A DNA stretch of 60,569 bases from Alphaproteobacteria bacterium (GCA_009926845.1 RFOF01000002.1:1-60569); one strand, 5' to 3'. Positions 1 to 60,569 are shown, counted from the first letter of the stretch. The notes: generated from the sequence alone by a model not told the origin. A program made the numbers and translations.

Positions 1-708
1 ACCTTGCTGGTAGCCGATTCGCTGACGGGGCAAGACGCGGTCAACATCGCCAAAACATTCAACGAACAGATTGGCGTCACCGGCATCATCCTCACCCGCG
101 TCGATGGCGACGGGCGTGGCGGCGCAGCGCTCTCCATGCGCTCAGTCACCGGCAAACCGATTAAATTCCTCGGCGTCGGCGAAAAGATCGACGAGTTCGA
201 AGAATTCCACCCCGACCGCATAGCAGGCCGCATCCTCGACATGGGCGACATCGTCTCGCTGGTGGAAAAAGCCGCCGAAAATGTCTCGCAAGCCGAAGCC
301 GAAGAAATGGCCAAAAAAATGATGGAGGGTCAGTTCGATTTCAACGACCTCCTCGGCCAATTGCAAAAAATGAAAAAAATGGGCGGCCTCGGCAGCATGA
401 TGAAAATGCTCCCCGGTATGGGCGCGATGAAAGAAAAACTCGAAAACGCGAATATCGACGAGCGCATGCTCGCCCGCCAGGAAGCCATCATCCTTTCGAT
501 GACGAAAAAGGAACGCATCCACCCCAAACTGATTAACGCCCAACGCCGCATCCGCATCGCCAAAGGGGCTGGCAGCACGGTTCAGGAAGTCAATAAGATA
601 CTGAAACAGCAGCAACAAATGGCTGATATGATGAAAAAAATGAAAAAACTCGGCCAAAAAGGCATGATGCGAGGCGGATTGTCACAACTCATGGGCGGCC
701 TTCGTTAA
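1..708 (+). CDS. ffh: Signal recognition particle protein Ffh, C-terminal part (5' end lies outside the window)
   Basis: Frame 1 is open from nt 1. The translation ...GVTGIILTRVDGDGRGGAALSMRSVTGKPIKFLGVGEKIDEFEEFHPDRIAGRILDMGD... plus a Met-rich M-domain tail (MKKMGGLGSMMKMLPGMG) is typical of Ffh. Confidence 0.95.
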   Translation, partial: TLLVADSLTGQDAVNIAKTFNEQIGVTGIILTRVDGDGRGGAALSMRSVTGKPIKFLGVGEKIDEFEEFHPDRIAGRILDMGDIVSLVEKAAENVSQAEAEEMAKKMMEGQFDFNDLLGQLQKMKKMGGLGSMMKMLPGMGAMKEKLENANIDERMLARQEAIILSMTKKERIHPKLINAQRRIRIAKGAGSTVQEVNKILKQQQQMADMMKKMKKLGQKGMMRGGLSQLMGGLR

Positions 709-869
709 CCCATTGTTTTTCTTGTCATGCCAGACGCCAGTTTTGTCCGCGAGCAGCGCGAGTGGTCACAAAACTGAGTGATGTGGCATCCAGCTTAATA
801 ACTTCTGGATTCCCGCCCAAATTATAATTTTGGCGGGAATGACAACACGACATTCATTAACCCATTGTT
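705..869. mobile_element. MITE-like composite palindromic element (about 718-856) flanked by 13-bp direct repeats TTAACCCATTGTT (705-717 and 857-869)
   Basis: The left end TTGTCATGCC and the right end GGGAATGACAA form inverted termini. Two internal long hairpins are visible: gtcatgcc...ggcatcc (724-791) and ggattcccgcc...ggcgggaatgac (807-843). The first direct repeat includes the ffh stop codon. Confidence 0.5.
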
Positions 870-997
870 ATACAATAAATAGTATATTACAGCCATTGTC
901 ACATTTCCAAAACCCGCTGTCATACAATCTTCATTATGCATTTGGCGCGTTTTCTGGCAGAATGAGACTAGATTAAACAAGGATACACGAGCCCTTT

Positions 998-2854
998 ATG
1001 GCTGATGAACAAAAAAACACAGTGACACCCGCCACAAATACAGAGGCTACAGCCGCAATTACTGCGCTTGCCAAGAAGCGTGAGGCTGAAGAAAAAGAGC
1101 GCGCGAAGGCTACTCCAGCGCCCCTTGTCACTATTAATCCTATTGCCCAACAAACCATGAAAGCGCAAGGGCTGTATGAAGCTCACGTTCATGGTCGCTA
1201 TAAAGAGCAGGCAACAAAGATGGCTGAGACAGCAAGCAAGTGGACTTGGGGCAAAGGTGGGGAACAGATTATATCAGAAGATACTGCAAAATCCACCATT
1301 CCACTTGTCGCTGGTGCACTTGTCGCTGGCGCGGGTATGTTGCTTTTTGAACCCATCAACAAAGCAACCAAATTTGTTTTCAACCTGCCCAAAAAACTTA
1401 TCGAAGGCACGGGTCTAAACAAAATTCCACTTATAGGCGGCGCGTTACAGTGGATCGCTGATGGCATTTCCACTATTGGTGAATATGCGGCCTACGGCGT
1501 CGTCGCTCTCGCTGGCTTCATTGGCTATTCAATGTTTGATGCGAGCAAAGCTGCTCCACTGCCTGAAAGCGCCAAAACAGGTATGGGCGGCACAAGTGTA
1601 ACTCCTACCGCCGCACCCACCACAACAGTGACGGTCACCGACCCAAAAGGCAACGAATTAACAAGGGCTGAAAAAGTGCCAACGGGTGTTGCAGCAGTAA
1701 CTCCACTTGCACCAAACCAAGCAGAAATTGTTGCGGCTCTAGGCCTTACTGGCGCAAGTGTCAGCGCAGCTGCCGCCGCTCGCCAAGAAGCAATTAACAA
1801 AAAACTCTCTGATGTTGATGGTGCATTGAAGGAATATATAAAGAATCAGCAACAATCATACGCCAATGGTCGTGATTTTGCCGAAAAAGCCGAGGAATTC
1901 ACCAAAACAAATAGACAGCCTCTGGTAGATGCCCTTGTTAAATTGGGACTTTCGCCAACAACAGCTCAGGCTTTTGTCCCCGTCCCTCCCAAAGTGCGCC
2001 CAACAATCAATGAAGATGGGACAGACTTCCCACCAGAACTTGTGAATTTTGCCAAGAAATTTGAGGAAACATATTTAGAGGCGTATCCAAAAATTCTTCA
2101 TAAGGAAGGCAACTCAGAAGTCCCACTATTCAAAATGAAAAGATGGGATCAATTGAACTTCTCCGAGCGCGAGGAGTTTTTAGCAAAGGCTGTTTCATTC
2201 ACAGAAACACGTTTTGATGAATTAAAAAAACAAATCCCTGTTGAACACTCTGGTTATACCACTGGAGCTCATGGTGTGGCCGGTTATACGACTTCACAAA
2301 GTTATTATAATTACAAAATTCCACCCTCATCATGGTGGGATAGAACATTCTCTTCTGAAAAAAGCTGGGAAGACAGGAAAAGTCCTTACCTTGACGATTT
2401 GCGCAAGGAGCATCAATTTTATTTAAATACATATGACATGAACCCTCATAGCTCATCCGTTACTACGAATGGACAAACAATTGAAATCACTTCATTGCCA
2501 AAGGAAGGCAATATCAAAGCTCTCCTTACTCAATGGCAGCAAAACAAGAAAATGGCCGATGAGCATAGAAAAACTATGCAAGAGAGCGTGCCAATGATGG
2601 ATCAGTTTGGTGAGCAGGTGAAACAAATGCAACAGCAACTTGCCAAAATCAAAGATGGCTCGCTAGTTGTGCAAGAGGGAAAACTGGTAGAGCCACCTAA
2701 AAAGGAAGTTGAAGCCGCTCCTGTAAAGCCTGCTCCCACAAAACCCACTGCTGCGAACACGCTACTGCAAGAAACACAGACCAATGTTTTAGAGCCAGTT
2801 ATGCCGAGCACCCCCAAACAGCTTCCCAATGGGTTGGATCCGCGTTACGTCTAA
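998..2854 (+). CDS. Hypothetical 618-aa protein with clustered hydrophobic segments (about aa 100-180) and a Pro/Lys/Gln-rich tail; no family recognised
   Basis: Long uninterrupted ORF. Hydrophobic stretches IPLVAGALVAGAGMLLF and YAAYGVVALAGFIGYSMF are present. It is AT-richer than its neighbours and sits between ffh and rpsP. Confidence 0.6.
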   Translation: MADEQKNTVTPATNTEATAAITALAKKREAEEKERAKATPAPLVTINPIAQQTMKAQGLYEAHVHGRYKEQATKMAETASKWTWGKGGEQIISEDTAKSTIPLVAGALVAGAGMLLFEPINKATKFVFNLPKKLIEGTGLNKIPLIGGALQWIADGISTIGEYAAYGVVALAGFIGYSMFDASKAAPLPESAKTGMGGTSVTPTAAPTTTVTVTDPKGNELTRAEKVPTGVAAVTPLAPNQAEIVAALGLTGASVSAAAAARQEAINKKLSDVDGALKEYIKNQQQSYANGRDFAEKAEEFTKTNRQPLVDALVKLGLSPTTAQAFVPVPPKVRPTINEDGTDFPPELVNFAKKFEETYLEAYPKILHKEGNSEVPLFKMKRWDQLNFSEREEFLAKAVSFTETRFDELKKQIPVEHSGYTTGAHGVAGYTTSQSYYNYKIPPSSWWDRTFSSEKSWEDRKSPYLDDLRKEHQFYLNTYDMNPHSSSVTTNGQTIEITSLPKEGNIKALLTQWQQNKKMADEHRKTMQESVPMMDQFGEQVKQMQQQLAKIKDGSLVVQEGKLVEPPKKEVEAAPVKPAPTKPTAANTLLQETQTNVLEPVMPSTPKQLPNGLDPRYV

Positions 2855-3035
2855 ACCACCTCCAAATCCGCCCCCAAAAACGGGAAATTTCCTGCGAAAA
2901 ACAGCGAAATTTTGCGAAAAAAGCCCAAATTTTTGCCTCATTTTTTGGGTTTGGGGGCGCATTTTTCCCTTTACGGGGGCTTTTTCGGGTGCTATAAAGC
3001 GCGTCCCTAAAAACTTTTCAGACCTAAAGGATCCT

Positions 3036-3362
3036 ATGTCAACGACCATTCGCCTCTCTCGCGCCGGCACCAAAAAACGCCCGTATTATCACATTGTTGT
3101 AACCAATTCCCGCAGCCCGCGTGACAGCAAATTCATCGAAAAAATCGGCACCTACAACCCGCTGCTGAACGATGAGAGCGAAAAACGCATCACCATCAAC
3201 ACCGAGCGCGCAAAACATTGGCTCTCCGTTGGCGCACAGATGAGCGATCGCGTGCATGTGTTCTTCAACAAAACCGGCCTCGTTGCCACCAAGCCAGCGC
3301 ACAAGCCAGCCCGCAAATCCAAGAAGGACAAGGGCGAAGCGGCTGAAGCCGCTGCGGCGTAA
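3036..3362 (+). CDS. rpsP: 30S ribosomal protein S16
   Basis: MSTTIRLSRAGTKKRPYYHIVVTNSRSPRDSKFIEKIGTYNPLL... is the canonical S16 N-terminus. The upstream part of ORF 2829..3362 is treated as a non-coding extension. Confidence 0.95.
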   Translation: MSTTIRLSRAGTKKRPYYHIVVTNSRSPRDSKFIEKIGTYNPLLNDESEKRITINTERAKHWLSVGAQMSDRVHVFFNKTGLVATKPAHKPARKSKKDKGEAAEAAAA

Positions 3363-3368
3363 GCTATT

Positions 3369-3420
3369 GTCATTCCTGCGAAAGCAGGAATCCAGATGCC
3401 AGCTTTTGCTGGCATAACGA
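3369..3420. repeat. GTCAT-hairpin-ATCC palindromic module plus a second hairpin, in the rpsP-rimM spacer
   Basis: gtcattcctgcgaaagcaggaatcc (3369-3393) is followed by agatgccagcttttgctggcat. The same module type recurs at many intergenic sites in the window. Confidence 0.7.
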
Positions 3421-3422
3421 AT

Positions 3423-3935
3423 ATGAAAAATGACCTTATCAAAATTGGAATTTTTGGCCCGGCGCATGGCGTCCGCGGCCAAATTTCTTTGCGCAGCTTT
3501 ACCGACAATCCAAAAGACATTCTCGCCTACACACTCACCGACGCCACCGGCGCGCGCCAATACACGCTTAAATGCGACGGCGTGAAGGGCAAGGATTTGA
3601 TCGTGAGCGTGGATGGCATCGCCGATCGCAATGCTGCTGAATCCCTCAAAAATACAGCGGTTTACGCGCCCGAGTCCGTCCTCCCCGAAGCATCTGACGA
3701 TGAATTCTACCACAGCCAACTCGTCGGCATGCGCGCACTCACAACGGATGGAAAAGCCTATGGAACCGTCCTTGCCGTGCACAACTATGGCGCGGGGGAT
3801 ATTCTGGAATTTGAGCTAGCCGGCGGCGGAAACGAAATGCTGCCCTTCAAAGATGCATTCATCGGCGAAATTGATAGAAAAAAACGAACTATCGTTGTGT
3901 TCCCACCGTATTATGTGGAGGCGAAGGAAGGCTAA
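3423..3935 (+). CDS. rimM: 16S rRNA processing protein RimM
   Basis: MKNDLIKIGIFGPAHGVRGQISLRSFTDNP... and the position directly after rpsP fit RimM. Start chosen at the Met matching the family N-terminus. Confidence 0.9.
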   Translation: MKNDLIKIGIFGPAHGVRGQISLRSFTDNPKDILAYTLTDATGARQYTLKCDGVKGKDLIVSVDGIADRNAAESLKNTAVYAPESVLPEASDDEFYHSQLVGMRALTTDGKAYGTVLAVHNYGAGDILEFELAGGGNEMLPFKDAFIGEIDRKKRTIVVFPPYYVEAKEG

Positions 3936-5248
3936 CGGGATTTAAGCCTTCCAACGCCATGCTGCTCGACAAGATGTTGTCGAATTCTGTGACAAAACCC
4001 CGGCCTTTGCTCGGATAATGGCACATCTTCTCTTTGTCGTTTTTCACCCTCAGGCAAAAGATTGATATGATCTTTAGAAAAATGCTCACCAGCAACAACC
4101 GCTCGGTTTGCCTCTTGAAATTCTCCTGGACTCACGCCTGATATCAATGCTTGTGGATAAAGCGCAGCAGATGAATTTCCTTGCTGTAAAGTACGCTCTG
4201 TTTCAAAATTGTCAAATGCATTTTCAAGCTGTTTATCGTCCAGCACGCCTTTTATTTTTCCTTTTTCAAGTCCCCGTGATGCTAGGTGTGCGTCTTGCGC
4301 GGCTTCATAATCAATTTTCTCAGCGGCCGGAATCTTCGGAAGCGAATTAAAATGGTCTATACAGAATTGTCCAACTCTACAAATCTCACTTTCAAACTCA
4401 GGGAGTACATATCCAGAATCATCAAAAGCATTACCAATCTCAGGAAATGATTTTTTTAAATTGGGTACACACTTTGTATTGTAACAACGCCGCCCAAATT
4501 CTAATTTCTGCGCATTTGTTGCCTTGTCCACATCGACCACGGCTCCCGGATCCAAAATAATAGGGACGTTCTTTTTATTTTTGTCTTTGATAATCGCAAT
4601 ATTACTAAAGGATGGATCAAAAAACAATTTTCCCCTCTGCAGATTGTCACGTACCAATTGGCTAATGAATGATCGAACTAATGACTCGGCATCCGCCACC
4701 TCCGATATCCCGTATTCTTTGGCAACATCAGAAAAATCAATCAGCTGTTTTAATGTATGTACCTTGGGCAAAATCTCTATCCAATAACCAGCCACAGTCG
4801 TGCTAACAATGGGTTGCAAAACATCTGGGCTATCAGGACGTGGGGGTTCTCTATATTGCTCTGGCAGACCAGAGGAATTCTTTGTAGCAATGCGAATCAT
4901 TAGATTGCTATTGGCCGCCGCTACAACAGCATACCCACCAGCCATTGTGTCCTTAGAAAGCCGCCTAAAACCAATGGACTCCAAGTGCTTAAGTAGCAAT
5001 TGAAACCCCTCTAAATCTATATACATCATTTGAGCAGCCAAAGAGCCGTGATGCCGCTGCGAAGCAGATGCCAAAACTTCACGCGGCGAACGAAATTTTG
5101 AATAATCGGGCTGATCCAAGGCTAATCCACTTTTACACTTTTCATTTACCCCCCCAGAGGGTATCTTCCATCTCCTATTGTAACCTACCCAATTCGTATG
5201 TTGAGCGAATTTTTGTGAAGTTTTTGTGAAGTTATTGTGACAAGCCAT
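3932..5248 (-). CDS. Hypothetical protein with atypical protein-kinase-like motifs, antisense insert between rimM and trmD
   Basis: The ORF is open 3932..5413. The Met at 5248 is the first start that does not run through trmD. Motifs [11 protein letters not shown] (D-x4-N, catalytic-loop-like) and [11 protein letters not shown] (DFG-like D-P-G) are visible. Counted lines are about 30-48% GC. Confidence 0.55.
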
Positions 5249-6056
5249 GCCAGACCCTAAAACCCCCCTCTTCTCCGCTATTTGCCTGACGCTGTTTCCG
5301 GAAATGTTTCCGGCGACGCTTGGGCATTCACTGGCGGGTAAGGCGTTGGAAAAAGGTATTTGGTCACTGCAAGCAATTGATATCCGTGAATTTTCAACCG
5401 ACAAGCACCGCACGGTGGATGCGTCCCCTTATGGCGGCGGCACGGGCATGGTTCTGCGCCCCGATGTGGTGGATGCGGCGGTGGAACATGCTTTGAGCAT
5501 CCTCTCCCCATGGGAGAGGAGCGGCGCAAGCCAAGGTGAGGGCTGCCCTCAGAGCCAAATTAGCCCTCACCCTAACCCTCTCCCAGAGGGAGAGGGAAAA
5601 AGGCCCATCATTTTCTACACTTCTCCGCGCGGTGAGCCCATCACCCAGAAACTCGCAGAAGAAATTAAAAATCAGCAGGTTATTATTGTCTGCGGGCGCT
5701 TTGAAGGGCTTGACCAGCGCGCCATCGACCACCACCAGATGCGCGAGATAAGTTTGGGTGATTTTGTGCTTTCGGGCGGAGAAATCGCCGCGCTCGCGCT
5801 GATAGACGCGGCGGTGCGCCTGCTGCCGGGGGTGATTTCCAAAGAATCGGCCACCGATGAAGAAAGTTTCGCGTGCCATACAGATTATGCTGGACTGCTG
5901 GAATATCCGCATTATACTCGTCCCCCTGTTTGGAAGGGAATGGAAGTGCCTGAAGTGCTTCTTTCCGGCAACCATGAACACATCAATAAGTGGCGGCTTG
6001 AGCAGGCTAAAATGATTACGAAGGCTCGCCGCCCCGACTTGGTAAAGAAGACATAA
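5247..6056 (+). CDS. trmD: tRNA (guanine37-N1)-methyltransferase TrmD carrying an in-frame repeat-derived insertion
   Basis: [22 protein letters not shown]...[22 protein letters not shown]...[16 protein letters not shown]...[22 protein letters not shown]...PHYTRP...[13 protein letters not shown] matches TrmD. An extra segment of about 34 aa ([34 protein letters not shown]) is present. Confidence 0.93.
5500..5597. repeat. Composite palindromic element of about 100 nt (three hairpins) inserted in frame in trmD
   Basis: The three hairpins are tcctctccccatgggagagga, ggtgagggct...agccctcacc and ccctctcccagagggagaggg. The 3' 35 nt (5563-5597) are identical to 11009-11043 in meaB. Confidence 0.8.
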
Positions 6057-6074
6057 AACATAAGGAATAGAACA

Positions 6075-6455
6075 ATGAACCTGCTGCAAAAAATCGAACA
6101 AGACAACATGGCAAAACTGTCCGAAGGCAAGCGCCTCGACAACTTTGCACAAGGCGACACCGTGCGTGTGAACGTGCGCATCGTCGAAGGCAACACCGAG
6201 CGTGTTCAGGCGTTCGAAGGCATCTGCATCGGCAAGAAAAATGCCGGTATGCGCTCCGCATTCACCGTTCGCAAAATCAGCCACGGCGAAGGCGTTGAAC
6301 GCGTATTCCCACTCTACTCGCCACGCCTTGAAAGCGTTGAACTCGTTCGCAAAGGCGAAGTGCGCCGCGCGAAACTGTACTATCTGCGTGGCCTCACCGG
6401 TAAAGCTGCTCGCATTACCGAAAAACGTGACGTTGTTGCAAAAACAGCTGAGTAG
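6075..6455 (+). CDS. rplS: 50S ribosomal protein L19
   Basis: [15 protein letters not shown]...[57 protein letters not shown] is canonical L19. Confidence 0.95.
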
Positions 6456-6473
6456 TCCTCTTCTTTCATCTTT

Positions 6474-6556
6474 AGATAACCAGATGACCGGATAACCGGA
6501 TGACCCGATTTTTCCTTGGTCATCTGGTCATCTTATTATCTGGTCATCTCTTATGA
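6474..6556 (+). promoter_or_regulatory. Candidate leu leader: iterated GATAACC(A/G)GATGACC / GGTCATCTGG motifs in both orientations, plus an 18-codon Leu-rich uORF (6500..6556) overlapping the leuC ATG
   Basis: The uORF atg acc cga ttt ttc ctt ggt cat ctg gtc atc tta tta tct ggt cat ctc tta tga encodes [18 protein letters not shown], with 6 Leu in 18 codons. Its TGA overlaps the leuC ATG as ATGA. ccagatgacc (6480-6489) can pair with ggtcatctgg (6518-6527). Confidence 0.4.
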
Positions 6557-7938
6557 AAACCCTCTACGACAAAATCTTTGAATCCCATCTGGTTTCCAGC
6601 CAAGACGACGGCACCTGCCTCCTCTATATCGACCGTCACCTCATCCATGAAGTGACCAGCCCGCAGGCGTTTGAAGGCCTGCGCGTGGCGGGTCGCAAGG
6701 TGCGCCGCCCGGATGCAACGCTGGCTGTGCCCGATCACAACGTGCCGACCACACCAGAGCGCAAGCAAGGCATCATTAAAGATGAAACATCGCGCATTCA
6801 AGTGCAGACGCTGGCCGACAACGCCAAAGAATTCGGCATCACCCATTATGCGATGGATGATAAACGCCAAGGCATCGTGCATATCGTTGGCCCCGAGCAA
6901 GGCTTCACCCAACCAGGCATGACGATTGTGTGTGGCGATTCGCACACCAGCACGCACGGCGCATTTGGCGCACTCGCCTTTGGCATCGGAACATCAGAAG
7001 TGGAGCACGTGCTCGCCACCCAAACCCTCATCCAGCGCCACGCGAAAAACATGCTGGTGCGCATCGACGGGAAACTCGGCGCAGGCGTCACCGCTAAAGA
7101 CATCACCCTCGCCGTCATTGGCCGCATCGGCACCGCTGGCGGCACCGGCTACGTCATCGAATACGCGGGCGAAGCGATTCGCGGCCTTTCCATGGAAGGG
7201 CGCATGACCGTGTGCAACATGAGCATTGAAGCTGGCGCGCGCGCTGGCCTCATCGCACCTGATGACATCACCTTTGAATACCTCAAAGGTCGCCCACAAG
7301 CGCCACAAGGCGCTGATTGGGACAAGGCGGTCGCTTATTGGAAAACCCTGCCGTCTGACGCAGGCGCGAAATATGACGCCGAGATTGTCATCAACGCCGC
7401 TGACATCGCGCCACAAGTGACCTGGGGCACATCGCCTGAAGACGTTCTGCCGATTACCGCAGTGGTGCCAAACGGCGACACACCAACCAAAGCGCGCGCG
7501 CTAGAATATATGGGGCTGACCGCAGGCATGAAACTCACCGACATCCAAATCGACAAGGTGTTCATCGGCTCTTGCACCAATGGCCGCATTGAAGATTTGC
7601 GCGCTGCCGCCGTTCTCGCTAAAGGCCGTAAAGTGGCTGCTAATGTAAAGCTTGCTATGGTTGTTCCCGGCTCTGGCCTCGTCAAAGAACAAGCAGAAAA
7701 AGAAGGCCTCGATAAAATCTTCCTCGAGGCTGGTTTTGAATGGCGCGAGCCTGGTTGCTCGATGTGCCTTGCCATGAACGCCGACAAGCTGGAAGATGGC
7801 GAGCGCTGCGCATCCACCTCTAACCGCAACTTCGAAGGCCGCCAAGGCCGCGGTGGGCGCACCCACCTCGTCTCCCCCGCAATGGCCGTTGCCGCTGCGG
7901 TGACCGGGCATTTAGCGGATGTTCGCGAACTGAAGTAG
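6553..7938 (+). CDS. leuC: 3-isopropylmalate dehydratase large subunit
   Basis: [14 protein letters not shown]...[20 protein letters not shown]...[34 protein letters not shown]...[12 protein letters not shown]...CSMCLAMN matches aconitase-family LeuC. Confidence 0.97.
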
Positions 7939-8180
7939 TGCCGACGGTTCTGCTGTGGCACGGTTACAGGTTTCACTTTTTCAGTCATGAAGGAACAGAA
8001 CCACCGCATATACATGTCAGCAAAGACGGTTGTGAGGCTAAATTCTGGCTTAAAGATGGTTCACTTGCAATGAATCAAGATTTTAGGCAGAATGAGCTTA
8101 GAAAGATGCAGGAAATTATAATAGAAAATAAATACATATTTTTGGAGCGCTGGAATGAGCACCTCAAACGCCAAGATTAA
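7938..8180 (+). CDS. DUF4160-family small protein
   Basis: The GTG start overlaps the last nt of the leuC stop. MPTVLLWHGYRFHFFSHEGTEPPHIHV matches the DUF4160 N-terminal signature as I remember it. Confidence 0.8.
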   Translation: MPTVLLWHGYRFHFFSHEGTEPPHIHVSKDGCEAKFWLKDGSLAMNQDFRQNELRKMQEIIIENKYIFLERWNEHLKRQD

Positions 8181-8448
8181 AAAAATCTTTTTCCGCAAAG
8201 GTATTATGACGGTAGTCATGCCAGACGGCCTAAAAATTCGTGTGCCCATTGAATGGTATCCACGACTTCAGCGCGCCACTTCCAAGCAACGCAATAATTG
8301 GCAAGTTCTAGGTAGGAATTACGGTATCCATTGGCCCGATATTGATGAGGATTTAAGCATTGATGGATTGACGAAAGGTCAGCCATCACCCGCATATCGA
8401 AAGCCACGCAAAACCACCAAATCCCATCAGCCAGAACTTCGGGCGTGA
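8155..8448 (+). CDS. DUF2442-family small protein (usual partner of DUF4160)
   Basis: ...DGLKIRVPIEWYPRLQRATSKQRNNWQVLGRNYGIHWPDIDEDLSIDGL fits the DUF2442 pattern. It overlaps the preceding gene by 26 nt. Confidence 0.8.
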   Translation: MSTSNAKIKKIFFRKGIMTVVMPDGLKIRVPIEWYPRLQRATSKQRNNWQVLGRNYGIHWPDIDEDLSIDGLTKGQPSPAYRKPRKTTKSHQPELRA

Positions 8449-8473
8449 TACAAGTCAACGGCAATGAGAAAAC

Positions 8474-8776
8474 ATGCTCCATTTTACCGTTATTCCTTTT
8501 AGTCGAAACAAGCTCCACATGGTCAAAGTGGTGATTCGGGCGACGCATGAGCTCGGCAAAAAAAATGACCCCAAGCAGGAACTGTTCGACATGAAAAATA
8601 AATTGCAGCACATCATCCCCGGCAGCGTGCAGGCGAAATATGTGCTGACCAATGATGATCTGTCGATCACGATGCAGTCGAATACCCCATCAAAAGCCAT
8701 CACATTTGCTGCAAAAGTTCCGCAATATATTGACGACGCGGCCCATTCTTTGCACTACAAAGTCAGAAACGGTTAG
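8474..8776 (+). CDS. Hypothetical 100-aa protein
   Basis: It fills the gap between the DUF2442 gene and leuD on the same strand. No recognisable motif. Confidence 0.4.
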
Positions 8777-8784
8777 GAGACCTT

Positions 8785-9396
8785 ATGCACCCTTTTAAAA
8801 CACTCACCGCCATTGCCGCGCCGATGCCGATCGACAACATCGACACCGACATGATCATCCCCAAACAGTTCCTCAAAACCATCAAGCGCACGGGCCTGAA
8901 AGAAGGCTTATTCTTTGAAATGCGTTTTCGCGTGGATGGCAGCAAGGTGGAAGAATTTGTGCTGCACAACGCGCCCTATGACCGCGCAGAAATCATCGTC
9001 GCTGGCTCGAATTTCGGCTGTGGTTCTTCGCGGGAGCACGCTCCGTGGGCGCTGCTGGACTTTGGTATTCGTTGTGTAATTGCAACATCTTATGCTGATA
9101 TTTTTTACAATAATTGCTTCAAAAATGGCATTTTGCCCATCGTTTTACCCAAAGATGCGGTGGACTCGCTGATGCAAATTGCAGAAAACGGCCAGACCAT
9201 CTCGGTTGACCTGCCAAGCCAAAAAGTGAAAGCGGGAAATCACGAATTTGCGTTTGAAGTGGAATCCTTCCGCAAACATTGTTTGCTAAATGGGCTTGAC
9301 GACATCGGCCTTTCCCTGCAAAAAACCGATGCTATCGCCGCATTCGAAACCAAAAATAAAACGCAAACGCCTTGGCTCTACGCCAACGCGTCTTAA
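8785..9396 (+). CDS. leuD: 3-isopropylmalate dehydratase small subunit
   Basis: [38 protein letters not shown]...[52 protein letters not shown]-type Shine-Dalgarno (SD) sequence lies upstream. Confidence 0.95.
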
Positions 9397-9406
9397 GGAA
9401 CACACA

Positions 9407-10248
<842 letters not shown>

Positions 10249-10251
10249 GTT

Positions 10252-10339
10252 GTCATGCTGAACTCCGTTTCAGCATCCACTTATCAATGCAAATGCTATA
10301 CATGTTGCACTGTGGATCCCGAAACAAGTTCGGGATGAC
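10252..10339. repeat. Two-module palindromic element (gtcatgctgaac..gtttcagcatcc ... ggatcccgaaacaagttcgggatgac)
   Basis: Both terminal modules are near-identical to the copy at 32170-32249. The central spacer differs between the two copies. Confidence 0.8.
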
Positions 10340-10368
10340 AAACCTGCAAAGCATAGTAAAGTGCTGTC

Positions 10369-11373
10369 ATGACAAACACACTCACCGACCGCGCAGGCCT
10401 CGCACGCGCCATCACGCTGATTGAATCCACGCGCGAAGACCACCAGCGCGAGGCGCAAGCGCTCATAACATCCCTGCTTCCCAAGACAGGAAACTCCATC
10501 CGCATCGGCATCACCGGTGTGCCGGGCGTCGGCAAATCGACTTTCATCGAAGCGCTCGGCATGCACGTCATCAACCAAGGCCACAAGGTGGCGGTGCTGG
10601 CCATCGACCCTTCGAGCAGCAAAACCGGCGGCTCAATTCTGGGTGACAAAACCCGCATGGGGGAGCTCGCGCAACACGAATCCGCCTATATACGCCCCTC
10701 ACCCACCAGCGGTTCGCTCGGCGGCGTTGCGCGGCGCACGCGCGAGGCGATGCTGCTGTGCGAAGCGGCGGGCTATGATGTCATCCTCGTGGAAACCGTC
10801 GGCGTTGGCCAATCCGAAATTGAAGTGGCCGACATGGTGGATATGTTCGTGCTCCTGCTGCTGCCGGGCAGTGGTGACGAGTTGCAGGGCATCAAAAAAG
10901 GCATTGTCGAGCTGGCCGACCTCATCGTCGTCAACAAGGCCGATGGTGATTTGGCGGCGCAGGCCAAACGCGTGCGCACGGATTATGCGGCCGCGCTGCG
11001 CATGCTCCGCCCTCACCCTAACCCTCTCCCAGAGGGAGAGGGAATAATGGGGCAGTGGCAGCCAACGGCGATTACCTGCTCGGCGCTGGAAAATCGCGGC
11101 GTGAATGAGGTCTGGACAAAGGTGGAAGAATTCCGCGCCGCCATGCAAAAAAGCGGGGAGTTAGATACAAACCGCAGCCACCAAGCCAAAGCGTGGATGT
11201 GGAAAGAAATCCGCGAAACGCTGCTGGCGCGGTTTTCGCAGCACCCCGAGGTTCAAAGCAGAATTGCAGAAAAAGAGCGCAAAGTGGAAGCTGGCGAGCA
11301 CTCCCCCACAGAGGCCGCTATGGGGTTGATTGAAGTGTTTTTCTCTCCTACGAAGGGTGATGAATCGGCTTGA
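10369..11373 (+). CDS. meaB: Methylmalonyl-CoA mutase-associated GTPase MeaB (ArgK/LAO-AO transport ATPase family), with a repeat-derived in-frame insertion and a remodelled 3' end
   Basis: GITGVPGVGKSTFIEALG (P-loop), AVLAIDPSSSKTGGSILGDKTRM, DVILVETVGVGQSE and VVNKADGD match MeaB. The last about 10 codons (SPTKGDESA) read into the inserted TA cassette. Confidence 0.9.
   Translation: MTNTLTDRAGLARAITLIESTREDHQREAQALITSLLPKTGNSIRIGITGVPGVGKSTFIEALGMHVINQGHKVAVLAIDPSSSKTGGSILGDKTRMGELAQHESAYIRPSPTSGSLGGVARRTREAMLLCEAAGYDVILVETVGVGQSEIEVADMVDMFVLLLLPGSGDELQGIKKGIVELADLIVVNKADGDLAAQAKRVRTDYAAALRMLRPHPNPLPEGEGIMGQWQPTAITCSALENRGVNEVWTKVEEFRAAMQKSGELDTNRSHQAKAWMWKEIRETLLARFSQHPEVQSRIAEKERKVEAGEHSPTEAAMGLIEVFFSPTKGDESA
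11009..11043. repeat. 35-nt palindromic element copy inserted in frame in meaB (encodes [11 protein letters not shown])
   Basis: gccctcaccctaaccctctcccagagggagaggga is identical to 5563-5597. Confidence 0.8.
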
Positions 11374-11677
11374 AACTCATGCGGATGCCAAGACCACCCA
11401 GAACGGTTTGAAACGTGCGCAGCCGCGGGTTGCCATCCGGTGAGAGTGCCTCGTGCAACGCCTGCCTGCTCACGGAAGTTTTGCGCGCCAAGCCCGCAAG
11501 ACCGCCTTGCGCCTTAGCGACCAGCCGCAAGGTATCGAGCAGCGCAGTCACATCATTGTCCTTTTCGAATTCCTGCAACGCCAGTTTTGTCGCATACTCA
11601 GCCTGCTTGGGATCTTTCAAATATTTCAATGCAATCTCATCGAATGGAATGCCGGTGCTTTTGCCGTTCTTTTTCAT
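11348..11677 (-). CDS. HigA-type addiction-module antidote protein (HTH)
   Basis: ...LLDTLRLVAKAQGGLAGLARKTSVSRQALHEALSPDGNPRLRTFQTVLGGLGIRMSF is typical of the antidote partner of RelE/HigB-like killer proteins. It overlaps the upstream toxin gene by 4 nt. Confidence 0.85.
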   Translation of the reverse strand: MKKNGKSTGIPFDEIALKYLKDPKQAEYATKLALQEFEKDNDVTALLDTLRLVAKAQGGLAGLARKTSVSRQALHEALSPDGNPRLRTFQTVLGGLGIRMSFKPIHHPS

Positions 11678-12051
11678 GCCTTGTCCTCCAAATAAATGTT
11701 CCAGTATTCTTTTGCTTTCGCGATGTCCTTACGCTGCGTGGATTTGTCCCCTCCGGTAAGAAGTAAAATCACCTGCCCTTTGTGCTCCCCAAAATAGATC
11801 CGGTAGCCAGGGCCAAAGAAGAGGCGCATTTCGTAAAGACCTGCATCCAGCGCTTTAAAGTCTCCGAACTGGCCTTGCTTCGCTCGCGCCACCCGACTAC
11901 GGATGCGCTCCCGAATCTTCCAGTCCAGTGAGTCCATCCATGCCTGAAACGGGCTTTTCCCAGACCGGTCAGAGAAAACAAGGACTTCATACTCTTGAGT
12001 CTTTAGCAAAGCACTTCCCCTTATTCTTGGAGTTAAGTGTAATGCATGCAT
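11674..12051 (-). CDS. RelE/HigB-like addiction-module killer protein (true start possibly TTG at 12009)
   Basis: ...GKSPFQAWMDSLDWKIRERIRSRVARAKQGQFGDFKALDAGLYEMRLFFGPGYRIYFGEHKGQVILLLTGGDKSTQRKDIAKAKEYW fits the family. AAGGGGA lies 6 nt upstream of the TTG at 12009. Confidence 0.8.
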   Translation of the reverse strand: MHALHLTPRIRGSALLKTQEYEVLVFSDRSGKSPFQAWMDSLDWKIRERIRSRVARAKQGQFGDFKALDAGLYEMRLFFGPGYRIYFGEHKGQVILLLTGGDKSTQRKDIAKAKEYWNIYLEDKA

Positions 12052-12095
12052 TACATATTGTCAAGTTTAGATGACGGAAACCGCGCACATGCACC

Positions 12096-12170
12096 GAGCG
12101 CAAAGTGGAGCAAGGAAAACTATCCCCCACAGAGGCCGCTATGGGGTTGGTTGGGGTGTTTTTTGGGTAA
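12096..12170 (+). repeat. Displaced duplicate of the meaB 3' end (would encode ERKVEQGKLSPTEAAMGLVGVFFG-stop)
   Basis: gagcgcaaagtgga...tcccccacagaggccgctatggggttgGttgGGgtgtttttt aligns with 11275-11343 inside meaB. Confidence 0.75.
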
Positions 12171-12216
12171 AGTTTTTCTGCAACAACACACGCAGAAACA
12201 CAGAAAAATTTATGCT

Positions 12217-14814
12217 TTAGTATTGGTATTTAACGCATTGATATTGGGGATCAGAATACGGATTACACCAGTGGCCAGCGGGACATCCCATGCGTAATTG
12301 GGTATTGTCGACGTAATGACACCATGTATTCACACAAGCGAAATCTTCAATATTGTTGTCGTAAACACATCGTTGTATTGCAGAACAAGTAGGGCTACAT
12401 CCCGCACAAGCCCAATTCTTGTTAGGTTCTTTCCCTATTTCCACGCAAGCCTGCCCATTAGGGCATATGCCACATTTATTAGTTGATCCTGGTGTTGGCG
12501 TAGAAGAGGGTGTTTCTTCAGGAATATCAACAACCACAGCATATTTTTTCAGTATCCTTTCCTTTTCCGACGAAGGGATGGGGAATTTAGCCACGTCTGT
12601 ATACCAGTCCATTAACAGGCTGACCGCTTCCTCTAAGCAAGCTTTGTCTGCCGCGCTCTCACCTAAACTACAGTTAGGCCTAAATTGGCATTGAGGGTTA
12701 CCAGGAAGGTCACTACTGGTTATATGACCATTATTGTCCATAAATAATTGTTCACTTGTTACGCATTCCTGGAATTTAATGTCACACGCAGGATAGCACG
12801 ATGTTTTCACACACCTAAATAAGGGGAAACCATCGCTGTCTTTTTGATTGTTATCTTTAAGGCATGTCTCACCTAAACCACAGGCAGGATCACATTGATT
12901 TGGTTTGCACAAATCATTTTTATTTTCATAGCAAGTTTCAGTGGTTTTACATGTTTTGGTGATTTCCTGTTTACCAGTTTTGCTATTATAATGCCAACAC
13001 TTGTTACCGCCACCATTCTCACGATACCAGCCACCATTGCTTGTAGTTATACATGTACCGAAGTTAAGATCTTTGCATTGAATTTGCCTACACTCATAAT
13101 ACTTACTGCCATCATCATCACCACTCTCTCTTTCTAGACAGACGTCGGTGGCTTGACCGCAAACCTTCCCACAGCCCACTTGTTTACACGAACTTGTAAT
13201 ACCATCTCCCATCTGCATATGAGTGTTTGGATCAATGACTACCCCAAAGTCTGAGTAGCACCCCTGAGTATCCAAATCACATACTGGGTCATCACACGCA
13301 GGCCTGTTGCACGTGTAGCCACCCTTTCCATTTGAAACGCATCCGCTATGCACGGCATCACAGATATCGGCGCCGCCACAGTAGGCAACATCGACAAACG
13401 TTCCCGCCGGAAGTGGGACAGGCGTAGGTCCTGTCGCCGTAGGAGTCGGGGTTGGCGTTGGCATAGATGTCGGAGTTGGCGTCGCTGTAGGAGTTGGCGT
13501 AGGCGTTGGTGTCGGCGTTGGTGTCGCGGTAGGGGTGGGCGTCGCTGTTGGCGTTGGTGTTGGTGTGCGCGACGGCGTTGGCGTCAACGAAGGCGTTGGC
13601 GTTGGTGTCCCAGGGCGTTGACACTTATTTGTATCTAAGTTGCACACACTGCTACCTGGGCATCTGTCGTCAGAATCGCAGCCCGGAACACACTCCACAC
13701 CGCTGCAATAATTCTCCATCGGGCAGTCGGTGCTATCAGCACACTCGGGCGTCACACAATGGTCGCGGATGCATACTTCTCCGTCACCACAAGTTGGATC
13801 ACCTGCGGGATTCGTACATGATGCAAAACAGCGACCATTGGGGTGATTAGGGAACCTATCGCAGATCTGACCTTCATCACATTGGCTGGCATCATGGCAA
13901 CCTGCCACACATGAATTTGACTCACAAATGGCGCCTCTACCGCATTGCCCATCGTCAGCGCACTGAACACACTGCCCAATGCCCGTTATTGGATTGAGCG
14001 GGCCGCAAGCAGGCATTGAGTCTCCGCATTGGCCGGAATCATGGCAACCCGCCACACATATATTGCTAGAACACACCTTGCCTATCCCACAATCGCTGTC
14101 TTGGCCACACTCGGCGCAGGTGTTTGTGTTAGTATAGCAAAGGCGGGAGGCGCAATCGGCATTGCCCAGACACTGAACGCACTTAGGCGGCTCGCTATTA
14201 TCGCAGACAGCGCCTTCGCCACAATCCACTGAACTTCTGCACCCTGCGATACAGGCATTCAAATGGCAGATGTTGCCCAGACCACATTGCAAGTCGTCCA
14301 AGCACTGCACGCATTTAGGCGGTGTGCCGTTATCACAATATTTTCCACTGGTTTCGCAGGCCAGCAACTCGCATGTGGTGGCGGGGGCGATGCAGGTGTA
14401 GGCAGCACCAACACCCGCAGGATGGGAACAAATCTCGCCTGTTTTACACCCTTTTTTATTAATGCCACTAGCGTTCGTATGATGGCAATTATTTTCCTCA
14501 CAACCGACCGTTCCATCACCATAGGCTTTGCATATCTCATAAGACTCGCAGACGGGGCATGTTTTCCAGCTATAGCCACCCCCGGGCTGCGCAACGCACA
14601 CGCTCGGCGATGCAGGGGTTGCGCCACACGGCGAAACGGTCGGCGTTGGCGTATTATTACCGCCACCCGGATTCCCACCACCCGGATTGCCGCCACCCGG
14701 ATTGCCACCATTACCACAGGTGGCATCCGCCGCAAAAACGTCAGACGCCGCCACCGCCAGCAAGGGAACCAGCAGAAAAAGAATAGTCCGAATTGTGGCG
14801 ACGTATTTTCTCAC
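12217..14814 (-). CDS. Secreted cysteine-rich repeat protein, 865 aa, with Sec-type signal peptide, GNPGG x3 tract and a central Pro/Thr linker
   Basis: [31 protein letters not shown] is a signal peptide with an AxA-type site. Units such as [37 protein letters not shown] recur. A linker of about 60 aa ([58 protein letters not shown]) is present. Confidence 0.85.
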
Positions 14815-14883
14815 ACTATCTTCTTTGTCAAAATGTTCATATCTCGTTTCATTTTAAGCATTCGCCCTTTAGGGACAAGTTAA

Positions 14884-17800
14884 TTAGGGGCCGGATTTGC
14901 AAGTGCCGCTATTGATGCCCGTGCAACCCCATTGGCAATTCGTGCTTAAACATGGATAGCACTGGCCTGCAACACAATCGCCAGGAAGCGGGCAAGTGCT
15001 TCTATTGCATACAACCGGCGTAGGCGTTGGTGTCGCATTATTACAGTTATTAGAATCTGTACCCGCACATGTTCGGCAACCGCTATTATCGGATTTACAG
15101 CCATAAACACCGCAATTAATGTTGCTGCATTTCCGACATTCACCTCCAATACACTCGCCCGGGAAAGGACAATTATTCGTATTCGTCGTCCCATCATCAC
15201 AAGCCGCCGGCGTAGGGGTTGCAGTAGCGTTGCGAGAAACACAGGAATCATTCTGATCGCAATACCAATTCAGGGAAGATTGACCTGAAGGTGGGCAGTT
15301 GCCCGGGCCACAATCTGCGCAGCGCTCTCCACCGTTGCCAGCTGAGGTACATTTCTTTGAAGCACATTGAGAAGCCATACAACCTGGTACACATAGACCC
15401 GTGCTAGTATTGCAATACTCATCAGCATCACACAAACCACCTGCCGTACAACTATCCTTACATGCACCCAATGCAGTAGACGATCCACCATCGCAAACCT
15501 GACCCGATGGGCAGTTAGCATTAGAATGACAGCCCTCTACGCATATTTTGCAACCATAACCATAACTGTGGCAGGTCTTACCCACCCCACAATTATCGGT
15601 TGTGCAAATATTGTCCATACATTGCTTGGTAGCCATACAACATTTTTGGCCGCCAGTGCAGCTACTATCAGTCATACATGTCGAAGGCGAAGGCGAAGGC
15701 GAAGGCGTTGGGGTTGGGGTGTTTTCACACTGACCAATATCCCCAGAATTCCCAGAACCTTTGCACACCTGCCCAGTAGGGCATACATATGATGTGACCA
15801 GACCTCCCAGACGGCAACCCTTAATGCACTGTTTATCATTGTTGGGGCCTTGTGGTTCGCAGATATGTCCTGGCCCAATAGCAGAATTCGACTGACACCA
15901 ATAATCAGTTGCACATGTGCTATCTTGACACGTGCCATGATCTGCACCGGATGGAATAACACATATCTGATGTATACTTGATGCCATGCCTGATGTGTTT
16001 TGACAGTCGTCTTTAGTGCGGCATCCAACGACACATTCCGGCCATGTATTGGAAACGTAGGCGCATATTTCCTTAGGATCACTTGAACATACGGTAGTTT
16101 CTTTTTCTACACGGCAACCACGCACACATGTTTGATAGGTTTTATCACTGTTGGTATCATATTCACATATGTAATCATTCCCATAATTTGTTGTGTCTCT
16201 CGTGCAGACATCATCGCTCGTGCAACCGACACATTCGTTATTCACACAAACCTTATTCCCAGCACCCGCACCCGAGGCATCTTTACAGTCAGTATCTTTT
16301 TTACAAGCCACGCATTCTGGCGGCGGTCCTGCCAAACATATAGGCTTATCGGCTTGGCTTGGGCAGTCCAGAATCGCGCAGGTAGTGGCTTTACATTTAA
16401 ACGTGCTGCCATACCGCTGATCATCACAATAATTAGGCCATGGCGGATTGATGCCCATATTGCATTCGCCATCACTCGTACACTCAGGCGTGTTACCTGG
16501 CGTGCCGGTTGGTGTATCGGTGGGAACATCGGTCGCGGTGGGTGTATCCGTCGCTGTTTCCGTGGCCGTCGGCGTTTCGGTGGGCGTTGGCGTAGCTTCA
16601 GTACACGACCCATTCGGGTTACAACTATCTATACACTCATCGTCACAAGAACAGGTGTTCGTGTCAATACATACAGAACTTCCTACGCACTCGGGATCAC
16701 ATACACAGGTGCCCGTTACATAACATGGAGGATTCAAGCAATTCCCCATGCCGTCACATCCATAAGGGCATTGGCACTCACCGCCACCACCGCCACCGGT
16801 CGTTGCGGTTGGCGTTGTGGTCGGCGTGGATGATGCTCCTTTACAAATGTTCCCTTCACAAATAGGCTTGTCAGATGGACAACCTCTTGGAGCACCGCTC
16901 GGCAGGGTAACACATTCCACGCAAACTTTATTTTCGCAGATTTTCTTAGGATCTGTTGTGCACTGAGCATCCCTTGTACATTCAGGCGTAGCAGTTGGCG
17001 TTTTGGTTGGCATCGTGCCGCCGCCGCCAGAGCCACCGCCGCTATCTGTTGGGGTATCTGTTGGTGTCTCTGTTGGGGTCTGAGATTCCGCCACACAGCT
17101 CCACGTTTCAGTGTCGCAATGCCGCTTCGGGTCAACGGTGCAATCACCGTCCACAGTGCACTCAACGCAGGCGTGAGGAGATATCGTCATATTACATACG
17201 AAGTGTTTCTCGCTCGTGCCATTATTGCAATCGGCAGAGTCGTTATCGTCGGTACACTCCGTGCAAGTATGGCTGCTTGTATCGCAGTGCGGCCCAGCGA
17301 GGCTGCAAGCACATTGAGTATTATCCAAGCACTCAACGCAGGTTTTTGAGTTCACATCACATGTCAACCCAGCACCACAATTGTCAGGATATTCGCTACT
17401 ACATGCCCCACATTCGTTGTTTGCAGCGTCTAAACATATCTCAGGCTCTACACAATTTGTATTACCACAGCTGTTGTCCGGCGTGCTGGTGGGTGTCTCA
17501 ACTGGTGTTCCGGTCGCCGTTGGCGTCCCAGCTGGTGTTCCGGTTGCCGTTGGCGTTGATGATTCCACGCAAACTCTATTTTCGGTATCACAGGTTGTTT
17601 TATTATTAATCACATTATCTTTGCAGTCGCCGTTAACCTTACATTCATAACAGGTAAACGACTTTACCGTACCCTCCACGAGATCACATTTCTTTGGACT
17701 TTCGCAGTTTCCATCGTTCTCACACTCAACACAGCGCGTTTGATCCTTGCATATTCTTCGTGTCGAGTCTTGGCTTGCTCGCGGACAGCTGTAGTTATCT

Positions 17801-18426
17801 TTACATTCAACGCAGGTATTGGGGAAAGCATCGCTGCAGACGCCATTACCCGTCGAACCATCCCAGAAAAGCATGTCTCGGCAATAACGATCTGCTTGAT
17901 CTCCGCCACATTCTTTACATTCATTTGTGGATGTATCACACCAAGGGTGTTCAGGATCCACACAATCACTTTGAACTCTACAGTCAACGCATCTTGGATA
18001 GCCAAGTGAAGTATCACAAACTTGCGGCGCATCGCAAACCGCAAGCCCACAATTTGGAGTGCCGCTCGGCGTGCTGGTGGGTGTGCTGACTGGTGTTCCG
18101 GTCGCGGTGGGGGTTGGGGGTGACACAGGGCACGACCCATCATTATTACAAGCATCAATACAGTCAGCAAGGCAAGTGCAATCATCGTAGAGATACCCTT
18201 TGACGCATTCAGAGCCCGCTACGCACTCAGGGGAGCAACTATCCGTCGCAGTAGCGGTTGGGGTGCTGACCGGTGTTTCGTTCGCAGTGGCGGTGGGTGT
18301 TCCGGCTGGGGTGGTGGTTGGGGTGGGGTCGCAGATAGCCTTACAAGGAGCAATTGTACACTTGTTCACCCCACAAGGACACACCGGCGGTGGTTTTGCC
18401 ACAGCCTCAAACGCCACGCCCATCAT
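14884..18426 (-). CDS. Cysteine-rich mosaic protein, 1180 aa, with multiple Pro/Thr linkers and no obvious signal peptide
   Basis: The ORF is uninterrupted for 3.5 kb. I counted about 13-14% Cys in two stretches. C-x-[EDQ]-C motifs recur (CVDC, CKEC, CVEC, CYEC). Modules C.PECV.GS.C...C.C.D.CID.CN..GSC + PT linker and C..C P.PG.C..G.C..C...NC..GC..NSG.C each occur twice. Confidence 0.8.
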   Translation of the reverse strand: MMGVAFEAVAKPPPVCPCGVNKCTIAPCKAICDPTPTTTPAGTPTATANETPVSTPTATATDSCSPECVAGSECVKGYLYDDCTCLADCIDACNNDGSCPVSPPTPTATGTPVSTPTSTPSGTPNCGLAVCDAPQVCDTSLGYPRCVDCRVQSDCVDPEHPWCDTSTNECKECGGDQADRYCRDMLFWDGSTGNGVCSDAFPNTCVECKDNYSCPRASQDSTRRICKDQTRCVECENDGNCESPKKCDLVEGTVKSFTCYECKVNGDCKDNVINNKTTCDTENRVCVESSTPTATGTPAGTPTATGTPVETPTSTPDNSCGNTNCVEPEICLDAANNECGACSSEYPDNCGAGLTCDVNSKTCVECLDNTQCACSLAGPHCDTSSHTCTECTDDNDSADCNNGTSEKHFVCNMTISPHACVECTVDGDCTVDPKRHCDTETWSCVAESQTPTETPTDTPTDSGGGSGGGGTMPTKTPTATPECTRDAQCTTDPKKICENKVCVECVTLPSGAPRGCPSDKPICEGNICKGASSTPTTTPTATTGGGGGGECQCPYGCDGMGNCLNPPCYVTGTCVCDPECVGSSVCIDTNTCSCDDECIDSCNPNGSCTEATPTPTETPTATETATDTPTATDVPTDTPTGTPGNTPECTSDGECNMGINPPWPNYCDDQRYGSTFKCKATTCAILDCPSQADKPICLAGPPPECVACKKDTDCKDASGAGAGNKVCVNNECVGCTSDDVCTRDTTNYGNDYICEYDTNSDKTYQTCVRGCRVEKETTVCSSDPKEICAYVSNTWPECVVGCRTKDDCQNTSGMASSIHQICVIPSGADHGTCQDSTCATDYWCQSNSAIGPGHICEPQGPNNDKQCIKGCRLGGLVTSYVCPTGQVCKGSGNSGDIGQCENTPTPTPSPSPSPSTCMTDSSCTGGQKCCMATKQCMDNICTTDNCGVGKTCHSYGYGCKICVEGCHSNANCPSGQVCDGGSSTALGACKDSCTAGGLCDADEYCNTSTGLCVPGCMASQCASKKCTSAGNGGERCADCGPGNCPPSGQSSLNWYCDQNDSCVSRNATATPTPAACDDGTTNTNNCPFPGECIGGECRKCSNINCGVYGCKSDNSGCRTCAGTDSNNCNNATPTPTPVVCNRSTCPLPGDCVAGQCYPCLSTNCQWGCTGINSGTCKSGP

Positions 18427-19829
18427 GTGTTCGGACCATCGCCGAGCGACTCCAGCCGCTCCTCATAATGGCTTTTGATGCGCATCAGCGCGGGGGCGTG
18501 CGCCTTGCCAGTCGCCTGCAAATCCTCGATTTTTTCAAGCGCCATGCGAGCCGCCGATACACGCGCGAACCAGTCCTCATAGAGAATTTTTCCCTCATAG
18601 GTCAGTGTCAAGCGCCGCAGCAGCCACGGCAGCGAAAGCCCCTGCACCACCAGCGTGAACACAATCACCGACAGCGCGAGGAACAAAATCAAATCGCGGT
18701 GCGGAAAGGGCGTGCCATCCCACATGGCAACAGGAAGCGCGAGCGCAGTGGCCAAGGAAACCACCCCGCGCATCCCCACATAGCCAATGAGAAATGTATT
18801 CTGCCAGGGCGGATAGGGATCGTTTTTGCGGATGGCGGGGAACAAAAAGCGGGTGCCATAGCCAACGGCAAACACATAGACAAAGCGCACCAGCACCACC
18901 GCGCCGCAAATAATCGCCGCATCTTCTGCCAGCGCGCTTGGTGAATAGATGGATACACGCTCGAGCAGCGAGGGGATCTGCATACCAATCAAGATAAATA
19001 CAAACGCGCTGAGCACGAACGAAAGCATATGCCACACGGCCTCGGCAGGAATACGGAATTTGGCGGTAAAGGTCGTCGGCGAATGCCAGCTGACATAGAG
19101 CCCCGTTGCCACCACAGCGAGCACACCCGAACCATGCACATGCTCGGCCAGAAAATACGACAAATACGGAATCATGATCGAGCTTAAAATCTCAATCGGG
19201 ATTTCTTTGATGTGGCGGAAAAAACGAATAAATAAATAGCCAACGGCAAGGCCAACGCCAACGCCAATCACCGCCATCATGACAAATTGAGTGCTGGCTT
19301 GCGGAAATGAAAAATAGCCCGTGAGCACTGCGGCCACTGCGAATTTATACATCACAAGCCCCATCGCATCATTGACCAAACTCTCACCTTCTAAAATGGT
19401 GGTGATACGTTTGGGGATGCGCATTTTTTTGATAACCGAAGTTGCCGCCACCACATCTGGCGGAGAAATAATCGCGCCGAGCACAAAGCCCATCGCCCAT
19501 GTGGCTTCAGGAACGATATGCACAAAAACAGCGGCGATAATAACTGCCGTGATAAACACAAGACCAATAGCAAGCTTCAAAATGGGGCGCAGATTATCGC
19601 GGAAGTCACGCAGCGAGGTGAAATAGGCGGCTTCCATCAGCAGTGGTGGCAAAAATATCATCAGCATGGATTCTGGCGCTAATTCCAGATCGCGAACGCT
19701 GGGCACAAAACCAAGCGCCACGCCGCCGAGCAAAAACGCACTCGAATACGGAATATTGCCGCGCTGCGCAAGTAGCGCCAGCAAGCAGGTCATCAACAAT
19801 AAGAATATGATAATTTCAGCAGTTCCCAT
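18423..19829 (-). CDS. Na+/H+ antiporter (CPA1/NhaP-type)
   Basis: It is polytopic. ...GAIISPPDVVAATSVIKKMRIPKRITTILEGESLVNDAMGLV... is typical of CPA1 exchangers. Confidence 0.85.
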   Translation of the reverse strand: MGTAEIIIFLLLMTCLLALLAQRGNIPYSSAFLLGGVALGFVPSVRDLELAPESMLMIFLPPLLMEAAYFTSLRDFRDNLRPILKLAIGLVFITAVIIAAVFVHIVPEATWAMGFVLGAIISPPDVVAATSVIKKMRIPKRITTILEGESLVNDAMGLVMYKFAVAAVLTGYFSFPQASTQFVMMAVIGVGVGLAVGYLFIRFFRHIKEIPIEILSSIMIPYLSYFLAEHVHGSGVLAVVATGLYVSWHSPTTFTAKFRIPAEAVWHMLSFVLSAFVFILIGMQIPSLLERVSIYSPSALAEDAAIICGAVVLVRFVYVFAVGYGTRFLFPAIRKNDPYPPWQNTFLIGYVGMRGVVSLATALALPVAMWDGTPFPHRDLILFLALSVIVFTLVVQGLSLPWLLRRLTLTYEGKILYEDWFARVSAARMALEKIEDLQATGKAHAPALMRIKSHYEERLESLGDGPNT

Positions 19830-19956
19830 GCGCGGATTATGCCACGGGTTGGTTAAAAATGCATTAGCCGTAATGCCATGATTTCACTTCATTTTAGGCT
19901 TGCCAAAAACCTCTAAAAACTATTAATATATAGGACTTTCAACTGCCGAGCCCAAA

Positions 19957-20568
19957 ATGACCGAAGCACCTCGAGACCTCATAGAAGAATATAAAGCACT
20001 GCTTGAACAACTTTCAGCATTAAGAGAGCAGGCACAACTTACAGGAGTCGCTCTTCCCCGTGAGCAACCTCCAGAATCGTTCGAGAAATTTCTCGAAACC
20101 TATACCATTGCAGTACAAACAAAGGGCAAGCCCATACGAGTTGCTTTCCCTCAATATAAGGAAGCGATGGACAGTGCCCTCAAAACAATCGAAGAGAGAT
20201 TTAAACTGACATATACACCAGAGATACAATCTCATGCTCAAGGAACCAATACAAATCCCATAGTATATAAAGATCAATATAGCATCACTGAACATAAGGA
20301 TGATGGCTCTAAAAGGCGAATCCCTGTCAGAGAGCGTTCAAATACGGTAGATTTAGAGTTTTATAATGACAAAGCAAAAGTAGAAGAGGTTCTAAAGCGC
20401 GAAGTGGCGGAAGCAACAAAACCTCTGAGAGAGGCCATGGAAAACCATCGCAAGGCCGCACAAAGAATCTACGATTATATGGTTGAAAATAGCACGCCTG
20501 CAACACTGATAACTGACCCAAGAAGTATCACGTTAGCAGGCCACACTGTCGTCGCCGCCGCTAAATAG
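19957..20568 (+). CDS. Hypothetical 203-aa protein
   Basis: Clean ORF, AT-richer, no recognised motif. It converges on the pirin gene with an 8-nt overlap. Confidence 0.5.
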   Translation: MTEAPRDLIEEYKALLEQLSALREQAQLTGVALPREQPPESFEKFLETYTIAVQTKGKPIRVAFPQYKEAMDSALKTIEERFKLTYTPEIQSHAQGTNTNPIVYKDQYSITEHKDDGSKRRIPVRERSNTVDLEFYNDKAKVEEVLKREVAEATKPLREAMENHRKAAQRIYDYMVENSTPATLITDPRSITLAGHTVVAAAK

Positions 20569-21259
20569 CCAAATCAAACAACAAAATTTTGCTTTCGCTT
20601 TTTGCCGCAAAGGTGATTTTTTGCTCGGCGGAAATGGCCGCGCCATCGCCCGCGCTCATGCTCTGACCATTTATCTCCACCTGCCCCGTCGCCACATGCA
20701 CCCACGCGCCGCGACCCGCCGCCAGCGTTTGTTCCAGCGTGGTGCCTGCGCTCATATCAGCGACATACATTTTGGCATCCTGATAGAGCGATATCACTCC
20801 CTCCTCACCCGCGCCAGAGGCCACAAGACAGAGATTATTTTTCGTGCGATCATCAAAAGAGATCTGCTGATATTCGGGTTTCACCCCCTCAACACTCGGC
20901 ATAATCCATATCTGCAAAAGCTGGCAGGGGTGGTTCGGCGACGCGTTGAACTCGCTGTGCAAAATACCCTTGCCTGCACTCATTTTCTGAACATCCCCCG
21001 GGAAAATGACCGAGCCGGTGCCGAGCGAATCCTTATGCTCCAGCGCGCCGGAGAGCACCACGGTGATGATCTCCATATCGCGGTGGCCATGCGTGTCAAA
21101 GCCTTGGTCAGGCGCGATGATATCGTCGTTGATAACGCGCAGCGGCCCAAAACCCATGTGTGCATGGTCACGATGATGCCCAAACGAAAACGTATGCCAG
21201 CTATCGAGCCAATCTATTTTGGTGTGGAATCTATCGGTGGCTTTGCGAAGTGTAAGCAT
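20561..21259 (-). CDS. Pirin-family protein (cupin)
   Basis: MLTLRKATDRFHTKIDWLDSWHTFSFGHHRDHAHMGFGPLRVINDDIIAPDQGFDTHGHRDMEIITVVLSGALEHKDSLG matches pirin. Confidence 0.9.
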   Translation of the reverse strand: MLTLRKATDRFHTKIDWLDSWHTFSFGHHRDHAHMGFGPLRVINDDIIAPDQGFDTHGHRDMEIITVVLSGALEHKDSLGTGSVIFPGDVQKMSAGKGILHSEFNASPNHPCQLLQIWIMPSVEGVKPEYQQISFDDRTKNNLCLVASGAGEEGVISLYQDAKMYVADMSAGTTLEQTLAAGRGAWVHVATGQVEINGQSMSAGDGAAISAEQKITFAAKSESKILLFDLAI

Positions 21260-21332
21260 ATTGTGATTGCGTCCTTATGTATTTTTCTTGTAGTGCTAGC
21301 GCATCAACATCCTCACGTCAAACACCCGCATC

Positions 21333-22538
21333 ATGACTCGCCCCGCACTTTCTGAATCCCGCCTTATTTTGCTCATGGGTGTCATCATTTTTACCAACAT
21401 CCTCGACTTTATGATGGTGATGCCGCTTGGGCCTGATTTTGCGCGCGCGCTGGGCATTCCCGCCGAGCGCATCGGCATCATCGCCGGTAGCTACACGCTG
21501 GAAGCCGCAGTCACTGGGCTTGTCGCTTCGCTGTTCCTCGATCGCTTCAACCGCAAAAAAGCCCTGCTTTTTTCCCTGTTTGGACTTGCCATCGCCACGC
21601 TACTTGGCGCGCTCGCATGGAACACAGAAAGCCTGCTGGCCACGCGCTTACTGGCGGGCGCATTTGGCGGCCCACTTTCTTCGCTTTGCAACTCGATGAT
21701 TGCCGATCATATCCCGCATGAACGCCGGGGAGCGGCCATCGGAAAAACCGCTGGTGGCTTTGCAGCAGCAGCCGTTCTTGGCGTTCCTTTTGGCTTAAAT
21801 CTTGCGCTGCATTTTGGCTGGCGAGCGCCATTTCTAGCCGTGGGCGCCTTCATGCTCATCATCTTCCTCATCGGTGCGCGCTATCTGCCCACGCACGGCA
21901 ACATTCCCCAACATGACAGCACAAAACACCGCGCACTGCTGATTTTGCATTGCTTCCGAAACCGTATTTCACTGTCTGCATTTGGCTATACGGCGTTAGC
22001 CACCATGACCAGCATGATGATCGTTCCCAACATTTCGGCGCATGTGCAAATGAACCTGAACTACCCCCGCGCCGACCTTGATTTGCTCTATTTTTTCGGC
22101 GGCATCGTCAGCTTTTTTGGTATGCGTTTGGTAGGCAAAATTGTCGATAAAACCAGCGCATTTTTTGCCAGCATCCTCAGCAGCGCGATCTTCATCATCG
22201 CTGTGTTTTTAGGTTTCATCTGGTTCGGGCATGGCGTGCCGTTCGTCCTCATCATGGTGGGTTTCATGAGCGCATCTTCCGCGCGCAACGTCTGCGGCAA
22301 TGCCCTATCCTCCAAGATTCCCCGCCCCAGCGAGCGTGGCAGCTTCATGTCACTGATTTCGGTGATGATGCATGTAGGAACGACCGCCGGCGCATTCATC
22401 TCCGCGCAAATGCTGACGCACACAGACGACAACAAACTCCACGGCATCGAAAATGTCGGGATACTCTCCGTCGGCCTGTCACTGCTGGTGCCGGTACTTT
22501 TTTATATCACCGAGAAGCATTTGAAAAAAGCGAGCTGA
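21333..22538 (+). CDS. MFS transporter
   Basis: 401 aa with about 12 hydrophobic segments. The DRFNRKK loop after TM2 is MFS-like. Confidence 0.85.
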   Translation: MTRPALSESRLILLMGVIIFTNILDFMMVMPLGPDFARALGIPAERIGIIAGSYTLEAAVTGLVASLFLDRFNRKKALLFSLFGLAIATLLGALAWNTESLLATRLLAGAFGGPLSSLCNSMIADHIPHERRGAAIGKTAGGFAAAAVLGVPFGLNLALHFGWRAPFLAVGAFMLIIFLIGARYLPTHGNIPQHDSTKHRALLILHCFRNRISLSAFGYTALATMTSMMIVPNISAHVQMNLNYPRADLDLLYFFGGIVSFFGMRLVGKIVDKTSAFFASILSSAIFIIAVFLGFIWFGHGVPFVLIMVGFMSASSARNVCGNALSSKIPRPSERGSFMSLISVMMHVGTTAGAFISAQMLTHTDDNKLHGIENVGILSVGLSLLVPVLFYITEKHLKKAS

Positions 22539-22544
22539 AACTTT

Positions 22545-23384
22545 TTATTTCAGCAATTCCAGCATCGAAGGCGCAAGACGATTCGTCTGCGCGGCAAGGG
22601 CAATGCCAGCATTATTTTGCAGGTTGGCGAGCGAGAAGCCCGTCGCACCGGCTGCAAAATCCGCATCATTCAGGTAGGCGCGCGCGGCGTCCTGATTGAA
22701 CAGAGCGGAATCCACATTCGCGCCCGCATATTCCACCGCTTGCGCAAAATCACCCACAGAGGCCTGCGCTGTGCCCACTTTCGCGGTTGCGCCAGCGATA
22801 GCCGAAAGGGCCGAGCCTGCGCCCGCCGCCGTTGAAATATCCAGTGGAGTGTTGCCGAGCAGGGTTTTGCTGCTCAGGCTGTCGAGCGAAAGACCTTCCG
22901 TATTGTCGCTGCCGCTCCCGCCGAAAAGGCTGGAAAATGAGATAGCATTTTCGCCCGTCAGGCTGCCATCGAGCAGATTTTTTCCACCAAACGTGGTCTG
23001 CGCGACCACCTGATCGATACTCTCGACCAGACCTTGGAATTGTTCATTGAGCGCGGCGCGGTTCTCATCGTTCAGTTCGCCAGAGCTTGCTTGCTGCGCG
23101 AGCGACTGCAGTTTGGTGAGTACGTCGCCAATTTGCGAAATGCCGCCGGAAGCCACTTCTGCAAGGCTTCCCGCCTGCGCCAGATTCACGGACACTTGTT
23201 TGATGTTGCTGACTTGCGATTGCAGCTGCGTGGCCAGTGAAAGCGCCGCCACATCGTCGCTCGCAGCGTTTTGCGCGCTGCCGCTTACGAGTTGCGCAAT
23301 CGCCGCGAACAAGCGCTTATTCGCTTGTGCTGCATTGGTTTGCGTTGAATTCGCAATACTCGAAAGTGAGCTTATGATACTCAT
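22545..23384 (-). CDS. Flagellin (short alphaproteobacterial type)
   Basis: The N-terminal ...NKRLFAAIAQLVSGSAQNAASDDVAALSLATQLQSQ... and the C-terminal ...ANLQNNAGIALAAQTNRLAPSMLELLK match the flagellin D0/D1 helices. Confidence 0.85.
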   Translation of the reverse strand: MSIISSLSSIANSTQTNAAQANKRLFAAIAQLVSGSAQNAASDDVAALSLATQLQSQVSNIKQVSVNLAQAGSLAEVASGGISQIGDVLTKLQSLAQQASSGELNDENRAALNEQFQGLVESIDQVVAQTTFGGKNLLDGSLTGENAISFSSLFGGSGSDNTEGLSLDSLSSKTLLGNTPLDISTAAGAGSALSAIAGATAKVGTAQASVGDFAQAVEYAGANVDSALFNQDAARAYLNDADFAAGATGFSLANLQNNAGIALAAQTNRLAPSMLELLK

Positions 23385-23495
23385 GCCATCCTCCTGATTA
23401 TACTACGAGCACTACCTGACCCGCGATACCAAAGGTTTTTTAAATTCTTTTATACCTTGAGATAAGCATACATGATTTCGTCAAGAAATCAAGTC

Positions 23496-24410
23496 CTAAT
23501 TAATATCAAGCAAATTGCGAGCAAAATCAGAGGGTTCGAAGGTGGAAAGGTCAGCAATTCCCTCGCCCACGCCGATGGCGTGGATGGGTAAATGGCATTG
23601 TTTGGCGAGCGCAACGACCACGCCGCCCTTGGCGGTTCCGTCCAATTTTGTTACAATCAGGCCGTTGATGGCGACCATTTCCTTAAAGGTCTGCACCTGC
23701 GAAAGCGCGTTGCCACCCGTCGTCGCATCCAGCACTAATATAATACGATGCGGCGCAGACTCGTCGATTTTCTTTAGCACCTTGGTGATTTTGACCAACT
23801 CGTCCATCAGGTTGGATTTATTTTGCAAGCGCCCCGCAGTATCGATGAGCAGCACATCAGCGCCACTTGCCCGCGCCTGTTCATACGCGCGAAACGCCAC
23901 ACTCGCTGGGTCTGATTCATGCGCGCCGCTGACCACAGGAATGCCCGAGCGCTGCCCCCACACCATGAGCTGCTCCACCGCCGCCGCGCGAAACGTGTCC
24001 GCTGCCGCGAGCATCACCGACAGCCCCTGCCCCTTAAATTGGCTTGCGAGTTTGCCAATCGTCGTCGTTTTGCCGTTGCCGTTGACGCCGACCATGACGA
24101 TAACTTCCGGTTTTTTCGCGCGGTCAATTTCAATCGGCACGGCGTAGGGCGCAAGCGTTGCGGCAATTTCACCCGCCAAAAATTCATGCACTTCCTGCGC
24201 AGATATGTCTTTTTCAAATTTCTGTTTGGCTAGTTTCGCACATAGCTCACCTGCCATCTTCACGCCGAGGTCAGCCTCGATGAGCAACTCCTCCAGCGAT
24301 TCGATAGAATCATCATCGAGCTTTTTCTTGGTAAATATATCCGTGATGCCACCGCCGAGCTTGCCCGAGGTTTTGGAAAGACCGGATTTCAGTTTGGCGA
24401 AAAAGCTCAT
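23496..24410 (-). CDS. ftsY: Signal recognition particle receptor FtsY
   Basis: VGVNGNGKTTTIGKLA, AADTFRAAAVEQL, LIDTAGRL, VTKLDGTAKGG. Confidence 0.95.
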   Translation of the reverse strand: MSFFAKLKSGLSKTSGKLGGGITDIFTKKKLDDDSIESLEELLIEADLGVKMAGELCAKLAKQKFEKDISAQEVHEFLAGEIAATLAPYAVPIEIDRAKKPEVIVMVGVNGNGKTTTIGKLASQFKGQGLSVMLAAADTFRAAAVEQLMVWGQRSGIPVVSGAHESDPASVAFRAYEQARASGADVLLIDTAGRLQNKSNLMDELVKITKVLKKIDESAPHRIILVLDATTGGNALSQVQTFKEMVAINGLIVTKLDGTAKGGVVVALAKQCHLPIHAIGVGEGIADLSTFEPSDFARNLLDIN

Positions 24411-25843
24411 AAAATTGGGGTGATAAGGTTGTGAGGTGATGGGGGTGTAAGATTAGAATGAGAAATCACTTCTCCCATTACCCTATCACCTAATGACCTT
24501 ACAACCTTAATCTGCACAATGCTCCCCACTTCGCAGTCCACATCCAGCTCTACCATCGCAAAGCCCGGTGTGCGCGCGGTGCGGGCCTTTTCCACCAGCA
24601 CATCCACATTTTTGCCCACTTGTTTTTTGAGATACTCCGCCAATTGCGCCTCGCCCGCCGCGCGAAGTCTTGCCGCGCGTTCCTTGCGGATGTCTTTGGC
24701 CACCTGCGGCATTTTGGCGGCGGGCGTCCCCACCCGCGCAGAATACGGGAACACATGGAGATAGGTCAGCCCCGCCTCATCCACAATGTTGAGTGTGTTT
24801 TGGAACATCTCTTCGGTCTCCGTCGGAAAGCCGGTGATGATGTCCGCGCCAAACACCACGTCCGGGCGCATTTGGCGCACCTTCGCGCAAAAATCAATCG
24901 CGTCTTGGCGTAGATGGCGGCGCTTCATGCGCTTTAAAATCATGTCATCGCCCGCCTGCAAACTCACATGCAGATGCGGCATCAGGCGCGGCTCATCTGC
25001 AATCAATTTATATAAATCATCATCCACCTCCACCGCATCGATCGACGATAAACGCAGACGTTTCAAATCCGGCACCAGCGCCAGCAAACGGCGCATCATC
25101 TGCCCCAGCGTCGGCGCGCCCGGCAGGTCTTTGCCATAATCACTTATGTCCACGCCCGTCAGCACCACCTCATTAAAGCCCTGCTCCACGAGCGCCCGCA
25201 CCTGCGCCACCACATCGCCCATAGCGACACTGCGCGAATTGCCGCGACCAAACGGAATGATGCAAAACGTGCAGCGATGGTCGCAACCATTTTGCACCTG
25301 CACGAAAGCACGCGCCCGGCCATCAAAAGATGTCACCATGTGCGAGGCGGTTTCCTTCACCGACATGATGTCGTTGACGATAATTTTTTCGTCATTCCCT
25401 ATGAATGTCATGTCGAGCGCAGTCGAGACATCTAGATCCCTCGGCTTCGCTCGGGATGACAATGACGCATACACCTCCGCCTTCACCTTCTCTTCGTTGC
25501 CGATAACGCTATCAACCTCCGGCATGTTAGCATATTGCTGCGGATTGATTTGCGCTCCACACCCCGTGACAATAATTTTTGCATCGGGGTTTTCTTTGCG
25601 CGCGCGGCGCACAGCTTGGCGCACCTGCCGCTCGGCCTCAGCGGTGACCGCGCAGCTGTTGAAGATGATGGCGCCGGTCAGTCCCGCTTCCTCGGCCTTT
25701 TGCTTCATCACCTCGCCCTCATACGAATTCAGGCGGCAACCAAAGTTTACAACTTGTACAGGGGTCGGGATTCGGGATTCGGGATTCAGGGAAGAATCCT
25801 GGCTGCCTGAATCCTGAATCCTGAATCCTGAATCCTTAAACAT
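24407..25843 (-). CDS. mtaB: tRNA methylthiotransferase MtaB (MiaB-like radical SAM), with repeat-derived N-terminal extension and internal insertion; an alternative start lies at 25879
   Basis: VVNFGCRLNSYE (N-terminal cluster), VQNGCDHRCTFCIIPFGRGNSRS (CxxxCxxC) and a C-terminal TRAM-like region. It lies in the dapF-mtaB-ftsY arrangement. Confidence 0.85.
   Translation of the reverse strand: MFKDSGFRIQDSGSQDSSLNPESRIPTPVQVVNFGCRLNSYEGEVMKQKAEEAGLTGAIIFNSCAVTAEAERQVRQAVRRARKENPDAKIIVTGCGAQINPQQYANMPEVDSVIGNEEKVKAEVYASLSSRAKPRDLDVSTALDMTFIGNDEKIIVNDIMSVKETASHMVTSFDGRARAFVQVQNGCDHRCTFCIIPFGRGNSRSVAMGDVVAQVRALVEQGFNEVVLTGVDISDYGKDLPGAPTLGQMMRRLLALVPDLKRLRLSSIDAVEVDDDLYKLIADEPRLMPHLHVSLQAGDDMILKRMKRRHLRQDAIDFCAKVRQMRPDVVFGADIITGFPTETEEMFQNTLNIVDEAGLTYLHVFPYSARVGTPAAKMPQVAKDIRKERAARLRAAGEAQLAEYLKKQVGKNVDVLVEKARTARTPGFAMVELDVDCEVGSIVQIKVVRSLGDRVMGEVISHSNLTPPSPHNLITPIL
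25391..25460. repeat. GTCAT-hairpin-ATCC type modules inserted in frame inside mtaB
   Basis: gtcattccc...gtcatgtcgagcgcagtcgagacatc...agatccctcggcttcgctcgggatgac is translated on the minus strand as ...SSRAKPRDLDVSTALDMTFIGNDE... Confidence 0.65.
25766..25835. repeat. Heptamer tandem repeats forming a long imperfect palindrome (CGGGATT x3 ... CCTGAAT x4)
   Basis: cgggattcgggattcgggattcagggaagaatcctggctgcctgaatcctgaatcctgaatcctgaatcc. It lies directly 3' of the dapF stop and inside the only possible mtaB 5' coding region. Confidence 0.85.
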
Positions 25844-26735
25844 CAACCGTTCCCTTAAATTCTTCTTCGATGCGGCCACCGAGAAGGATGTGACCGTTAG
25901 GTTCGACTTGCGTGGTCACTACGGTGCCGAATGGTTCGAACCAGATGTGCGCGCGGGTGATGCTCGAATCGCGTTCATGCGCTGCGGCCATCATGGCGCA
26001 AGCCGCTGTGCCGCAGGCCTGCGTGAGCCCCGCCCCGCGCTCCCACACGCGGGCGTTGATGATGTAGCCAAGCCCGTCGCTGGCCGCACGCAGCAGCGCG
26101 ATGCTGACATTGACGCCTTCGGGGAAAATCTCGCGGTTTTTTTCGAGCAGTGGGCCAATTTTTTCAAACTCAAGATTAAACAATGGCGACTCGTCGCGCG
26201 CGGTCGTATCCCCCGGATTAAAGCGCAAAAAGAACACGACATGCGGGTTGCCCATGCTGACAAATTGTGGATGCTTCAGACCCGTGAGCGCTTCGATTTT
26301 TTCTGCCGCTTCCGCCACTGAAACTGCCAGCGGAATTTGCTCGGCTTTAAAATGCGCTTCGCCCATATTCACCAGAATATATTCGTGGCCTTCTTCGGTG
26401 TAGGCCTTTTCCACACCATGCAACAACCCAGCATTGGTGCGGATGGAAACCGGCAGGCGTTGCAGCTCGAATTCCATGATGCCCGCCACGCAGCGCGTCG
26501 CATTGCCGCAGGCATTCACCTGCCCGCCATCAGCGTTATAGATGCGCATGAACACGTCGGCGTGGTCATCATTTTCCAGCACGATGACCTGATCGCAGCC
26601 ACCGGTCACCTCATTATCGCGCGATGCGATGGCGCGGATTTCCTGCGGCACCAGCGAGAAGCCATTGCCCGCACGGCCATCGAAAATGACAAAGTCATTC
26701 CCCGAACCGTTCATTTTGACGAAGGGTGTTTTCAT
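25836..26735 (-). CDS. dapF: Diaminopimelate epimerase
   Basis: MKTPFVKMNGSGNDFVIFDGR...NADGGQVNACGNATRC...ERGAGLTQACGTAACA shows both catalytic Cys motifs. Start chosen at the family-typical Met. Confidence 0.92.
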   Translation of the reverse strand: MKTPFVKMNGSGNDFVIFDGRAGNGFSLVPQEIRAIASRDNEVTGGCDQVIVLENDDHADVFMRIYNADGGQVNACGNATRCVAGIMEFELQRLPVSIRTNAGLLHGVEKAYTEEGHEYILVNMGEAHFKAEQIPLAVSVAEAAEKIEALTGLKHPQFVSMGNPHVVFFLRFNPGDTTARDESPLFNLEFEKIGPLLEKNREIFPEGVNVSIALLRAASDGLGYIINARVWERGAGLTQACGTAACAMMAAAHERDSSITRAHIWFEPFGTVVTTQVEPNGHILLGGRIEEEFKGTVDV

Positions 26736-26745
26736 TATTATGCCA

Positions 26746-27111
26746 TTACACGTGAGATGATTGACATGCCATTCCACACATTACTAAAAATGTAAGCAGA
26801 ATAAGCCCGGCACAGAATATAGCAAAATGCATTCCGGCATGCTTCCATTTTCGCAAAAAAAGCTGCCGTAAAAAATTGAAAAATATGAATCCCTCAAAGA
26901 AAAATGTGATTATAAATAGTCCGTATAAGGTTCTACCCAAGAGGTTTTGGATAAAACTGAATCCCATACCAAATGAAAAAAGCACTAATAAAAACAAAAA
27001 AATAGGGCAAGCCACGTAATAAATTAGCTTGCTAGCCGTATCTTTTTTAAAGGTACAAACAAAGAAGCCCCCAAGCGCAACAAGAACAATAATGATGAAG
27101 ACAAAGAGCAT
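26746..27111 (-). CDS. Hypothetical small membrane protein (about 4 TM)
   Basis: Strongly hydrophobic 121-aa ORF, AT-rich, tightly packed between the flavodoxin-like gene and dapF. Confidence 0.45.
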   Translation of the reverse strand: MLFVFIIIVLVALGGFFVCTFKKDTASKLIYYVACPIFLFLLVLFSFGMGFSFIQNLLGRTLYGLFIITFFFEGFIFFNFLRQLFLRKWKHAGMHFAIFCAGLILLTFLVMCGMACQSSHV

Positions 27112-27116
27112 GCGAC

Positions 27117-27698
27117 CTATCTCCCTGCCAACCGCGCAGCCAGTTCCGCCACGCGCTGCCCCAGCATGCGTGCGGTTTCTAGGTCGCCGCTCGGGGGCGT
27201 CACCTCTGGCGAATCGTCGTTGGATTGCGTGGCCACACCAACAAAACTGCCGAGGCGATTGAGCGCGTCTGGCGCGGGGCCATGGCCTTTCGCAGTTGGC
27301 TGTTTCATGCCCGTTCCGACCCAGATCATGCTGTGTTGCATGGCGTTGGCCAGCAGCTGCATCAGCGTATTGAAATTGTCACCGCTATACGCGCCAGAGT
27401 TGGTAAATCCCGCGGCCACCTTGTCTTTCCAGCTTTGCGCGTACCAGCGTTTGGATGCCGATTCCATGAAGGCTTTGAACTTGGCCGACACGCCGCCCAT
27501 GTAGGTCGGCGAGCCAAAAATAATGCCATCAGCCGCGTCCAGCGCCGCCCAGCCTGCCTCATCCAGCGCATCTACCGACAACACCTGCACATGAGCGCCC
27601 GCATGACGGCGCGCGCCCTCGCCCACGGCCTCTGCGACTTTTGCCGTGTGGCCATATCCGCTGTGATATATAATGACAATCTGTACCATAATGCCCAC
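27117..27698 (-). CDS. Flavodoxin-like NAD(P)H:quinone oxidoreductase (WrbA-like)
   Basis: VIIYHSGYGHTAKVAEAV...GIIFGSPTYMGGVSAKFKAFMESAS... Confidence 0.85.
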   Translation of the reverse strand: MGIMVQIVIIYHSGYGHTAKVAEAVGEGARRHAGAHVQVLSVDALDEAGWAALDAADGIIFGSPTYMGGVSAKFKAFMESASKRWYAQSWKDKVAAGFTNSGAYSGDNFNTLMQLLANAMQHSMIWVGTGMKQPTAKGHGPAPDALNRLGSFVGVATQSNDDSPEVTPPSGDLETARMLGQRVAELAARLAGR

Positions 27699-27870
27699 TA
27701 GATACGTATTTCTAAGCCCTTATACAAGCAATAACCCACTTCTCACTTGATTTACAGTCGATTTTCCGCCATGTAGGACATCCCGCAACGGTTTTTTAAC
27801 CTATTGTGGGCTACTATTTGCTTTCACAATTACAGGAGGACCTTTTGACACAACTGGAGTTTACTCGTTT

Positions 27871-28383
27871 ATGAGCCGCGCTGATGAACCAAGAATCAAC
27901 CAACAAATCACCAACGCATCCATACGTCTGATTGATCAAAGTGGCAATATGCTCGGGGTTGTGACCTCGGCTGAAGCCATGAAACTGGCTGAACAAGCTG
28001 GCCTTGATCTGGTTGAGATTTCGCCGACGGCAAGCCCCCCAGTGTGCAAGATCCTCGATTACGGCAAATACCGCTACGAAGCGCAGAAAAAGGCGCACGA
28101 AGCCCGCAAAAAGCAAAAAGTGGTGCAGATAAAAGAAATTAAACTGCGCCCAACCATCGACAAACATGATTTGGAAATCAAAGTCCGCAACGTGATGGGC
28201 TTCCTCGAAGAAGGCGACAAGGTGCGCATTACGCTGCGTTTCCGTGGCCGCGAGATGGACCACACCGATCTGGGCATGAAGATTTTGGAGCGCGTGCAGG
28301 AATTGCTGGTCGATCATTGCAAGGTCGAGCAACCACCGCGCTTCGAAGGCAAACAAATCGCCATGACCGTTGGACCTAAGTGA
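27871..28383 (+). CDS. infC: Translation initiation factor IF-3
   Basis: PRINQQITNASIRLIDQSGNMLGVV...LDLVEISPTASPPVCKILDYGKYRYEAQKKAHEARKKQK...KEIKLRPTIDKHDLEIK... Confidence 0.93.
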   Translation: MSRADEPRINQQITNASIRLIDQSGNMLGVVTSAEAMKLAEQAGLDLVEISPTASPPVCKILDYGKYRYEAQKKAHEARKKQKVVQIKEIKLRPTIDKHDLEIKVRNVMGFLEEGDKVRITLRFRGREMDHTDLGMKILERVQELLVDHCKVEQPPRFEGKQIAMTVGPK

Positions 28384-28384
28384 C

Positions 28385-28529
28385 GGTAAATCTTAGCGGC
28401 TCCGCCGCTTAGATTCCCGTCATCCCGGAAGCCGGATTTCTTTGAGCGTAGCGAAATAGAAAGCCGAGCTGTCCGGGATCTCAGATAACAAACTCCACAC
28501 ATTTTTTGTCATCCCGGCGCAGGTTGGTA
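28385..28529. repeat. Cluster of palindromic modules (GTCAT-hairpin family)
   Basis: aatcttagcggctccgccgcttagatt, cgtcatcccggaagccggatttc, gtccgggatctc and ttgtcatcccggcgcaggttgg. Confidence 0.6.
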
Positions 28530-29405
28530 TTATTTTTTCATCGGTGCGTCCTGCGCGGTCATTTCGCAGGCTTTATAATACTCTTTAATGCTGTCGAAAA
28601 ACTCTTCAACAATCCCAACCATATTATCTGTTGATGCAGTAATCAGTTGTCCTGCCAGATTATTGACCATTTCTTTAAAATGAATGTCGTTTTTCAAGCG
28701 CATATGATGACGCGAAAATGGAACAGAATACGAAGTGTGGCCATAAAGTGAATGCAGAGCTTCACTTTCAAGCGCAATAGAGTCTGGCGCCACCGTAATA
28801 GTTGCCACAGGATAAGAGGTGGAGTCCCCATCCGCTGTCTCTTTTTTGCATATTTCGAGAGTGCCATAAAAATTTCCGGTTCGGCTGATATTTTTCATAT
28901 CTTCCGCGCTGCGTGAAACGTCAACAAAGCCGATTTCTCCCTGCTTGCTATCAAGCGGACCCACTGGGATTTTTACATGCACTGGATAATCGCGAGGAGA
29001 TAGATGGCGATGCGGCGGGGCATTAGCAGGAATAATAAGACTAGGCGGCATATGAAGTGTAGCGATCAAATCCTCAATGCCGGCATGCAACGCATCCACA
29101 TCAACAGACAAGCCTTTACGCTGCAAGAATTCAAAAAAACGGGTTTTAAATGGACCTATATTTTCTGAAGTGAGTATGAATGGCTCGCCATCTGAAAGAA
29201 CAGCTATTTCCGGCGAATCTCCCTTTTTGACCGTCATCCCAACGTCAGTGGCAGTAATCGTTGCTAAAATCCGTCCGCCTGCATCACGGAGAAAAATATA
29301 TCCATCTAGAAATTCTTTTTCTTCTACTTCTTTCGCAAGCAATGAATAATCTATCGCCCCTAATTCATGACCATATTCGTCACTCAAATTTTGAAATTCA
29401 GGCAT
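28530..29405 (-). CDS. Hypothetical 291-aa protein
   Basis: Clean ORF, AT-richer than its neighbours, no recognised motif. Confidence 0.5.
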   Translation of the reverse strand: MPEFQNLSDEYGHELGAIDYSLLAKEVEEKEFLDGYIFLRDAGGRILATITATDVGMTVKKGDSPEIAVLSDGEPFILTSENIGPFKTRFFEFLQRKGLSVDVDALHAGIEDLIATLHMPPSLIIPANAPPHRHLSPRDYPVHVKIPVGPLDSKQGEIGFVDVSRSAEDMKNISRTGNFYGTLEICKKETADGDSTSYPVATITVAPDSIALESEALHSLYGHTSYSVPFSRHHMRLKNDIHFKEMVNNLAGQLITASTDNMVGIVEEFFDSIKEYYKACEMTAQDAPMKK

Positions 29406-29454
29406 AAATAAAGAAAGGGTTATTTGAGGGCTTAAAGAAACCTAAATATACCAG

Positions 29455-30048
29455 CTATTTCGCGCTTTTCAAGAACCGACTGCCCGGCTTGATGGCGGGG
29501 ATGCTAGCCAGTTCTGGTGGTAGCGCGTCCTCCTTGTAGGTTGGGACGTCGAGTTTCAGCAATGAAATCAGCGGCAAAGTGAGGCTGACATCATTGCTGC
29601 CGCGACGGTCGATGAGGCTGCACACAGCCACCGCCTGCCCGCCGCATTCATTGATACAGGCAACCGCTTCCATCGAGGATTTTCCGGTCGTCACCACGTC
29701 TTCGACCACCAGCACTTTTTGCCCCGCCTCCAGCGAAAACCCACGGCGCAGCTGGAACGCGCCATCAACGCGCTCGCAGAACATGGTGGGCACGTTCAGT
29801 TGCCGGCCCATTTCATAACCGACCACCACACCGCCCATGGCAGGCGCGACGATGACATCAATTTTCTGGCCACTCGCCTTGATTTTTTCCGCCAAAGCCG
29901 CGCACAGTCGTTCGCCACGACGCGCATCCATCATCACGCGGGCACATTGCAGATAGGTCGGGCTATGCAGCCCCGAAGAAAGGACGAAATGCCCGCTGAG
30001 CATCGCCTCTGCAGCTTTGAATTCTTCAATCACCTGTTCTTCGTTCAT
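29455..30048 (-). CDS. pyrE: Orotate phosphoribosyltransferase
   Basis: GHFVLSSGLHSPTYLQCARV...VLVVEDVVTTGKSSMEAV (PRPP-binding motif). Confidence 0.93.
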   Translation of the reverse strand: MNEEQVIEEFKAAEAMLSGHFVLSSGLHSPTYLQCARVMMDARRGERLCAALAEKIKASGQKIDVIVAPAMGGVVVGYEMGRQLNVPTMFCERVDGAFQLRRGFSLEAGQKVLVVEDVVTTGKSSMEAVACINECGGQAVAVCSLIDRRGSNDVSLTLPLISLLKLDVPTYKEDALPPELASIPAIKPGSRFLKSAK

Positions 30049-30069
30049 TTTTTTTGTTCCTTTTTTTTC

Positions 30070-30129
30070 GTCACTCCCGCGTAGGCGGGAGTCTATTCGC
30101 GAATGGATCCCCGCCTTCGCGGGGATGAC
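30070..30129. repeat. Two palindromic modules (gtcactcccgcgtaggcgggagtc; ggatccccgccttcgcggggatgac)
   Basis: Same GTCA(T/C)-hairpin / hairpin-ATGAC architecture as elsewhere in the window. Confidence 0.7.
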
Positions 30130-30140
30130 GAGATTAAAAA

Positions 30141-30980
30141 CTAAACCTCGATATTATCAATCAACCGCGCCCCGCCGAGCTTTGCTGCCACCAACAGGCG
30201 AGCGCCAGCCTCATATTCAGCCAGTGGCGCGAGCGAGTCAGAGTCGCACAACTCCAGATATTCCACCGCAAAACCAAGTTTTTCCAACTCTATTTTTCCG
30301 CGCTCAAGCACAGCGGACACAAGATTTCCGGCCTGCAATAACGCCGCAACCTGATTGAGTGCAGCAAAAAGCTTGGGCGCAACAAGGCGCTCTTGCGGCG
30401 TTAAATAGGCATTTCGTGAGGAAAGCGCCAGCCCATCAGCTGCGCGCAGCGTTGGAACGCCAACAATTTCCACGCCAATATCCAGATCTTCCACCAAACG
30501 GCGGATAACGCAAAGCTGCTGATAATCCTTTTCGCCAAACAGGGCAACGTGGGGCAGCGTGCGCAGCAAAAGTTTGGTAACCACGGTGGCCACGCCATCA
30601 AAATGCCCCGGGCGGGACGCGCCACATAGGCGATCTGTTAAGCCTGCGATTGAGACAGTCGTCGCGTAACCTTCAGGGTATAAATCGTCCACCTGCGGAG
30701 CATAAACAAGGGCGCCACCAACCTCGCCTACTAGATTAACATCAGCGCCTAACATTTTGGGATATTTATCAAAATCCTCGTTAGCGCCGAACTGCTTGGG
30801 GTTCACAAAAATGCTTACCACCACGACATCGGCCAGCTCTTTTCCCTTGCGAATGAGCGAGGCGTGCCCATCATGCAAAGCGCCCATGGTCGGCACGAGC
30901 GCCACCGACAGACCGAGCCGCGCGAACTCGGCGAGGGTCGCCTGCAGGTTTTCCATGTCATGTGCGACGGTCAATTGCAT
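30141..30980 (-). CDS. panC: Pantoate--beta-alanine ligase
   Basis: VPTMGALHDGHASLIRKGKELADVVVVSIFVNPKQFG... Confidence 0.95.
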   Translation of the reverse strand: MQLTVAHDMENLQATLAEFARLGLSVALVPTMGALHDGHASLIRKGKELADVVVVSIFVNPKQFGANEDFDKYPKMLGADVNLVGEVGGALVYAPQVDDLYPEGYATTVSIAGLTDRLCGASRPGHFDGVATVVTKLLLRTLPHVALFGEKDYQQLCVIRRLVEDLDIGVEIVGVPTLRAADGLALSSRNAYLTPQERLVAPKLFAALNQVAALLQAGNLVSAVLERGKIELEKLGFAVEYLELCDSDSLAPLAEYEAGARLLVAAKLGGARLIDNIEV

Positions 30981-31034
30981 TGGATTGTTTCTTGCTTTAT
31001 ATCAGGTGCGAAATCTATCGAGAGCTTTAAAAGA

Positions 31035-32159
31035 ATGCCGCCGAAAAAGCAAGCACACGCTTTAGAAAAATCCGCCCAAGGTTCGCCCCAAGGGTCACTG
31101 TTCACCCATTATGATTTTTTGGTGCAGCACGAGGGCATCAACGACGATGTGGCGCAGCGCGTGGTCGTTGGCCATCTGCAGACGCTGCATGATGCGCTGA
31201 CCAGCAAAAAACCCGCCGGCCTTTCGCGCCTACTCAAAAAGAAGACTGAAAAATCCCCCCGCAGCCTCTACATTTGGGGCAATGTCGGGCGCGGCAAATC
31301 CATGCTGATGGAGATTTTTTATGCAGGCGTACCGCTGGAAAAGAAGCGCCGGGTGCATTTCCACGCCTTCATGCAGGAAGTCCACGCCCGCATCCACAGC
31401 TTACGCAAGGAAGGTCGCGGTGATCCGGTGGCTATCCTCGCCCACGAGATTGCAAACGAAACCCAGCTGCTGTGTTTTGACGAGCTGCAAGCCACCGACG
31501 TGGCCGACGCCACCCTGCTCTATCGCCTGTTTGAAGGATTATTCGCCGCGGGTGTCGTTGTCGTCAGCACCTCGAACCACCCGCCCACCACGCTTTACAC
31601 TGGCGGTGTGCAGCGCGAGCGCTTCGACAAATTTATTGCGCTGCTACAAGAAAAAATGACCGTGGTCGCCCTTTCCAGCCCCGAGGACTACCGAACACTG
31701 CAAATCAAATCGCTGAGCGAAGTTTATCACGCGGGTGCAGGCGGCGCAGAGTTTATCGCCTATGTGCTCGAGACCATCGCCAGCGGCGAAAAACCCGCGC
31801 CCGACACGTTCATGGTGCAAGGGCGCAGCATCGCCTTTACGCGCTATGGCGAAGGTGTTGGCCAAATGTCCTTTGCTGCTGCCTGCGAGGCTGCCCTTGG
31901 CCCTGCGGACTACCTGACCATCGCCAAGCGCCTCTCCACCCTCATCCTCACCGACATCCCCGCCCTTGCGCCAGAAAAGCGCAACGAGGCCAAGCGATTC
32001 GTGACGTTGATAGACGCACTCTATGAAAACAAAGTGAAGCTGATAGCCACCGCCGCCACCGAACCAGCAGGCATATACGCGCAAGGCGACGGCGCATTTG
32101 AATTTAACCGCACCGTCAGCCGCCTCATGGAAATGCAGTCGGAGAAGTGGTTGGGATAA
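31035..32159 (+). CDS. zapE: ZapE/AFG1-family ATPase
   Basis: YIWGNVGRGKSMLMEIFY (P-loop), LLCFDELQATDVADATLL (Walker B). Start chosen at the Met after the panC-overlapping extension. Confidence 0.88.
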   Translation: MPPKKQAHALEKSAQGSPQGSLFTHYDFLVQHEGINDDVAQRVVVGHLQTLHDALTSKKPAGLSRLLKKKTEKSPRSLYIWGNVGRGKSMLMEIFYAGVPLEKKRRVHFHAFMQEVHARIHSLRKEGRGDPVAILAHEIANETQLLCFDELQATDVADATLLYRLFEGLFAAGVVVVSTSNHPPTTLYTGGVQRERFDKFIALLQEKMTVVALSSPEDYRTLQIKSLSEVYHAGAGGAEFIAYVLETIASGEKPAPDTFMVQGRSIAFTRYGEGVGQMSFAAACEAALGPADYLTIAKRLSTLILTDIPALAPEKRNEAKRFVTLIDALYENKVKLIATAATEPAGIYAQGDGAFEFNRTVSRLMEMQSEKWLG

Positions 32160-32169
32160 ATATATATCT

Positions 32170-32305
32170 GTCATGCTGAACTTGTTTCAGCATCCACTTC
32201 GACGCCAAAGACAAAATATCCGTGGATCCCGAAACAAGTTCGGGATGACAAAACCCTCCCCGTCCAGTGCGCGGCGGGGTATCCTTGTCATTCCTGCGAA
32301 AGCAA
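32170..32305. repeat. Palindromic element (second copy of the 10252-10339 type) followed by further modules
   Basis: gtcatgctgaacttgtttcagcatcc...ggatcccgaaacaagttcgggatgac (32170-32249), then ccccgtccagtgcgcggcggggtatcc and ttgtcattcctgcgaaagca. Confidence 0.8.
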
Positions 32306-32459
32306 TTAATAGAAGAAAAATTCTATTAAGTTACAATAGTTTAACGCTATCTCAGCGAGCAATTGCAGCAAAAAACATGATTTTCACTAAATTGTCACAA
32401 TTTTTTGCCCTCAAATTTGCTATCATCAAACAATAGAAACACAAGAGAGCAAGCAGCGC

Positions 32460-33029
32460 ATGGTTATCAATCTCGCGGATATGCCAAATCAAAATGAGGC
32501 GGAAAAAGAAACCCCGCGCGAAGCCGCCGTGCGCGATGCCGCAAGCGATGCGGTGGCCAAAGCACGCTCACACTATGAAGCGCGCCTGCGTGCATTCCTC
32601 AATGAAAGTTCTGGCGTTTCTTCGTTGCTGCGCGCTCGCGGCGCAAAACGCAGACAGATCATGCCCGCTCTCAGAAAGTCACTGCCGCTGGATATTCAAG
32701 AAGCGCGCGCTGCCCTCATCAGCGCCTATAACGTGGCCAGCGCCGGTGGGTCTAATATCTCCGAAACGGCGGTGAGTAGCGCGCCTCCGGAGCATCATGC
32801 GCACGACCACCATGATGATCACCACGACGATCATCATGACGAGCACCATCTGGAAGGTGATTCTGCTGGCCATCATTATTGTAAGGGTATTGAAAATCTG
32901 GTGGTGGATGAGTTTATGCATGAGACGCACAATAAGCGCCATGACATCTTGCTTGGCCTCAATATTCGCCAGGCAGAACACGGTGCGATTCCCGGCCAGC
33001 TGACGCATTACAAAGCTGGCAACAACTAG
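32460..33029 (+). CDS. Hypothetical protein with a His/Asp-rich tract (HHAHDHHDDHHDDHHDEHH)
   Basis: 189-aa ORF ending 4 nt before the cobS ORF. The His/Asp tract is encoded at about 32795-32853. Confidence 0.6.
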   Translation: MVINLADMPNQNEAEKETPREAAVRDAASDAVAKARSHYEARLRAFLNESSGVSSLLRARGAKRRQIMPALRKSLPLDIQEARAALISAYNVASAGGSNISETAVSSAPPEHHAHDHHDDHHDDHHDEHHLEGDSAGHHYCKGIENLVVDEFMHETHNKRHDILLGLNIRQAEHGAIPGQLTHYKAGNN

Positions 33030-33068
33030 CCCTTGCCACGCCCCCAAAATGCTGTAGATTTTTTATCT

Positions 33069-34046
33069 ATGAAAACCTCCGCAAAGATAGAAACAATGAA
33101 TGACAGCCCCGACAAACTCGTGGCCACCGACAAGCTGTTTGGCTTTAAGTGGAACACGCAAATTCCCGCCTTTTCCGTAGCCGATGAACATGTGCCGGAA
33201 ATTGACGCCAACTATCATTTTGAACTGGAAACGACGCGCGCCATTCTCGCTGGTTTTGCGCATAATCGCCGCGTGTTGGTGCAAGGTTTTCACGGCACGG
33301 GGAAGTCAACGCATATCGAGCAGGTTGCCGCGCGCCTCAACTGGCCGTGCATCCGCATCAACCTCGATTCGCACGTCAGCCGCACGGATTTAATTGGTCG
33401 CGACGCCATCACGCTGCAAGACGGAAAACAAGTCACCAAATTTCAGGAAGGCATATTGCCGTGGGCGCTGTCTCGCCCAGTGGCTATTGTGTTCGACGAG
33501 TATGACGCGGGCCGCCCCGACGTGATGTTCGTCATCCAGCGCGTGCTGGAATCACAGGGAAAACTCACCCTTCTCGACCAGAACCGCGTCATCACACCGC
33601 ATCCTTTTTTCCGCATTTTCGCCACCGCCAACACCATCGGTCAGGGTGATGCCACCGGCATGTATCATGGCACACAGCCCATCAACCAAGGCCAGATGGA
33701 CCGCTGGAACATCTGCACCACGCTGAACTATCTGCCGGAAGAAGACGAACTCAAAGTCGTGCTCGGCAAGGTCAAAGACTTGAATAATGCCAAGGGCAAA
33801 GAGCTCGCCCGCTCGATGATAGCGATGGCAAACCTCACCCGCCGCGGCTTTGCGCAGGGTGACCTCTCCACCGTGATGTCGCCGCGCACCGTCATCAACT
33901 GGGCAGAAAACATGCAGATTTTTGGCGACCCCACCACCGCTTTCCGCCTCACCTTCTTCAATAAATGTGATGAAAATGAGCGCGTGACCATCGCGGAATA
34001 TTACCAGCGGTGTTTCGGCATTTCTGTCATCCCCGCTGAAGCGTAG
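33069..34046 (+). CDS. cobS: CobS-type AAA+ ATPase (aerobic cobaltochelatase small subunit family); start uncertain (TTG 33033 / ATG 33069 / ATG 33096)
   Basis: VLVQGFHGTGKSTHIEQVAARLNWPCIRINLDSHVSRTDLIGRDAI...GILPWAL...VFDEYDAGRPDVMFVIQRVLE... The last 6 codons and the stop (VIPAEA-stop) lie inside a palindromic module. Confidence 0.9.
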   Translation: MKTSAKIETMNDSPDKLVATDKLFGFKWNTQIPAFSVADEHVPEIDANYHFELETTRAILAGFAHNRRVLVQGFHGTGKSTHIEQVAARLNWPCIRINLDSHVSRTDLIGRDAITLQDGKQVTKFQEGILPWALSRPVAIVFDEYDAGRPDVMFVIQRVLESQGKLTLLDQNRVITPHPFFRIFATANTIGQGDATGMYHGTQPINQGQMDRWNICTTLNYLPEEDELKVVLGKVKDLNNAKGKELARSMIAMANLTRRGFAQGDLSTVMSPRTVINWAENMQIFGDPTTAFRLTFFNKCDENERVTIAEYYQRCFGISVIPAEA

Positions 34047-34111
34047 CGAAATGCGGGGATCTCAGGCCACATGCCGTGTTGCCCTAGATCCCCGAACAAG
34101 TCGGGGATGAC
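34026..34111. repeat. Palindromic modules overlapping the cobS 3' end and the cobS-cobT spacer
   Basis: gtcatccccgctgaagcgtagcgaaatgcggggatc and agatccccgaacaagtcggggatgac. Confidence 0.7.
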
Positions 34112-34119
34112 ACGCTTTT

Positions 34120-35830
34120 ATGCTCGATAACAACCAACATCTCGCTTCATTAAAAATTGCGCTGGTTTCGGCCACGCGCGCACTTGCGCATGACGCAAAA
34201 CTCAACGTGCAATTTAACGCGGCGAGCAACGCGGAGGGTGCAGTTTTGCTGCCGCAAATGTTGGAGCCCCCCGCTGCGCACGAGCTGGCCACCATTCGCG
34301 GTGAGGCCGACCACGCTGCGCTGACCCACCACCTGCACAACCCCGTTTTGCACCGCGACCTTCGCCCGCTGACACCTGCGAATGCGCAGCTGTTCGACGT
34401 GCTGGAAAATATCCGCGTCGAAAGCCTCGGCAGTCAGCATATGCAGGGTGTGAAGCTCAACCTCTATCGCCGCTATGAGCAGCGCGCGATGCAACAAGGT
34501 TTGCCGCGCGAGCGCCCGCTGCCGCTGCTGCTAGAGCTCAATGCGCGCCGCTATGTGCAGGAAATGCCCATCCCTGCTTTTCTTGCAAATGCGCTCGAAG
34601 AATCACACGCGCAGATGCTTGATATCATTCCGTACCTGGAACAACTCCGCGAAAAAATCACCGACCAATACCAGTTTGGCAAAGCAGCACTAGAGGTGAT
34701 CGAAGCCCTCGCTCACATCAAACATTCCAGCAAACCCGGCGATGACAATGGCGAGCAAAGCGGCAGCCAGTCAAAGACTGCCGAAAAGCCCCGCGAGGAT
34801 TCGGCTGAAGATGCCCTGCCCTCGCAAGGCGGCGACACAGAGAGCACCGAGCAAGAGCTTTCGCAAATGATGCTAAAGCCCGCAGGCCCGGGCGCAGAGG
34901 CCCCAGAAGGCGGGCAGGAGATAAAACTAAGCGGCGCGCCGCAACACACGCCCACGACCGGCCACAACGAGCTTACTGCCGCCCCCTATCACGCCTACAC
35001 CACGAGTTATGACGAGGTGGTGGCCGCCCACCTGCTGGCTGCGCCCGCCGAGCTAGAGCAGCTCTCGCGCCAACTTGACCAGAAGCTCACGCAATTTCAA
35101 AGCATCACCAGCAAACTCGCCGCACGATTACAACGCCTGCTGCTGGCGCGCCAAGCCCGCCACTGGGCGTTCGACCAAGAAGACGGCATGCTCGATAACC
35201 GCAAGCTCGCGCGGCTCATCATCCACCCTGAAGAACAACTCATCTATAAACACGAAAAAGACAGCGAATTCCGCGACACCATCGTCACCCTGCTCATCGA
35301 CAATTCTGGCTCGATGCGTGGCCGCCCCATCACCATCGCCGCGCTGTCCGCCGACATCATCAGCAGAACGCTGGAGCGATGCGGTGTGAAGGTGGAAGTG
35401 CTCGGCTTTACCACGCGCGAATGGAAAGGCGGCAACTCCTACAAACAATGGATGAGAGAGGGCCGCCCGCCACACCCAGGGCGCCTCAACGACCTGCGCC
35501 ACATCATCTATAAATCCGCCGACATGAGCTGGCGCAAGGCGCGCGGAAAGCCGCCTGCTCGCCCGCCCCGAGCAACGCCGCATCCTCATGGTGATTTCCG
35601 ATGGCGCGCCGGTGGACGACAGCACGCTTTCGACCAACCACAGCCGCTATCTCGATGCGCATTTGCGCGAGACCATCGCCCGCATCGAAACCGCAGGCGT
35701 CATCGAACTCCTCGCCATTGGCATCGGCCATGACGTCACCCGCTACTACAAACGCGCCGTGACCATCTCCGAAATTGAAAAACTCGGCGAGACGATGACC
35801 GATCAGCTGGTGAAACTGTTTGAGAAATGA
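34120..35830 (+). pseudogene. cobT: CobT-type vWA protein with a short internal deletion and frameshift near 35545
   Basis: Frame 1 reads ...[20 protein letters not shown] and then turns to Arg/Pro-rich nonsense. Frame 2 resumes with ([14 protein letters not shown])[15 protein letters not shown]...[17 protein letters not shown]... About 20-25 conserved residues between the two parts appear to be missing. Confidence 0.8.
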
Positions 35831-35838
35831 TTTTCTTT

Positions 35839-35901
35839 GTCATCCCCGCGCAGGCGGGGATCCTGACGGTTACACAAGATTCCTGCTTTCGCAGGAATGA
35901 C
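35839..35901. repeat. Two palindromic modules (gtcatccccgcgcaggcggggatcc; gattcctgctttcgcaggaatgac)
   Basis: Canonical members of the GTCAT-hairpin-ATCC family. Confidence 0.75.
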
Positions 35902-35916
35902 AACAAAAACAGACAA

Positions 35917-35946
35917 TAAAAAACCCCGCCGAAGCAGGGTTTTTTA
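35917..35946. terminator. Bidirectional rho-independent terminator between convergent cobT and rpmB
   Basis: aataaaaaaccccgccgaagcagggttttttat is a GC stem with a cgaa loop, an A-run on one side and a T-run on the other. Confidence 0.75.
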
Positions 35947-35965
35947 TATCTCTATCTGCCGATAA

Positions 35966-36265
35966 TTAAGCGGCAACTGCTTTCGCAGCGATTTTCTTTT
36001 TGATTTGGCGACGGAGCTTAGCACCACCTGGGGTGAGCTTTGCAGCTTTCTGGCCGAGCAGGTAGCCATCGAGGCCGCCGTTATGTTCGATGCTGCGAAG
36101 CGTTGCAGCGGTGATGCGCAGAGGAACGTTCACACCGAGAACATCGCTACGGAGCGAAACATGCTGCAAGTTTGGCATGAAGCGCACGTTGGTTTTGTGG
36201 TTCGAGTGAGACACTTTGTTGCCCGCGAGGGAACCGGTTCCGGTGAGTGCACAACGTCTTGACAT
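35966..36265 (-). CDS. rpmB: 50S ribosomal protein L28
   Basis: MSRRCALTGTGSLAGNKVSHSNHKTNVRFMPNLQHVSL... is canonical L28. Confidence 0.93.
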   Translation of the reverse strand: MSRRCALTGTGSLAGNKVSHSNHKTNVRFMPNLQHVSLRSDVLGVNVPLRITAATLRSIEHNGGLDGYLLGQKAAKLTPGGAKLRRQIKKKIAAKAVAA

Positions 36266-36340
36266 AACAATATTCCTTGAAGTTAGCTTTACAAAGGGGG
36301 CTTTTGTAGGGATTTTTAGCGCAGCAGTCAAGCGGTTTTT

Positions 36341-36420
36341 GTCATCCTCGGCCGCATTTTATGCGGTCGGGGATCTTGTAAAAGGAGCACGAGATCCCCG
36401 CTTCGGCGCAGCCTCGCGAG
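36341..36420. repeat. Palindromic modules between marR-like gene and rpmB
   Basis: gtcatcctcggccgcattttatgcggtcggggatc and gagatccccgcttcgg... Confidence 0.6.
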
Positions 36421-36430
36421 GAAGGCACAA

Positions 36431-36889
36431 TCACTTGAATTTAAAGGAATTATTAATCCAATCACTCCAGAATTTCTCCAGCGCGCCGAGAGTTTTGTTC
36501 AGGGCGGAAAGCTCCGTGGGCTGCATTTGTTTGCCCAGCGCGTCCACATTGCGCTGATAGAGGTCATCGATCTTTTTGCACAGCTCCAGCCCTTTTTCCG
36601 ACAATTTGATGCGGGTGGAGCGTTTGTCATGCGGGGCGCGTTCTTGCGCCAGATAGCCATTTTCAACCAGATGTTTGACGTTATAAGACACGTTTGAACC
36701 CAGATAATGCCCACGCAGCGTAAGTTCGCCGATGGTCATCTGGTCATCACCGATATTATAAAGAATCAACGTCTGAATGTTGTTGATGTCGTCGATTTTC
36801 AGCCGATCAAGCTCGGCCTTGACCACGTCCAGAAAACGGCGGTGTAGGCGCTCGATAAGCAAAATTGACTCAATGTATATATCTTTCAC
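36431..36889 (-). CDS. MarR-family transcriptional regulator
   Basis: 152 aa, winged-helix region ...MTIGELTLRGHYLGSNVSYNVKHLVENGYLAQERAPHDKRSTRIKLSEKG... Confidence 0.85.
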   Translation of the reverse strand: MKDIYIESILLIERLHRRFLDVVKAELDRLKIDDINNIQTLILYNIGDDQMTIGELTLRGHYLGSNVSYNVKHLVENGYLAQERAPHDKRSTRIKLSEKGLELCKKIDDLYQRNVDALGKQMQPTELSALNKTLGALEKFWSDWINNSFKFK

Positions 36890-37008
36890 CGTATCCTCTT
36901 GGATGATTTACAACATCTTCACCATAGCGCTGAAACATTAAAAATGTGTGTATGCAGCCACTCAATTCATGCTAACTTGGCGCATATACTCTACGGATTT
37001 CACTGTTT

Positions 37009-37998
37009 ATGCCGCATCGCTTACTTCATTTTTTACCGCCAGAAGCCGCACATCGCCTGACATTGTGGGGTTTAAAGCTAGGTTTGGGAGCAACGCAACC
37101 CGCTCATGGCACGCCTATTTCCCTGTTTGGAAAAACCCTGCGCGGTCGCATTGGCTTGGCTGGCGGAGCAGACAAAAACGCAGAAGCACTCGCAGGCTGG
37201 CAAAAAATAGGCTTCGCATTCGTCGAAATAGGGACCGTCACACTCAAGGCGCGCGAGGGCAACCCAAAACCTCGAATCTGGCGACAAGAAAAAACGCAAT
37301 CTCTCATCAACTGGATGGGGCTTCCTGGGCAAGGCGCAGATGCCGTTGCGCGCCATTTGGCTGCTTTCCGCGCTACTGAAATTGGAGAAGATTTTTGTGT
37401 GGGCGCGAGTATCGCCAGCCCCTCGGGCGTAGCCGATGAACTGTGCGAAATAGCCTCAAAACTCCACGAACATGTTGATTTTTTCACCCTCAACGCCAGT
37501 TGCCCCAACGTGACCGCACACGAAGGGAAAAGTGTGTTAGAAACCATTGTTCAACACCTGAAAGCCGCCATCGCCGGTGCAGGCGGGAAGCCCATTCTGG
37601 TCAAACTCGCACCCACTGTGGATGAAGATAATCTGCACGCCACCTGCCGCCTGTTGGCCACGTCGGGTGCGGCAGGTTTCATCGCCTGCAACACACTGCC
37701 AAACACATCCGCCAACATGGTCGATGCCACGGCACTCCCCAAGCCATGGCCACAGCATAATGGCGCGCCAGTGGGCGGCTATAGCGGCCCCGCGCTACTG
37801 TCCATCAGCCTTTTGATGGTGCGCACCATTCGTGAAGCCGTGGGCAATGACAAAGTGATAATTGGCGTTGGCGGCATCACCAGCCCACAAGACGCAAAAG
37901 AAATGCTGAAAAATGGCGCGGATCTAGTACAGCTCTACACCGCACTGACCTATCAGGGAACGCCGCTGCTAAAGCATATTAATGAAGAAATTGGATAG
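37009..37998 (+). CDS. pyrD: Dihydroorotate dehydrogenase (quinone-type)
   Basis: GLAGGADKNAEALAGWQKIGFAFVEIGTVT...NWMGLPGQG...LNASCPN...ILVKLAP...IIGVGGITSPQDAKEMLKNGADLVQLYTAL. Confidence 0.92.
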   Translation: MPHRLLHFLPPEAAHRLTLWGLKLGLGATQPAHGTPISLFGKTLRGRIGLAGGADKNAEALAGWQKIGFAFVEIGTVTLKAREGNPKPRIWRQEKTQSLINWMGLPGQGADAVARHLAAFRATEIGEDFCVGASIASPSGVADELCEIASKLHEHVDFFTLNASCPNVTAHEGKSVLETIVQHLKAAIAGAGGKPILVKLAPTVDEDNLHATCRLLATSGAAGFIACNTLPNTSANMVDATALPKPWPQHNGAPVGGYSGPALLSISLLMVRTIREAVGNDKVIIGVGGITSPQDAKEMLKNGADLVQLYTALTYQGTPLLKHINEEIG

Positions 37999-38082
37999 CT
38001 GCTTTGATCTTAAATATCCGCGCTCATGTAAGCGCAAGTTTTTCTTGCGCTTACCCGCACTCTCCCCTAGTTACAAGTGTGT

Positions 38083-38128
38083 GTGCCCGTAGCTCAGTTG
38101 GATAGAGCATCAGCCTTCTAAGCCTGAG
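38083..38128 (+). pseudogene. Orphan tRNA 5' half (acceptor + D arm + TCT-containing anticodon-loop-like segment), no matching 3' half
   Basis: cccgtagctcagttggatagagca (38086-38109, 24 nt) is identical to the corresponding part of the tRNA-Arg at 38310. It continues tcagccttctaagcc. No T arm or acceptor 3' strand follows. Confidence 0.5.
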
Positions 38129-38309
38129 TTCATTAGGTATAGGCTGACAGCGGGTGCAAACGCGGTGAAGCAGCGAAAGATGGCTCTCCGCTTCGATTCT
38201 AGCCAGTGGGAACGTAAAACTGGCGGGCTTGTGTAACCGGCCCTAAAACGGCTACAAAGGGGTGTGTTTGCATTGTGTTTGCAAGTTCGCCCAAAGAGCA
38301 CTTTTATGT

Positions 38310-38386
38310 GTACCCGTAGCTCAGTTGGATAGAGCACGAGATTTCTAATCTCGCGGTCGGGGGTTCGAATCCCTCCGGGTACGCCA
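38310..38386 (+). tRNA. tRNA-Arg (anticodon TCT), CCA encoded
   Basis: A manual cloverleaf fits: acceptor gtacccg/cgggtac, D arm gctc-agttggata-gagc, anticodon arm cgaga-ttTCTaa-tctcg, variable cggtc, T arm ggggg-ttcgaat-ccctc, discriminator g, CCA. Confidence 0.93.
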
Positions 38387-38429
38387 GCTTTTACATTAAA
38401 GCAATTTTATAGTGGCTAAGTTAATTAGA

Positions 38430-38615
38430 CTACACTTTGCGTATGAGCAAATCTTGCACATAGCGCTCTATGTCTTCGCGAGTTTCAGGCATAGCTAAAT
38501 CTTTTCCGACCATTTGCCGAGCCAGCGCCGATGAGCGAATGGGGATGTTCATAAATGCGTCTCTTTTTTGAGAAACACTGGGATCAATAATCGGTCTCGG
38601 ACGCGCCATGGCCAT
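38430..38615 (-). CDS. Hypothetical 61-aa protein
   Basis: Small ORF directly downstream of the 98-aa ORF on the same strand. No motif. Confidence 0.3.
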   Translation of the reverse strand: MAMARPRPIIDPSVSQKRDAFMNIPIRSSALARQMVGKDLAMPETREDIERYVQDLLIRKV

Positions 38616-38621
38616 CTCCTT

Positions 38622-38918
38622 TTAAATCTCTTCAAGCATTTCGTCTGCCACTACATCTGGGTTTGAGGGCTCCAGAAGGTTTTTTATCAAGCTCATCAGC
38701 ATTTCCGAGCTTTCGTGCAATCGGGCGATGCATTCTTGCTTCTTTTCCTGGCTACAATCCACGTTGGCCAAAATGTAGGAAAATCCCAGAACAGCCGAGA
38801 GTGGCTTGCTGATCTCGCGGTGCATTTCCTCTAAATATTCCGCATCATCAAACCGTGAGCGCGGCGCCACAGAGCACGAGGAAGAGCTCAAGCAGCTGTT
38901 CTGGTTGACTAAATTCAT
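38622..38918 (-). CDS. Hypothetical 98-aa protein with a histidine-kinase H-box-like segment (stand-alone DHp-like?)
   Basis: YLEEMHREISKPLSAVLGFSYILANV resembles the HisKA H-box (SHELRTPL..I.GF) with one extra residue. A strong SD (AGGAGGGAT) lies 4 nt (aaat) upstream of the ATG. Confidence 0.4.
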   Translation of the reverse strand: MNLVNQNSCLSSSSCSVAPRSRFDDAEYLEEMHREISKPLSAVLGFSYILANVDCSQEKKQECIARLHESSEMLMSLIKNLLEPSNPDVVADEMLEEI

Positions 38919-39138
38919 TTATCCCTCCTGGTATACTTGCGCCATTTCTTCGTTTAACCTATTGGCTATCGGATGGAAGTATTGACAGCGACGGTTTCAG
39001 ATGCGGCAATGATACCCAGGGCATTTGCGCCGATTGATAACCCAAAAAGGCTTCACGCGTAAGTAAGTGGCGGCGGATGGAAAGAACACGTCTCTGGATT
39101 CATTACGCCACTAAAAGCTGCTGATTCGTAAAGGGGAT

Positions 39139-39212
39139 GGCTGATGATAAAGCCACCACATCCTGATAATTATCAGTTCGCAACGTGTCCACTAAGGCAC
39201 GCCAGCAATTTT
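39139..39212 (+). repeat. Copy 1 of a ~70-nt dispersed intergenic repeat
   Basis: ggctgatgataaagccaccacatcctgataattatcagttcgcaacgtgtccactaaggcacgccagcaatttt. Copies 2 and 3 are at 42551 and 48057, on the same strand. Confidence 0.8.
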
Positions 39213-40089
39213 AGATCAATGGGTTAGGCTGTTTTTGGGGAATGCTCTCCAAACTCTGCACGATATGCTCAGCAAGCATCTCGGATGCCTTGGATAAATC
39301 ATCACGCTTCATCAGCGCGATTTCTGCATCTGCCAGTTCCGGTAATTTGATTTCTTTGCGAATCGGGTGGATGCCACTGGGTAGCATGTTGGCTGCTAGC
39401 ACGGTGATGCCGAGCCCAGCTTTAACGGCAGCAATCGTACCAGCAAGGCTAGGGCTGGTGTAAGATATACGCCATGGTTTTTTGGCTTTATCAAGTGCAG
39501 CCAGTGCCCGCGCACGGTAAATACAAGGTTGCGGCGATAGCACCAACGAAAGCGGTTCTTCTGGCTTGTGGTGATCGGAAGCTGCCCATACCAACGGTTC
39601 ACGCCAGACTTTCGTGCCACCTTTTGCTGCTTTCGGGTCGCGCTTCACCAATATCACATCATAATCACCGCGTCGGAAACCATCAATTAAGTTCAGCGTC
39701 AGATCGCACGACACATTGAGCTGCACACGCGGGTGGTGCTGGCGGAAGGTGGAAAGCACATCGGGTAAATAATGCGTGGCAAAATCCTCCGGCGTGCCAA
39801 GGCGAATCTCACCTTGCACATCGGGTTCACGTAAGCGGCTATAGACTTCCCATTGCAGCTGAATGATGCGCTTTGCGTAGCCAAGAAAAATCTCACCCTG
39901 ATCGGTGAGCTTCACGCGGCGAGCCGTGCGGTCAAATAACTGACAGCCCAGCCCATCTTCCAGCTTCTTTATTTGCAAGCTGAGGGCGGATTGTGTGCGC
40001 CCAACTACTTCCGCCGCACCGCTAAACGTGCCAGTTTCGGCGATGCAGATAAAGCTCTTGAGTGTGAGTGTATCAATGTGAAAGGGCAT
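39211..40089 (-). CDS. LysR-family transcriptional regulator
   Basis: LKSFICIAETGTFSGAAEVVGRTQSALSLQIKKLEDGLGCQLFDR (HTH) plus a LysR substrate-binding domain. Confidence 0.92.
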   Translation of the reverse strand: MPFHIDTLTLKSFICIAETGTFSGAAEVVGRTQSALSLQIKKLEDGLGCQLFDRTARRVKLTDQGEIFLGYAKRIIQLQWEVYSRLREPDVQGEIRLGTPEDFATHYLPDVLSTFRQHHPRVQLNVSCDLTLNLIDGFRRGDYDVILVKRDPKAAKGGTKVWREPLVWAASDHHKPEEPLSLVLSPQPCIYRARALAALDKAKKPWRISYTSPSLAGTIAAVKAGLGITVLAANMLPSGIHPIRKEIKLPELADAEIALMKRDDLSKASEMLAEHIVQSLESIPQKQPNPLI

Positions 40090-40097
40090 GGGCTTAC

Positions 40098-40116
40098 TTA
40101 TGAGTTATTCTCATAA
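40098..40116. promoter_or_regulatory. Candidate LysR box (perfect 7-bp inverted repeat, T-N11-A) in the divergent lysR / permease promoter region
   Basis: TTATGAG-TTATT-CTCATAA begins 9 nt from the lysR start codon. Confidence 0.5.
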
Positions 40117-40196
40117 TATATATTAAAACTATCAATTTTCAATATATATAATTTCATCGTAGTCTTAACCTGCAAACAACAAAAATAAGGAGATTT

Positions 40197-41186
40197 ATGG
40201 AATTCCTGCACCTCATATCACAAAACATCCTCTCACCAGCCATTCTTTTCTTTGCGCTGGGCATCGCGGCGGGCTTCGTAAAATCTGACCTTGAAGTGCC
40301 GGACAGCATCAGCCGCTATCTCTCACTTTACCTCATGATGGCGATTGGTTTCAAAGGTGGTGTCGCCATTGCCAACACACACGACATAAATGGCGAAGTG
40401 ATTGCAGCTATCGGCGCTGGACTTGCTATCGGATTTTTACAACCCTTTATTGCCTACGGTTTGTTGCGACTTACATCAAAACTTGATAGCCCCACCGCTG
40501 CTGCAGTCGCCGCGCATTATGGCTCCATCAGTATGGTGACATTTGTCACTGCTGCGACATTCCTCAAAGCCCATGAGGTCGTATATGCAGGTTACATCGT
40601 CGCCATTCTCGCGCTGATGGAAGCACCAGCGATTTTGTCCGGCCTATTTATCGCCCATCGTTCCGCCCCGCAAATCAAGCACGCTAACGAAGAAAAGAAG
40701 CTGATGAGCCGTGAGATATTCACCAACGGTGCAATCTTACTTCTTACTGGCGCATTCTTTATCGGCTGGATAACTGGACAGCCTGGCATGGACAAAGTGG
40801 CAGGGTTTTTAGATGCTCCATTCCAAGGCATCCTCTGCTTGTTCCTGCTCGACATGGGCTTGCTGGTGGCTAGGAATCTTCACCACCTCAAGAGCTTCAC
40901 ATGGCCGCTAGCACTGTTTGGCATCTATATGCCGCTGATTGGCGCAGGCATCGGCTTATTCACCAGCCGCATGATTGGGCTGGATGTGGGGACTGGCACG
41001 CTGTTCACAGTGCTTTGCGCTAGCGCCTCTTACATTGCCGTACCCGCTGCCATGCGCCTTGCGCTGCCGGAAGCGAAGGCCGCGATTTATGTGCCGATGA
41101 GCCTAGCCATTACCTTCCCATTCAACGTGACGCTCGGCATACCGCTCTACTTCGCGCTGGCTTCAAAATTACTGATTAACAACTAA
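40197..41186 (+). CDS. SbtA-like (sodium-dependent bicarbonate transporter family, DUF897-type) permease
   Basis: MEFLHLISQNILSPAILFFALGIAAGFVKSDLEVPDSISRYLSLYLMMAIGFKGG... with about 10 TM. Family assignment is from memory of the N-terminal signature. Confidence 0.75.
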   Translation: MEFLHLISQNILSPAILFFALGIAAGFVKSDLEVPDSISRYLSLYLMMAIGFKGGVAIANTHDINGEVIAAIGAGLAIGFLQPFIAYGLLRLTSKLDSPTAAAVAAHYGSISMVTFVTAATFLKAHEVVYAGYIVAILALMEAPAILSGLFIAHRSAPQIKHANEEKKLMSREIFTNGAILLLTGAFFIGWITGQPGMDKVAGFLDAPFQGILCLFLLDMGLLVARNLHHLKSFTWPLALFGIYMPLIGAGIGLFTSRMIGLDVGTGTLFTVLCASASYIAVPAAMRLALPEAKAAIYVPMSLAITFPFNVTLGIPLYFALASKLLINN

Positions 41187-41201
41187 ACAAAAGGAGAACC
41201 C

Positions 41202-41648
41202 ATGAAGAAATTACTAGCTACTGCTGCATTCATTGCCTTGGCCTCGACTTCCGCCTTTGCAGGTGAGAAAGAAGAAGTGAATGCTGCATTCACCAACTGG
41301 CGCAAAGCACTCTCCAGCAGCAAAGCAGAAAATGTCGTAAAACTGTATGATAAAGACGCGATCTTGTTGGCTACGCTTGCCGCAAAACCGCTCACCACGC
41401 AGGAACAACGCACCGAGTATTTCTCCAAACTCACCGCCAAGCCAAAGCTCACCGCAACCGTGGATGAGGAACACATCAAACTGCTCGATGAAGATAATGC
41501 GGTGGTCAGCGGCCTATACACCTTCCGCTTCGAAGAAGCAGGGAAAACGGTAGAAATCCCCGCCCGCTATTCCTTTGTCTATGAAAAAGAAAACGGCCAA
41601 TGGATGATCGTGGAGCATCATTCATCCAAAGTGCCGCAGCTGCAATAG
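41202..41648 (+). CDS. Secreted NTF2-like protein (DUF4440 / CaMKII-association-domain-like)
   Basis: Signal peptide MKKLLATAAFIALASTSAFA. ...FTNWRKALSSSKAENVVKLYDKDAILLATL...ARYSFVYEKENGQWMIVEHHSS. Confidence 0.7.
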   Translation: MKKLLATAAFIALASTSAFAGEKEEVNAAFTNWRKALSSSKAENVVKLYDKDAILLATLAAKPLTTQEQRTEYFSKLTAKPKLTATVDEEHIKLLDEDNAVVSGLYTFRFEEAGKTVEIPARYSFVYEKENGQWMIVEHHSSKVPQLQ

Positions 41649-41655
41649 GGTTGCT

Positions 41656-42513
41656 ATGAGCCAAGCGTATCAAGGTGCATGCATCATCATCCCCACCAAG
41701 CACGCTAAATCCATAGCGATTGCACCGCCATTTTGGAATCATCTGGGTGCAAGCGTGCTGGAATACTATGTCGATACCGATACGCTTGGCACATTTTCCG
41801 GCGAGGTGGAACGCAAAGGAAATGCACTCGAATGTGCGCGGTGCAAATGTGAGTGGGCACTGGATCTGCTTGGCGACAAGGTGGAGTATTGCATTGCCAG
41901 CGAGGGCAGCTTTGGGCCACATCCGCATTTTCCGTTTCTACCCTGCGATCAGGAAATTTTATATTTCATTGACCGTAAGCGTGGCTTTCATCTGCACGTG
42001 GCGCATGTGACGGAAAAAACAAACTATCAAATGAGTGGGTTGGAATCATGGGAGCAACTACAGCAATTTGCTGAATCGGCACAGTTTCCCTCCCATGCCC
42101 TCATCGTTCGTCCAAACAGCCGGGAAGATAGCGGCGTTTTATTCAAAGGGATTAATACGACCACTGCACTTGAAGAAGCGTTTAAAGAATCACGCAAAGT
42201 CTCCACCGATGGCAAGGTGTGGGTAGAAACCGACATGCGGGCACAATTCAACCCATCGCGCATGGCAGTAATAGGCGAACTTGCCAATAAGTTGGCACAG
42301 CGCCTTGCCGCACCATGCCCTAAATGCATCGCTCCCGGTTGGGGGTGTATGAAAGTTGAGAAGGGTTTACACTGCGAATATTGCGACCAAGCTACCGAAA
42401 TGATCGCCCATGAGATCTATGGCTGTGTGTCGTGCGATCATACTGAAACCACACCACGAGCCGATGGACTGAAAGCGGCACCGCAAATGCATTGCGGTTG
42501 CTGTAATCCTTAG
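41656..42513 (+). CDS. Hypothetical 285-aa protein with four C-terminal CxxC pairs (zinc-ribbon-like)
   Basis: CPKC...CEYC...CVSC...CGCC in the last about 70 residues. It starts 8 nt after the preceding gene. Confidence 0.6.
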   Translation: MSQAYQGACIIIPTKHAKSIAIAPPFWNHLGASVLEYYVDTDTLGTFSGEVERKGNALECARCKCEWALDLLGDKVEYCIASEGSFGPHPHFPFLPCDQEILYFIDRKRGFHLHVAHVTEKTNYQMSGLESWEQLQQFAESAQFPSHALIVRPNSREDSGVLFKGINTTTALEEAFKESRKVSTDGKVWVETDMRAQFNPSRMAVIGELANKLAQRLAAPCPKCIAPGWGCMKVEKGLHCEYCDQATEMIAHEIYGCVSCDHTETTPRADGLKAAPQMHCGCCNP

Positions 42514-42550
42514 CAAGCAACTAAAAATTGTAGTTTTAAAGCCTGTACAA

Positions 42551-42610
42551 CGGATGACAAAGCTACCACATCCTGATAATAGTCAGTTCGCAACGTGTCC
42601 ACTAGCCTAA
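42551..42610 (+). repeat. Copy 2 of the ~70-nt dispersed repeat
   Basis: cggatgacaaagctaccacatcctgataatagtcagttcgcaacgtgtccactagcctaa. Confidence 0.8.
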
Positions 42611-42663
42611 GCGCTGAATAATCAACAATTGCAATGAAGCAGACAATCAAACCCCAAGGTATA

Positions 42664-43548
42664 TTAATGCACATTGCCAGTTGGCTTTGCCTTGTTTTCT
42701 TCAATAAATTTCCTGATGTCTTCGCGCAATGTGGATTTGCCTCGGAAGCGGCAAGCCAGCGATAGCATGATGTTGATGTGATCAATATTGGTGTAGATAT
42801 GGCTTTCTACTGGGCTACCCAGCTGTTTAAGGCGCTGATCTAAAATGATGCTGTTGCGCGGCAAAACTTCTTCGTCAGAATCGCCGGTGGCCAGAAATAT
42901 GGGTGCATATTTCTTATTCACAAAAGTGATAGGCTGCGTGTCTTTTTCTTGTGCAGCTGTGCTAAATAATTTGATGAGCGTAGGATCGGTGAGCGGCAAA
43001 AAATCATACGGCCCGGCAATGCCGATGGTTCCACGAACCCATGAAGGCTTGATGTTTACACGGTTAAAATAATCATGGTTTACCGCAAGCATGACGGCGT
43101 TATAGGCTCCCGCGGAATGCCCTGCCAAAAACAAGTTGTTTTCGTCACCGTTATAGTTGGCGATATTTTTATGCACCCAGCCAAAAGCCTGTGCGCTGTC
43201 ATCAATAAATGTAGGGAATGAGACCTGCGGATAGAGGCGGTAATCAGCGATTACGGTGACATATCCAAGTGTTGCAAATGATTCACCCAAAAAAAGATAG
43301 TCGTCTTTACTGCCCTGCTGCCAACTGCCGCCATAATAAAAAACAATGACGGGCGAAGGGTTTGCAGGCGTAGCTGCATCGGGAATATAGATATCGAGTT
43401 TCTGGCGAGCATCATTGCCATACGCTATATCTTTATGAATGCGGTAACCATCACTCGGAATACTGGCATTGAGCAAAGAAACCGCCGAACAGCCCGTAAG
43501 CAGCGCTGCACAGGCAATCAGCCAATAGGCTGGCTTCAGTTTCTTCAT
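42664..43548 (-). CDS. Alpha/beta-hydrolase lipoprotein (esterase/lipase type)
   Basis: Lipobox LLTGC. GHSAGA nucleophile elbow. ...VIVFYYGGSWQQGSK... Confidence 0.85.
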   Translation of the reverse strand: MKKLKPAYWLIACAALLTGCSAVSLLNASIPSDGYRIHKDIAYGNDARQKLDIYIPDAATPANPSPVIVFYYGGSWQQGSKDDYLFLGESFATLGYVTVIADYRLYPQVSFPTFIDDSAQAFGWVHKNIANYNGDENNLFLAGHSAGAYNAVMLAVNHDYFNRVNIKPSWVRGTIGIAGPYDFLPLTDPTLIKLFSTAAQEKDTQPITFVNKKYAPIFLATGDSDEEVLPRNSIILDQRLKQLGSPVESHIYTNIDHINIMLSLACRFRGKSTLREDIRKFIEENKAKPTGNVH

Positions 43549-44189
43549 AGAATACTCTTGGTTTTAAGCGGCGCGCCGCTAGCATAGAGCTTTTCAAACA
43601 TGATGACTGTTTCTCGCACATGGGCATCTTTATTTTTTTGCGATGGAGCCGGTTTAACGCCGAGTATCATGCGCACATAATACTGGCCTTTGAGCATAGC
43701 CAAAAAATAAGATGCGGCACTTTGGGTGTTTGGAATGTTGGTAAGTTTTTTGGCGTTACACTCATCTAGGAACTGAGTCGTCGCCTGCACCAGGCGCTGC
43801 GTACCGCTTTCATAGTAGAGTTTAGCAATCTGCGGATAACGACCAGATTCTGATATAACCAGCCGCGTGGCCGCCAGCACTTCCGGCTGGGTGATGAGCG
43901 ATAAGAGCGCATTACCATGCGCGTAAAGCAGGTTGACGAAGGTCTCTTTCCCATTGCAAGTCGGCATCTTATAAGTTGATGGGCGCTCGCACAAATACAC
44001 GATCATTTGCGTGAATAATTTGTCCTTACTAGGAAAATAGGCATAGAGTGTCTGCTTGGTAAAGCCTGACGCTTCCGCGATGGCGTCCATTGTTGTACTG
44101 GCGTATCCCCTGCTGAGAAACAGGCGAATAGCGGCAATCAATATGGCCTCATCTTTAGGTGGACGTTTTATCTGCTTGCTTTTCATCAT
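43545..44189 (-). CDS. TetR-family transcriptional regulator
   Basis: AAIRLFLSRGYASTTMDAIAEASGFTKQTLYAYFPSKDKLF (TetR HTH). It overlaps the hydrolase gene by 4 nt. Confidence 0.9.
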   Translation of the reverse strand: MMKSKQIKRPPKDEAILIAAIRLFLSRGYASTTMDAIAEASGFTKQTLYAYFPSKDKLFTQMIVYLCERPSTYKMPTCNGKETFVNLLYAHGNALLSLITQPEVLAATRLVISESGRYPQIAKLYYESGTQRLVQATTQFLDECNAKKLTNIPNTQSAASYFLAMLKGQYYVRMILGVKPAPSQKNKDAHVRETVIMFEKLYASGAPLKTKSIL

Positions 44190-44211
44190 ACCCTCCAGTA
44201 TGGTTTTTTAG

Positions 44212-44221
44212 ACTAATTAGT
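44212..44221. promoter_or_regulatory. 10-bp perfect palindrome ACTAATTAGT in the divergent tetR / oxidoreductase spacer (candidate operator)
   Basis: Seen directly. Its position between divergent genes is typical of TetR operators. Confidence 0.3.
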
Positions 44222-44266
44222 ATGATACCAATTATTTCAACAATGTCCACACTCTAAGAAGTACAT

Positions 44267-45511
44267 ATGCAACGCATCGCAGTCATAGGCTCAGGCATCT
44301 CCGGCATGGCATCCGCCTATTTGCTGGCGCCGCATTATGACGTAACGCTTTACGAAAAAAATGATGTATTGGGCGGCCATACACGCACCAAAACCATAAA
44401 TTACGACGGCAAAACCATCGCCGTTGACACCGGATTTATCGTGTTCAACCACGTCAACTACCCCGAACTCAAAGGCATGTTTGAACATTTAGGAGTGACA
44501 ACACAAAAAAGCGATATGACTTTTGGTTTCACCATGGACAATGGCGGATTCGAATGGGGAGCAGCTAGCATAAATGCCGTCTTTGGCCAACGTGGCAATT
44601 TATTAAACCCCTCCTTCTACCGCATGATTAGCGATGTGCTGCGCTTTTTCAAACATACCCCTAAATGGCTTGAACAAAAGGAAGAAGGCACACTGGGCGA
44701 ACTACTCGAGTCGCTGGGCACGGGCGCTGATTTTAATGAACGGTTCATACTGCCTATGGGCGCGGCAATATGGAGCTGCCCAGCTGATACAATGCTCGCA
44801 TTCCCGGCGCGCAGCTTTGTGCAGTTCTTTAAAAATCATGGGCTACTATCACTTAACGGCCAGCACCAATGGCACACGGTTACTGATGGTTCACAGCGCT
44901 ATGTCGAAAAAATCATAGTGCCGCTTAAAGACCGCATCCGCCTCGCCTCACCTGTTGAGCGTGTATGGCGTAAGCATGACAAAGTGATAGTAAAAAGCGG
45001 TGATGATGTTGCAAGCTATGACCATGTCATTTTTGCATCACATGCCGATGAGACACTCGCAATGCTGGGTGACGCAACAGCGGATGAAAAACGCATACTC
45101 GGCGCCTTTGAATATCAGCCCAACATTGCCTACTTACACCGCGACGAATCCGTTATGCCCAAGCGCAAACGCTGCTGGTCGAGCTGGAGCTACAGCGCCA
45201 ATGGCGCAAAAGACGTGTCGATCACCTATTGGATGAATAAATTGCAATCCATTGATAATCACTATCCGTTATTCGTGACGCTGAATCCCGACCGCCCTAT
45301 CGCGCCCGAAAAAACATTCGATGTGCACCAATTTTCTCATCCCATCTTCACCCGCGAAGCTATCGATGCGCAAAAACACATTCCGTCTATTCAAGGCAAG
45401 CGTAATATCTGGTTCTGCGGCGCTTACCAGCGCTATGGCTTTCATGAGGATGGCCTAATGAGCGCAGTGGCTGTTGCCAAATTATTAGGGGCAAACATCC
45501 CATGGCATTAG
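44267..45511 (+). CDS. FAD-dependent oxidoreductase (amine-oxidase/desaturase-like)
   Basis: MQRIAVIGSGISGMASAYLL (GxGxxG), ...YEKNDVLGGHTRT... Confidence 0.88.
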   Translation: MQRIAVIGSGISGMASAYLLAPHYDVTLYEKNDVLGGHTRTKTINYDGKTIAVDTGFIVFNHVNYPELKGMFEHLGVTTQKSDMTFGFTMDNGGFEWGAASINAVFGQRGNLLNPSFYRMISDVLRFFKHTPKWLEQKEEGTLGELLESLGTGADFNERFILPMGAAIWSCPADTMLAFPARSFVQFFKNHGLLSLNGQHQWHTVTDGSQRYVEKIIVPLKDRIRLASPVERVWRKHDKVIVKSGDDVASYDHVIFASHADETLAMLGDATADEKRILGAFEYQPNIAYLHRDESVMPKRKRCWSSWSYSANGAKDVSITYWMNKLQSIDNHYPLFVTLNPDRPIAPEKTFDVHQFSHPIFTREAIDAQKHIPSIQGKRNIWFCGAYQRYGFHEDGLMSAVAVAKLLGANIPWH

Positions 45512-46260
45512 AAAATGGCCTGTTACTCGCCGATGTATCGCACACACGCCTGCACCCCAAGCGCCATGCGCTGAGTTATAAGGTTTATTATTTGTGCTTC
45601 CCTACCCGCCTGTTGGAGAAAATTGCTGGGAAAATAATCTCGCTGAATCGCTTCAATCTCTTTTCATTCTATTCCCGCGACTATGGGTTCAAAGGTCAGC
45701 CGGGTGAGGATTGGGTGCGCAACTGCCTTAAAGAGCGCAATATATTAGAGGCCGACGGCGATATTATCTTGATAACCATGCCACGCGTGCTGGGCTATGC
45801 GTTCAATCCGGTGAGTTTCTGGTTTTGCCTCGACAGTGAGCGCAGGCCACGCGCCGTGATGGCAGAAGTGAATAACACGTTCGGCGAACGCCATGGCTAT
45901 GTGTGCGCCCATCCGGATCACCGTGTGATAGAGAAAGATGATTGGCTGATGAGTGACAAGCAATTTCACGTATCGCCATTTCTAAATGTTCGCGGTGAAT
46001 ATCACTTCCGCTTTGCCTACAGCGAGGAAAAAATCGGCGTATGGGTTGATTACTATGACAATGGCCAGAAAGTTCTAATGACTTCCGTAGTCGGAAAGCG
46101 CCAGTTGCTCTCAGACAGACAATTACTCATTTATTTTTTACGCTACCCTCTGATAACCTTAAAAATCATCGCGCTGATTCATTATCACGCGCTGCGCCTG
46201 ATTTTAAAGGGTATCAGATATAACAACAAGCCCGCTGCACCACTGGAGGATATCAGCTAA
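45502..46260 (+). CDS. DUF1365-family protein
   Basis: ...HTRLHPKRHALSYKVYYLCF...FNLFSFYSRDYG...VLGYAFNPVSFWFC... It overlaps the upstream gene by 10 nt. Confidence 0.8.
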   Translation: MALENGLLLADVSHTRLHPKRHALSYKVYYLCFPTRLLEKIAGKIISLNRFNLFSFYSRDYGFKGQPGEDWVRNCLKERNILEADGDIILITMPRVLGYAFNPVSFWFCLDSERRPRAVMAEVNNTFGERHGYVCAHPDHRVIEKDDWLMSDKQFHVSPFLNVRGEYHFRFAYSEEKIGVWVDYYDNGQKVLMTSVVGKRQLLSDRQLLIYFLRYPLITLKIIALIHYHALRLILKGIRYNNKPAAPLEDIS

Positions 46261-47429
46261 TGAGCACGACACACCGCCTCATCCGTCATATGCTATTTAA
46301 GAATCTGGAGCATGGGATATGCAAAGGAACGCTGCATGTCATCACACCGGAAAACGAGGATCATTATTTCAAAGGCAGCGAGCCTGGCAGCCAAGCAACT
46401 TGGCATATCCATGACTGGAAGGTGGTGCAATTACTCGCCAGCCGTGGAGATATCGGTCTTGGCGAATCGTATGCGGCAGGAGGCTGGGATTCGCCGGATC
46501 TGGAGGCATTGTTTCGTGTATTCATCGATAATATCGATGAGCTGGATCGCTATGCCAACGGCCACCGCATCAGCCAGTTCTGGTTCATGCTGGTCAATCG
46601 CGTGTTCCGCCGCAACAGCATCAGCGGCAGCACGAATAATATTCGCTCGCATTATGATGTGGGCAATGAGTTTTATAAGCTCTGGCTTGATCCGAGCATG
46701 ACCTATTCTTCCGCAATCTATAAAGCAGATGGAGATTCGCTCGAACAGGCGCAGCAGGCGAAATATCAGCGTATTTTGAATAAAATCGACTCCGCCCGAG
46801 AAAATATTTTAGAGATTGGTTGCGGCTGGGGAGGATTTGCTCAAAGCGCAGCCCAAAACGGGCATCAGGTTACCGGCATCACCGTATCCCCTGAGCAACA
46901 CCGCTATGCCACAGAGCGCCTGCGGGGTGCTGCAGATATCAAGCTACAGGATTATCGCCATGTGAAAGGCACTTTCGAGGCGGTTGCGTCGATTGAAATG
47001 TTCGAGGCCGTTGGCCTGCAATATTGGAAAAGCTATTTTACCACAGTGAAAGAGCGCTTAGCTACAGACGGCATTGCCATGATCCAGGCAATCACGGTGA
47101 AAGATGATGCCTTCGACGACTATATCAAGCGCGGCGATTATATTCGCCACTATGTTTTCCCCGGTGGAATGTTGCCATCACAATCTCGTTTTAAACAATC
47201 AGCGGATGAAGCTGGGCTGAACTGCCGCGAAATATTCACCTTCGGACAGGATTATGCAAAGACCCTGCGCGAGTGGCTTAGCAGATTTGATGCGCAGGAA
47301 AGCGCCATACGCGCATTAGGCCATGGCAATGAGTTTATCCGCAGCTGGCGGCTTTATATGAGCATGTGCGCCGCATCATTCGCCTGTGGCCGCACCAACG
47401 TGATGCAGGTGGAGTTAGTGCATAGTTGA
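46260..47429 (+). CDS. Cyclopropane-fatty-acyl-phospholipid synthase-family SAM methyltransferase
   Basis: ...IRSHYDVGNEFYKLWLDPSMTYSSAIY...ILEIGCGWGGFA...SIEMFEAVG... Confidence 0.9.
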   Translation: MSTTHRLIRHMLFKNLEHGICKGTLHVITPENEDHYFKGSEPGSQATWHIHDWKVVQLLASRGDIGLGESYAAGGWDSPDLEALFRVFIDNIDELDRYANGHRISQFWFMLVNRVFRRNSISGSTNNIRSHYDVGNEFYKLWLDPSMTYSSAIYKADGDSLEQAQQAKYQRILNKIDSARENILEIGCGWGGFAQSAAQNGHQVTGITVSPEQHRYATERLRGAADIKLQDYRHVKGTFEAVASIEMFEAVGLQYWKSYFTTVKERLATDGIAMIQAITVKDDAFDDYIKRGDYIRHYVFPGGMLPSQSRFKQSADEAGLNCREIFTFGQDYAKTLREWLSRFDAQESAIRALGHGNEFIRSWRLYMSMCAASFACGRTNVMQVELVHS

Positions 47430-47483
47430 TACCGATAGATTAGTGTACGTTGATTGATTTGAACCTTTTACAAGGAGAGTATT

Positions 47484-48014
47484 ATGAAAAAAATTTGTGC
47501 TGCGGTTACCGGTGTTGCCTTTTTGCTAAGTGGTTGCGATGGAGCGACGACTGAGGACTACGCCAATCAAAAGCCGAAAATGGATATCCGCGAATATTTC
47601 AATGGCCCAATCGAAGCATGGGGCGTACTTTACACGTTTACAGGCAAAGCGGATTTGCAATTCTACGCGACCATGCAAGGCTCATGGGATGGAAATTCGG
47701 GGACCCTCAAGGAACATTTCACCTATAGCGATGGCCGCGTTGATGAGCGCACATGGAAGATTACCATAATCGACGATCATCATTTTACCGCAACCGCAGG
47801 TGATGTCGTGGGCGTTGCTAAGGGCTCGCAACATGGCAACACCGTGAATATGAAGTATGTGCTCGACGCCAAACGCTCCAGCGGCGGCAGTATAAAGCTC
47901 ACAATGGATGACTGGATGTACCGCGTTGACGATAAGATGATTATCAACCGCATAAAAATGAAGAAATTCGGCTTAGCGGTCAGCGAACTGGTCGTGACCA
48001 TGCGCAAAAAATAA
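47484..48014 (+). CDS. DUF3833-family lipoprotein
   Basis: Lipobox LLSGC. ...MDIREYFNGPIEAWGVLYTFTGK... Confidence 0.75.
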   Translation: MKKICAAVTGVAFLLSGCDGATTEDYANQKPKMDIREYFNGPIEAWGVLYTFTGKADLQFYATMQGSWDGNSGTLKEHFTYSDGRVDERTWKITIIDDHHFTATAGDVVGVAKGSQHGNTVNMKYVLDAKRSSGGSIKLTMDDWMYRVDDKMIINRIKMKKFGLAVSELVVTMRKK

Positions 48015-48018
48015 AAAA

Positions 48019-48045
48019 GGAAGGTAAGCCTAAACTTACCTTTTG
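48019..48045 (+). terminator. Rho-independent terminator
   Basis: ggaaggtaag-cctaaa-cttacctttt is an 8-bp stem followed by a T-run, 5 nt after the stop codon. Confidence 0.65.
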
Positions 48046-48056
48046 ACAATCTGAAC

Positions 48057-48128
48057 GGCTGATGACAAAGCCACCACGTCCTGGTAGTTATTAGTTCGCA
48101 ACGTGTCCACTTGGTGCGCCAGTATTTT
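48057..48128 (+). repeat. Copy 3 of the ~70-nt dispersed repeat, at the boundary of the AT-rich glycan locus
   Basis: ggctgatgacaaagccaccacgtcctggtagttattagttcgcaacgtgtccacttggtgcgccagtatttt. Confidence 0.8.
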
Positions 48129-48257
48129 ATGATGGCTTTTATTGTGAACCCATCCCATCACAAGCTGGGACTAAACATATTCTACGAAAAATAATTGCAA
48201 CACAAAAACTTTACTTGTAGTGTCCAGTAGTAAAAATTAGGGTGATTCAGAGGGTGT

Positions 48258-50258
48258 ATGGCGACAAATAACCTAAAATATTTTTTAGTTTCATCATATA
48301 TATCCAATCACAAGGTCATTTTTTTATACATTGCCTTCATATTAGGCTTGGCAGTCACTACACATACATATTTTTTTAATTTGAAAGAAATGGTTAGTTT
48401 GCAGGGATTTTCCGTGCTTGAGTATATGGAACACGTCAAGCATCCCGAGAATTTTTCCAGAGATTTTCCTAGTGGGGTTTTTGCCACTGGCGCCTCCATT
48501 ATAACATTGTCCTATCTCCCCCTGCAAAAGCTTTTTGAGTGGTCTGGTATTCACTTATTATACATGATGCTTTGCTTGGAAATGCTTTTTGTTATGGCAG
48601 GAACATGGGTTTTGTGGAGCGCATTGATTAAGATTATAGAACCAAAAGATGATATTACTAATAATAATATTAATGTATGGCTCTATGGCTGGCTATGCAG
48701 TTTTCTGCTTTTAGGGCGGTTAATATCACCTAATTTAGCCAATATTGGTGAACCCTATTTTCATGGTCAATTTTATGGATTTGCTGATGGTCTCCGCCTC
48801 GCTGCAATAGGTTTTGCACTTAGTCGAAGGTGGGGTGAAGCTATCGCTGTTTTATGTTTTGGCTTTATGATTCATCCTATCAAAATCTGCTTTGCAGCAA
48901 TTTTTATTATAGGAATGGCACTCATTGATTGGCGCGATGCTTTTAGACCTAAAAATGTTATTCTGGGGTGTTTAGGAGCTATATTTGCAGCAATATGGTC
49001 TTATCACCACCTTCTTTCACAATTCATTGATCCAATCGCCCCAAAGGAATTCGTAGCCTACACACGAATATTTCAGCATCACTGGTATCCACTCGATGCA
49101 GGCATTCTCACACGATATTTTGATGGCACTTTATCCGCTTTCTTGGGACTGATGATGCTGACACTACTAGCACTGGCACAATCCTGCATTTTGCCGCGTG
49201 TTGCCTACCAAATGATTGCAGGCCTGACCCTGATGGCTATACTTTCTATCGTAGGAATATGGATTTCTGCCCACAGTTATTCTATTAAACTACTAACTTT
49301 ATGCCTTTTGCGCGCAAGCGAATTAATGCCTTTATTAGCGCCTTTTTTAATTCTGCCTGGATTCTGGGTAAAATACAGGACCCAACAATGGCATTGGGTC
49401 GCGTTCTATACCGTTATTCTTCTTGGAAGCTTTATTACAATTAAATCTATGTCCAGCATATTGGCATTTTTGGCCGTGCTATTTTATTTTCATGAACAGC
49501 GGAAAAAACCTGCGCCCTCCCCTGCCACACAAATAGACAAAGTACTTAAAACTTTCACAGCTTTATCATTTGTTCTGTTTGTTTATATGAGTATTAAATT
49601 TCCCGAACGATTACCTACTCTTATTCTTTATGCGTTCATAGTAAGCCTTGGCAGTATTTTGTGCTGGAAGTTACTACTATTAAACGTTCCATCTTATGCT
49701 AAAAATTTTAAATTTTTTCTTATAGGACTTAGCGTTTGTTTTTTTTCATCTATGGGTGTTTTCCACAAATATCTAGAAACCTCAGATATGCGTAAAGCGC
49801 GCGATTTTTATAATATCCAGATATGGGCATATAATAATACGGACATCACCTCATTATTTATGGTCGACCCCTGCCAAACATATGGTTGGCGAGACTTTTC
49901 ATCCCGCAGTTCAATTGGCACGCCGCGAGAGTGGTTCATGACCGGATGGCTCTATATCCCTGATAACAAAGTACTAGATAAAGGCAAGAAAATAGCGCAA
50001 ACACTAGGTCTAGATATGCAGCCTTATTTAGTACCACGAGATAGACCTGTGCCAGAAGATACGGTCTGCATGAAAGCACAGGAATTATTTTATAATCCTG
50101 ATAGAAAAGCTATCAAACGACTAACTAATATGTTTGATATTAATTATTATGTAATGCTAAAAAATAAGGCCGATCCTGTTAAACAGGCAGTTAAAGCCTT
50201 GCCAGTGATGGAAAATGAATATTACATTGTTTATAATGCCAAAGACTTGATCAAATGA
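48258..50258 (+). CDS. Large polytopic membrane protein (666 aa) with C-terminal soluble domain; candidate GT-C-type glycosyltransferase or polymerase
   Basis: More than 12 hydrophobic segments are followed by a soluble tail of about 170 aa. One counted line is about 35% GC. Its stop overlaps the next gene's start (ATGA). No family recognised by eye. Confidence 0.75.
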   Translation: MATNNLKYFLVSSYISNHKVIFLYIAFILGLAVTTHTYFFNLKEMVSLQGFSVLEYMEHVKHPENFSRDFPSGVFATGASIITLSYLPLQKLFEWSGIHLLYMMLCLEMLFVMAGTWVLWSALIKIIEPKDDITNNNINVWLYGWLCSFLLLGRLISPNLANIGEPYFHGQFYGFADGLRLAAIGFALSRRWGEAIAVLCFGFMIHPIKICFAAIFIIGMALIDWRDAFRPKNVILGCLGAIFAAIWSYHHLLSQFIDPIAPKEFVAYTRIFQHHWYPLDAGILTRYFDGTLSAFLGLMMLTLLALAQSCILPRVAYQMIAGLTLMAILSIVGIWISAHSYSIKLLTLCLLRASELMPLLAPFLILPGFWVKYRTQQWHWVAFYTVILLGSFITIKSMSSILAFLAVLFYFHEQRKKPAPSPATQIDKVLKTFTALSFVLFVYMSIKFPERLPTLILYAFIVSLGSILCWKLLLLNVPSYAKNFKFFLIGLSVCFFSSMGVFHKYLETSDMRKARDFYNIQIWAYNNTDITSLFMVDPCQTYGWRDFSSRSSIGTPREWFMTGWLYIPDNKVLDKGKKIAQTLGLDMQPYLVPRDRPVPEDTVCMKAQELFYNPDRKAIKRLTNMFDINYYVMLKNKADPVKQAVKALPVMENEYYIVYNAKDLIK

Positions 50259-51328
50259 CATCTAACGCACCACAACTCTCTATTGCCATTCCTGCACTGA
50301 ATGAATCCTCAATTATTGTCGGCACCATCAGTCAAATTCAAGAATGGATGGATAATAATCTGCCACACATCAGCTATGAGATAGTTATCGTTAATGATGG
50401 CTCAACAGATGCCATGCCTTCCATTCTTGCAAAATTATGCAAGACAAACACACGTTTGCGGGTGCTGCACCATCCAACAAATTACGGGCGTGGGCGCGCC
50501 ATTCGTACTGCCATGGCAGGCACACAAAGCGACTTCTTTATCGCACTTGATGCAGACCTATCCTACACGCCAGACCATATAGGCCTGTTACTTACACCAC
50601 TTTTGAACGGTGTTGCAGACTTAACTCTTGCATCGCCTTATTGCCCAGGTGGATATGTTGAGAATGTTCCCGCCTTCAGGGCATGGCTCTCTCGGTTTGG
50701 CAACAAGATACTCGCCCATTCATTCCAGAATCATTACTACACTTCCACCTGCGTGGTCAGGGGATACACAAGAAAACTGATTGACCATCTGGAGCTCGTC
50801 AGCTCTGCCAAAGACCTGCATCTGGAAGTTATTTATAAAACAGAATTGTTGGGGTTCTCAATCGTTGAAGTGCCTTCAAGGCTTGTTTGGCGCGACCGGA
50901 AACGCGGGCGCACGTCTAAAGGCCTGCTGGATAAAATAGTCAATAATTCGCTGATAAAAATGCGCAAGGCCATTTTCTCGCATGTGATTTTCAACTTTCT
51001 TGCAAAACCCAAGCTCCTTTTCTTGGGGCCAATTTTTATTTTGTTAGGTCTTTCGTTTGCCGGAGCGACAACACTGCTAATCGCATTGATCAGAAATCTA
51101 CTACATGCCACTAATGAATCTTTTTTTTCTATCGCGCGCACCACTTTGATTCAGGGTGAACTCACTCTGACACTTACCATCAGCAGTCTTATTTTATTGC
51201 TGGTGTGCACCATTTTCCTTTTTCTTGCATCACAGGCAAAAAAATACTTCGAGGAAAGCTATATTCTCGCCGCGCGCTCTAATTATCGCATGAAAACTAT
51301 ATTGCACACACTTGAGGACAAAAGGTAG
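50255..51328 (+). CDS. Family-2 glycosyltransferase with C-terminal TM segments (polyprenyl-phosphate sugar transferase type, ArnC/GtrB/DPM1-like)
   Basis: LSIAIPALNES...YEIVIVNDGSTD...NYGRGRAIRTAM...ALDADLSY fits GT2. Two or three C-terminal hydrophobic helices follow. Confidence 0.85.
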   Translation: MTSNAPQLSIAIPALNESSIIVGTISQIQEWMDNNLPHISYEIVIVNDGSTDAMPSILAKLCKTNTRLRVLHHPTNYGRGRAIRTAMAGTQSDFFIALDADLSYTPDHIGLLLTPLLNGVADLTLASPYCPGGYVENVPAFRAWLSRFGNKILAHSFQNHYYTSTCVVRGYTRKLIDHLELVSSAKDLHLEVIYKTELLGFSIVEVPSRLVWRDRKRGRTSKGLLDKIVNNSLIKMRKAIFSHVIFNFLAKPKLLFLGPIFILLGLSFAGATTLLIALIRNLLHATNESFFSIARTTLIQGELTLTLTISSLILLLVCTIFLFLASQAKKYFEESYILAARSNYRMKTILHTLEDKR

Positions 51329-51334
51329 CACCCC

Positions 51335-53218
51335 ATGTGTGGCATTTGCGGTATCGCCGGTTCATCGATTGAGGATCTGACGACCGCACAGCATAAATTG
51401 CGCAAAATGATAGCCAGAATTGCGCATCGTGGGCCAGATGGCGAGGGCGAATGGATATTGCCACAACGTCGTATTGCGCTCGGACATACGCGGCTGGCCA
51501 TCCTTGATGTAAGCGACGCTGGCAAACAGCCTATGCATCTGGATACATTGCATTGTGTGGTCAACGGTGAAATTTATAACTACCCCGAGCTACGACTGTC
51601 ACTTGAAACACTATATAACGCCAAATTTTTCTCGCATTGCGATAGTGAAGTAGTGCTACATGGCTATCGCCACGAGGGCATGGCTTTTTTTAAACGCCTC
51701 AATGGCATGTTCGCCATCGCGCTTTATGATGAAACGCAGGATAAATTAATACTACTGCGCGATAGAGCTGGCATCAAACCACTTTATTATTGCCAAAAAA
51801 ATGGGCTATTTGCTTTTGCTTCAGAAATAAAAAGTTTGCTCGCCGCTTATGACGAAACCCAATGGAAAATCGATTCGCTGGGGCTATCGCAATACATGTC
51901 CTATCAAACAGCGCTGGCGGGCAGAACACTGTTTTCGGACGTCAGCCTGCTTGCACCGGGCCATGTACTCATAGTCTCGCATGCAAACATAGCGAACATA
52001 GAATCCGCACCTTTCTTTGAAGAGCATACGGAATTGAATCCGCACATAAGCTTTGCAAAAGCAACAGCCGATTATCATCACGCTTTTTCAGAAAGTGTAT
52101 CAAGGCATCTGCTAAGCGATGTCCCTGTTGCCTCCTATATTAGCGCCGGATTTGACAGCGCCTCGGTCGCCACGCAAGCAGCAAAAAATAGTGGCGCCCC
52201 ACTGACCGCATTTACAGGCAGCTTCCGTGGAGCAGGCATCTGGTATGACGAGGCCAGCATTGCGAGGCACGCCGTTGAGAATTTTGGCGGGAACCATGTC
52301 TGTGTCGATATCGATAGCGATGATCTCATTAAGGAACTGGACGCCGTGATCGATGCACTTGATGAGCCCAAAATGGGTATGGGCGCATTTCCACAATACA
52401 TGGTCGCCAAAGCCGCTGCAAAAAACTTCAAGGTTATTTTAACAGGGCATGGTGGCGATGAATTATTTTCAGGCTACCCTGTGTTCAGGCTTACTCAACT
52501 TGGCACCCTGACTTCCATCAAACGCAGTGAAATAATGCATTTAGGGTATTTTTTATGGTCACGCTTTCGCAGACTGTTTTCTCCCGAATTTGGCCGTCAT
52601 ATGGCCGTTGTCTGGTCCATGCGTATGCAACAGAAATTGCGCGGAAAAACAGTCTTGGCTCTACGCCCTTGGCATGAACTGGAACAAATTCATCTTACCT
52701 GCAAAAACACGGCCGATTGTCTTTTCAGAACATATATGGAAGCCTATCTTCCCAATCTTTTGGTGGTCGAAGATAAAATTTCCATGGCTCACGCCATTGA
52801 ATCACGCACCCCCATGCTTGATAATGCCATGGTAGAATTGAGTAAAACCATCCCGCAAAAGATCAAGCTACATGGCGGTGAACTCAAAGCCATCATCAAA
52901 GAAAATGCACGAACCTTGCTGCCCGTGTGCTTTTTTAAACAACCCAAAAAGGGGTTCCCCACTCCCCTCAGGCTGTGGTTGCGCGGGCCACTGAAAGGGC
53001 TTTTGCACGAGCGTCTCTTAGGCAATAAAAGTCGCCTCTACAGAATATTTGATACAAAAGTTCTCGAAAAATATATCCATCGCTATGAACATTCTTACTA
53101 TCGGCATATCCGCCCCCTCGACGAAATTCAGAGCCACCGCATGTGGCAACTTCTCAGCCTTGAGGCATGGCTACGCATCTGGGAAGAAAAATATGGCATC
53201 ATGCTGGTGATCAAATGA
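51335..53218 (+). CDS. Asparagine synthetase (glutamine-hydrolysing) family amidotransferase
   Basis: MCGICGI (N-terminal nucleophile Cys2), ...NGEIYNY...SDSEV-like CDSEVVLH, ...SAGFDSAS (PP-loop-like). Confidence 0.9.
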   Translation: MCGICGIAGSSIEDLTTAQHKLRKMIARIAHRGPDGEGEWILPQRRIALGHTRLAILDVSDAGKQPMHLDTLHCVVNGEIYNYPELRLSLETLYNAKFFSHCDSEVVLHGYRHEGMAFFKRLNGMFAIALYDETQDKLILLRDRAGIKPLYYCQKNGLFAFASEIKSLLAAYDETQWKIDSLGLSQYMSYQTALAGRTLFSDVSLLAPGHVLIVSHANIANIESAPFFEEHTELNPHISFAKATADYHHAFSESVSRHLLSDVPVASYISAGFDSASVATQAAKNSGAPLTAFTGSFRGAGIWYDEASIARHAVENFGGNHVCVDIDSDDLIKELDAVIDALDEPKMGMGAFPQYMVAKAAAKNFKVILTGHGGDELFSGYPVFRLTQLGTLTSIKRSEIMHLGYFLWSRFRRLFSPEFGRHMAVVWSMRMQQKLRGKTVLALRPWHELEQIHLTCKNTADCLFRTYMEAYLPNLLVVEDKISMAHAIESRTPMLDNAMVELSKTIPQKIKLHGGELKAIIKENARTLLPVCFFKQPKKGFPTPLRLWLRGPLKGLLHERLLGNKSRLYRIFDTKVLEKYIHRYEHSYYRHIRPLDEIQSHRMWQLLSLEAWLRIWEEKYGIMLVIK

Positions 53219-54486
53219 CCAGACAAGCCTACATCCATACCGTGGTGGAAGCCTCAAAAAGGCTGCTGCCGAATGAAAAAGCAAAAGAATATTTGCAACA
53301 ACTTCCTATTGCATCAGATGGCGGAACATTCAGTGGCTGGGCATATATCTCATTGCCACCATGGGCAGAAGATCTGCAGCCAGTTGGTAAAGCCGGCATA
53401 TACGTTCCTATTTTTACCGCTGAGAACAATGAATGGCACAACTATGACTGGTGGCGTGGAGCTTATGAGATATTAACCTGCGCATGGGAGCGCCAATGGG
53501 AGCAAAAAAACGGCCCATGCCATTCATATAGCTTTCGACTTGGAACAGATGTGCAGCAGGCCTTCGATCATGCCTGGTTCAATCGTATCATTCTTTTTCT
53601 AAGACGCTGGTGGTCACATACACATCAAGCAGATGAAACTTTGCATTTTGGTGCACTGCCACCACCGGCCATCTATCTTACCCATGATCTGGATGCCGTT
53701 TCCAAAACACTGGCACTGCGTATCAAAAAATTTGCATTTTTATTATTCAACGCGCTGCGTTATCAAAAACCAGAATTCATTTTGCAGGCTTTTTTATACG
53801 CCGTCAAAAAAGCACAATATTGGCGTTTTGATGAGGTGCTTAGGTTGGAAGCAAAATATGGATACAAAAGCATATGGAATGTTTATGGCGGCGGCGGCGG
53901 CTGGTTTCGCAGCCCACTAGCACTACTGATGGATCCTGGTTATAGCCTTACGCATACCAAGCTCCGCGAACAACTACAGTCATTGTATGAACATGGCTGC
54001 CGCATAGGCCTGCACCAGAAATTCACCAGTTGGCACAATGCAGCCGCCATGGCCCGTGAAAAACACTATGTTGAAAATGCTTTATCCATCACAGTTACAT
54101 ATTGCAGACAGCACTGGCTGCGGTTTTCTCTGCAAAAAACATGGTCCGCGCAATATAAAGCGGGGCTGACACATGATATGACGCTTGGTTTCAATGACCG
54201 CACAGGCTTTCGAAATTCAACTGCACTTAGCATCATCGATGCAAATAGCCAGATGCAGGTAACGCCACTTATTCTGATGGATTCCCATCTATACGATTAT
54301 CAATCGCTGGACAATGACGCGCGTTTGCGCATCATAGATGCTATCCTTCTCGAATTGCAACAAACGGCAGGGGAAGCCAGCATCATCTGGCACCCACATG
54401 TATTCGATGAAGATTATGGTTGGGGCGAAGGCTACGCCTATTTGCTCAAACGCATGCAAGAACTAGGGGTTGAGTCACGAATATGA
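53215..54486 (+). CDS. Hypothetical protein, possibly polysaccharide-deacetylase-like (NodB/ArnD-type fold)
   Basis: Its ATG overlaps the asnB-like stop (ATGA). LTHDLDAV, ...GLHQKF..., CRQHWLRF and GFRNSTA are reminiscent of divergent carbohydrate-esterase motifs. The assignment is weak. Confidence 0.45.
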   Translation: MTRQAYIHTVVEASKRLLPNEKAKEYLQQLPIASDGGTFSGWAYISLPPWAEDLQPVGKAGIYVPIFTAENNEWHNYDWWRGAYEILTCAWERQWEQKNGPCHSYSFRLGTDVQQAFDHAWFNRIILFLRRWWSHTHQADETLHFGALPPPAIYLTHDLDAVSKTLALRIKKFAFLLFNALRYQKPEFILQAFLYAVKKAQYWRFDEVLRLEAKYGYKSIWNVYGGGGGWFRSPLALLMDPGYSLTHTKLREQLQSLYEHGCRIGLHQKFTSWHNAAAMAREKHYVENALSITVTYCRQHWLRFSLQKTWSAQYKAGLTHDMTLGFNDRTGFRNSTALSIIDANSQMQVTPLILMDSHLYDYQSLDNDARLRIIDAILLELQQTAGEASIIWHPHVFDEDYGWGEGYAYLLKRMQELGVESRI

Positions 54487-56021
54487 CAGAAAAAAATCCA
54501 TATCTTGAAACAATTCATCAGAATCTTCCGCGCGTGCTTGCCCTTTTCAACGCAGATGAAAGCGACCGCTATTACGGTTGTGGCGACAGGCAATTTTGGG
54601 CATGGAAACTCATTGATTTTCCTAACGCCACAATGCAAGGCGTAGTCTATGGTCTTGCCATGCTTTATCAGCATGATTTGCTGCCAGAAGGCTTCTCAAA
54701 GCCTGCCTGCCTTAAGCATATTCTGGCAATGATAGATGTTCTGCCGCAATTGATGGATCGCCATGGCGGCCTTGCTGAGGCAATGCCCAACGAAAGTTCT
54801 TTTTGCGTAACAGGTCTAGTGCTTGGTGACGTGCTAGGCGCGTTAAATACACTGCGCGCAGAATTGACCAATGACACCTTCAAACAAAAACTGAAACTCT
54901 GCGAACCGATGGTGGCTTTTCTCAAATCTCAGGATGAATTTCATGGGATAATATCAAATCACTTGGCCAGCTCAGCGCTCGGTTTGATACGCTGGGGGCT
55001 TATCACTGGCGATGAGCAAGCACTCGCACGGGCGGGGCTTTGGATAGGCCGCATAAAGAAACATGCAAACGATGAAGGCTGGATGAGCGAATATTCTGGC
55101 GCTGATCCAGGCTATCAAAGCTGGTGTTCTTCTGCTCTGGCTCAGATACACCAACTGACGCCACGCTATGAAGTAGAAAATCTGCTCACGGCAAGTTATC
55201 GATTTCTTGCCTATTTTGCTTTTCCGGATGGCACATTTGCAAATGGCATAGGCTACCGCCTGACCCGGTTTTTCTTTCCCGGTGGCGCAGAAATATGTAC
55301 AGATATCAGCCCGAATGCTACTCAGCTGGCACTCTTTGCCCGCACACATTACGCTCACAATCGCTTTGTCACGTTAAACGCAATTGATGCACCCAACATC
55401 GCACCATTTTTCAATGATATTGTGCTGGCAGCAGTACATTGGAAACCTCTGACTGTACCAATGCGCCTGCCTTATCACACCATGCACCCCAATGAAACCA
55501 CGTATTTTGAAAAGGCCGGTGTGTTGATTCACTATAGCGCATCCCATGTCAGCGCTATTTCGATTCATCGCGGCGGATGGATGGCAAGGGTGCAAATGGA
55601 TGGAAGCCGTCAACATCTTCAGCCTGAATATTATGGCACAGACACCGGCAACAATATTTTCTGCGCACATAAAGGCACACTTATCACGCAGGGCAATGTT
55701 TTGACCATAAGCGCAGAACTACACAAAGCACCACGCATGACGCCAAGCCCTTTTAAATTCATTATACTGCGCATACTCACGCTCACTGCTTTTAGAAGCA
55801 AGATTCTTGGCAATGCTACTAAATGGCTTTTGATACAATTACTATATCCTGCTGGCAAAGCGCGGGGAATCGTCACGCGCACCATAGACCTTTCCAGTGG
55901 CGCAGTAGAAGACACTGTACATGGCCTAAATCTTAGCGCAGGGAATGCAGCTAACCAGCATTTCAGCACACGCCATATGGCCTCACAAGGTTATTGGCAA
56001 GCCTCGGATGAGGCGTCATGA
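54483..56021 (+). CDS. Hypothetical 512-aa protein (no family recognised)
   Basis: Clean ORF, translationally coupled on both sides (ATGA overlaps). Confidence 0.65.
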   Translation: MTEKNPYLETIHQNLPRVLALFNADESDRYYGCGDRQFWAWKLIDFPNATMQGVVYGLAMLYQHDLLPEGFSKPACLKHILAMIDVLPQLMDRHGGLAEAMPNESSFCVTGLVLGDVLGALNTLRAELTNDTFKQKLKLCEPMVAFLKSQDEFHGIISNHLASSALGLIRWGLITGDEQALARAGLWIGRIKKHANDEGWMSEYSGADPGYQSWCSSALAQIHQLTPRYEVENLLTASYRFLAYFAFPDGTFANGIGYRLTRFFFPGGAEICTDISPNATQLALFARTHYAHNRFVTLNAIDAPNIAPFFNDIVLAAVHWKPLTVPMRLPYHTMHPNETTYFEKAGVLIHYSASHVSAISIHRGGWMARVQMDGSRQHLQPEYYGTDTGNNIFCAHKGTLITQGNVLTISAELHKAPRMTPSPFKFIILRILTLTAFRSKILGNATKWLLIQLLYPAGKARGIVTRTIDLSSGAVEDTVHGLNLSAGNAANQHFSTRHMASQGYWQASDEAS

Positions 56022-57226
56022 TTCCGCGCTTTAAACCCGATATTCGCTTATCAGACATGCTGTTGTTGCTCGCATCAGGCAACAGAACAAAGGCCATTCA
56101 ATCCTTTGAAAGTACGTTTGCAAAACTTGCCGGACAACGCGAAGCTATTGCTTTTCCTTATGGTCGCACCGCATTATTTATGATGCTAAAAGCTCTCGAT
56201 CTGCACGCTTCAGGAAAAAGCGAAATCATCTGCCCATCATACACATGTGTTGTTGTCGCACATGCCATCACCCTCTCGGGTCATACACCTGTTTTTGTCG
56301 ATTCAGCTAACCATGGATACAACATGGATTGGAAAGAGACAGAAAAAGCAACCAATGAAAAAACGGGCGCGATAATAGTTACGTCTATCTTTGGAAATCC
56401 CATTGATGCAAAACAGCTGGAAAATTATCGCGCTCGCCACCCAAGCGTCATCATTTTACAGGATTGTGCACATTCGTTCATGGCCTCCACAGCAGAGGGC
56501 GCACTCGTCAACATGCTTGGAAAAGCGGCATTTTATGGACTTAATATTTCGAAAATCATCACCTCTATCTTTGGCGGAATGGTGACCACTGATGACATAG
56601 ATTTTGCGCATTTGCTGCGCGAGATAAGAGATCGCGAAATAGCCCCTCCTTCGCTGCGCAAAGCGATTCAGCGTAGGCTCTATTTTATCGCCGCGTACGT
56701 GGCGTTCGTGCCGCCCGTTTATGGCATGGTGAACTGGCTGGAGCGCAAAGGATATCTGGCGCGTTTTGCACAATATTATGACCCGACGAAAATTAATCTA
56801 CCATCCGATGCATTTGAGGGATTAAGTGCAATTGAAGCACGTATTGGACAACTGCAATGTAGCCGATATGCTTATATTATTGCGCATCGCCGCAAAATAG
56901 CCCGCCTTTATTTTGAAGGGCTAGGAGGAGTAAAAGAACTAACGCTGCCAGAGAATGCTTCCGGCGCCACCTGGTCACATTTTGTTATCTACACCCCAAA
57001 GGCTAAAGACATTATTGCAAAATGCCTAGCTCACGGTATTCAACTAGGCGAACTCATTGACTACGATATTATTGATATGCCTGCATATCAGAATGCCATC
57101 TATCATGGAACACACCGCGCACGTGAATTTGTACATAACGTCATCAACCTTCCTGTGCATGTGGGTGTTAGCGAGAAAGATGCGCGCAGAATTGTCGATG
57201 TGATAACACTTTGTGCGAGCACATAA
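56018..57226 (+). CDS. DegT/DnrJ/EryC1/StrS-family sugar aminotransferase (ArnB-like)
   Basis: ...EIICPSYTCVVVAHAITLSGHTPVFVDS...ILQDCAHSF...GLNISKIITSIFGGMVTT has the family layout with a candidate PLP-binding Lys. Confidence 0.8.
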   Translation: MIPRFKPDIRLSDMLLLLASGNRTKAIQSFESTFAKLAGQREAIAFPYGRTALFMMLKALDLHASGKSEIICPSYTCVVVAHAITLSGHTPVFVDSANHGYNMDWKETEKATNEKTGAIIVTSIFGNPIDAKQLENYRARHPSVIILQDCAHSFMASTAEGALVNMLGKAAFYGLNISKIITSIFGGMVTTDDIDFAHLLREIRDREIAPPSLRKAIQRRLYFIAAYVAFVPPVYGMVNWLERKGYLARFAQYYDPTKINLPSDAFEGLSAIEARIGQLQCSRYAYIIAHRRKIARLYFEGLGGVKELTLPENASGATWSHFVIYTPKAKDIIAKCLAHGIQLGELIDYDIIDMPAYQNAIYHGTHRAREFVHNVINLPVHVGVSEKDARRIVDVITLCAST

Positions 57227-57229
57227 TAT

Positions 57230-58066
57230 ATGCGCATATTTTTATTATGTAATGACGATCTCACCACGCATACCATTTTTTCGCATGTGCTTAAATCGCA
57301 ACAATTCACAGTGGCCGGAATTGCTTTTACAACAAGCTATACATCCAAAGACAAAGGAATTTTAGGTGCCCTGCGCCTCCTGAAAAAAATGTCATGGCGT
57401 TATTGGGTTTTTCTCGTCGCAAGTAATGGTGCCTTCAAACTACATGAAAAAATGCTTTTGCTGTTTGGGAGAGCCTATCCGCCTTCAGGTTTGTTCAACA
57501 TGCGACTATGGGCAAAGGAAAATAATATTCCTGTTTATAGCAGTGATAATTTCAATCACCCGCAATTCATCAAAATTGTACAAAGTGCAAAACCTGATTT
57601 GATACTCCTTCGGATTAATCAAATTCTGCATGCCGAAATTTTAAATACCCCTGTTTATGGCTGCTGGTGTATTCACAGCAGCTTGCTGCCTGCATACAAA
57701 GGCATTGCCGGCGAATTTCATGCCCTAAGGAATGCTGAAAAGATAATCGGTTCAACTATTTTCAATGTAGAAGAAAAATTGGATGAGGGCGCAAGACTAT
57801 ATCAAACGTCTTTTGCTGTGGAACCGCAAAATTCCTTGCTACACCATATTTATAAAAACAATCATCTGGCCGGCGCTCTTCTATTTAATAAGCTGTGCGA
57901 GTTTCAGCAAACGCACAAAATTACGCCTGATCTGATTGAGACTTCACTGCAAGAAAGCTATTTTTCATGGCCACAAGCAAATGAAGTAAGCCAATTCCGT
58001 AAATCATTTGCAATGCTGCGACCGATAGAAATGCTGAAATTACTGTTGGGTAAAAAACCACTATAA
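57230..58066 (+). CDS. Formyltransferase-family protein (Fmt/ArnA N-terminal-domain-like)
   Basis: CIHSSLLPAYKGIAG matches the H-x-S-L-L-P-x-x-[RK]-G motif of formyltransferases. Confidence 0.65.
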   Translation: MRIFLLCNDDLTTHTIFSHVLKSQQFTVAGIAFTTSYTSKDKGILGALRLLKKMSWRYWVFLVASNGAFKLHEKMLLLFGRAYPPSGLFNMRLWAKENNIPVYSSDNFNHPQFIKIVQSAKPDLILLRINQILHAEILNTPVYGCWCIHSSLLPAYKGIAGEFHALRNAEKIIGSTIFNVEEKLDEGARLYQTSFAVEPQNSLLHHIYKNNHLAGALLFNKLCEFQQTHKITPDLIETSLQESYFSWPQANEVSQFRKSFAMLRPIEMLKLLLGKKPL

Positions 58067-58070
58067 TTTG

Positions 58071-58814
58071 CTATTGTTTTTTCTTGGCCCATATCGTTAC
58101 AGGTTGCTCTTTATCCTCATCAAAAATCTCAAGGCCAGCCTGAACAAAAAGCTGCCTTACTTCATCATAAGTGGGATAGCGCAACGAAGCAGGAGCAAGA
58201 TTGACCAGCACCACCTCACGACAATTGGCCCAGGTAGAATTTCCTAAATGCATTTGGGAGCGGGTTGGCAATAAGGCAAGAAATGGCACGATACAATCCG
58301 CTACCATTCTTGTAAAAAACAATGGCCACTGTTGGCATATATAACGCAAGAATTGCCATAGCTTTCCTGTCAGACCTTGCGGCTTTGGGCTGACCCAAAT
58401 ACCCAAAACACCACCAATTTTTGTTACTCTGACCAATTCGTCAAATGCCTTCTGGGGATCTTGTGTGTAATATAAAACACCAAAACAGAATACGGCATCA
58501 AAGGAATTGTCCGCAAAGGGCAAATAACATAGATCTGCTTGCGTTGTTTTCCAGTTCTCTCCGACAAGCTGCTGCGATTGTTTGAGAGCCTCTATCGAAA
58601 TATCCACGCCTACCATTGTGCTTCGTGAATGGATCATCTCAGCCAGCACCTGACCATGCACACCATTACCACAACCCGCATCCAGAATGCAAAGCGGCTC
58701 GCCACCTAGTCGCGAAAGTATTGGCGTCAAAAATGCTTGTGCAATTTTCTTTTTAAACGGAGGAATCGCTTTTTGTTGATTTTTTTTCCAATGTTGATCG
58801 AACGATTGAGACAC
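58071..58814 (-). CDS. Class I SAM-dependent methyltransferase
   Basis: ILDAGCGNGVHG (motif I), ...FDAVFCFGVLYY... Confidence 0.85.
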   Translation of the reverse strand: MSQSFDQHWKKNQQKAIPPFKKKIAQAFLTPILSRLGGEPLCILDAGCGNGVHGQVLAEMIHSRSTMVGVDISIEALKQSQQLVGENWKTTQADLCYLPFADNSFDAVFCFGVLYYTQDPQKAFDELVRVTKIGGVLGIWVSPKPQGLTGKLWQFLRYICQQWPLFFTRMVADCIVPFLALLPTRSQMHLGNSTWANCREVVLVNLAPASLRYPTYDEVRQLFVQAGLEIFDEDKEQPVTIWAKKKQ

Positions 58815-58816
58815 TA

Positions 58817-59911
58817 TTACACCACAAATTGTTGGTCTATCAGATGCTGGACAATGAGCTCTCCGGCGTTGCCCTCACCATAGCAGGCAGGAATTTCTTG
58901 CGGTATCGTGAAATTCTGCATCGCTCCATTGATAGCAACGCTCATCTGCGGCTTGCCGCTACCTATAACGCGCTGCCACCCGCTGGCCAGCAGATCCGGC
59001 CATGGCGCTTCATCAAGCAATACGATGGCAGGCTTGCGGGCATAAAAGGCTTCTTTTTGTAAGCCGCCGGAATCCGTTATCACCATTTGGCAGTGTGTCA
59101 GCGCAGCTACAGTGTCGAGATACCCCATCGGCCCTGTGAGCACATGCTGCTTCAGAGCAGTGAATTGCTCCAACATGCCACTATCAACAAGGCGTTTATG
59201 CGTACGCAAATGAATGGGAAAGAAAATAGGTCTCTGCGTATCACGCATGAATGTATAAATCTCCTCCATACATGCAGGTGTGTCCACATTGCTGGGGCGA
59301 TGCAGTGTCATAAAAATAAATTCACCTTGCAACTGCGGATGATCTTTCCAACTTGGCTCATGCGACAATGCTTTGCACATGAGAAAACTATCCAACATCA
59401 CATCACCCGTGAAATACACGCCCTTGGTGATATTCTCGCGCGCAAGATTTTCTATCGAAGCTCTATCCGGACAAAAAAGCAGCGAAGAGAGGTGATCGAC
59501 GATCGTCCGGTTCACCTCTTCCGGAATATGCATGTCATGCATGCGCGGGCCTGCCTCAACATGGGCAATGGGAATATGGAGCTTGGCCGCAGCAAGAGCG
59601 GCAGCCAGCGTGCTATTCGTGTCTCCGTACAATAACACCGCACGCGGCTTAAGTTCGATGAATGCCGCTTCAAGCTTGGCAAGCAATTCTCCGGTCATCG
59701 CCCCGTGCGTACTAGCGCTAATGCTCAGCTGCAGATCAGGGCGTGGCAACGCAAGCTCGCGAAAGAAAACCTCACTGAGTGAATCGTCATAATGCTGACC
59801 GGTGTGAATGACATATTCTTTTTTGCCACGATGCGCCAATGCGCGCGAAATAGGCAGCATTTTGATAAATTGTGGCCGGTTACCCACTACGGTAACAAGG
59901 GGGGATTCCAT
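58817..59911 (-). CDS. UDP-N-acetylglucosamine 2-epimerase family protein
   Basis: VVGNRPQFIKMLPISRAL...IHTGQHYDDSLSEVFF...LYGDTNSTLAAALAAAKLHIPIAHVEAG... I cannot tell by eye whether it is the hydrolysing or the non-hydrolysing type. Confidence 0.88.
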   Translation of the reverse strand: MESPLVTVVGNRPQFIKMLPISRALAHRGKKEYVIHTGQHYDDSLSEVFFRELALPRPDLQLSISASTHGAMTGELLAKLEAAFIELKPRAVLLYGDTNSTLAAALAAAKLHIPIAHVEAGPRMHDMHIPEEVNRTIVDHLSSLLFCPDRASIENLARENITKGVYFTGDVMLDSFLMCKALSHEPSWKDHPQLQGEFIFMTLHRPSNVDTPACMEEIYTFMRDTQRPIFFPIHLRTHKRLVDSGMLEQFTALKQHVLTGPMGYLDTVAALTHCQMVITDSGGLQKEAFYARKPAIVLLDEAPWPDLLASGWQRVIGSGKPQMSVAINGAMQNFTIPQEIPACYGEGNAGELIVQHLIDQQFVV

Positions 59912-60022
59912 AAATTCAATTTAAATTGTTATAAAATGCGTATATTTTACATTACCTTGGCATGATATGATTGTCGATAATTATATTTGGTTGGCAGAAG
60001 TCCAAAAATCGCCCCTAAAAAA

Positions 60023-60569
60023 TTACATCCCAGTTATCAGCGCCCCTAAATCAGCTTCCAACTTGCCTATCTGCTTTTGCAGGCTGGCGTGGGTGGTGTT
60101 TAAATCCTTAAGCTGGTGGGTGTCGCCGCTGGCGCAAACATTGGCGATGTCATTTTCTAGCGCATCTTTTTTAGCGTTTAGCTCTGCGAGTTTTTGCTCA
60201 AGTTTTGCCGCTTCTTTTTCGGCTTTGGTCAATTTCGGAGCATCTTTGGGTTTCTCATTTTTGTTGCCACGCGCTTCTTTTTTGGCGTCTTCGCGTTCGC
60301 GGCGGCGCTGCTGCACAATGAGTTTGCGATAGTCTTCCAGGTCGCCATCATACGGTTTGCAGGTGCCATCAGCCACCAGCCACAGGCGGTCGGCCACCGA
60401 GTCCACCAGATGCGGATCATGGCTTACCAGAATCACCGCGCCGCGATAGTTGTTGAGCGCCTGCATCAGCGCCTCGCGCGCGTCAATGTCCAGATGGTTG
60501 GTCGGTTCATCGAGCAGCAGAATATGCGGCGCGTCATAGCTCATCAGGCAGAACAGCAAGCGCGCTTTT
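60023..60569 (-). CDS. ABC-F family ATPase, C-terminal part (5' end outside the window)
   Basis: The frame is open to the window edge. ...HILLLDEPTNHLDIDAREAL...GAVILVSHDPHLV... is followed by a Lys/Glu-rich coiled-coil tail. Confidence 0.88.
   Translation of the reverse strand, partial: KARLLFCLMSYDAPHILLLDEPTNHLDIDAREALMQALNNYRGAVILVSHDPHLVDSVADRLWLVADGTCKPYDGDLEDYRKLIVQQRRREREDAKKEARGNKNEKPKDAPKLTKAEKEAAKLEQKLAELNAKKDALENDIANVCASGDTHQLKDLNTTHASLQKQIGKLEADLGALITGM

Follow-up and report, generated by a model that had tools for sequence, protein, structure and literature searches.

Two giant cysteine-rich proteins of an uncultured alphaproteobacterium built from repeats of the TIGR04201 class

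We examined a 60,569-nucleotide stretch of alphaproteobacterial DNA (GCA_009926845.1, RFOF01000002.1:1-60569; hereafter, the window) and found that it contains two adjacent, real ORFs, A and B, which are made of genuine repeats. The repeat unit is of a known kind and shares its class with TIGR04201, the Cys-rich repeat that forms the stalk of TraA in Myxococcus. As whole proteins, A and B have no relatives. We consider it probable that both are exported, disulfide-stiffened rods on flexible linkers, which form part of a surface or matrix structure and are encoded by an accessory operon.

The gene pair and its genomic setting

The initial annotation had described two uninterrupted minus-strand ORFs of 1180 and 865 amino acids. 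Their coordinates match exactly, and the whole 6.2 kb of coding sequence is 100% identical in the ENA assembly and in an independent Logan assembly. The probability of an open frame arising by chance is approximately 2e-25 for the length of A and 9e-19 for that of B. The extreme Cys richness extends over the whole proteins, at 13.2% in A (156 residues) and 11.0% in B (95 residues); in the remaining genes of the window, the Cys fraction is 0–2%, with a single exception of 5.6%. The two proteins share a weak, composition-corrected similarity (E 0.002). The features of the region, in window coordinates, are as follows.

18426–18427, no strand: junction at which 348 bp are absent from the window but present in the ENA and Logan assemblies (assembly comparison)
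14884–18426, minus: gene A, Cys-rich protein of 1180 aa with 156 Cys and 11 modules; 5′ end cut in the window (ORF call, composition)
18130–18237, minus: A residues 64–99, copy 1 of the module C.PECV.GS.C...C.C.D.CID.CN..GSC, then a linker (47% identity to copy 2, z 12.4)
17095–18051, minus: A residues 126–444, CVEC/CVDC-type units (C-V-E-C-x2-[DN]-x-[DN]-C ...) with one Pro/Thr linker inside (unit HMM; similarity to the archaeal L085 protein, E 7e-7)
16603–16710, minus: A residues 573–608, copy 2 of the module at 18130–18237 (duplication analysis)
15241–16482, minus: A residues 649–1062, units of the C-x-x-G-C type together with irregular Cys-rich modules; similar to the B repeat region (module and unit analysis)
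14899–15201, minus: A residues 1076–1176, two copies of C..CP.PG.C..G.C..C...NC..GC..NSG.C (z 9.5)
14815–14883, minus: A–B intergenic spacer, 69 bp (ORF coordinates)
12217–14814, minus: gene B, Cys-rich protein of 865 aa with 95 Cys (ORF call, composition)
14731–14814, minus: B signal peptide, residues 1–28, cleavage before AD, without a lipobox; a lone Cys33 follows (sequence; N-terminal helix in the AF2 model)
14663–14710, minus: GNPGG x3 tract, a 15-nt tandem repeat of 3.2 copies (sequence)
13621–14628, minus: B residues 63–398, repeat region (54 Cys in all); residues 150–398 contain about 11 TIGR04201-like units (unit HMM, homologues, predicted β-hairpin rod with pLDDT 85–93)
13381–13620, minus: 80-residue low-complexity Pro/Thr linker, source of hundreds of false homologues (composition)
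12220–13380, minus: B residues 479–865, C-terminal half; modules of the irregular pattern C-x4-C-x3-C-x6-C...[YF]-x-C, two helices predicted, no detectable relatives or confident model
12125–12146, minus: terminator-like hairpin about 70 nt past the B stop codon (consensus match only; positions 16284–16305 of L001 mapped to the window)

The Pro/Thr linkers, the GNPGG tract and the B signal peptide described in the initial annotation are all found in the sequence, and both of the module duplications that it reported in A stand out against shuffled sequences (z = 12.4 and 9.5). A and B lie in the same orientation, and co-transcription of the two genes fits this arrangement.

The window differs from the other assemblies by two small deletions near the gene pair. 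The missing 348-bp piece sits immediately upstream of A and encodes the C-terminus of the Na+/H+ exchanger and the initial codons of A, between which lies intergenic DNA that includes a promoter-like site. The A frame of the public assemblies runs upstream to a GTG, placing the true start approximately 18 codons earlier, and the protein there begins with a signal peptide, MQRILKRIRSSLLLLIPLMMMGVAFEAVA, with cleavage before KPPP. This signal peptide is hidden in the window because the 348 bp are absent, which illustrates how a truncated start call can mask a signal peptide.

How might the gene pair have been acquired? The GC content at third codon positions is 0.43–0.45 in A and B and 0.55–0.70 in core genes, and TGT is preferred over TGC as the Cys codon. 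A toxin–antitoxin pair lies directly downstream. In addition, no Cys-rich ORF was found at 80 leuB loci of related genomes, where gene order beyond leuCDB is unconserved and the insertion site is not revealed, so that absence at these loci is a poor guide to the remainder of each genome. On the basis of the codon usage, the adjoining toxin–antitoxin pair and the leuB loci, the A–B pair may be an accessory operon, probably one that was horizontally acquired. The window also encodes flagellin and leucine biosynthesis; the LeuB of this genome is 83–92% identical to those of uncultured Alphaproteobacteria and of MAGs labelled 'Rickettsiales'. A literature search on the sample (SAMN10254649 / SRR8075950 / DAMP20) yielded nothing usable.

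A repeat unit of the TIGR04201 class

The repeat unit of A and B is C-[VA]-[EQ]-(G)-C-x2-[DN]-x-[DQ]-C-x2-G-x2-C, approximately 22 residues in length. Among 24 CxxC motifs, a Cys occurs at +9 in 14 and a D or N at +6 in 13. An HMM of the unit detected 23 units in A and 15 in B, compared with 0.06 and 0.02, respectively, per composition-matched shuffle. The NCBIfam model TIGR04201 (Myxo_Cys_RPT) matched five stretches in each protein, with 23.0 bits for B (E 5.9e-5) and 19.1 bits for A (E 1.1e-3); both scores are just under the curated cut-off of 25 bits, which neither protein reaches. When one unit profile was compared with another using hhalign, they aligned over all 21 columns with a probability of 95.9% (E 6e-9). 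The TIGR04201 unit has three invariant and two semi-conserved Cys (PMC3325183). B also matched the TraA model NF033759 with 41.3 bits (E 7.6e-11), a match confined to the Cys-repeat region (model positions 236–404); the full-length match that would identify a TraA receptor (cut-off 750 bits) was not reached.

We noted several features that A and B share with TraA (MXAN_6895) of Myxococcus xanthus. First, the unit of approximately 20–22 residues follows the pattern C-x2/3-C-x5-C-x5/6-C, in which D or N precedes the third Cys and G the fourth. Second, such units stand in tandem, in A and B as in TIGR04201 proteins, within Sec-exported proteins whose shaft is predicted to consist of β-hairpins; the signal peptides that mark A and B as secreted or surface proteins were read from the sequence. 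Third, the HMM scores of A and B fall just under the cut-off and those of their nearest relatives lie above it. In contrast, TIGR04201 was first described as restricted to Myxococcales, whereas the host of A and B is an alphaproteobacterium and a related unit occurs on an archaeal contig. Unlike TraA, A and B have no PA14 or variable domain, no MYXO-CTERM tag (no NCBIfam match) and no TraB partner, and an OmpA or β-barrel neighbour is absent from the genes of the window. Pro/Thr linkers divide their arrays into 'beads', which are mixed with mini-modules of other kinds. A and B reach 1.3–1.8 times the length of TraA, and B has a 387-residue orphan C-terminal half. The initial annotation had recognised no family for the two proteins, which holds for the whole proteins and for the C-terminal half of B; for the repeat unit it does not, and the myxococcal Cys-rich repeats that it had listed for checking are in fact the match.

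Homology searches were complicated by the linkers. A full-length search with B returned 707 proteins that share just the TPTPT linker and are not Cys-rich, and these were discarded; a single PHROGs match, lying wholly in the linker (residues 396–472), was likewise spurious. Pro/Thr linkers can thus give rise to false homologues in the hundreds, and all later queries were pieces free of linker. Among 5.8 billion clusters, B residues 63–398 retrieved only five homologues (P0122–P0126), secreted or lipoprotein repeat proteins with 32–35% identity across 42–82% of the B repeat region. Their alignment with B contains 30 invariant Cys columns, BLASTP with composition adjustment gave E 2e-16 for B63–398 and P0126, and P0125 (26.6 bits) and P0126 (35.9 bits) exceed the TIGR04201 cut-off. 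A full-length search with A matched only A itself. In a JGI metagenome scan, B had no match and the sole match of A was the distant archaeal protein L085 (269 aa, lipoprotein-like), which is approximately 30% identical to the CVEC units.

P0122–P0126 and L085 are the sole sequence-level relatives that were found, and all are prokaryotic. Their N-termini are of the signal-peptide or lipobox type, that of P0122 being ambiguous. They differ from A and B in their length (269–578 aa) and in lacking Pro/Thr linkers, the A-specific modules and the C-terminal half of B, and they are encoded on high-GC bacterial contigs or, for the archaeal protein, on a low-GC contig, among unrelated neighbouring genes. 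The C-terminal half of B, with a short linker masked as an insert, had 0 matches among 1.84 billion representative proteins, a collection from which B itself is absent and in which the search therefore had no positive control. Searches for A and B in plasmids by tblastn gave no match. Pfam gave no match to either protein at E ≤ 10. With Pfam and NCBIfam, neither an anchor nor a PA14, lectin or enzyme domain was recognised, and a C-terminal sorting signal, a lipobox and a β-barrel were likewise not found.

Predicted rods and a possible envelope function

AF2 modelled the repeats with pLDDT 85–93, each unit forming a short helical turn and a hairpin, so that the repeat region of B is confidently predicted to be a rod of β-hairpins, as published for TraA. 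The C-terminal half falls below pLDDT 50 in the full-length model of B, and no fold is read from it. The Sec-type signal peptides on both proteins, together with the predicted hairpin chain, support the initial description of A and B as exported, modular proteins of a disulfide type.

How might such proteins be used? We propose a structural role for A and B after their export by Sec. Short rigid rods would follow one another along each protein, with Pro/Thr (and Gly) linkers as flexible joints, and every rod would be a tandem array of units of approximately 20–27 residues, in which a short turn and a β-hairpin are pinned by four Cys. In the oxidising cell envelope, disulfides would form within the modules and would give rise to protease-resistant extended fibres, the most likely role of which is that of a cell-surface or extracellular-matrix scaffold (a spacer, coat or adhesive fibre). 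The orphan half of B would be the best candidate for specific binding or anchoring. Indirect support for the proposed intramodule pairing comes from the export signals and from the even Cys counts of most modules, namely 9 of the 11 modules of A and, in B, the repeat region (54) and the C-terminal segments (28 and 12). A thioredoxin-like CPHC-type (Dsb) motif is absent from every real ORF of the window.

The abundant Cys might instead form intermolecular bonds among A, B and other envelope proteins, creating a disulfide-cross-linked lattice in the manner of chlamydial OmcA/OmcB, that is, a rigid, osmotically stable coat of an extracellular or resting stage. We regard this as rather unlikely. 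In its favour, A and B are exported neighbours with an extreme Cys content, the relatives of their genome are annotated as Rickettsiales-like MAGs, and the odd Cys that follow the signal peptides (Cys33 of B, and five Cys in residues 16–32 of A), with a further odd-count module of 21 Cys in A, are candidates for such bonds. However, Pfam and NCBIfam revealed no similarity to OmcA/OmcB or to any envelope family, no outer-membrane anchor was detected, and the long Pro/Thr linkers are better suited to extended fibres. The predominance of even-Cys modules and the self-contained hairpin units of the model likewise favour bonds within modules.

Eukaryotic and viral likenesses, and implications

The initial annotation had likened the repeats to eukaryotic furin-like, EGF-like or protist surface-antigen repeats more than to typical bacterial adhesin domains, and had raised the possibility of host mimicry or inter-domain transfer. 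There is a general likeness, in that EGF, furin-like, Dkk, follistatin, Giardia VSP and the Entamoeba lectin heavy chain are also small disulfide-pinned hairpin modules in extracellular rods. None of them, however, has a Pfam, PDB-sequence or significant fold match to A or B. The absence of Pfam matches noted above includes EGF, furin-like, Giardia VSP, Paramecium surface antigen and Dicty_CTDC; PDB sequence searches gave nothing meaningful and the PDB profile search was empty. The sole family-level signal is bacterial, from TIGR04201 and the Cys-repeat region of TraA. In Dictyostelium, Cys-rich repeats of the Dicty_CTDC family (PF00526; EcmA, EcmB and PsiA) occur in secreted signal proteins. 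Their unit is approximately 24 residues long, and EcmA and EcmB are extracellular-matrix proteins. The authors of the TraA study noted a resemblance of TIGR04201 to these repeats, but PF00526 gives no match to A or B at E ≤ 10 and any relationship is hypothetical.

Could A and B nevertheless be host- or prey-interaction proteins that mimic eukaryotic extracellular repeats, acquired by inter-domain or virus-mediated transfer from a protist-associated gene pool? We consider this unlikely. The Dictyostelium resemblance, the Rickettsiales labels among the relatives of the genome and the atypical codon usage are compatible with such an origin, as is the weak tail of the Foldseek search against PDB, which consists entirely of eukaryotic disulfide-rich modules (Dkk, follistatin, Entamoeba Gal/GalNAc lectin and HER/EGFR); no match in that search was better than E 0.18. 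In the predicted viral structures of BFVD, Foldseek found significant local matches in Pithovirus and Cedratvirus proteins named 'transmembrane' or 'EGF-like domain' (W5S4M2, A0A481Z3F8, W5S5X2, A0A6G8MYI5 and others; E 1e-13 to 1e-6), which resemble the hairpin rod locally in both structure and sequence (approximately 24% identity over 250–290 columns). Their TM-scores are, however, only 0.12–0.23, both sides of the comparison are predictions, repetitive Cys-rich rods inflate 3Di+AA scores, and the matched proteins are membrane proteins of amoeba viruses. This likeness is the sole pointer to a wider link and is no more than a hint. A had no match in viral contigs, and a scan of IMG/VR for the motif CVECxxDxDC recovered large Cys-rich ORFs (L086, L087 and L090) that have no composition-corrected similarity to A or B and were rejected as relatives. 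All sequence relatives are prokaryotic, with lipoprotein-type N-termini and bacterial contexts or, in one case, an archaeal contig. Mimicry and inter-domain transfer are therefore not supported. The literature yielded nothing usable on Cys-rich proteins of Pithovirus or on repeat proteins of this composition in Rickettsiales.

It is very unlikely that A and B are exported thiolate metal-binding proteins in which the CxxC...C...C units hold Zn, Cu or Cd for sequestration or detoxification, as in metallothioneins or zinc ribbons, and no disulfides form. The Cys content of 11–13%, the many CxxC pairs, the four Cys per unit and the conserved acidic residues beside them would suit metal binding; however, the signal peptides route both proteins to the oxidising envelope, the homologous region of TraA is at the cell surface and has been interpreted as disulfide-bonded, no metallothionein or zinc-finger family matched in Pfam or NCBIfam, His is scarce, no metal-resistance genes lie near A–B in the window, and Pro/Thr linkers are typical of extracellular proteins. 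That the ORFs are non-functional, an assembly artefact or a decaying remnant with fortuitous open frames, is scarcely credible, because the lack of orthologues, the atypical codon usage, the nearby deletions and the absence of B from the protein collection are outweighed by two identical assemblies, improbably long open frames, correctly placed signal peptides, ordered repeats far above shuffled controls and a confident predicted fold.

Descriptions of the TIGR04201 repeat have until now confined it to myxobacteria, as the stalk of one kin-recognition receptor. The same building block is now found beyond Myxococcales: an uncultured alphaproteobacterium and an archaeal contig encode it, and giant viruses of amoebae show structural echoes of it. 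It is put to a different use here, in bead-on-a-string giants with no recognisable head domain. This suggests that the stalk module serves prokaryotes in general as a means of building rigid extracellular spacers that resist proteases, and two concrete orphan proteins and one orphan domain are now open to testing. We also entertain, as a doubtful speculation, that A and B together make up an extracellular fibre system that is peculiar to this lineage, was acquired horizontally and lacks orthologues in present databases. The 387-residue half of B would then be a new domain, and the hairpin repeat would belong to a much wider, so far unrecognised 'stalk' superfamily spanning Myxococcota, Alphaproteobacteria, Archaea, Pithoviridae and possibly Dictyostelium. 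If true, so wide a distribution would suggest that microbes of soil and water and their protist-associated viruses have exchanged modules of extracellular scaffolds.

Two long cysteine-rich reading frames

The two adjacent minus-strand frames singled out in the initial annotation, genes A and B, proved to have exactly the positions and lengths claimed for them, and its observation is confirmed.

14884..18426, minus strand: A, 1180 aa
12217..14814, minus strand: B, 865 aa, GTG start

The genes are 69 bp apart, and the chance of open frames of this length is about 2e-25 for A and 9e-19 for B. Cysteine contributes 156 residues to A (13.2%) and 95 to B (11.0%), and Thr, Pro, Gly, Asp and Asn are also abundant in both. 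The remaining genes of the window contain 0-2% Cys, with a single exception of 5.6%, a DUF6671 protein (41656-42513, plus strand; E 1e-58) with several CxxC pairs near its C-terminus, which resembles a cytoplasmic, zinc-ribbon-like protein and has no relationship to A or B. No further real Cys-rich ORF was found within the window.

The same locus is present on the 75-kb ENA scaffold ERZ28577356 DAMP20-1_SAMN10254649_METAG-scaffold_81 (L001) and on a Logan contig (L002) that was assembled independently from SRR8075950. Over A and B, both agree with the window at 100% identity, so the ORFs cannot be the product of a single assembler's error. Two segments present in L001 and L002 are missing from the window.

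Window 18426/18427 (L001 9656-10003): 348 bp directly upstream of A
Window 10003-10006 (L001 18428-18669): about 240 bp inside leuB

The first gap truncates a Na+/H+ exchanger gene and removes the promoter region and signal-peptide codons of A, and the second splits leuB into two frames; these gaps are either misassemblies or real deletion variants. In L001 and L002, the frame of A extends upstream to a GTG, giving an N-terminus that reads MQRILKRIRSSLLLLIPLMMMGVAFEAVA followed by KPPPVCPCG. The n-region is positively charged, the hydrophobic core is 16 residues long, and an AxA site is present. These features predict that A is exported too, although its signal peptide is hidden both in the public gene call (MMMGVAF...) and in the window. 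In the protein collection, the exact A sequence occurs from ENA and Logan only, its neighbours are also known from NCBI, and B is absent; this distribution suggests a third assembly as the origin of the window. Elsewhere in the window, the last ~70 residues of a 537-aa ORF (34120-35733, plus strand) read as Arg/Pro/His-rich nonsense, which may reflect another assembly frameshift or indel.

Modular architecture and affinity of the repeat

When cut at Cys-free stretches, A consists of 11 Cys-rich modules spaced by TPTPT-, TPTATGTP- or Gly-type linkers. The organisation of B is as follows.

Residues 1-28: signal peptide
Residue 33: lone Cys
Residues 34-53: (GNPGG)x3 tract
Residues 63-398: repeat region, 336 residues with 54 Cys
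Residues 399-478: Pro/Thr linker, 80 residues
Residues 479-865: C-terminal half, Cys-containing but less regular

The recurring CxxC pattern described initially is borne out, in that 14 of 24 CxxC motifs are followed by Cys at +9 and 13 of 24 by D or N at +6. An HMM of the unit detected 23 copies in A and 15 in B, where shuffles of matched composition gave 0.06 and 0.02. Both module duplications reported in A are real (47% identity and z = 12.4 for one pair; z = 9.5 for the other). A second unit type, of "CVEC" flavour, dominates residues 126-444 of A. With composition corrected for, the similarity between A and B is weak (E 0.002): the two have a repeat type in common but are not recent duplicates. 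Cysteine counts are even in nine of the 11 A modules, in the B repeat region (54) and in both C-terminal segments of B (28 and 12), which lends weak support to pairing within modules. The first Cys segment past the signal peptide is odd in both proteins (five in A residues 16-32; Cys33 alone in B), and we speculate that these odd counts could mark an intermolecular disulfide.

To which family might such a repeat belong? The initial annotation recognised none, and considered the repeats reminiscent of eukaryotic furin-like, EGF-like or protist surface-antigen repeats. The eukaryote-like character was not upheld: neither A nor B matched any Pfam family at E<=10, so that no EGF, furin-like, VSP, Paramecium surface-antigen or Dicty_CTDC affinity is detectable, and the family signal that did emerge is bacterial. 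The comparison with myxococcal Cys-rich repeats that had been proposed was productive, in that TIGR04201 (Myxo_Cys_RPT, a 22-residue repeat in NCBIfam found in the stalk of myxobacterial TraA) matched five stretches in each protein, just under its cut-off of 25 bits (B, 23.0; A, 19.1). A second, related signal came from the TraA model NF033759, whose Cys-repeat portion matched B residues 97-270 with an E of 7.6e-11, far under the family cut-off.

Full-length A as a query matched only itself, and 707 matches to full-length B were rejected as homologues, having the Pro/Thr linker alone in common. With the linker-free repeat region of B (residues 63-398), only five proteins were found at E<=1e-3 among 5.8 billion clusters (39-49 bits, 32-35% identity), all metagenomic. 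Four of the five begin with a signal or lipobox N-terminus and continue in highly regular units of 21-23 residues with the pattern C-x-x-G-C-x2-D-x2-C-x2-G-x2-C, and two of the five pass the TIGR04201 cut-off. Several observations link these relatives to B. First, the alignment of B with all five contains 30 invariant Cys columns. Second, composition-adjusted BLASTP of the repeat region against one of them (P0126) gave an E of 2e-16. Third, hhalign of the window-unit profile against a unit profile built separately from the relatives aligned the whole unit with a probability of 95.9% and an E of 6e-9. On these sequence comparisons, we assign the repeat unit of A and B to the TIGR04201 class, though both proteins narrowly miss the curated threshold.

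The archaeal contig L085 also encodes the CVEC-flavour unit, in a lipoprotein-like protein that matches A by BLASTP with an E of 7e-7.

L085 9551-10360, plus strand: 269 aa; C-terminal half of CVEC-x2-D-x-DC units, with an exact CVECKDNY match to A

Nre_N and Nre_C domains are encoded next to this protein, and its presence on an archaeal contig indicates that the unit exists in Archaea and is not restricted to Myxococcales. The supposed lack of a family fails for the repeat unit and holds for the whole proteins, which are otherwise orphans. The C-terminal half of B, used as a profile with a short linker masked, matched none of 1.84 billion representative proteins at E<=1e-3, and searches of JGI metagenomes, viral contigs and plasmids turned up nothing closely related to A or B.

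Predicted structure

AlphaFold2 modelling of the B repeat region from a 10-row alignment, in which modules of A itself accompanied the five relatives, gave a pLDDT of 85-93 over the repeats, with each unit predicted to form a short helical turn and then a beta-hairpin. In the full-length B model the same hairpin repeats recur, the signal helix lies at the N-terminus and the linker is disordered; the C-terminal half has no confident structure. The predicted rod agrees with a published AlphaFold account of TraA, in which the Cys-rich region is an extended beta-hairpin shaft. Dozens of disulfides are presumed to stiffen this shaft, which serves as a presentation stalk; deletion tests have found its individual repeats to be dispensable.

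Mimicry of a eukaryote or a virus is a weaker reading. A Foldseek search of solved structures returned nothing below E 0.18, and its weak tail consists of eukaryotic disulfide-rich modules. Among predicted viral structures nine matches reached E<=1e-3, the best with an E of 8.5e-13; six are Pithovirus or Cedratvirus Cys-rich membrane or "EGF-like" proteins, at about 24% identity and with low TM-scores. Because repetitive Cys-rich rods inflate such scores, we treat this model-based similarity as a lead only, and searches of viral contigs at the sequence level did not confirm it. Other very large Cys-rich ORFs occur on IMG/VR contigs, all on the plus strand: L090 3-5999 (at least 1999 aa), L086 1-3192 (at least 1064 aa, one segment dockerin-like by eye) and L087 12769-13914 (382 aa, lipoprotein-like). 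These have a short motif in common and no composition-corrected similarity to A or B.

Genomic setting and proposed role

The LeuB of this genome is 92% identical to that of "Alphaproteobacteria bacterium SW_2" and 83-88% identical to those of many "Rickettsiales bacterium" MAGs. None of 80 related leuB loci contains a Cys-rich ORF, and gene order beyond leuCDB is unconserved. GC3 is 0.43-0.45 in A and B against 0.55-0.70 in nearby core genes, and their Cys codons favour TGT (53-57%), compared with 71% TGC in the rest of the window. Directly downstream of B lies a toxin-antitoxin pair.

11348-12051, minus strand: Gp49/HigB-like toxin (PF05973) and HI1420-type antidote (PF21716)

Together, these features suggest that A and B are an accessory pair, probably horizontally acquired. 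A promoter-like site upstream of A, within the segment missing from the window, and a terminator-like hairpin about 70 nt past B are consistent with a single transcription unit, but motif matches of this kind occur here no more often than chance predicts.

Four further ORFs of 203-618 aa (998-2854, plus; 3932-5413, minus; 19957-20568, plus; 28530-29405, minus) have no significant Pfam match. GC3, computed for 998-2854, 19957-20568 and 28530-29405, is low in these three (0.36-0.40). The four look like additional orphan accessory genes scattered among core genes. A low-GC block (48258-58066, plus strand; GC 0.38-0.48) contains eight co-directional genes, one resembling an asparagine-synthase-type amidotransferase by eye; any role for the block in surface-polysaccharide synthesis, or in glycosylation of the Pro/Thr linkers, would be purely speculative.

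On the best-supported reading, A and B, presumably co-transcribed, would be exported by the Sec pathway, as their signal peptides predict, and would form hairpin rods stiffened by putative disulfides on flexible Pro/Thr linkers, serving as a surface or matrix scaffold, with the orphan C-terminal half of B the likeliest part to have a specific function. An OmcB-like cross-linked envelope lattice and metal binding by cysteine thiolates are weaker readings of the same cysteines, and non-functional ORFs a weaker reading of the frames. The interpretation first proposed is thus supported in part: the exported, modular, disulfide-type character stands, the eukaryotic likeness does not, and a family affinity exists at the level of the repeat. 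A known bacterial repeat is found here in a lineage and an architecture that are both new for it, inside otherwise orphan proteins.
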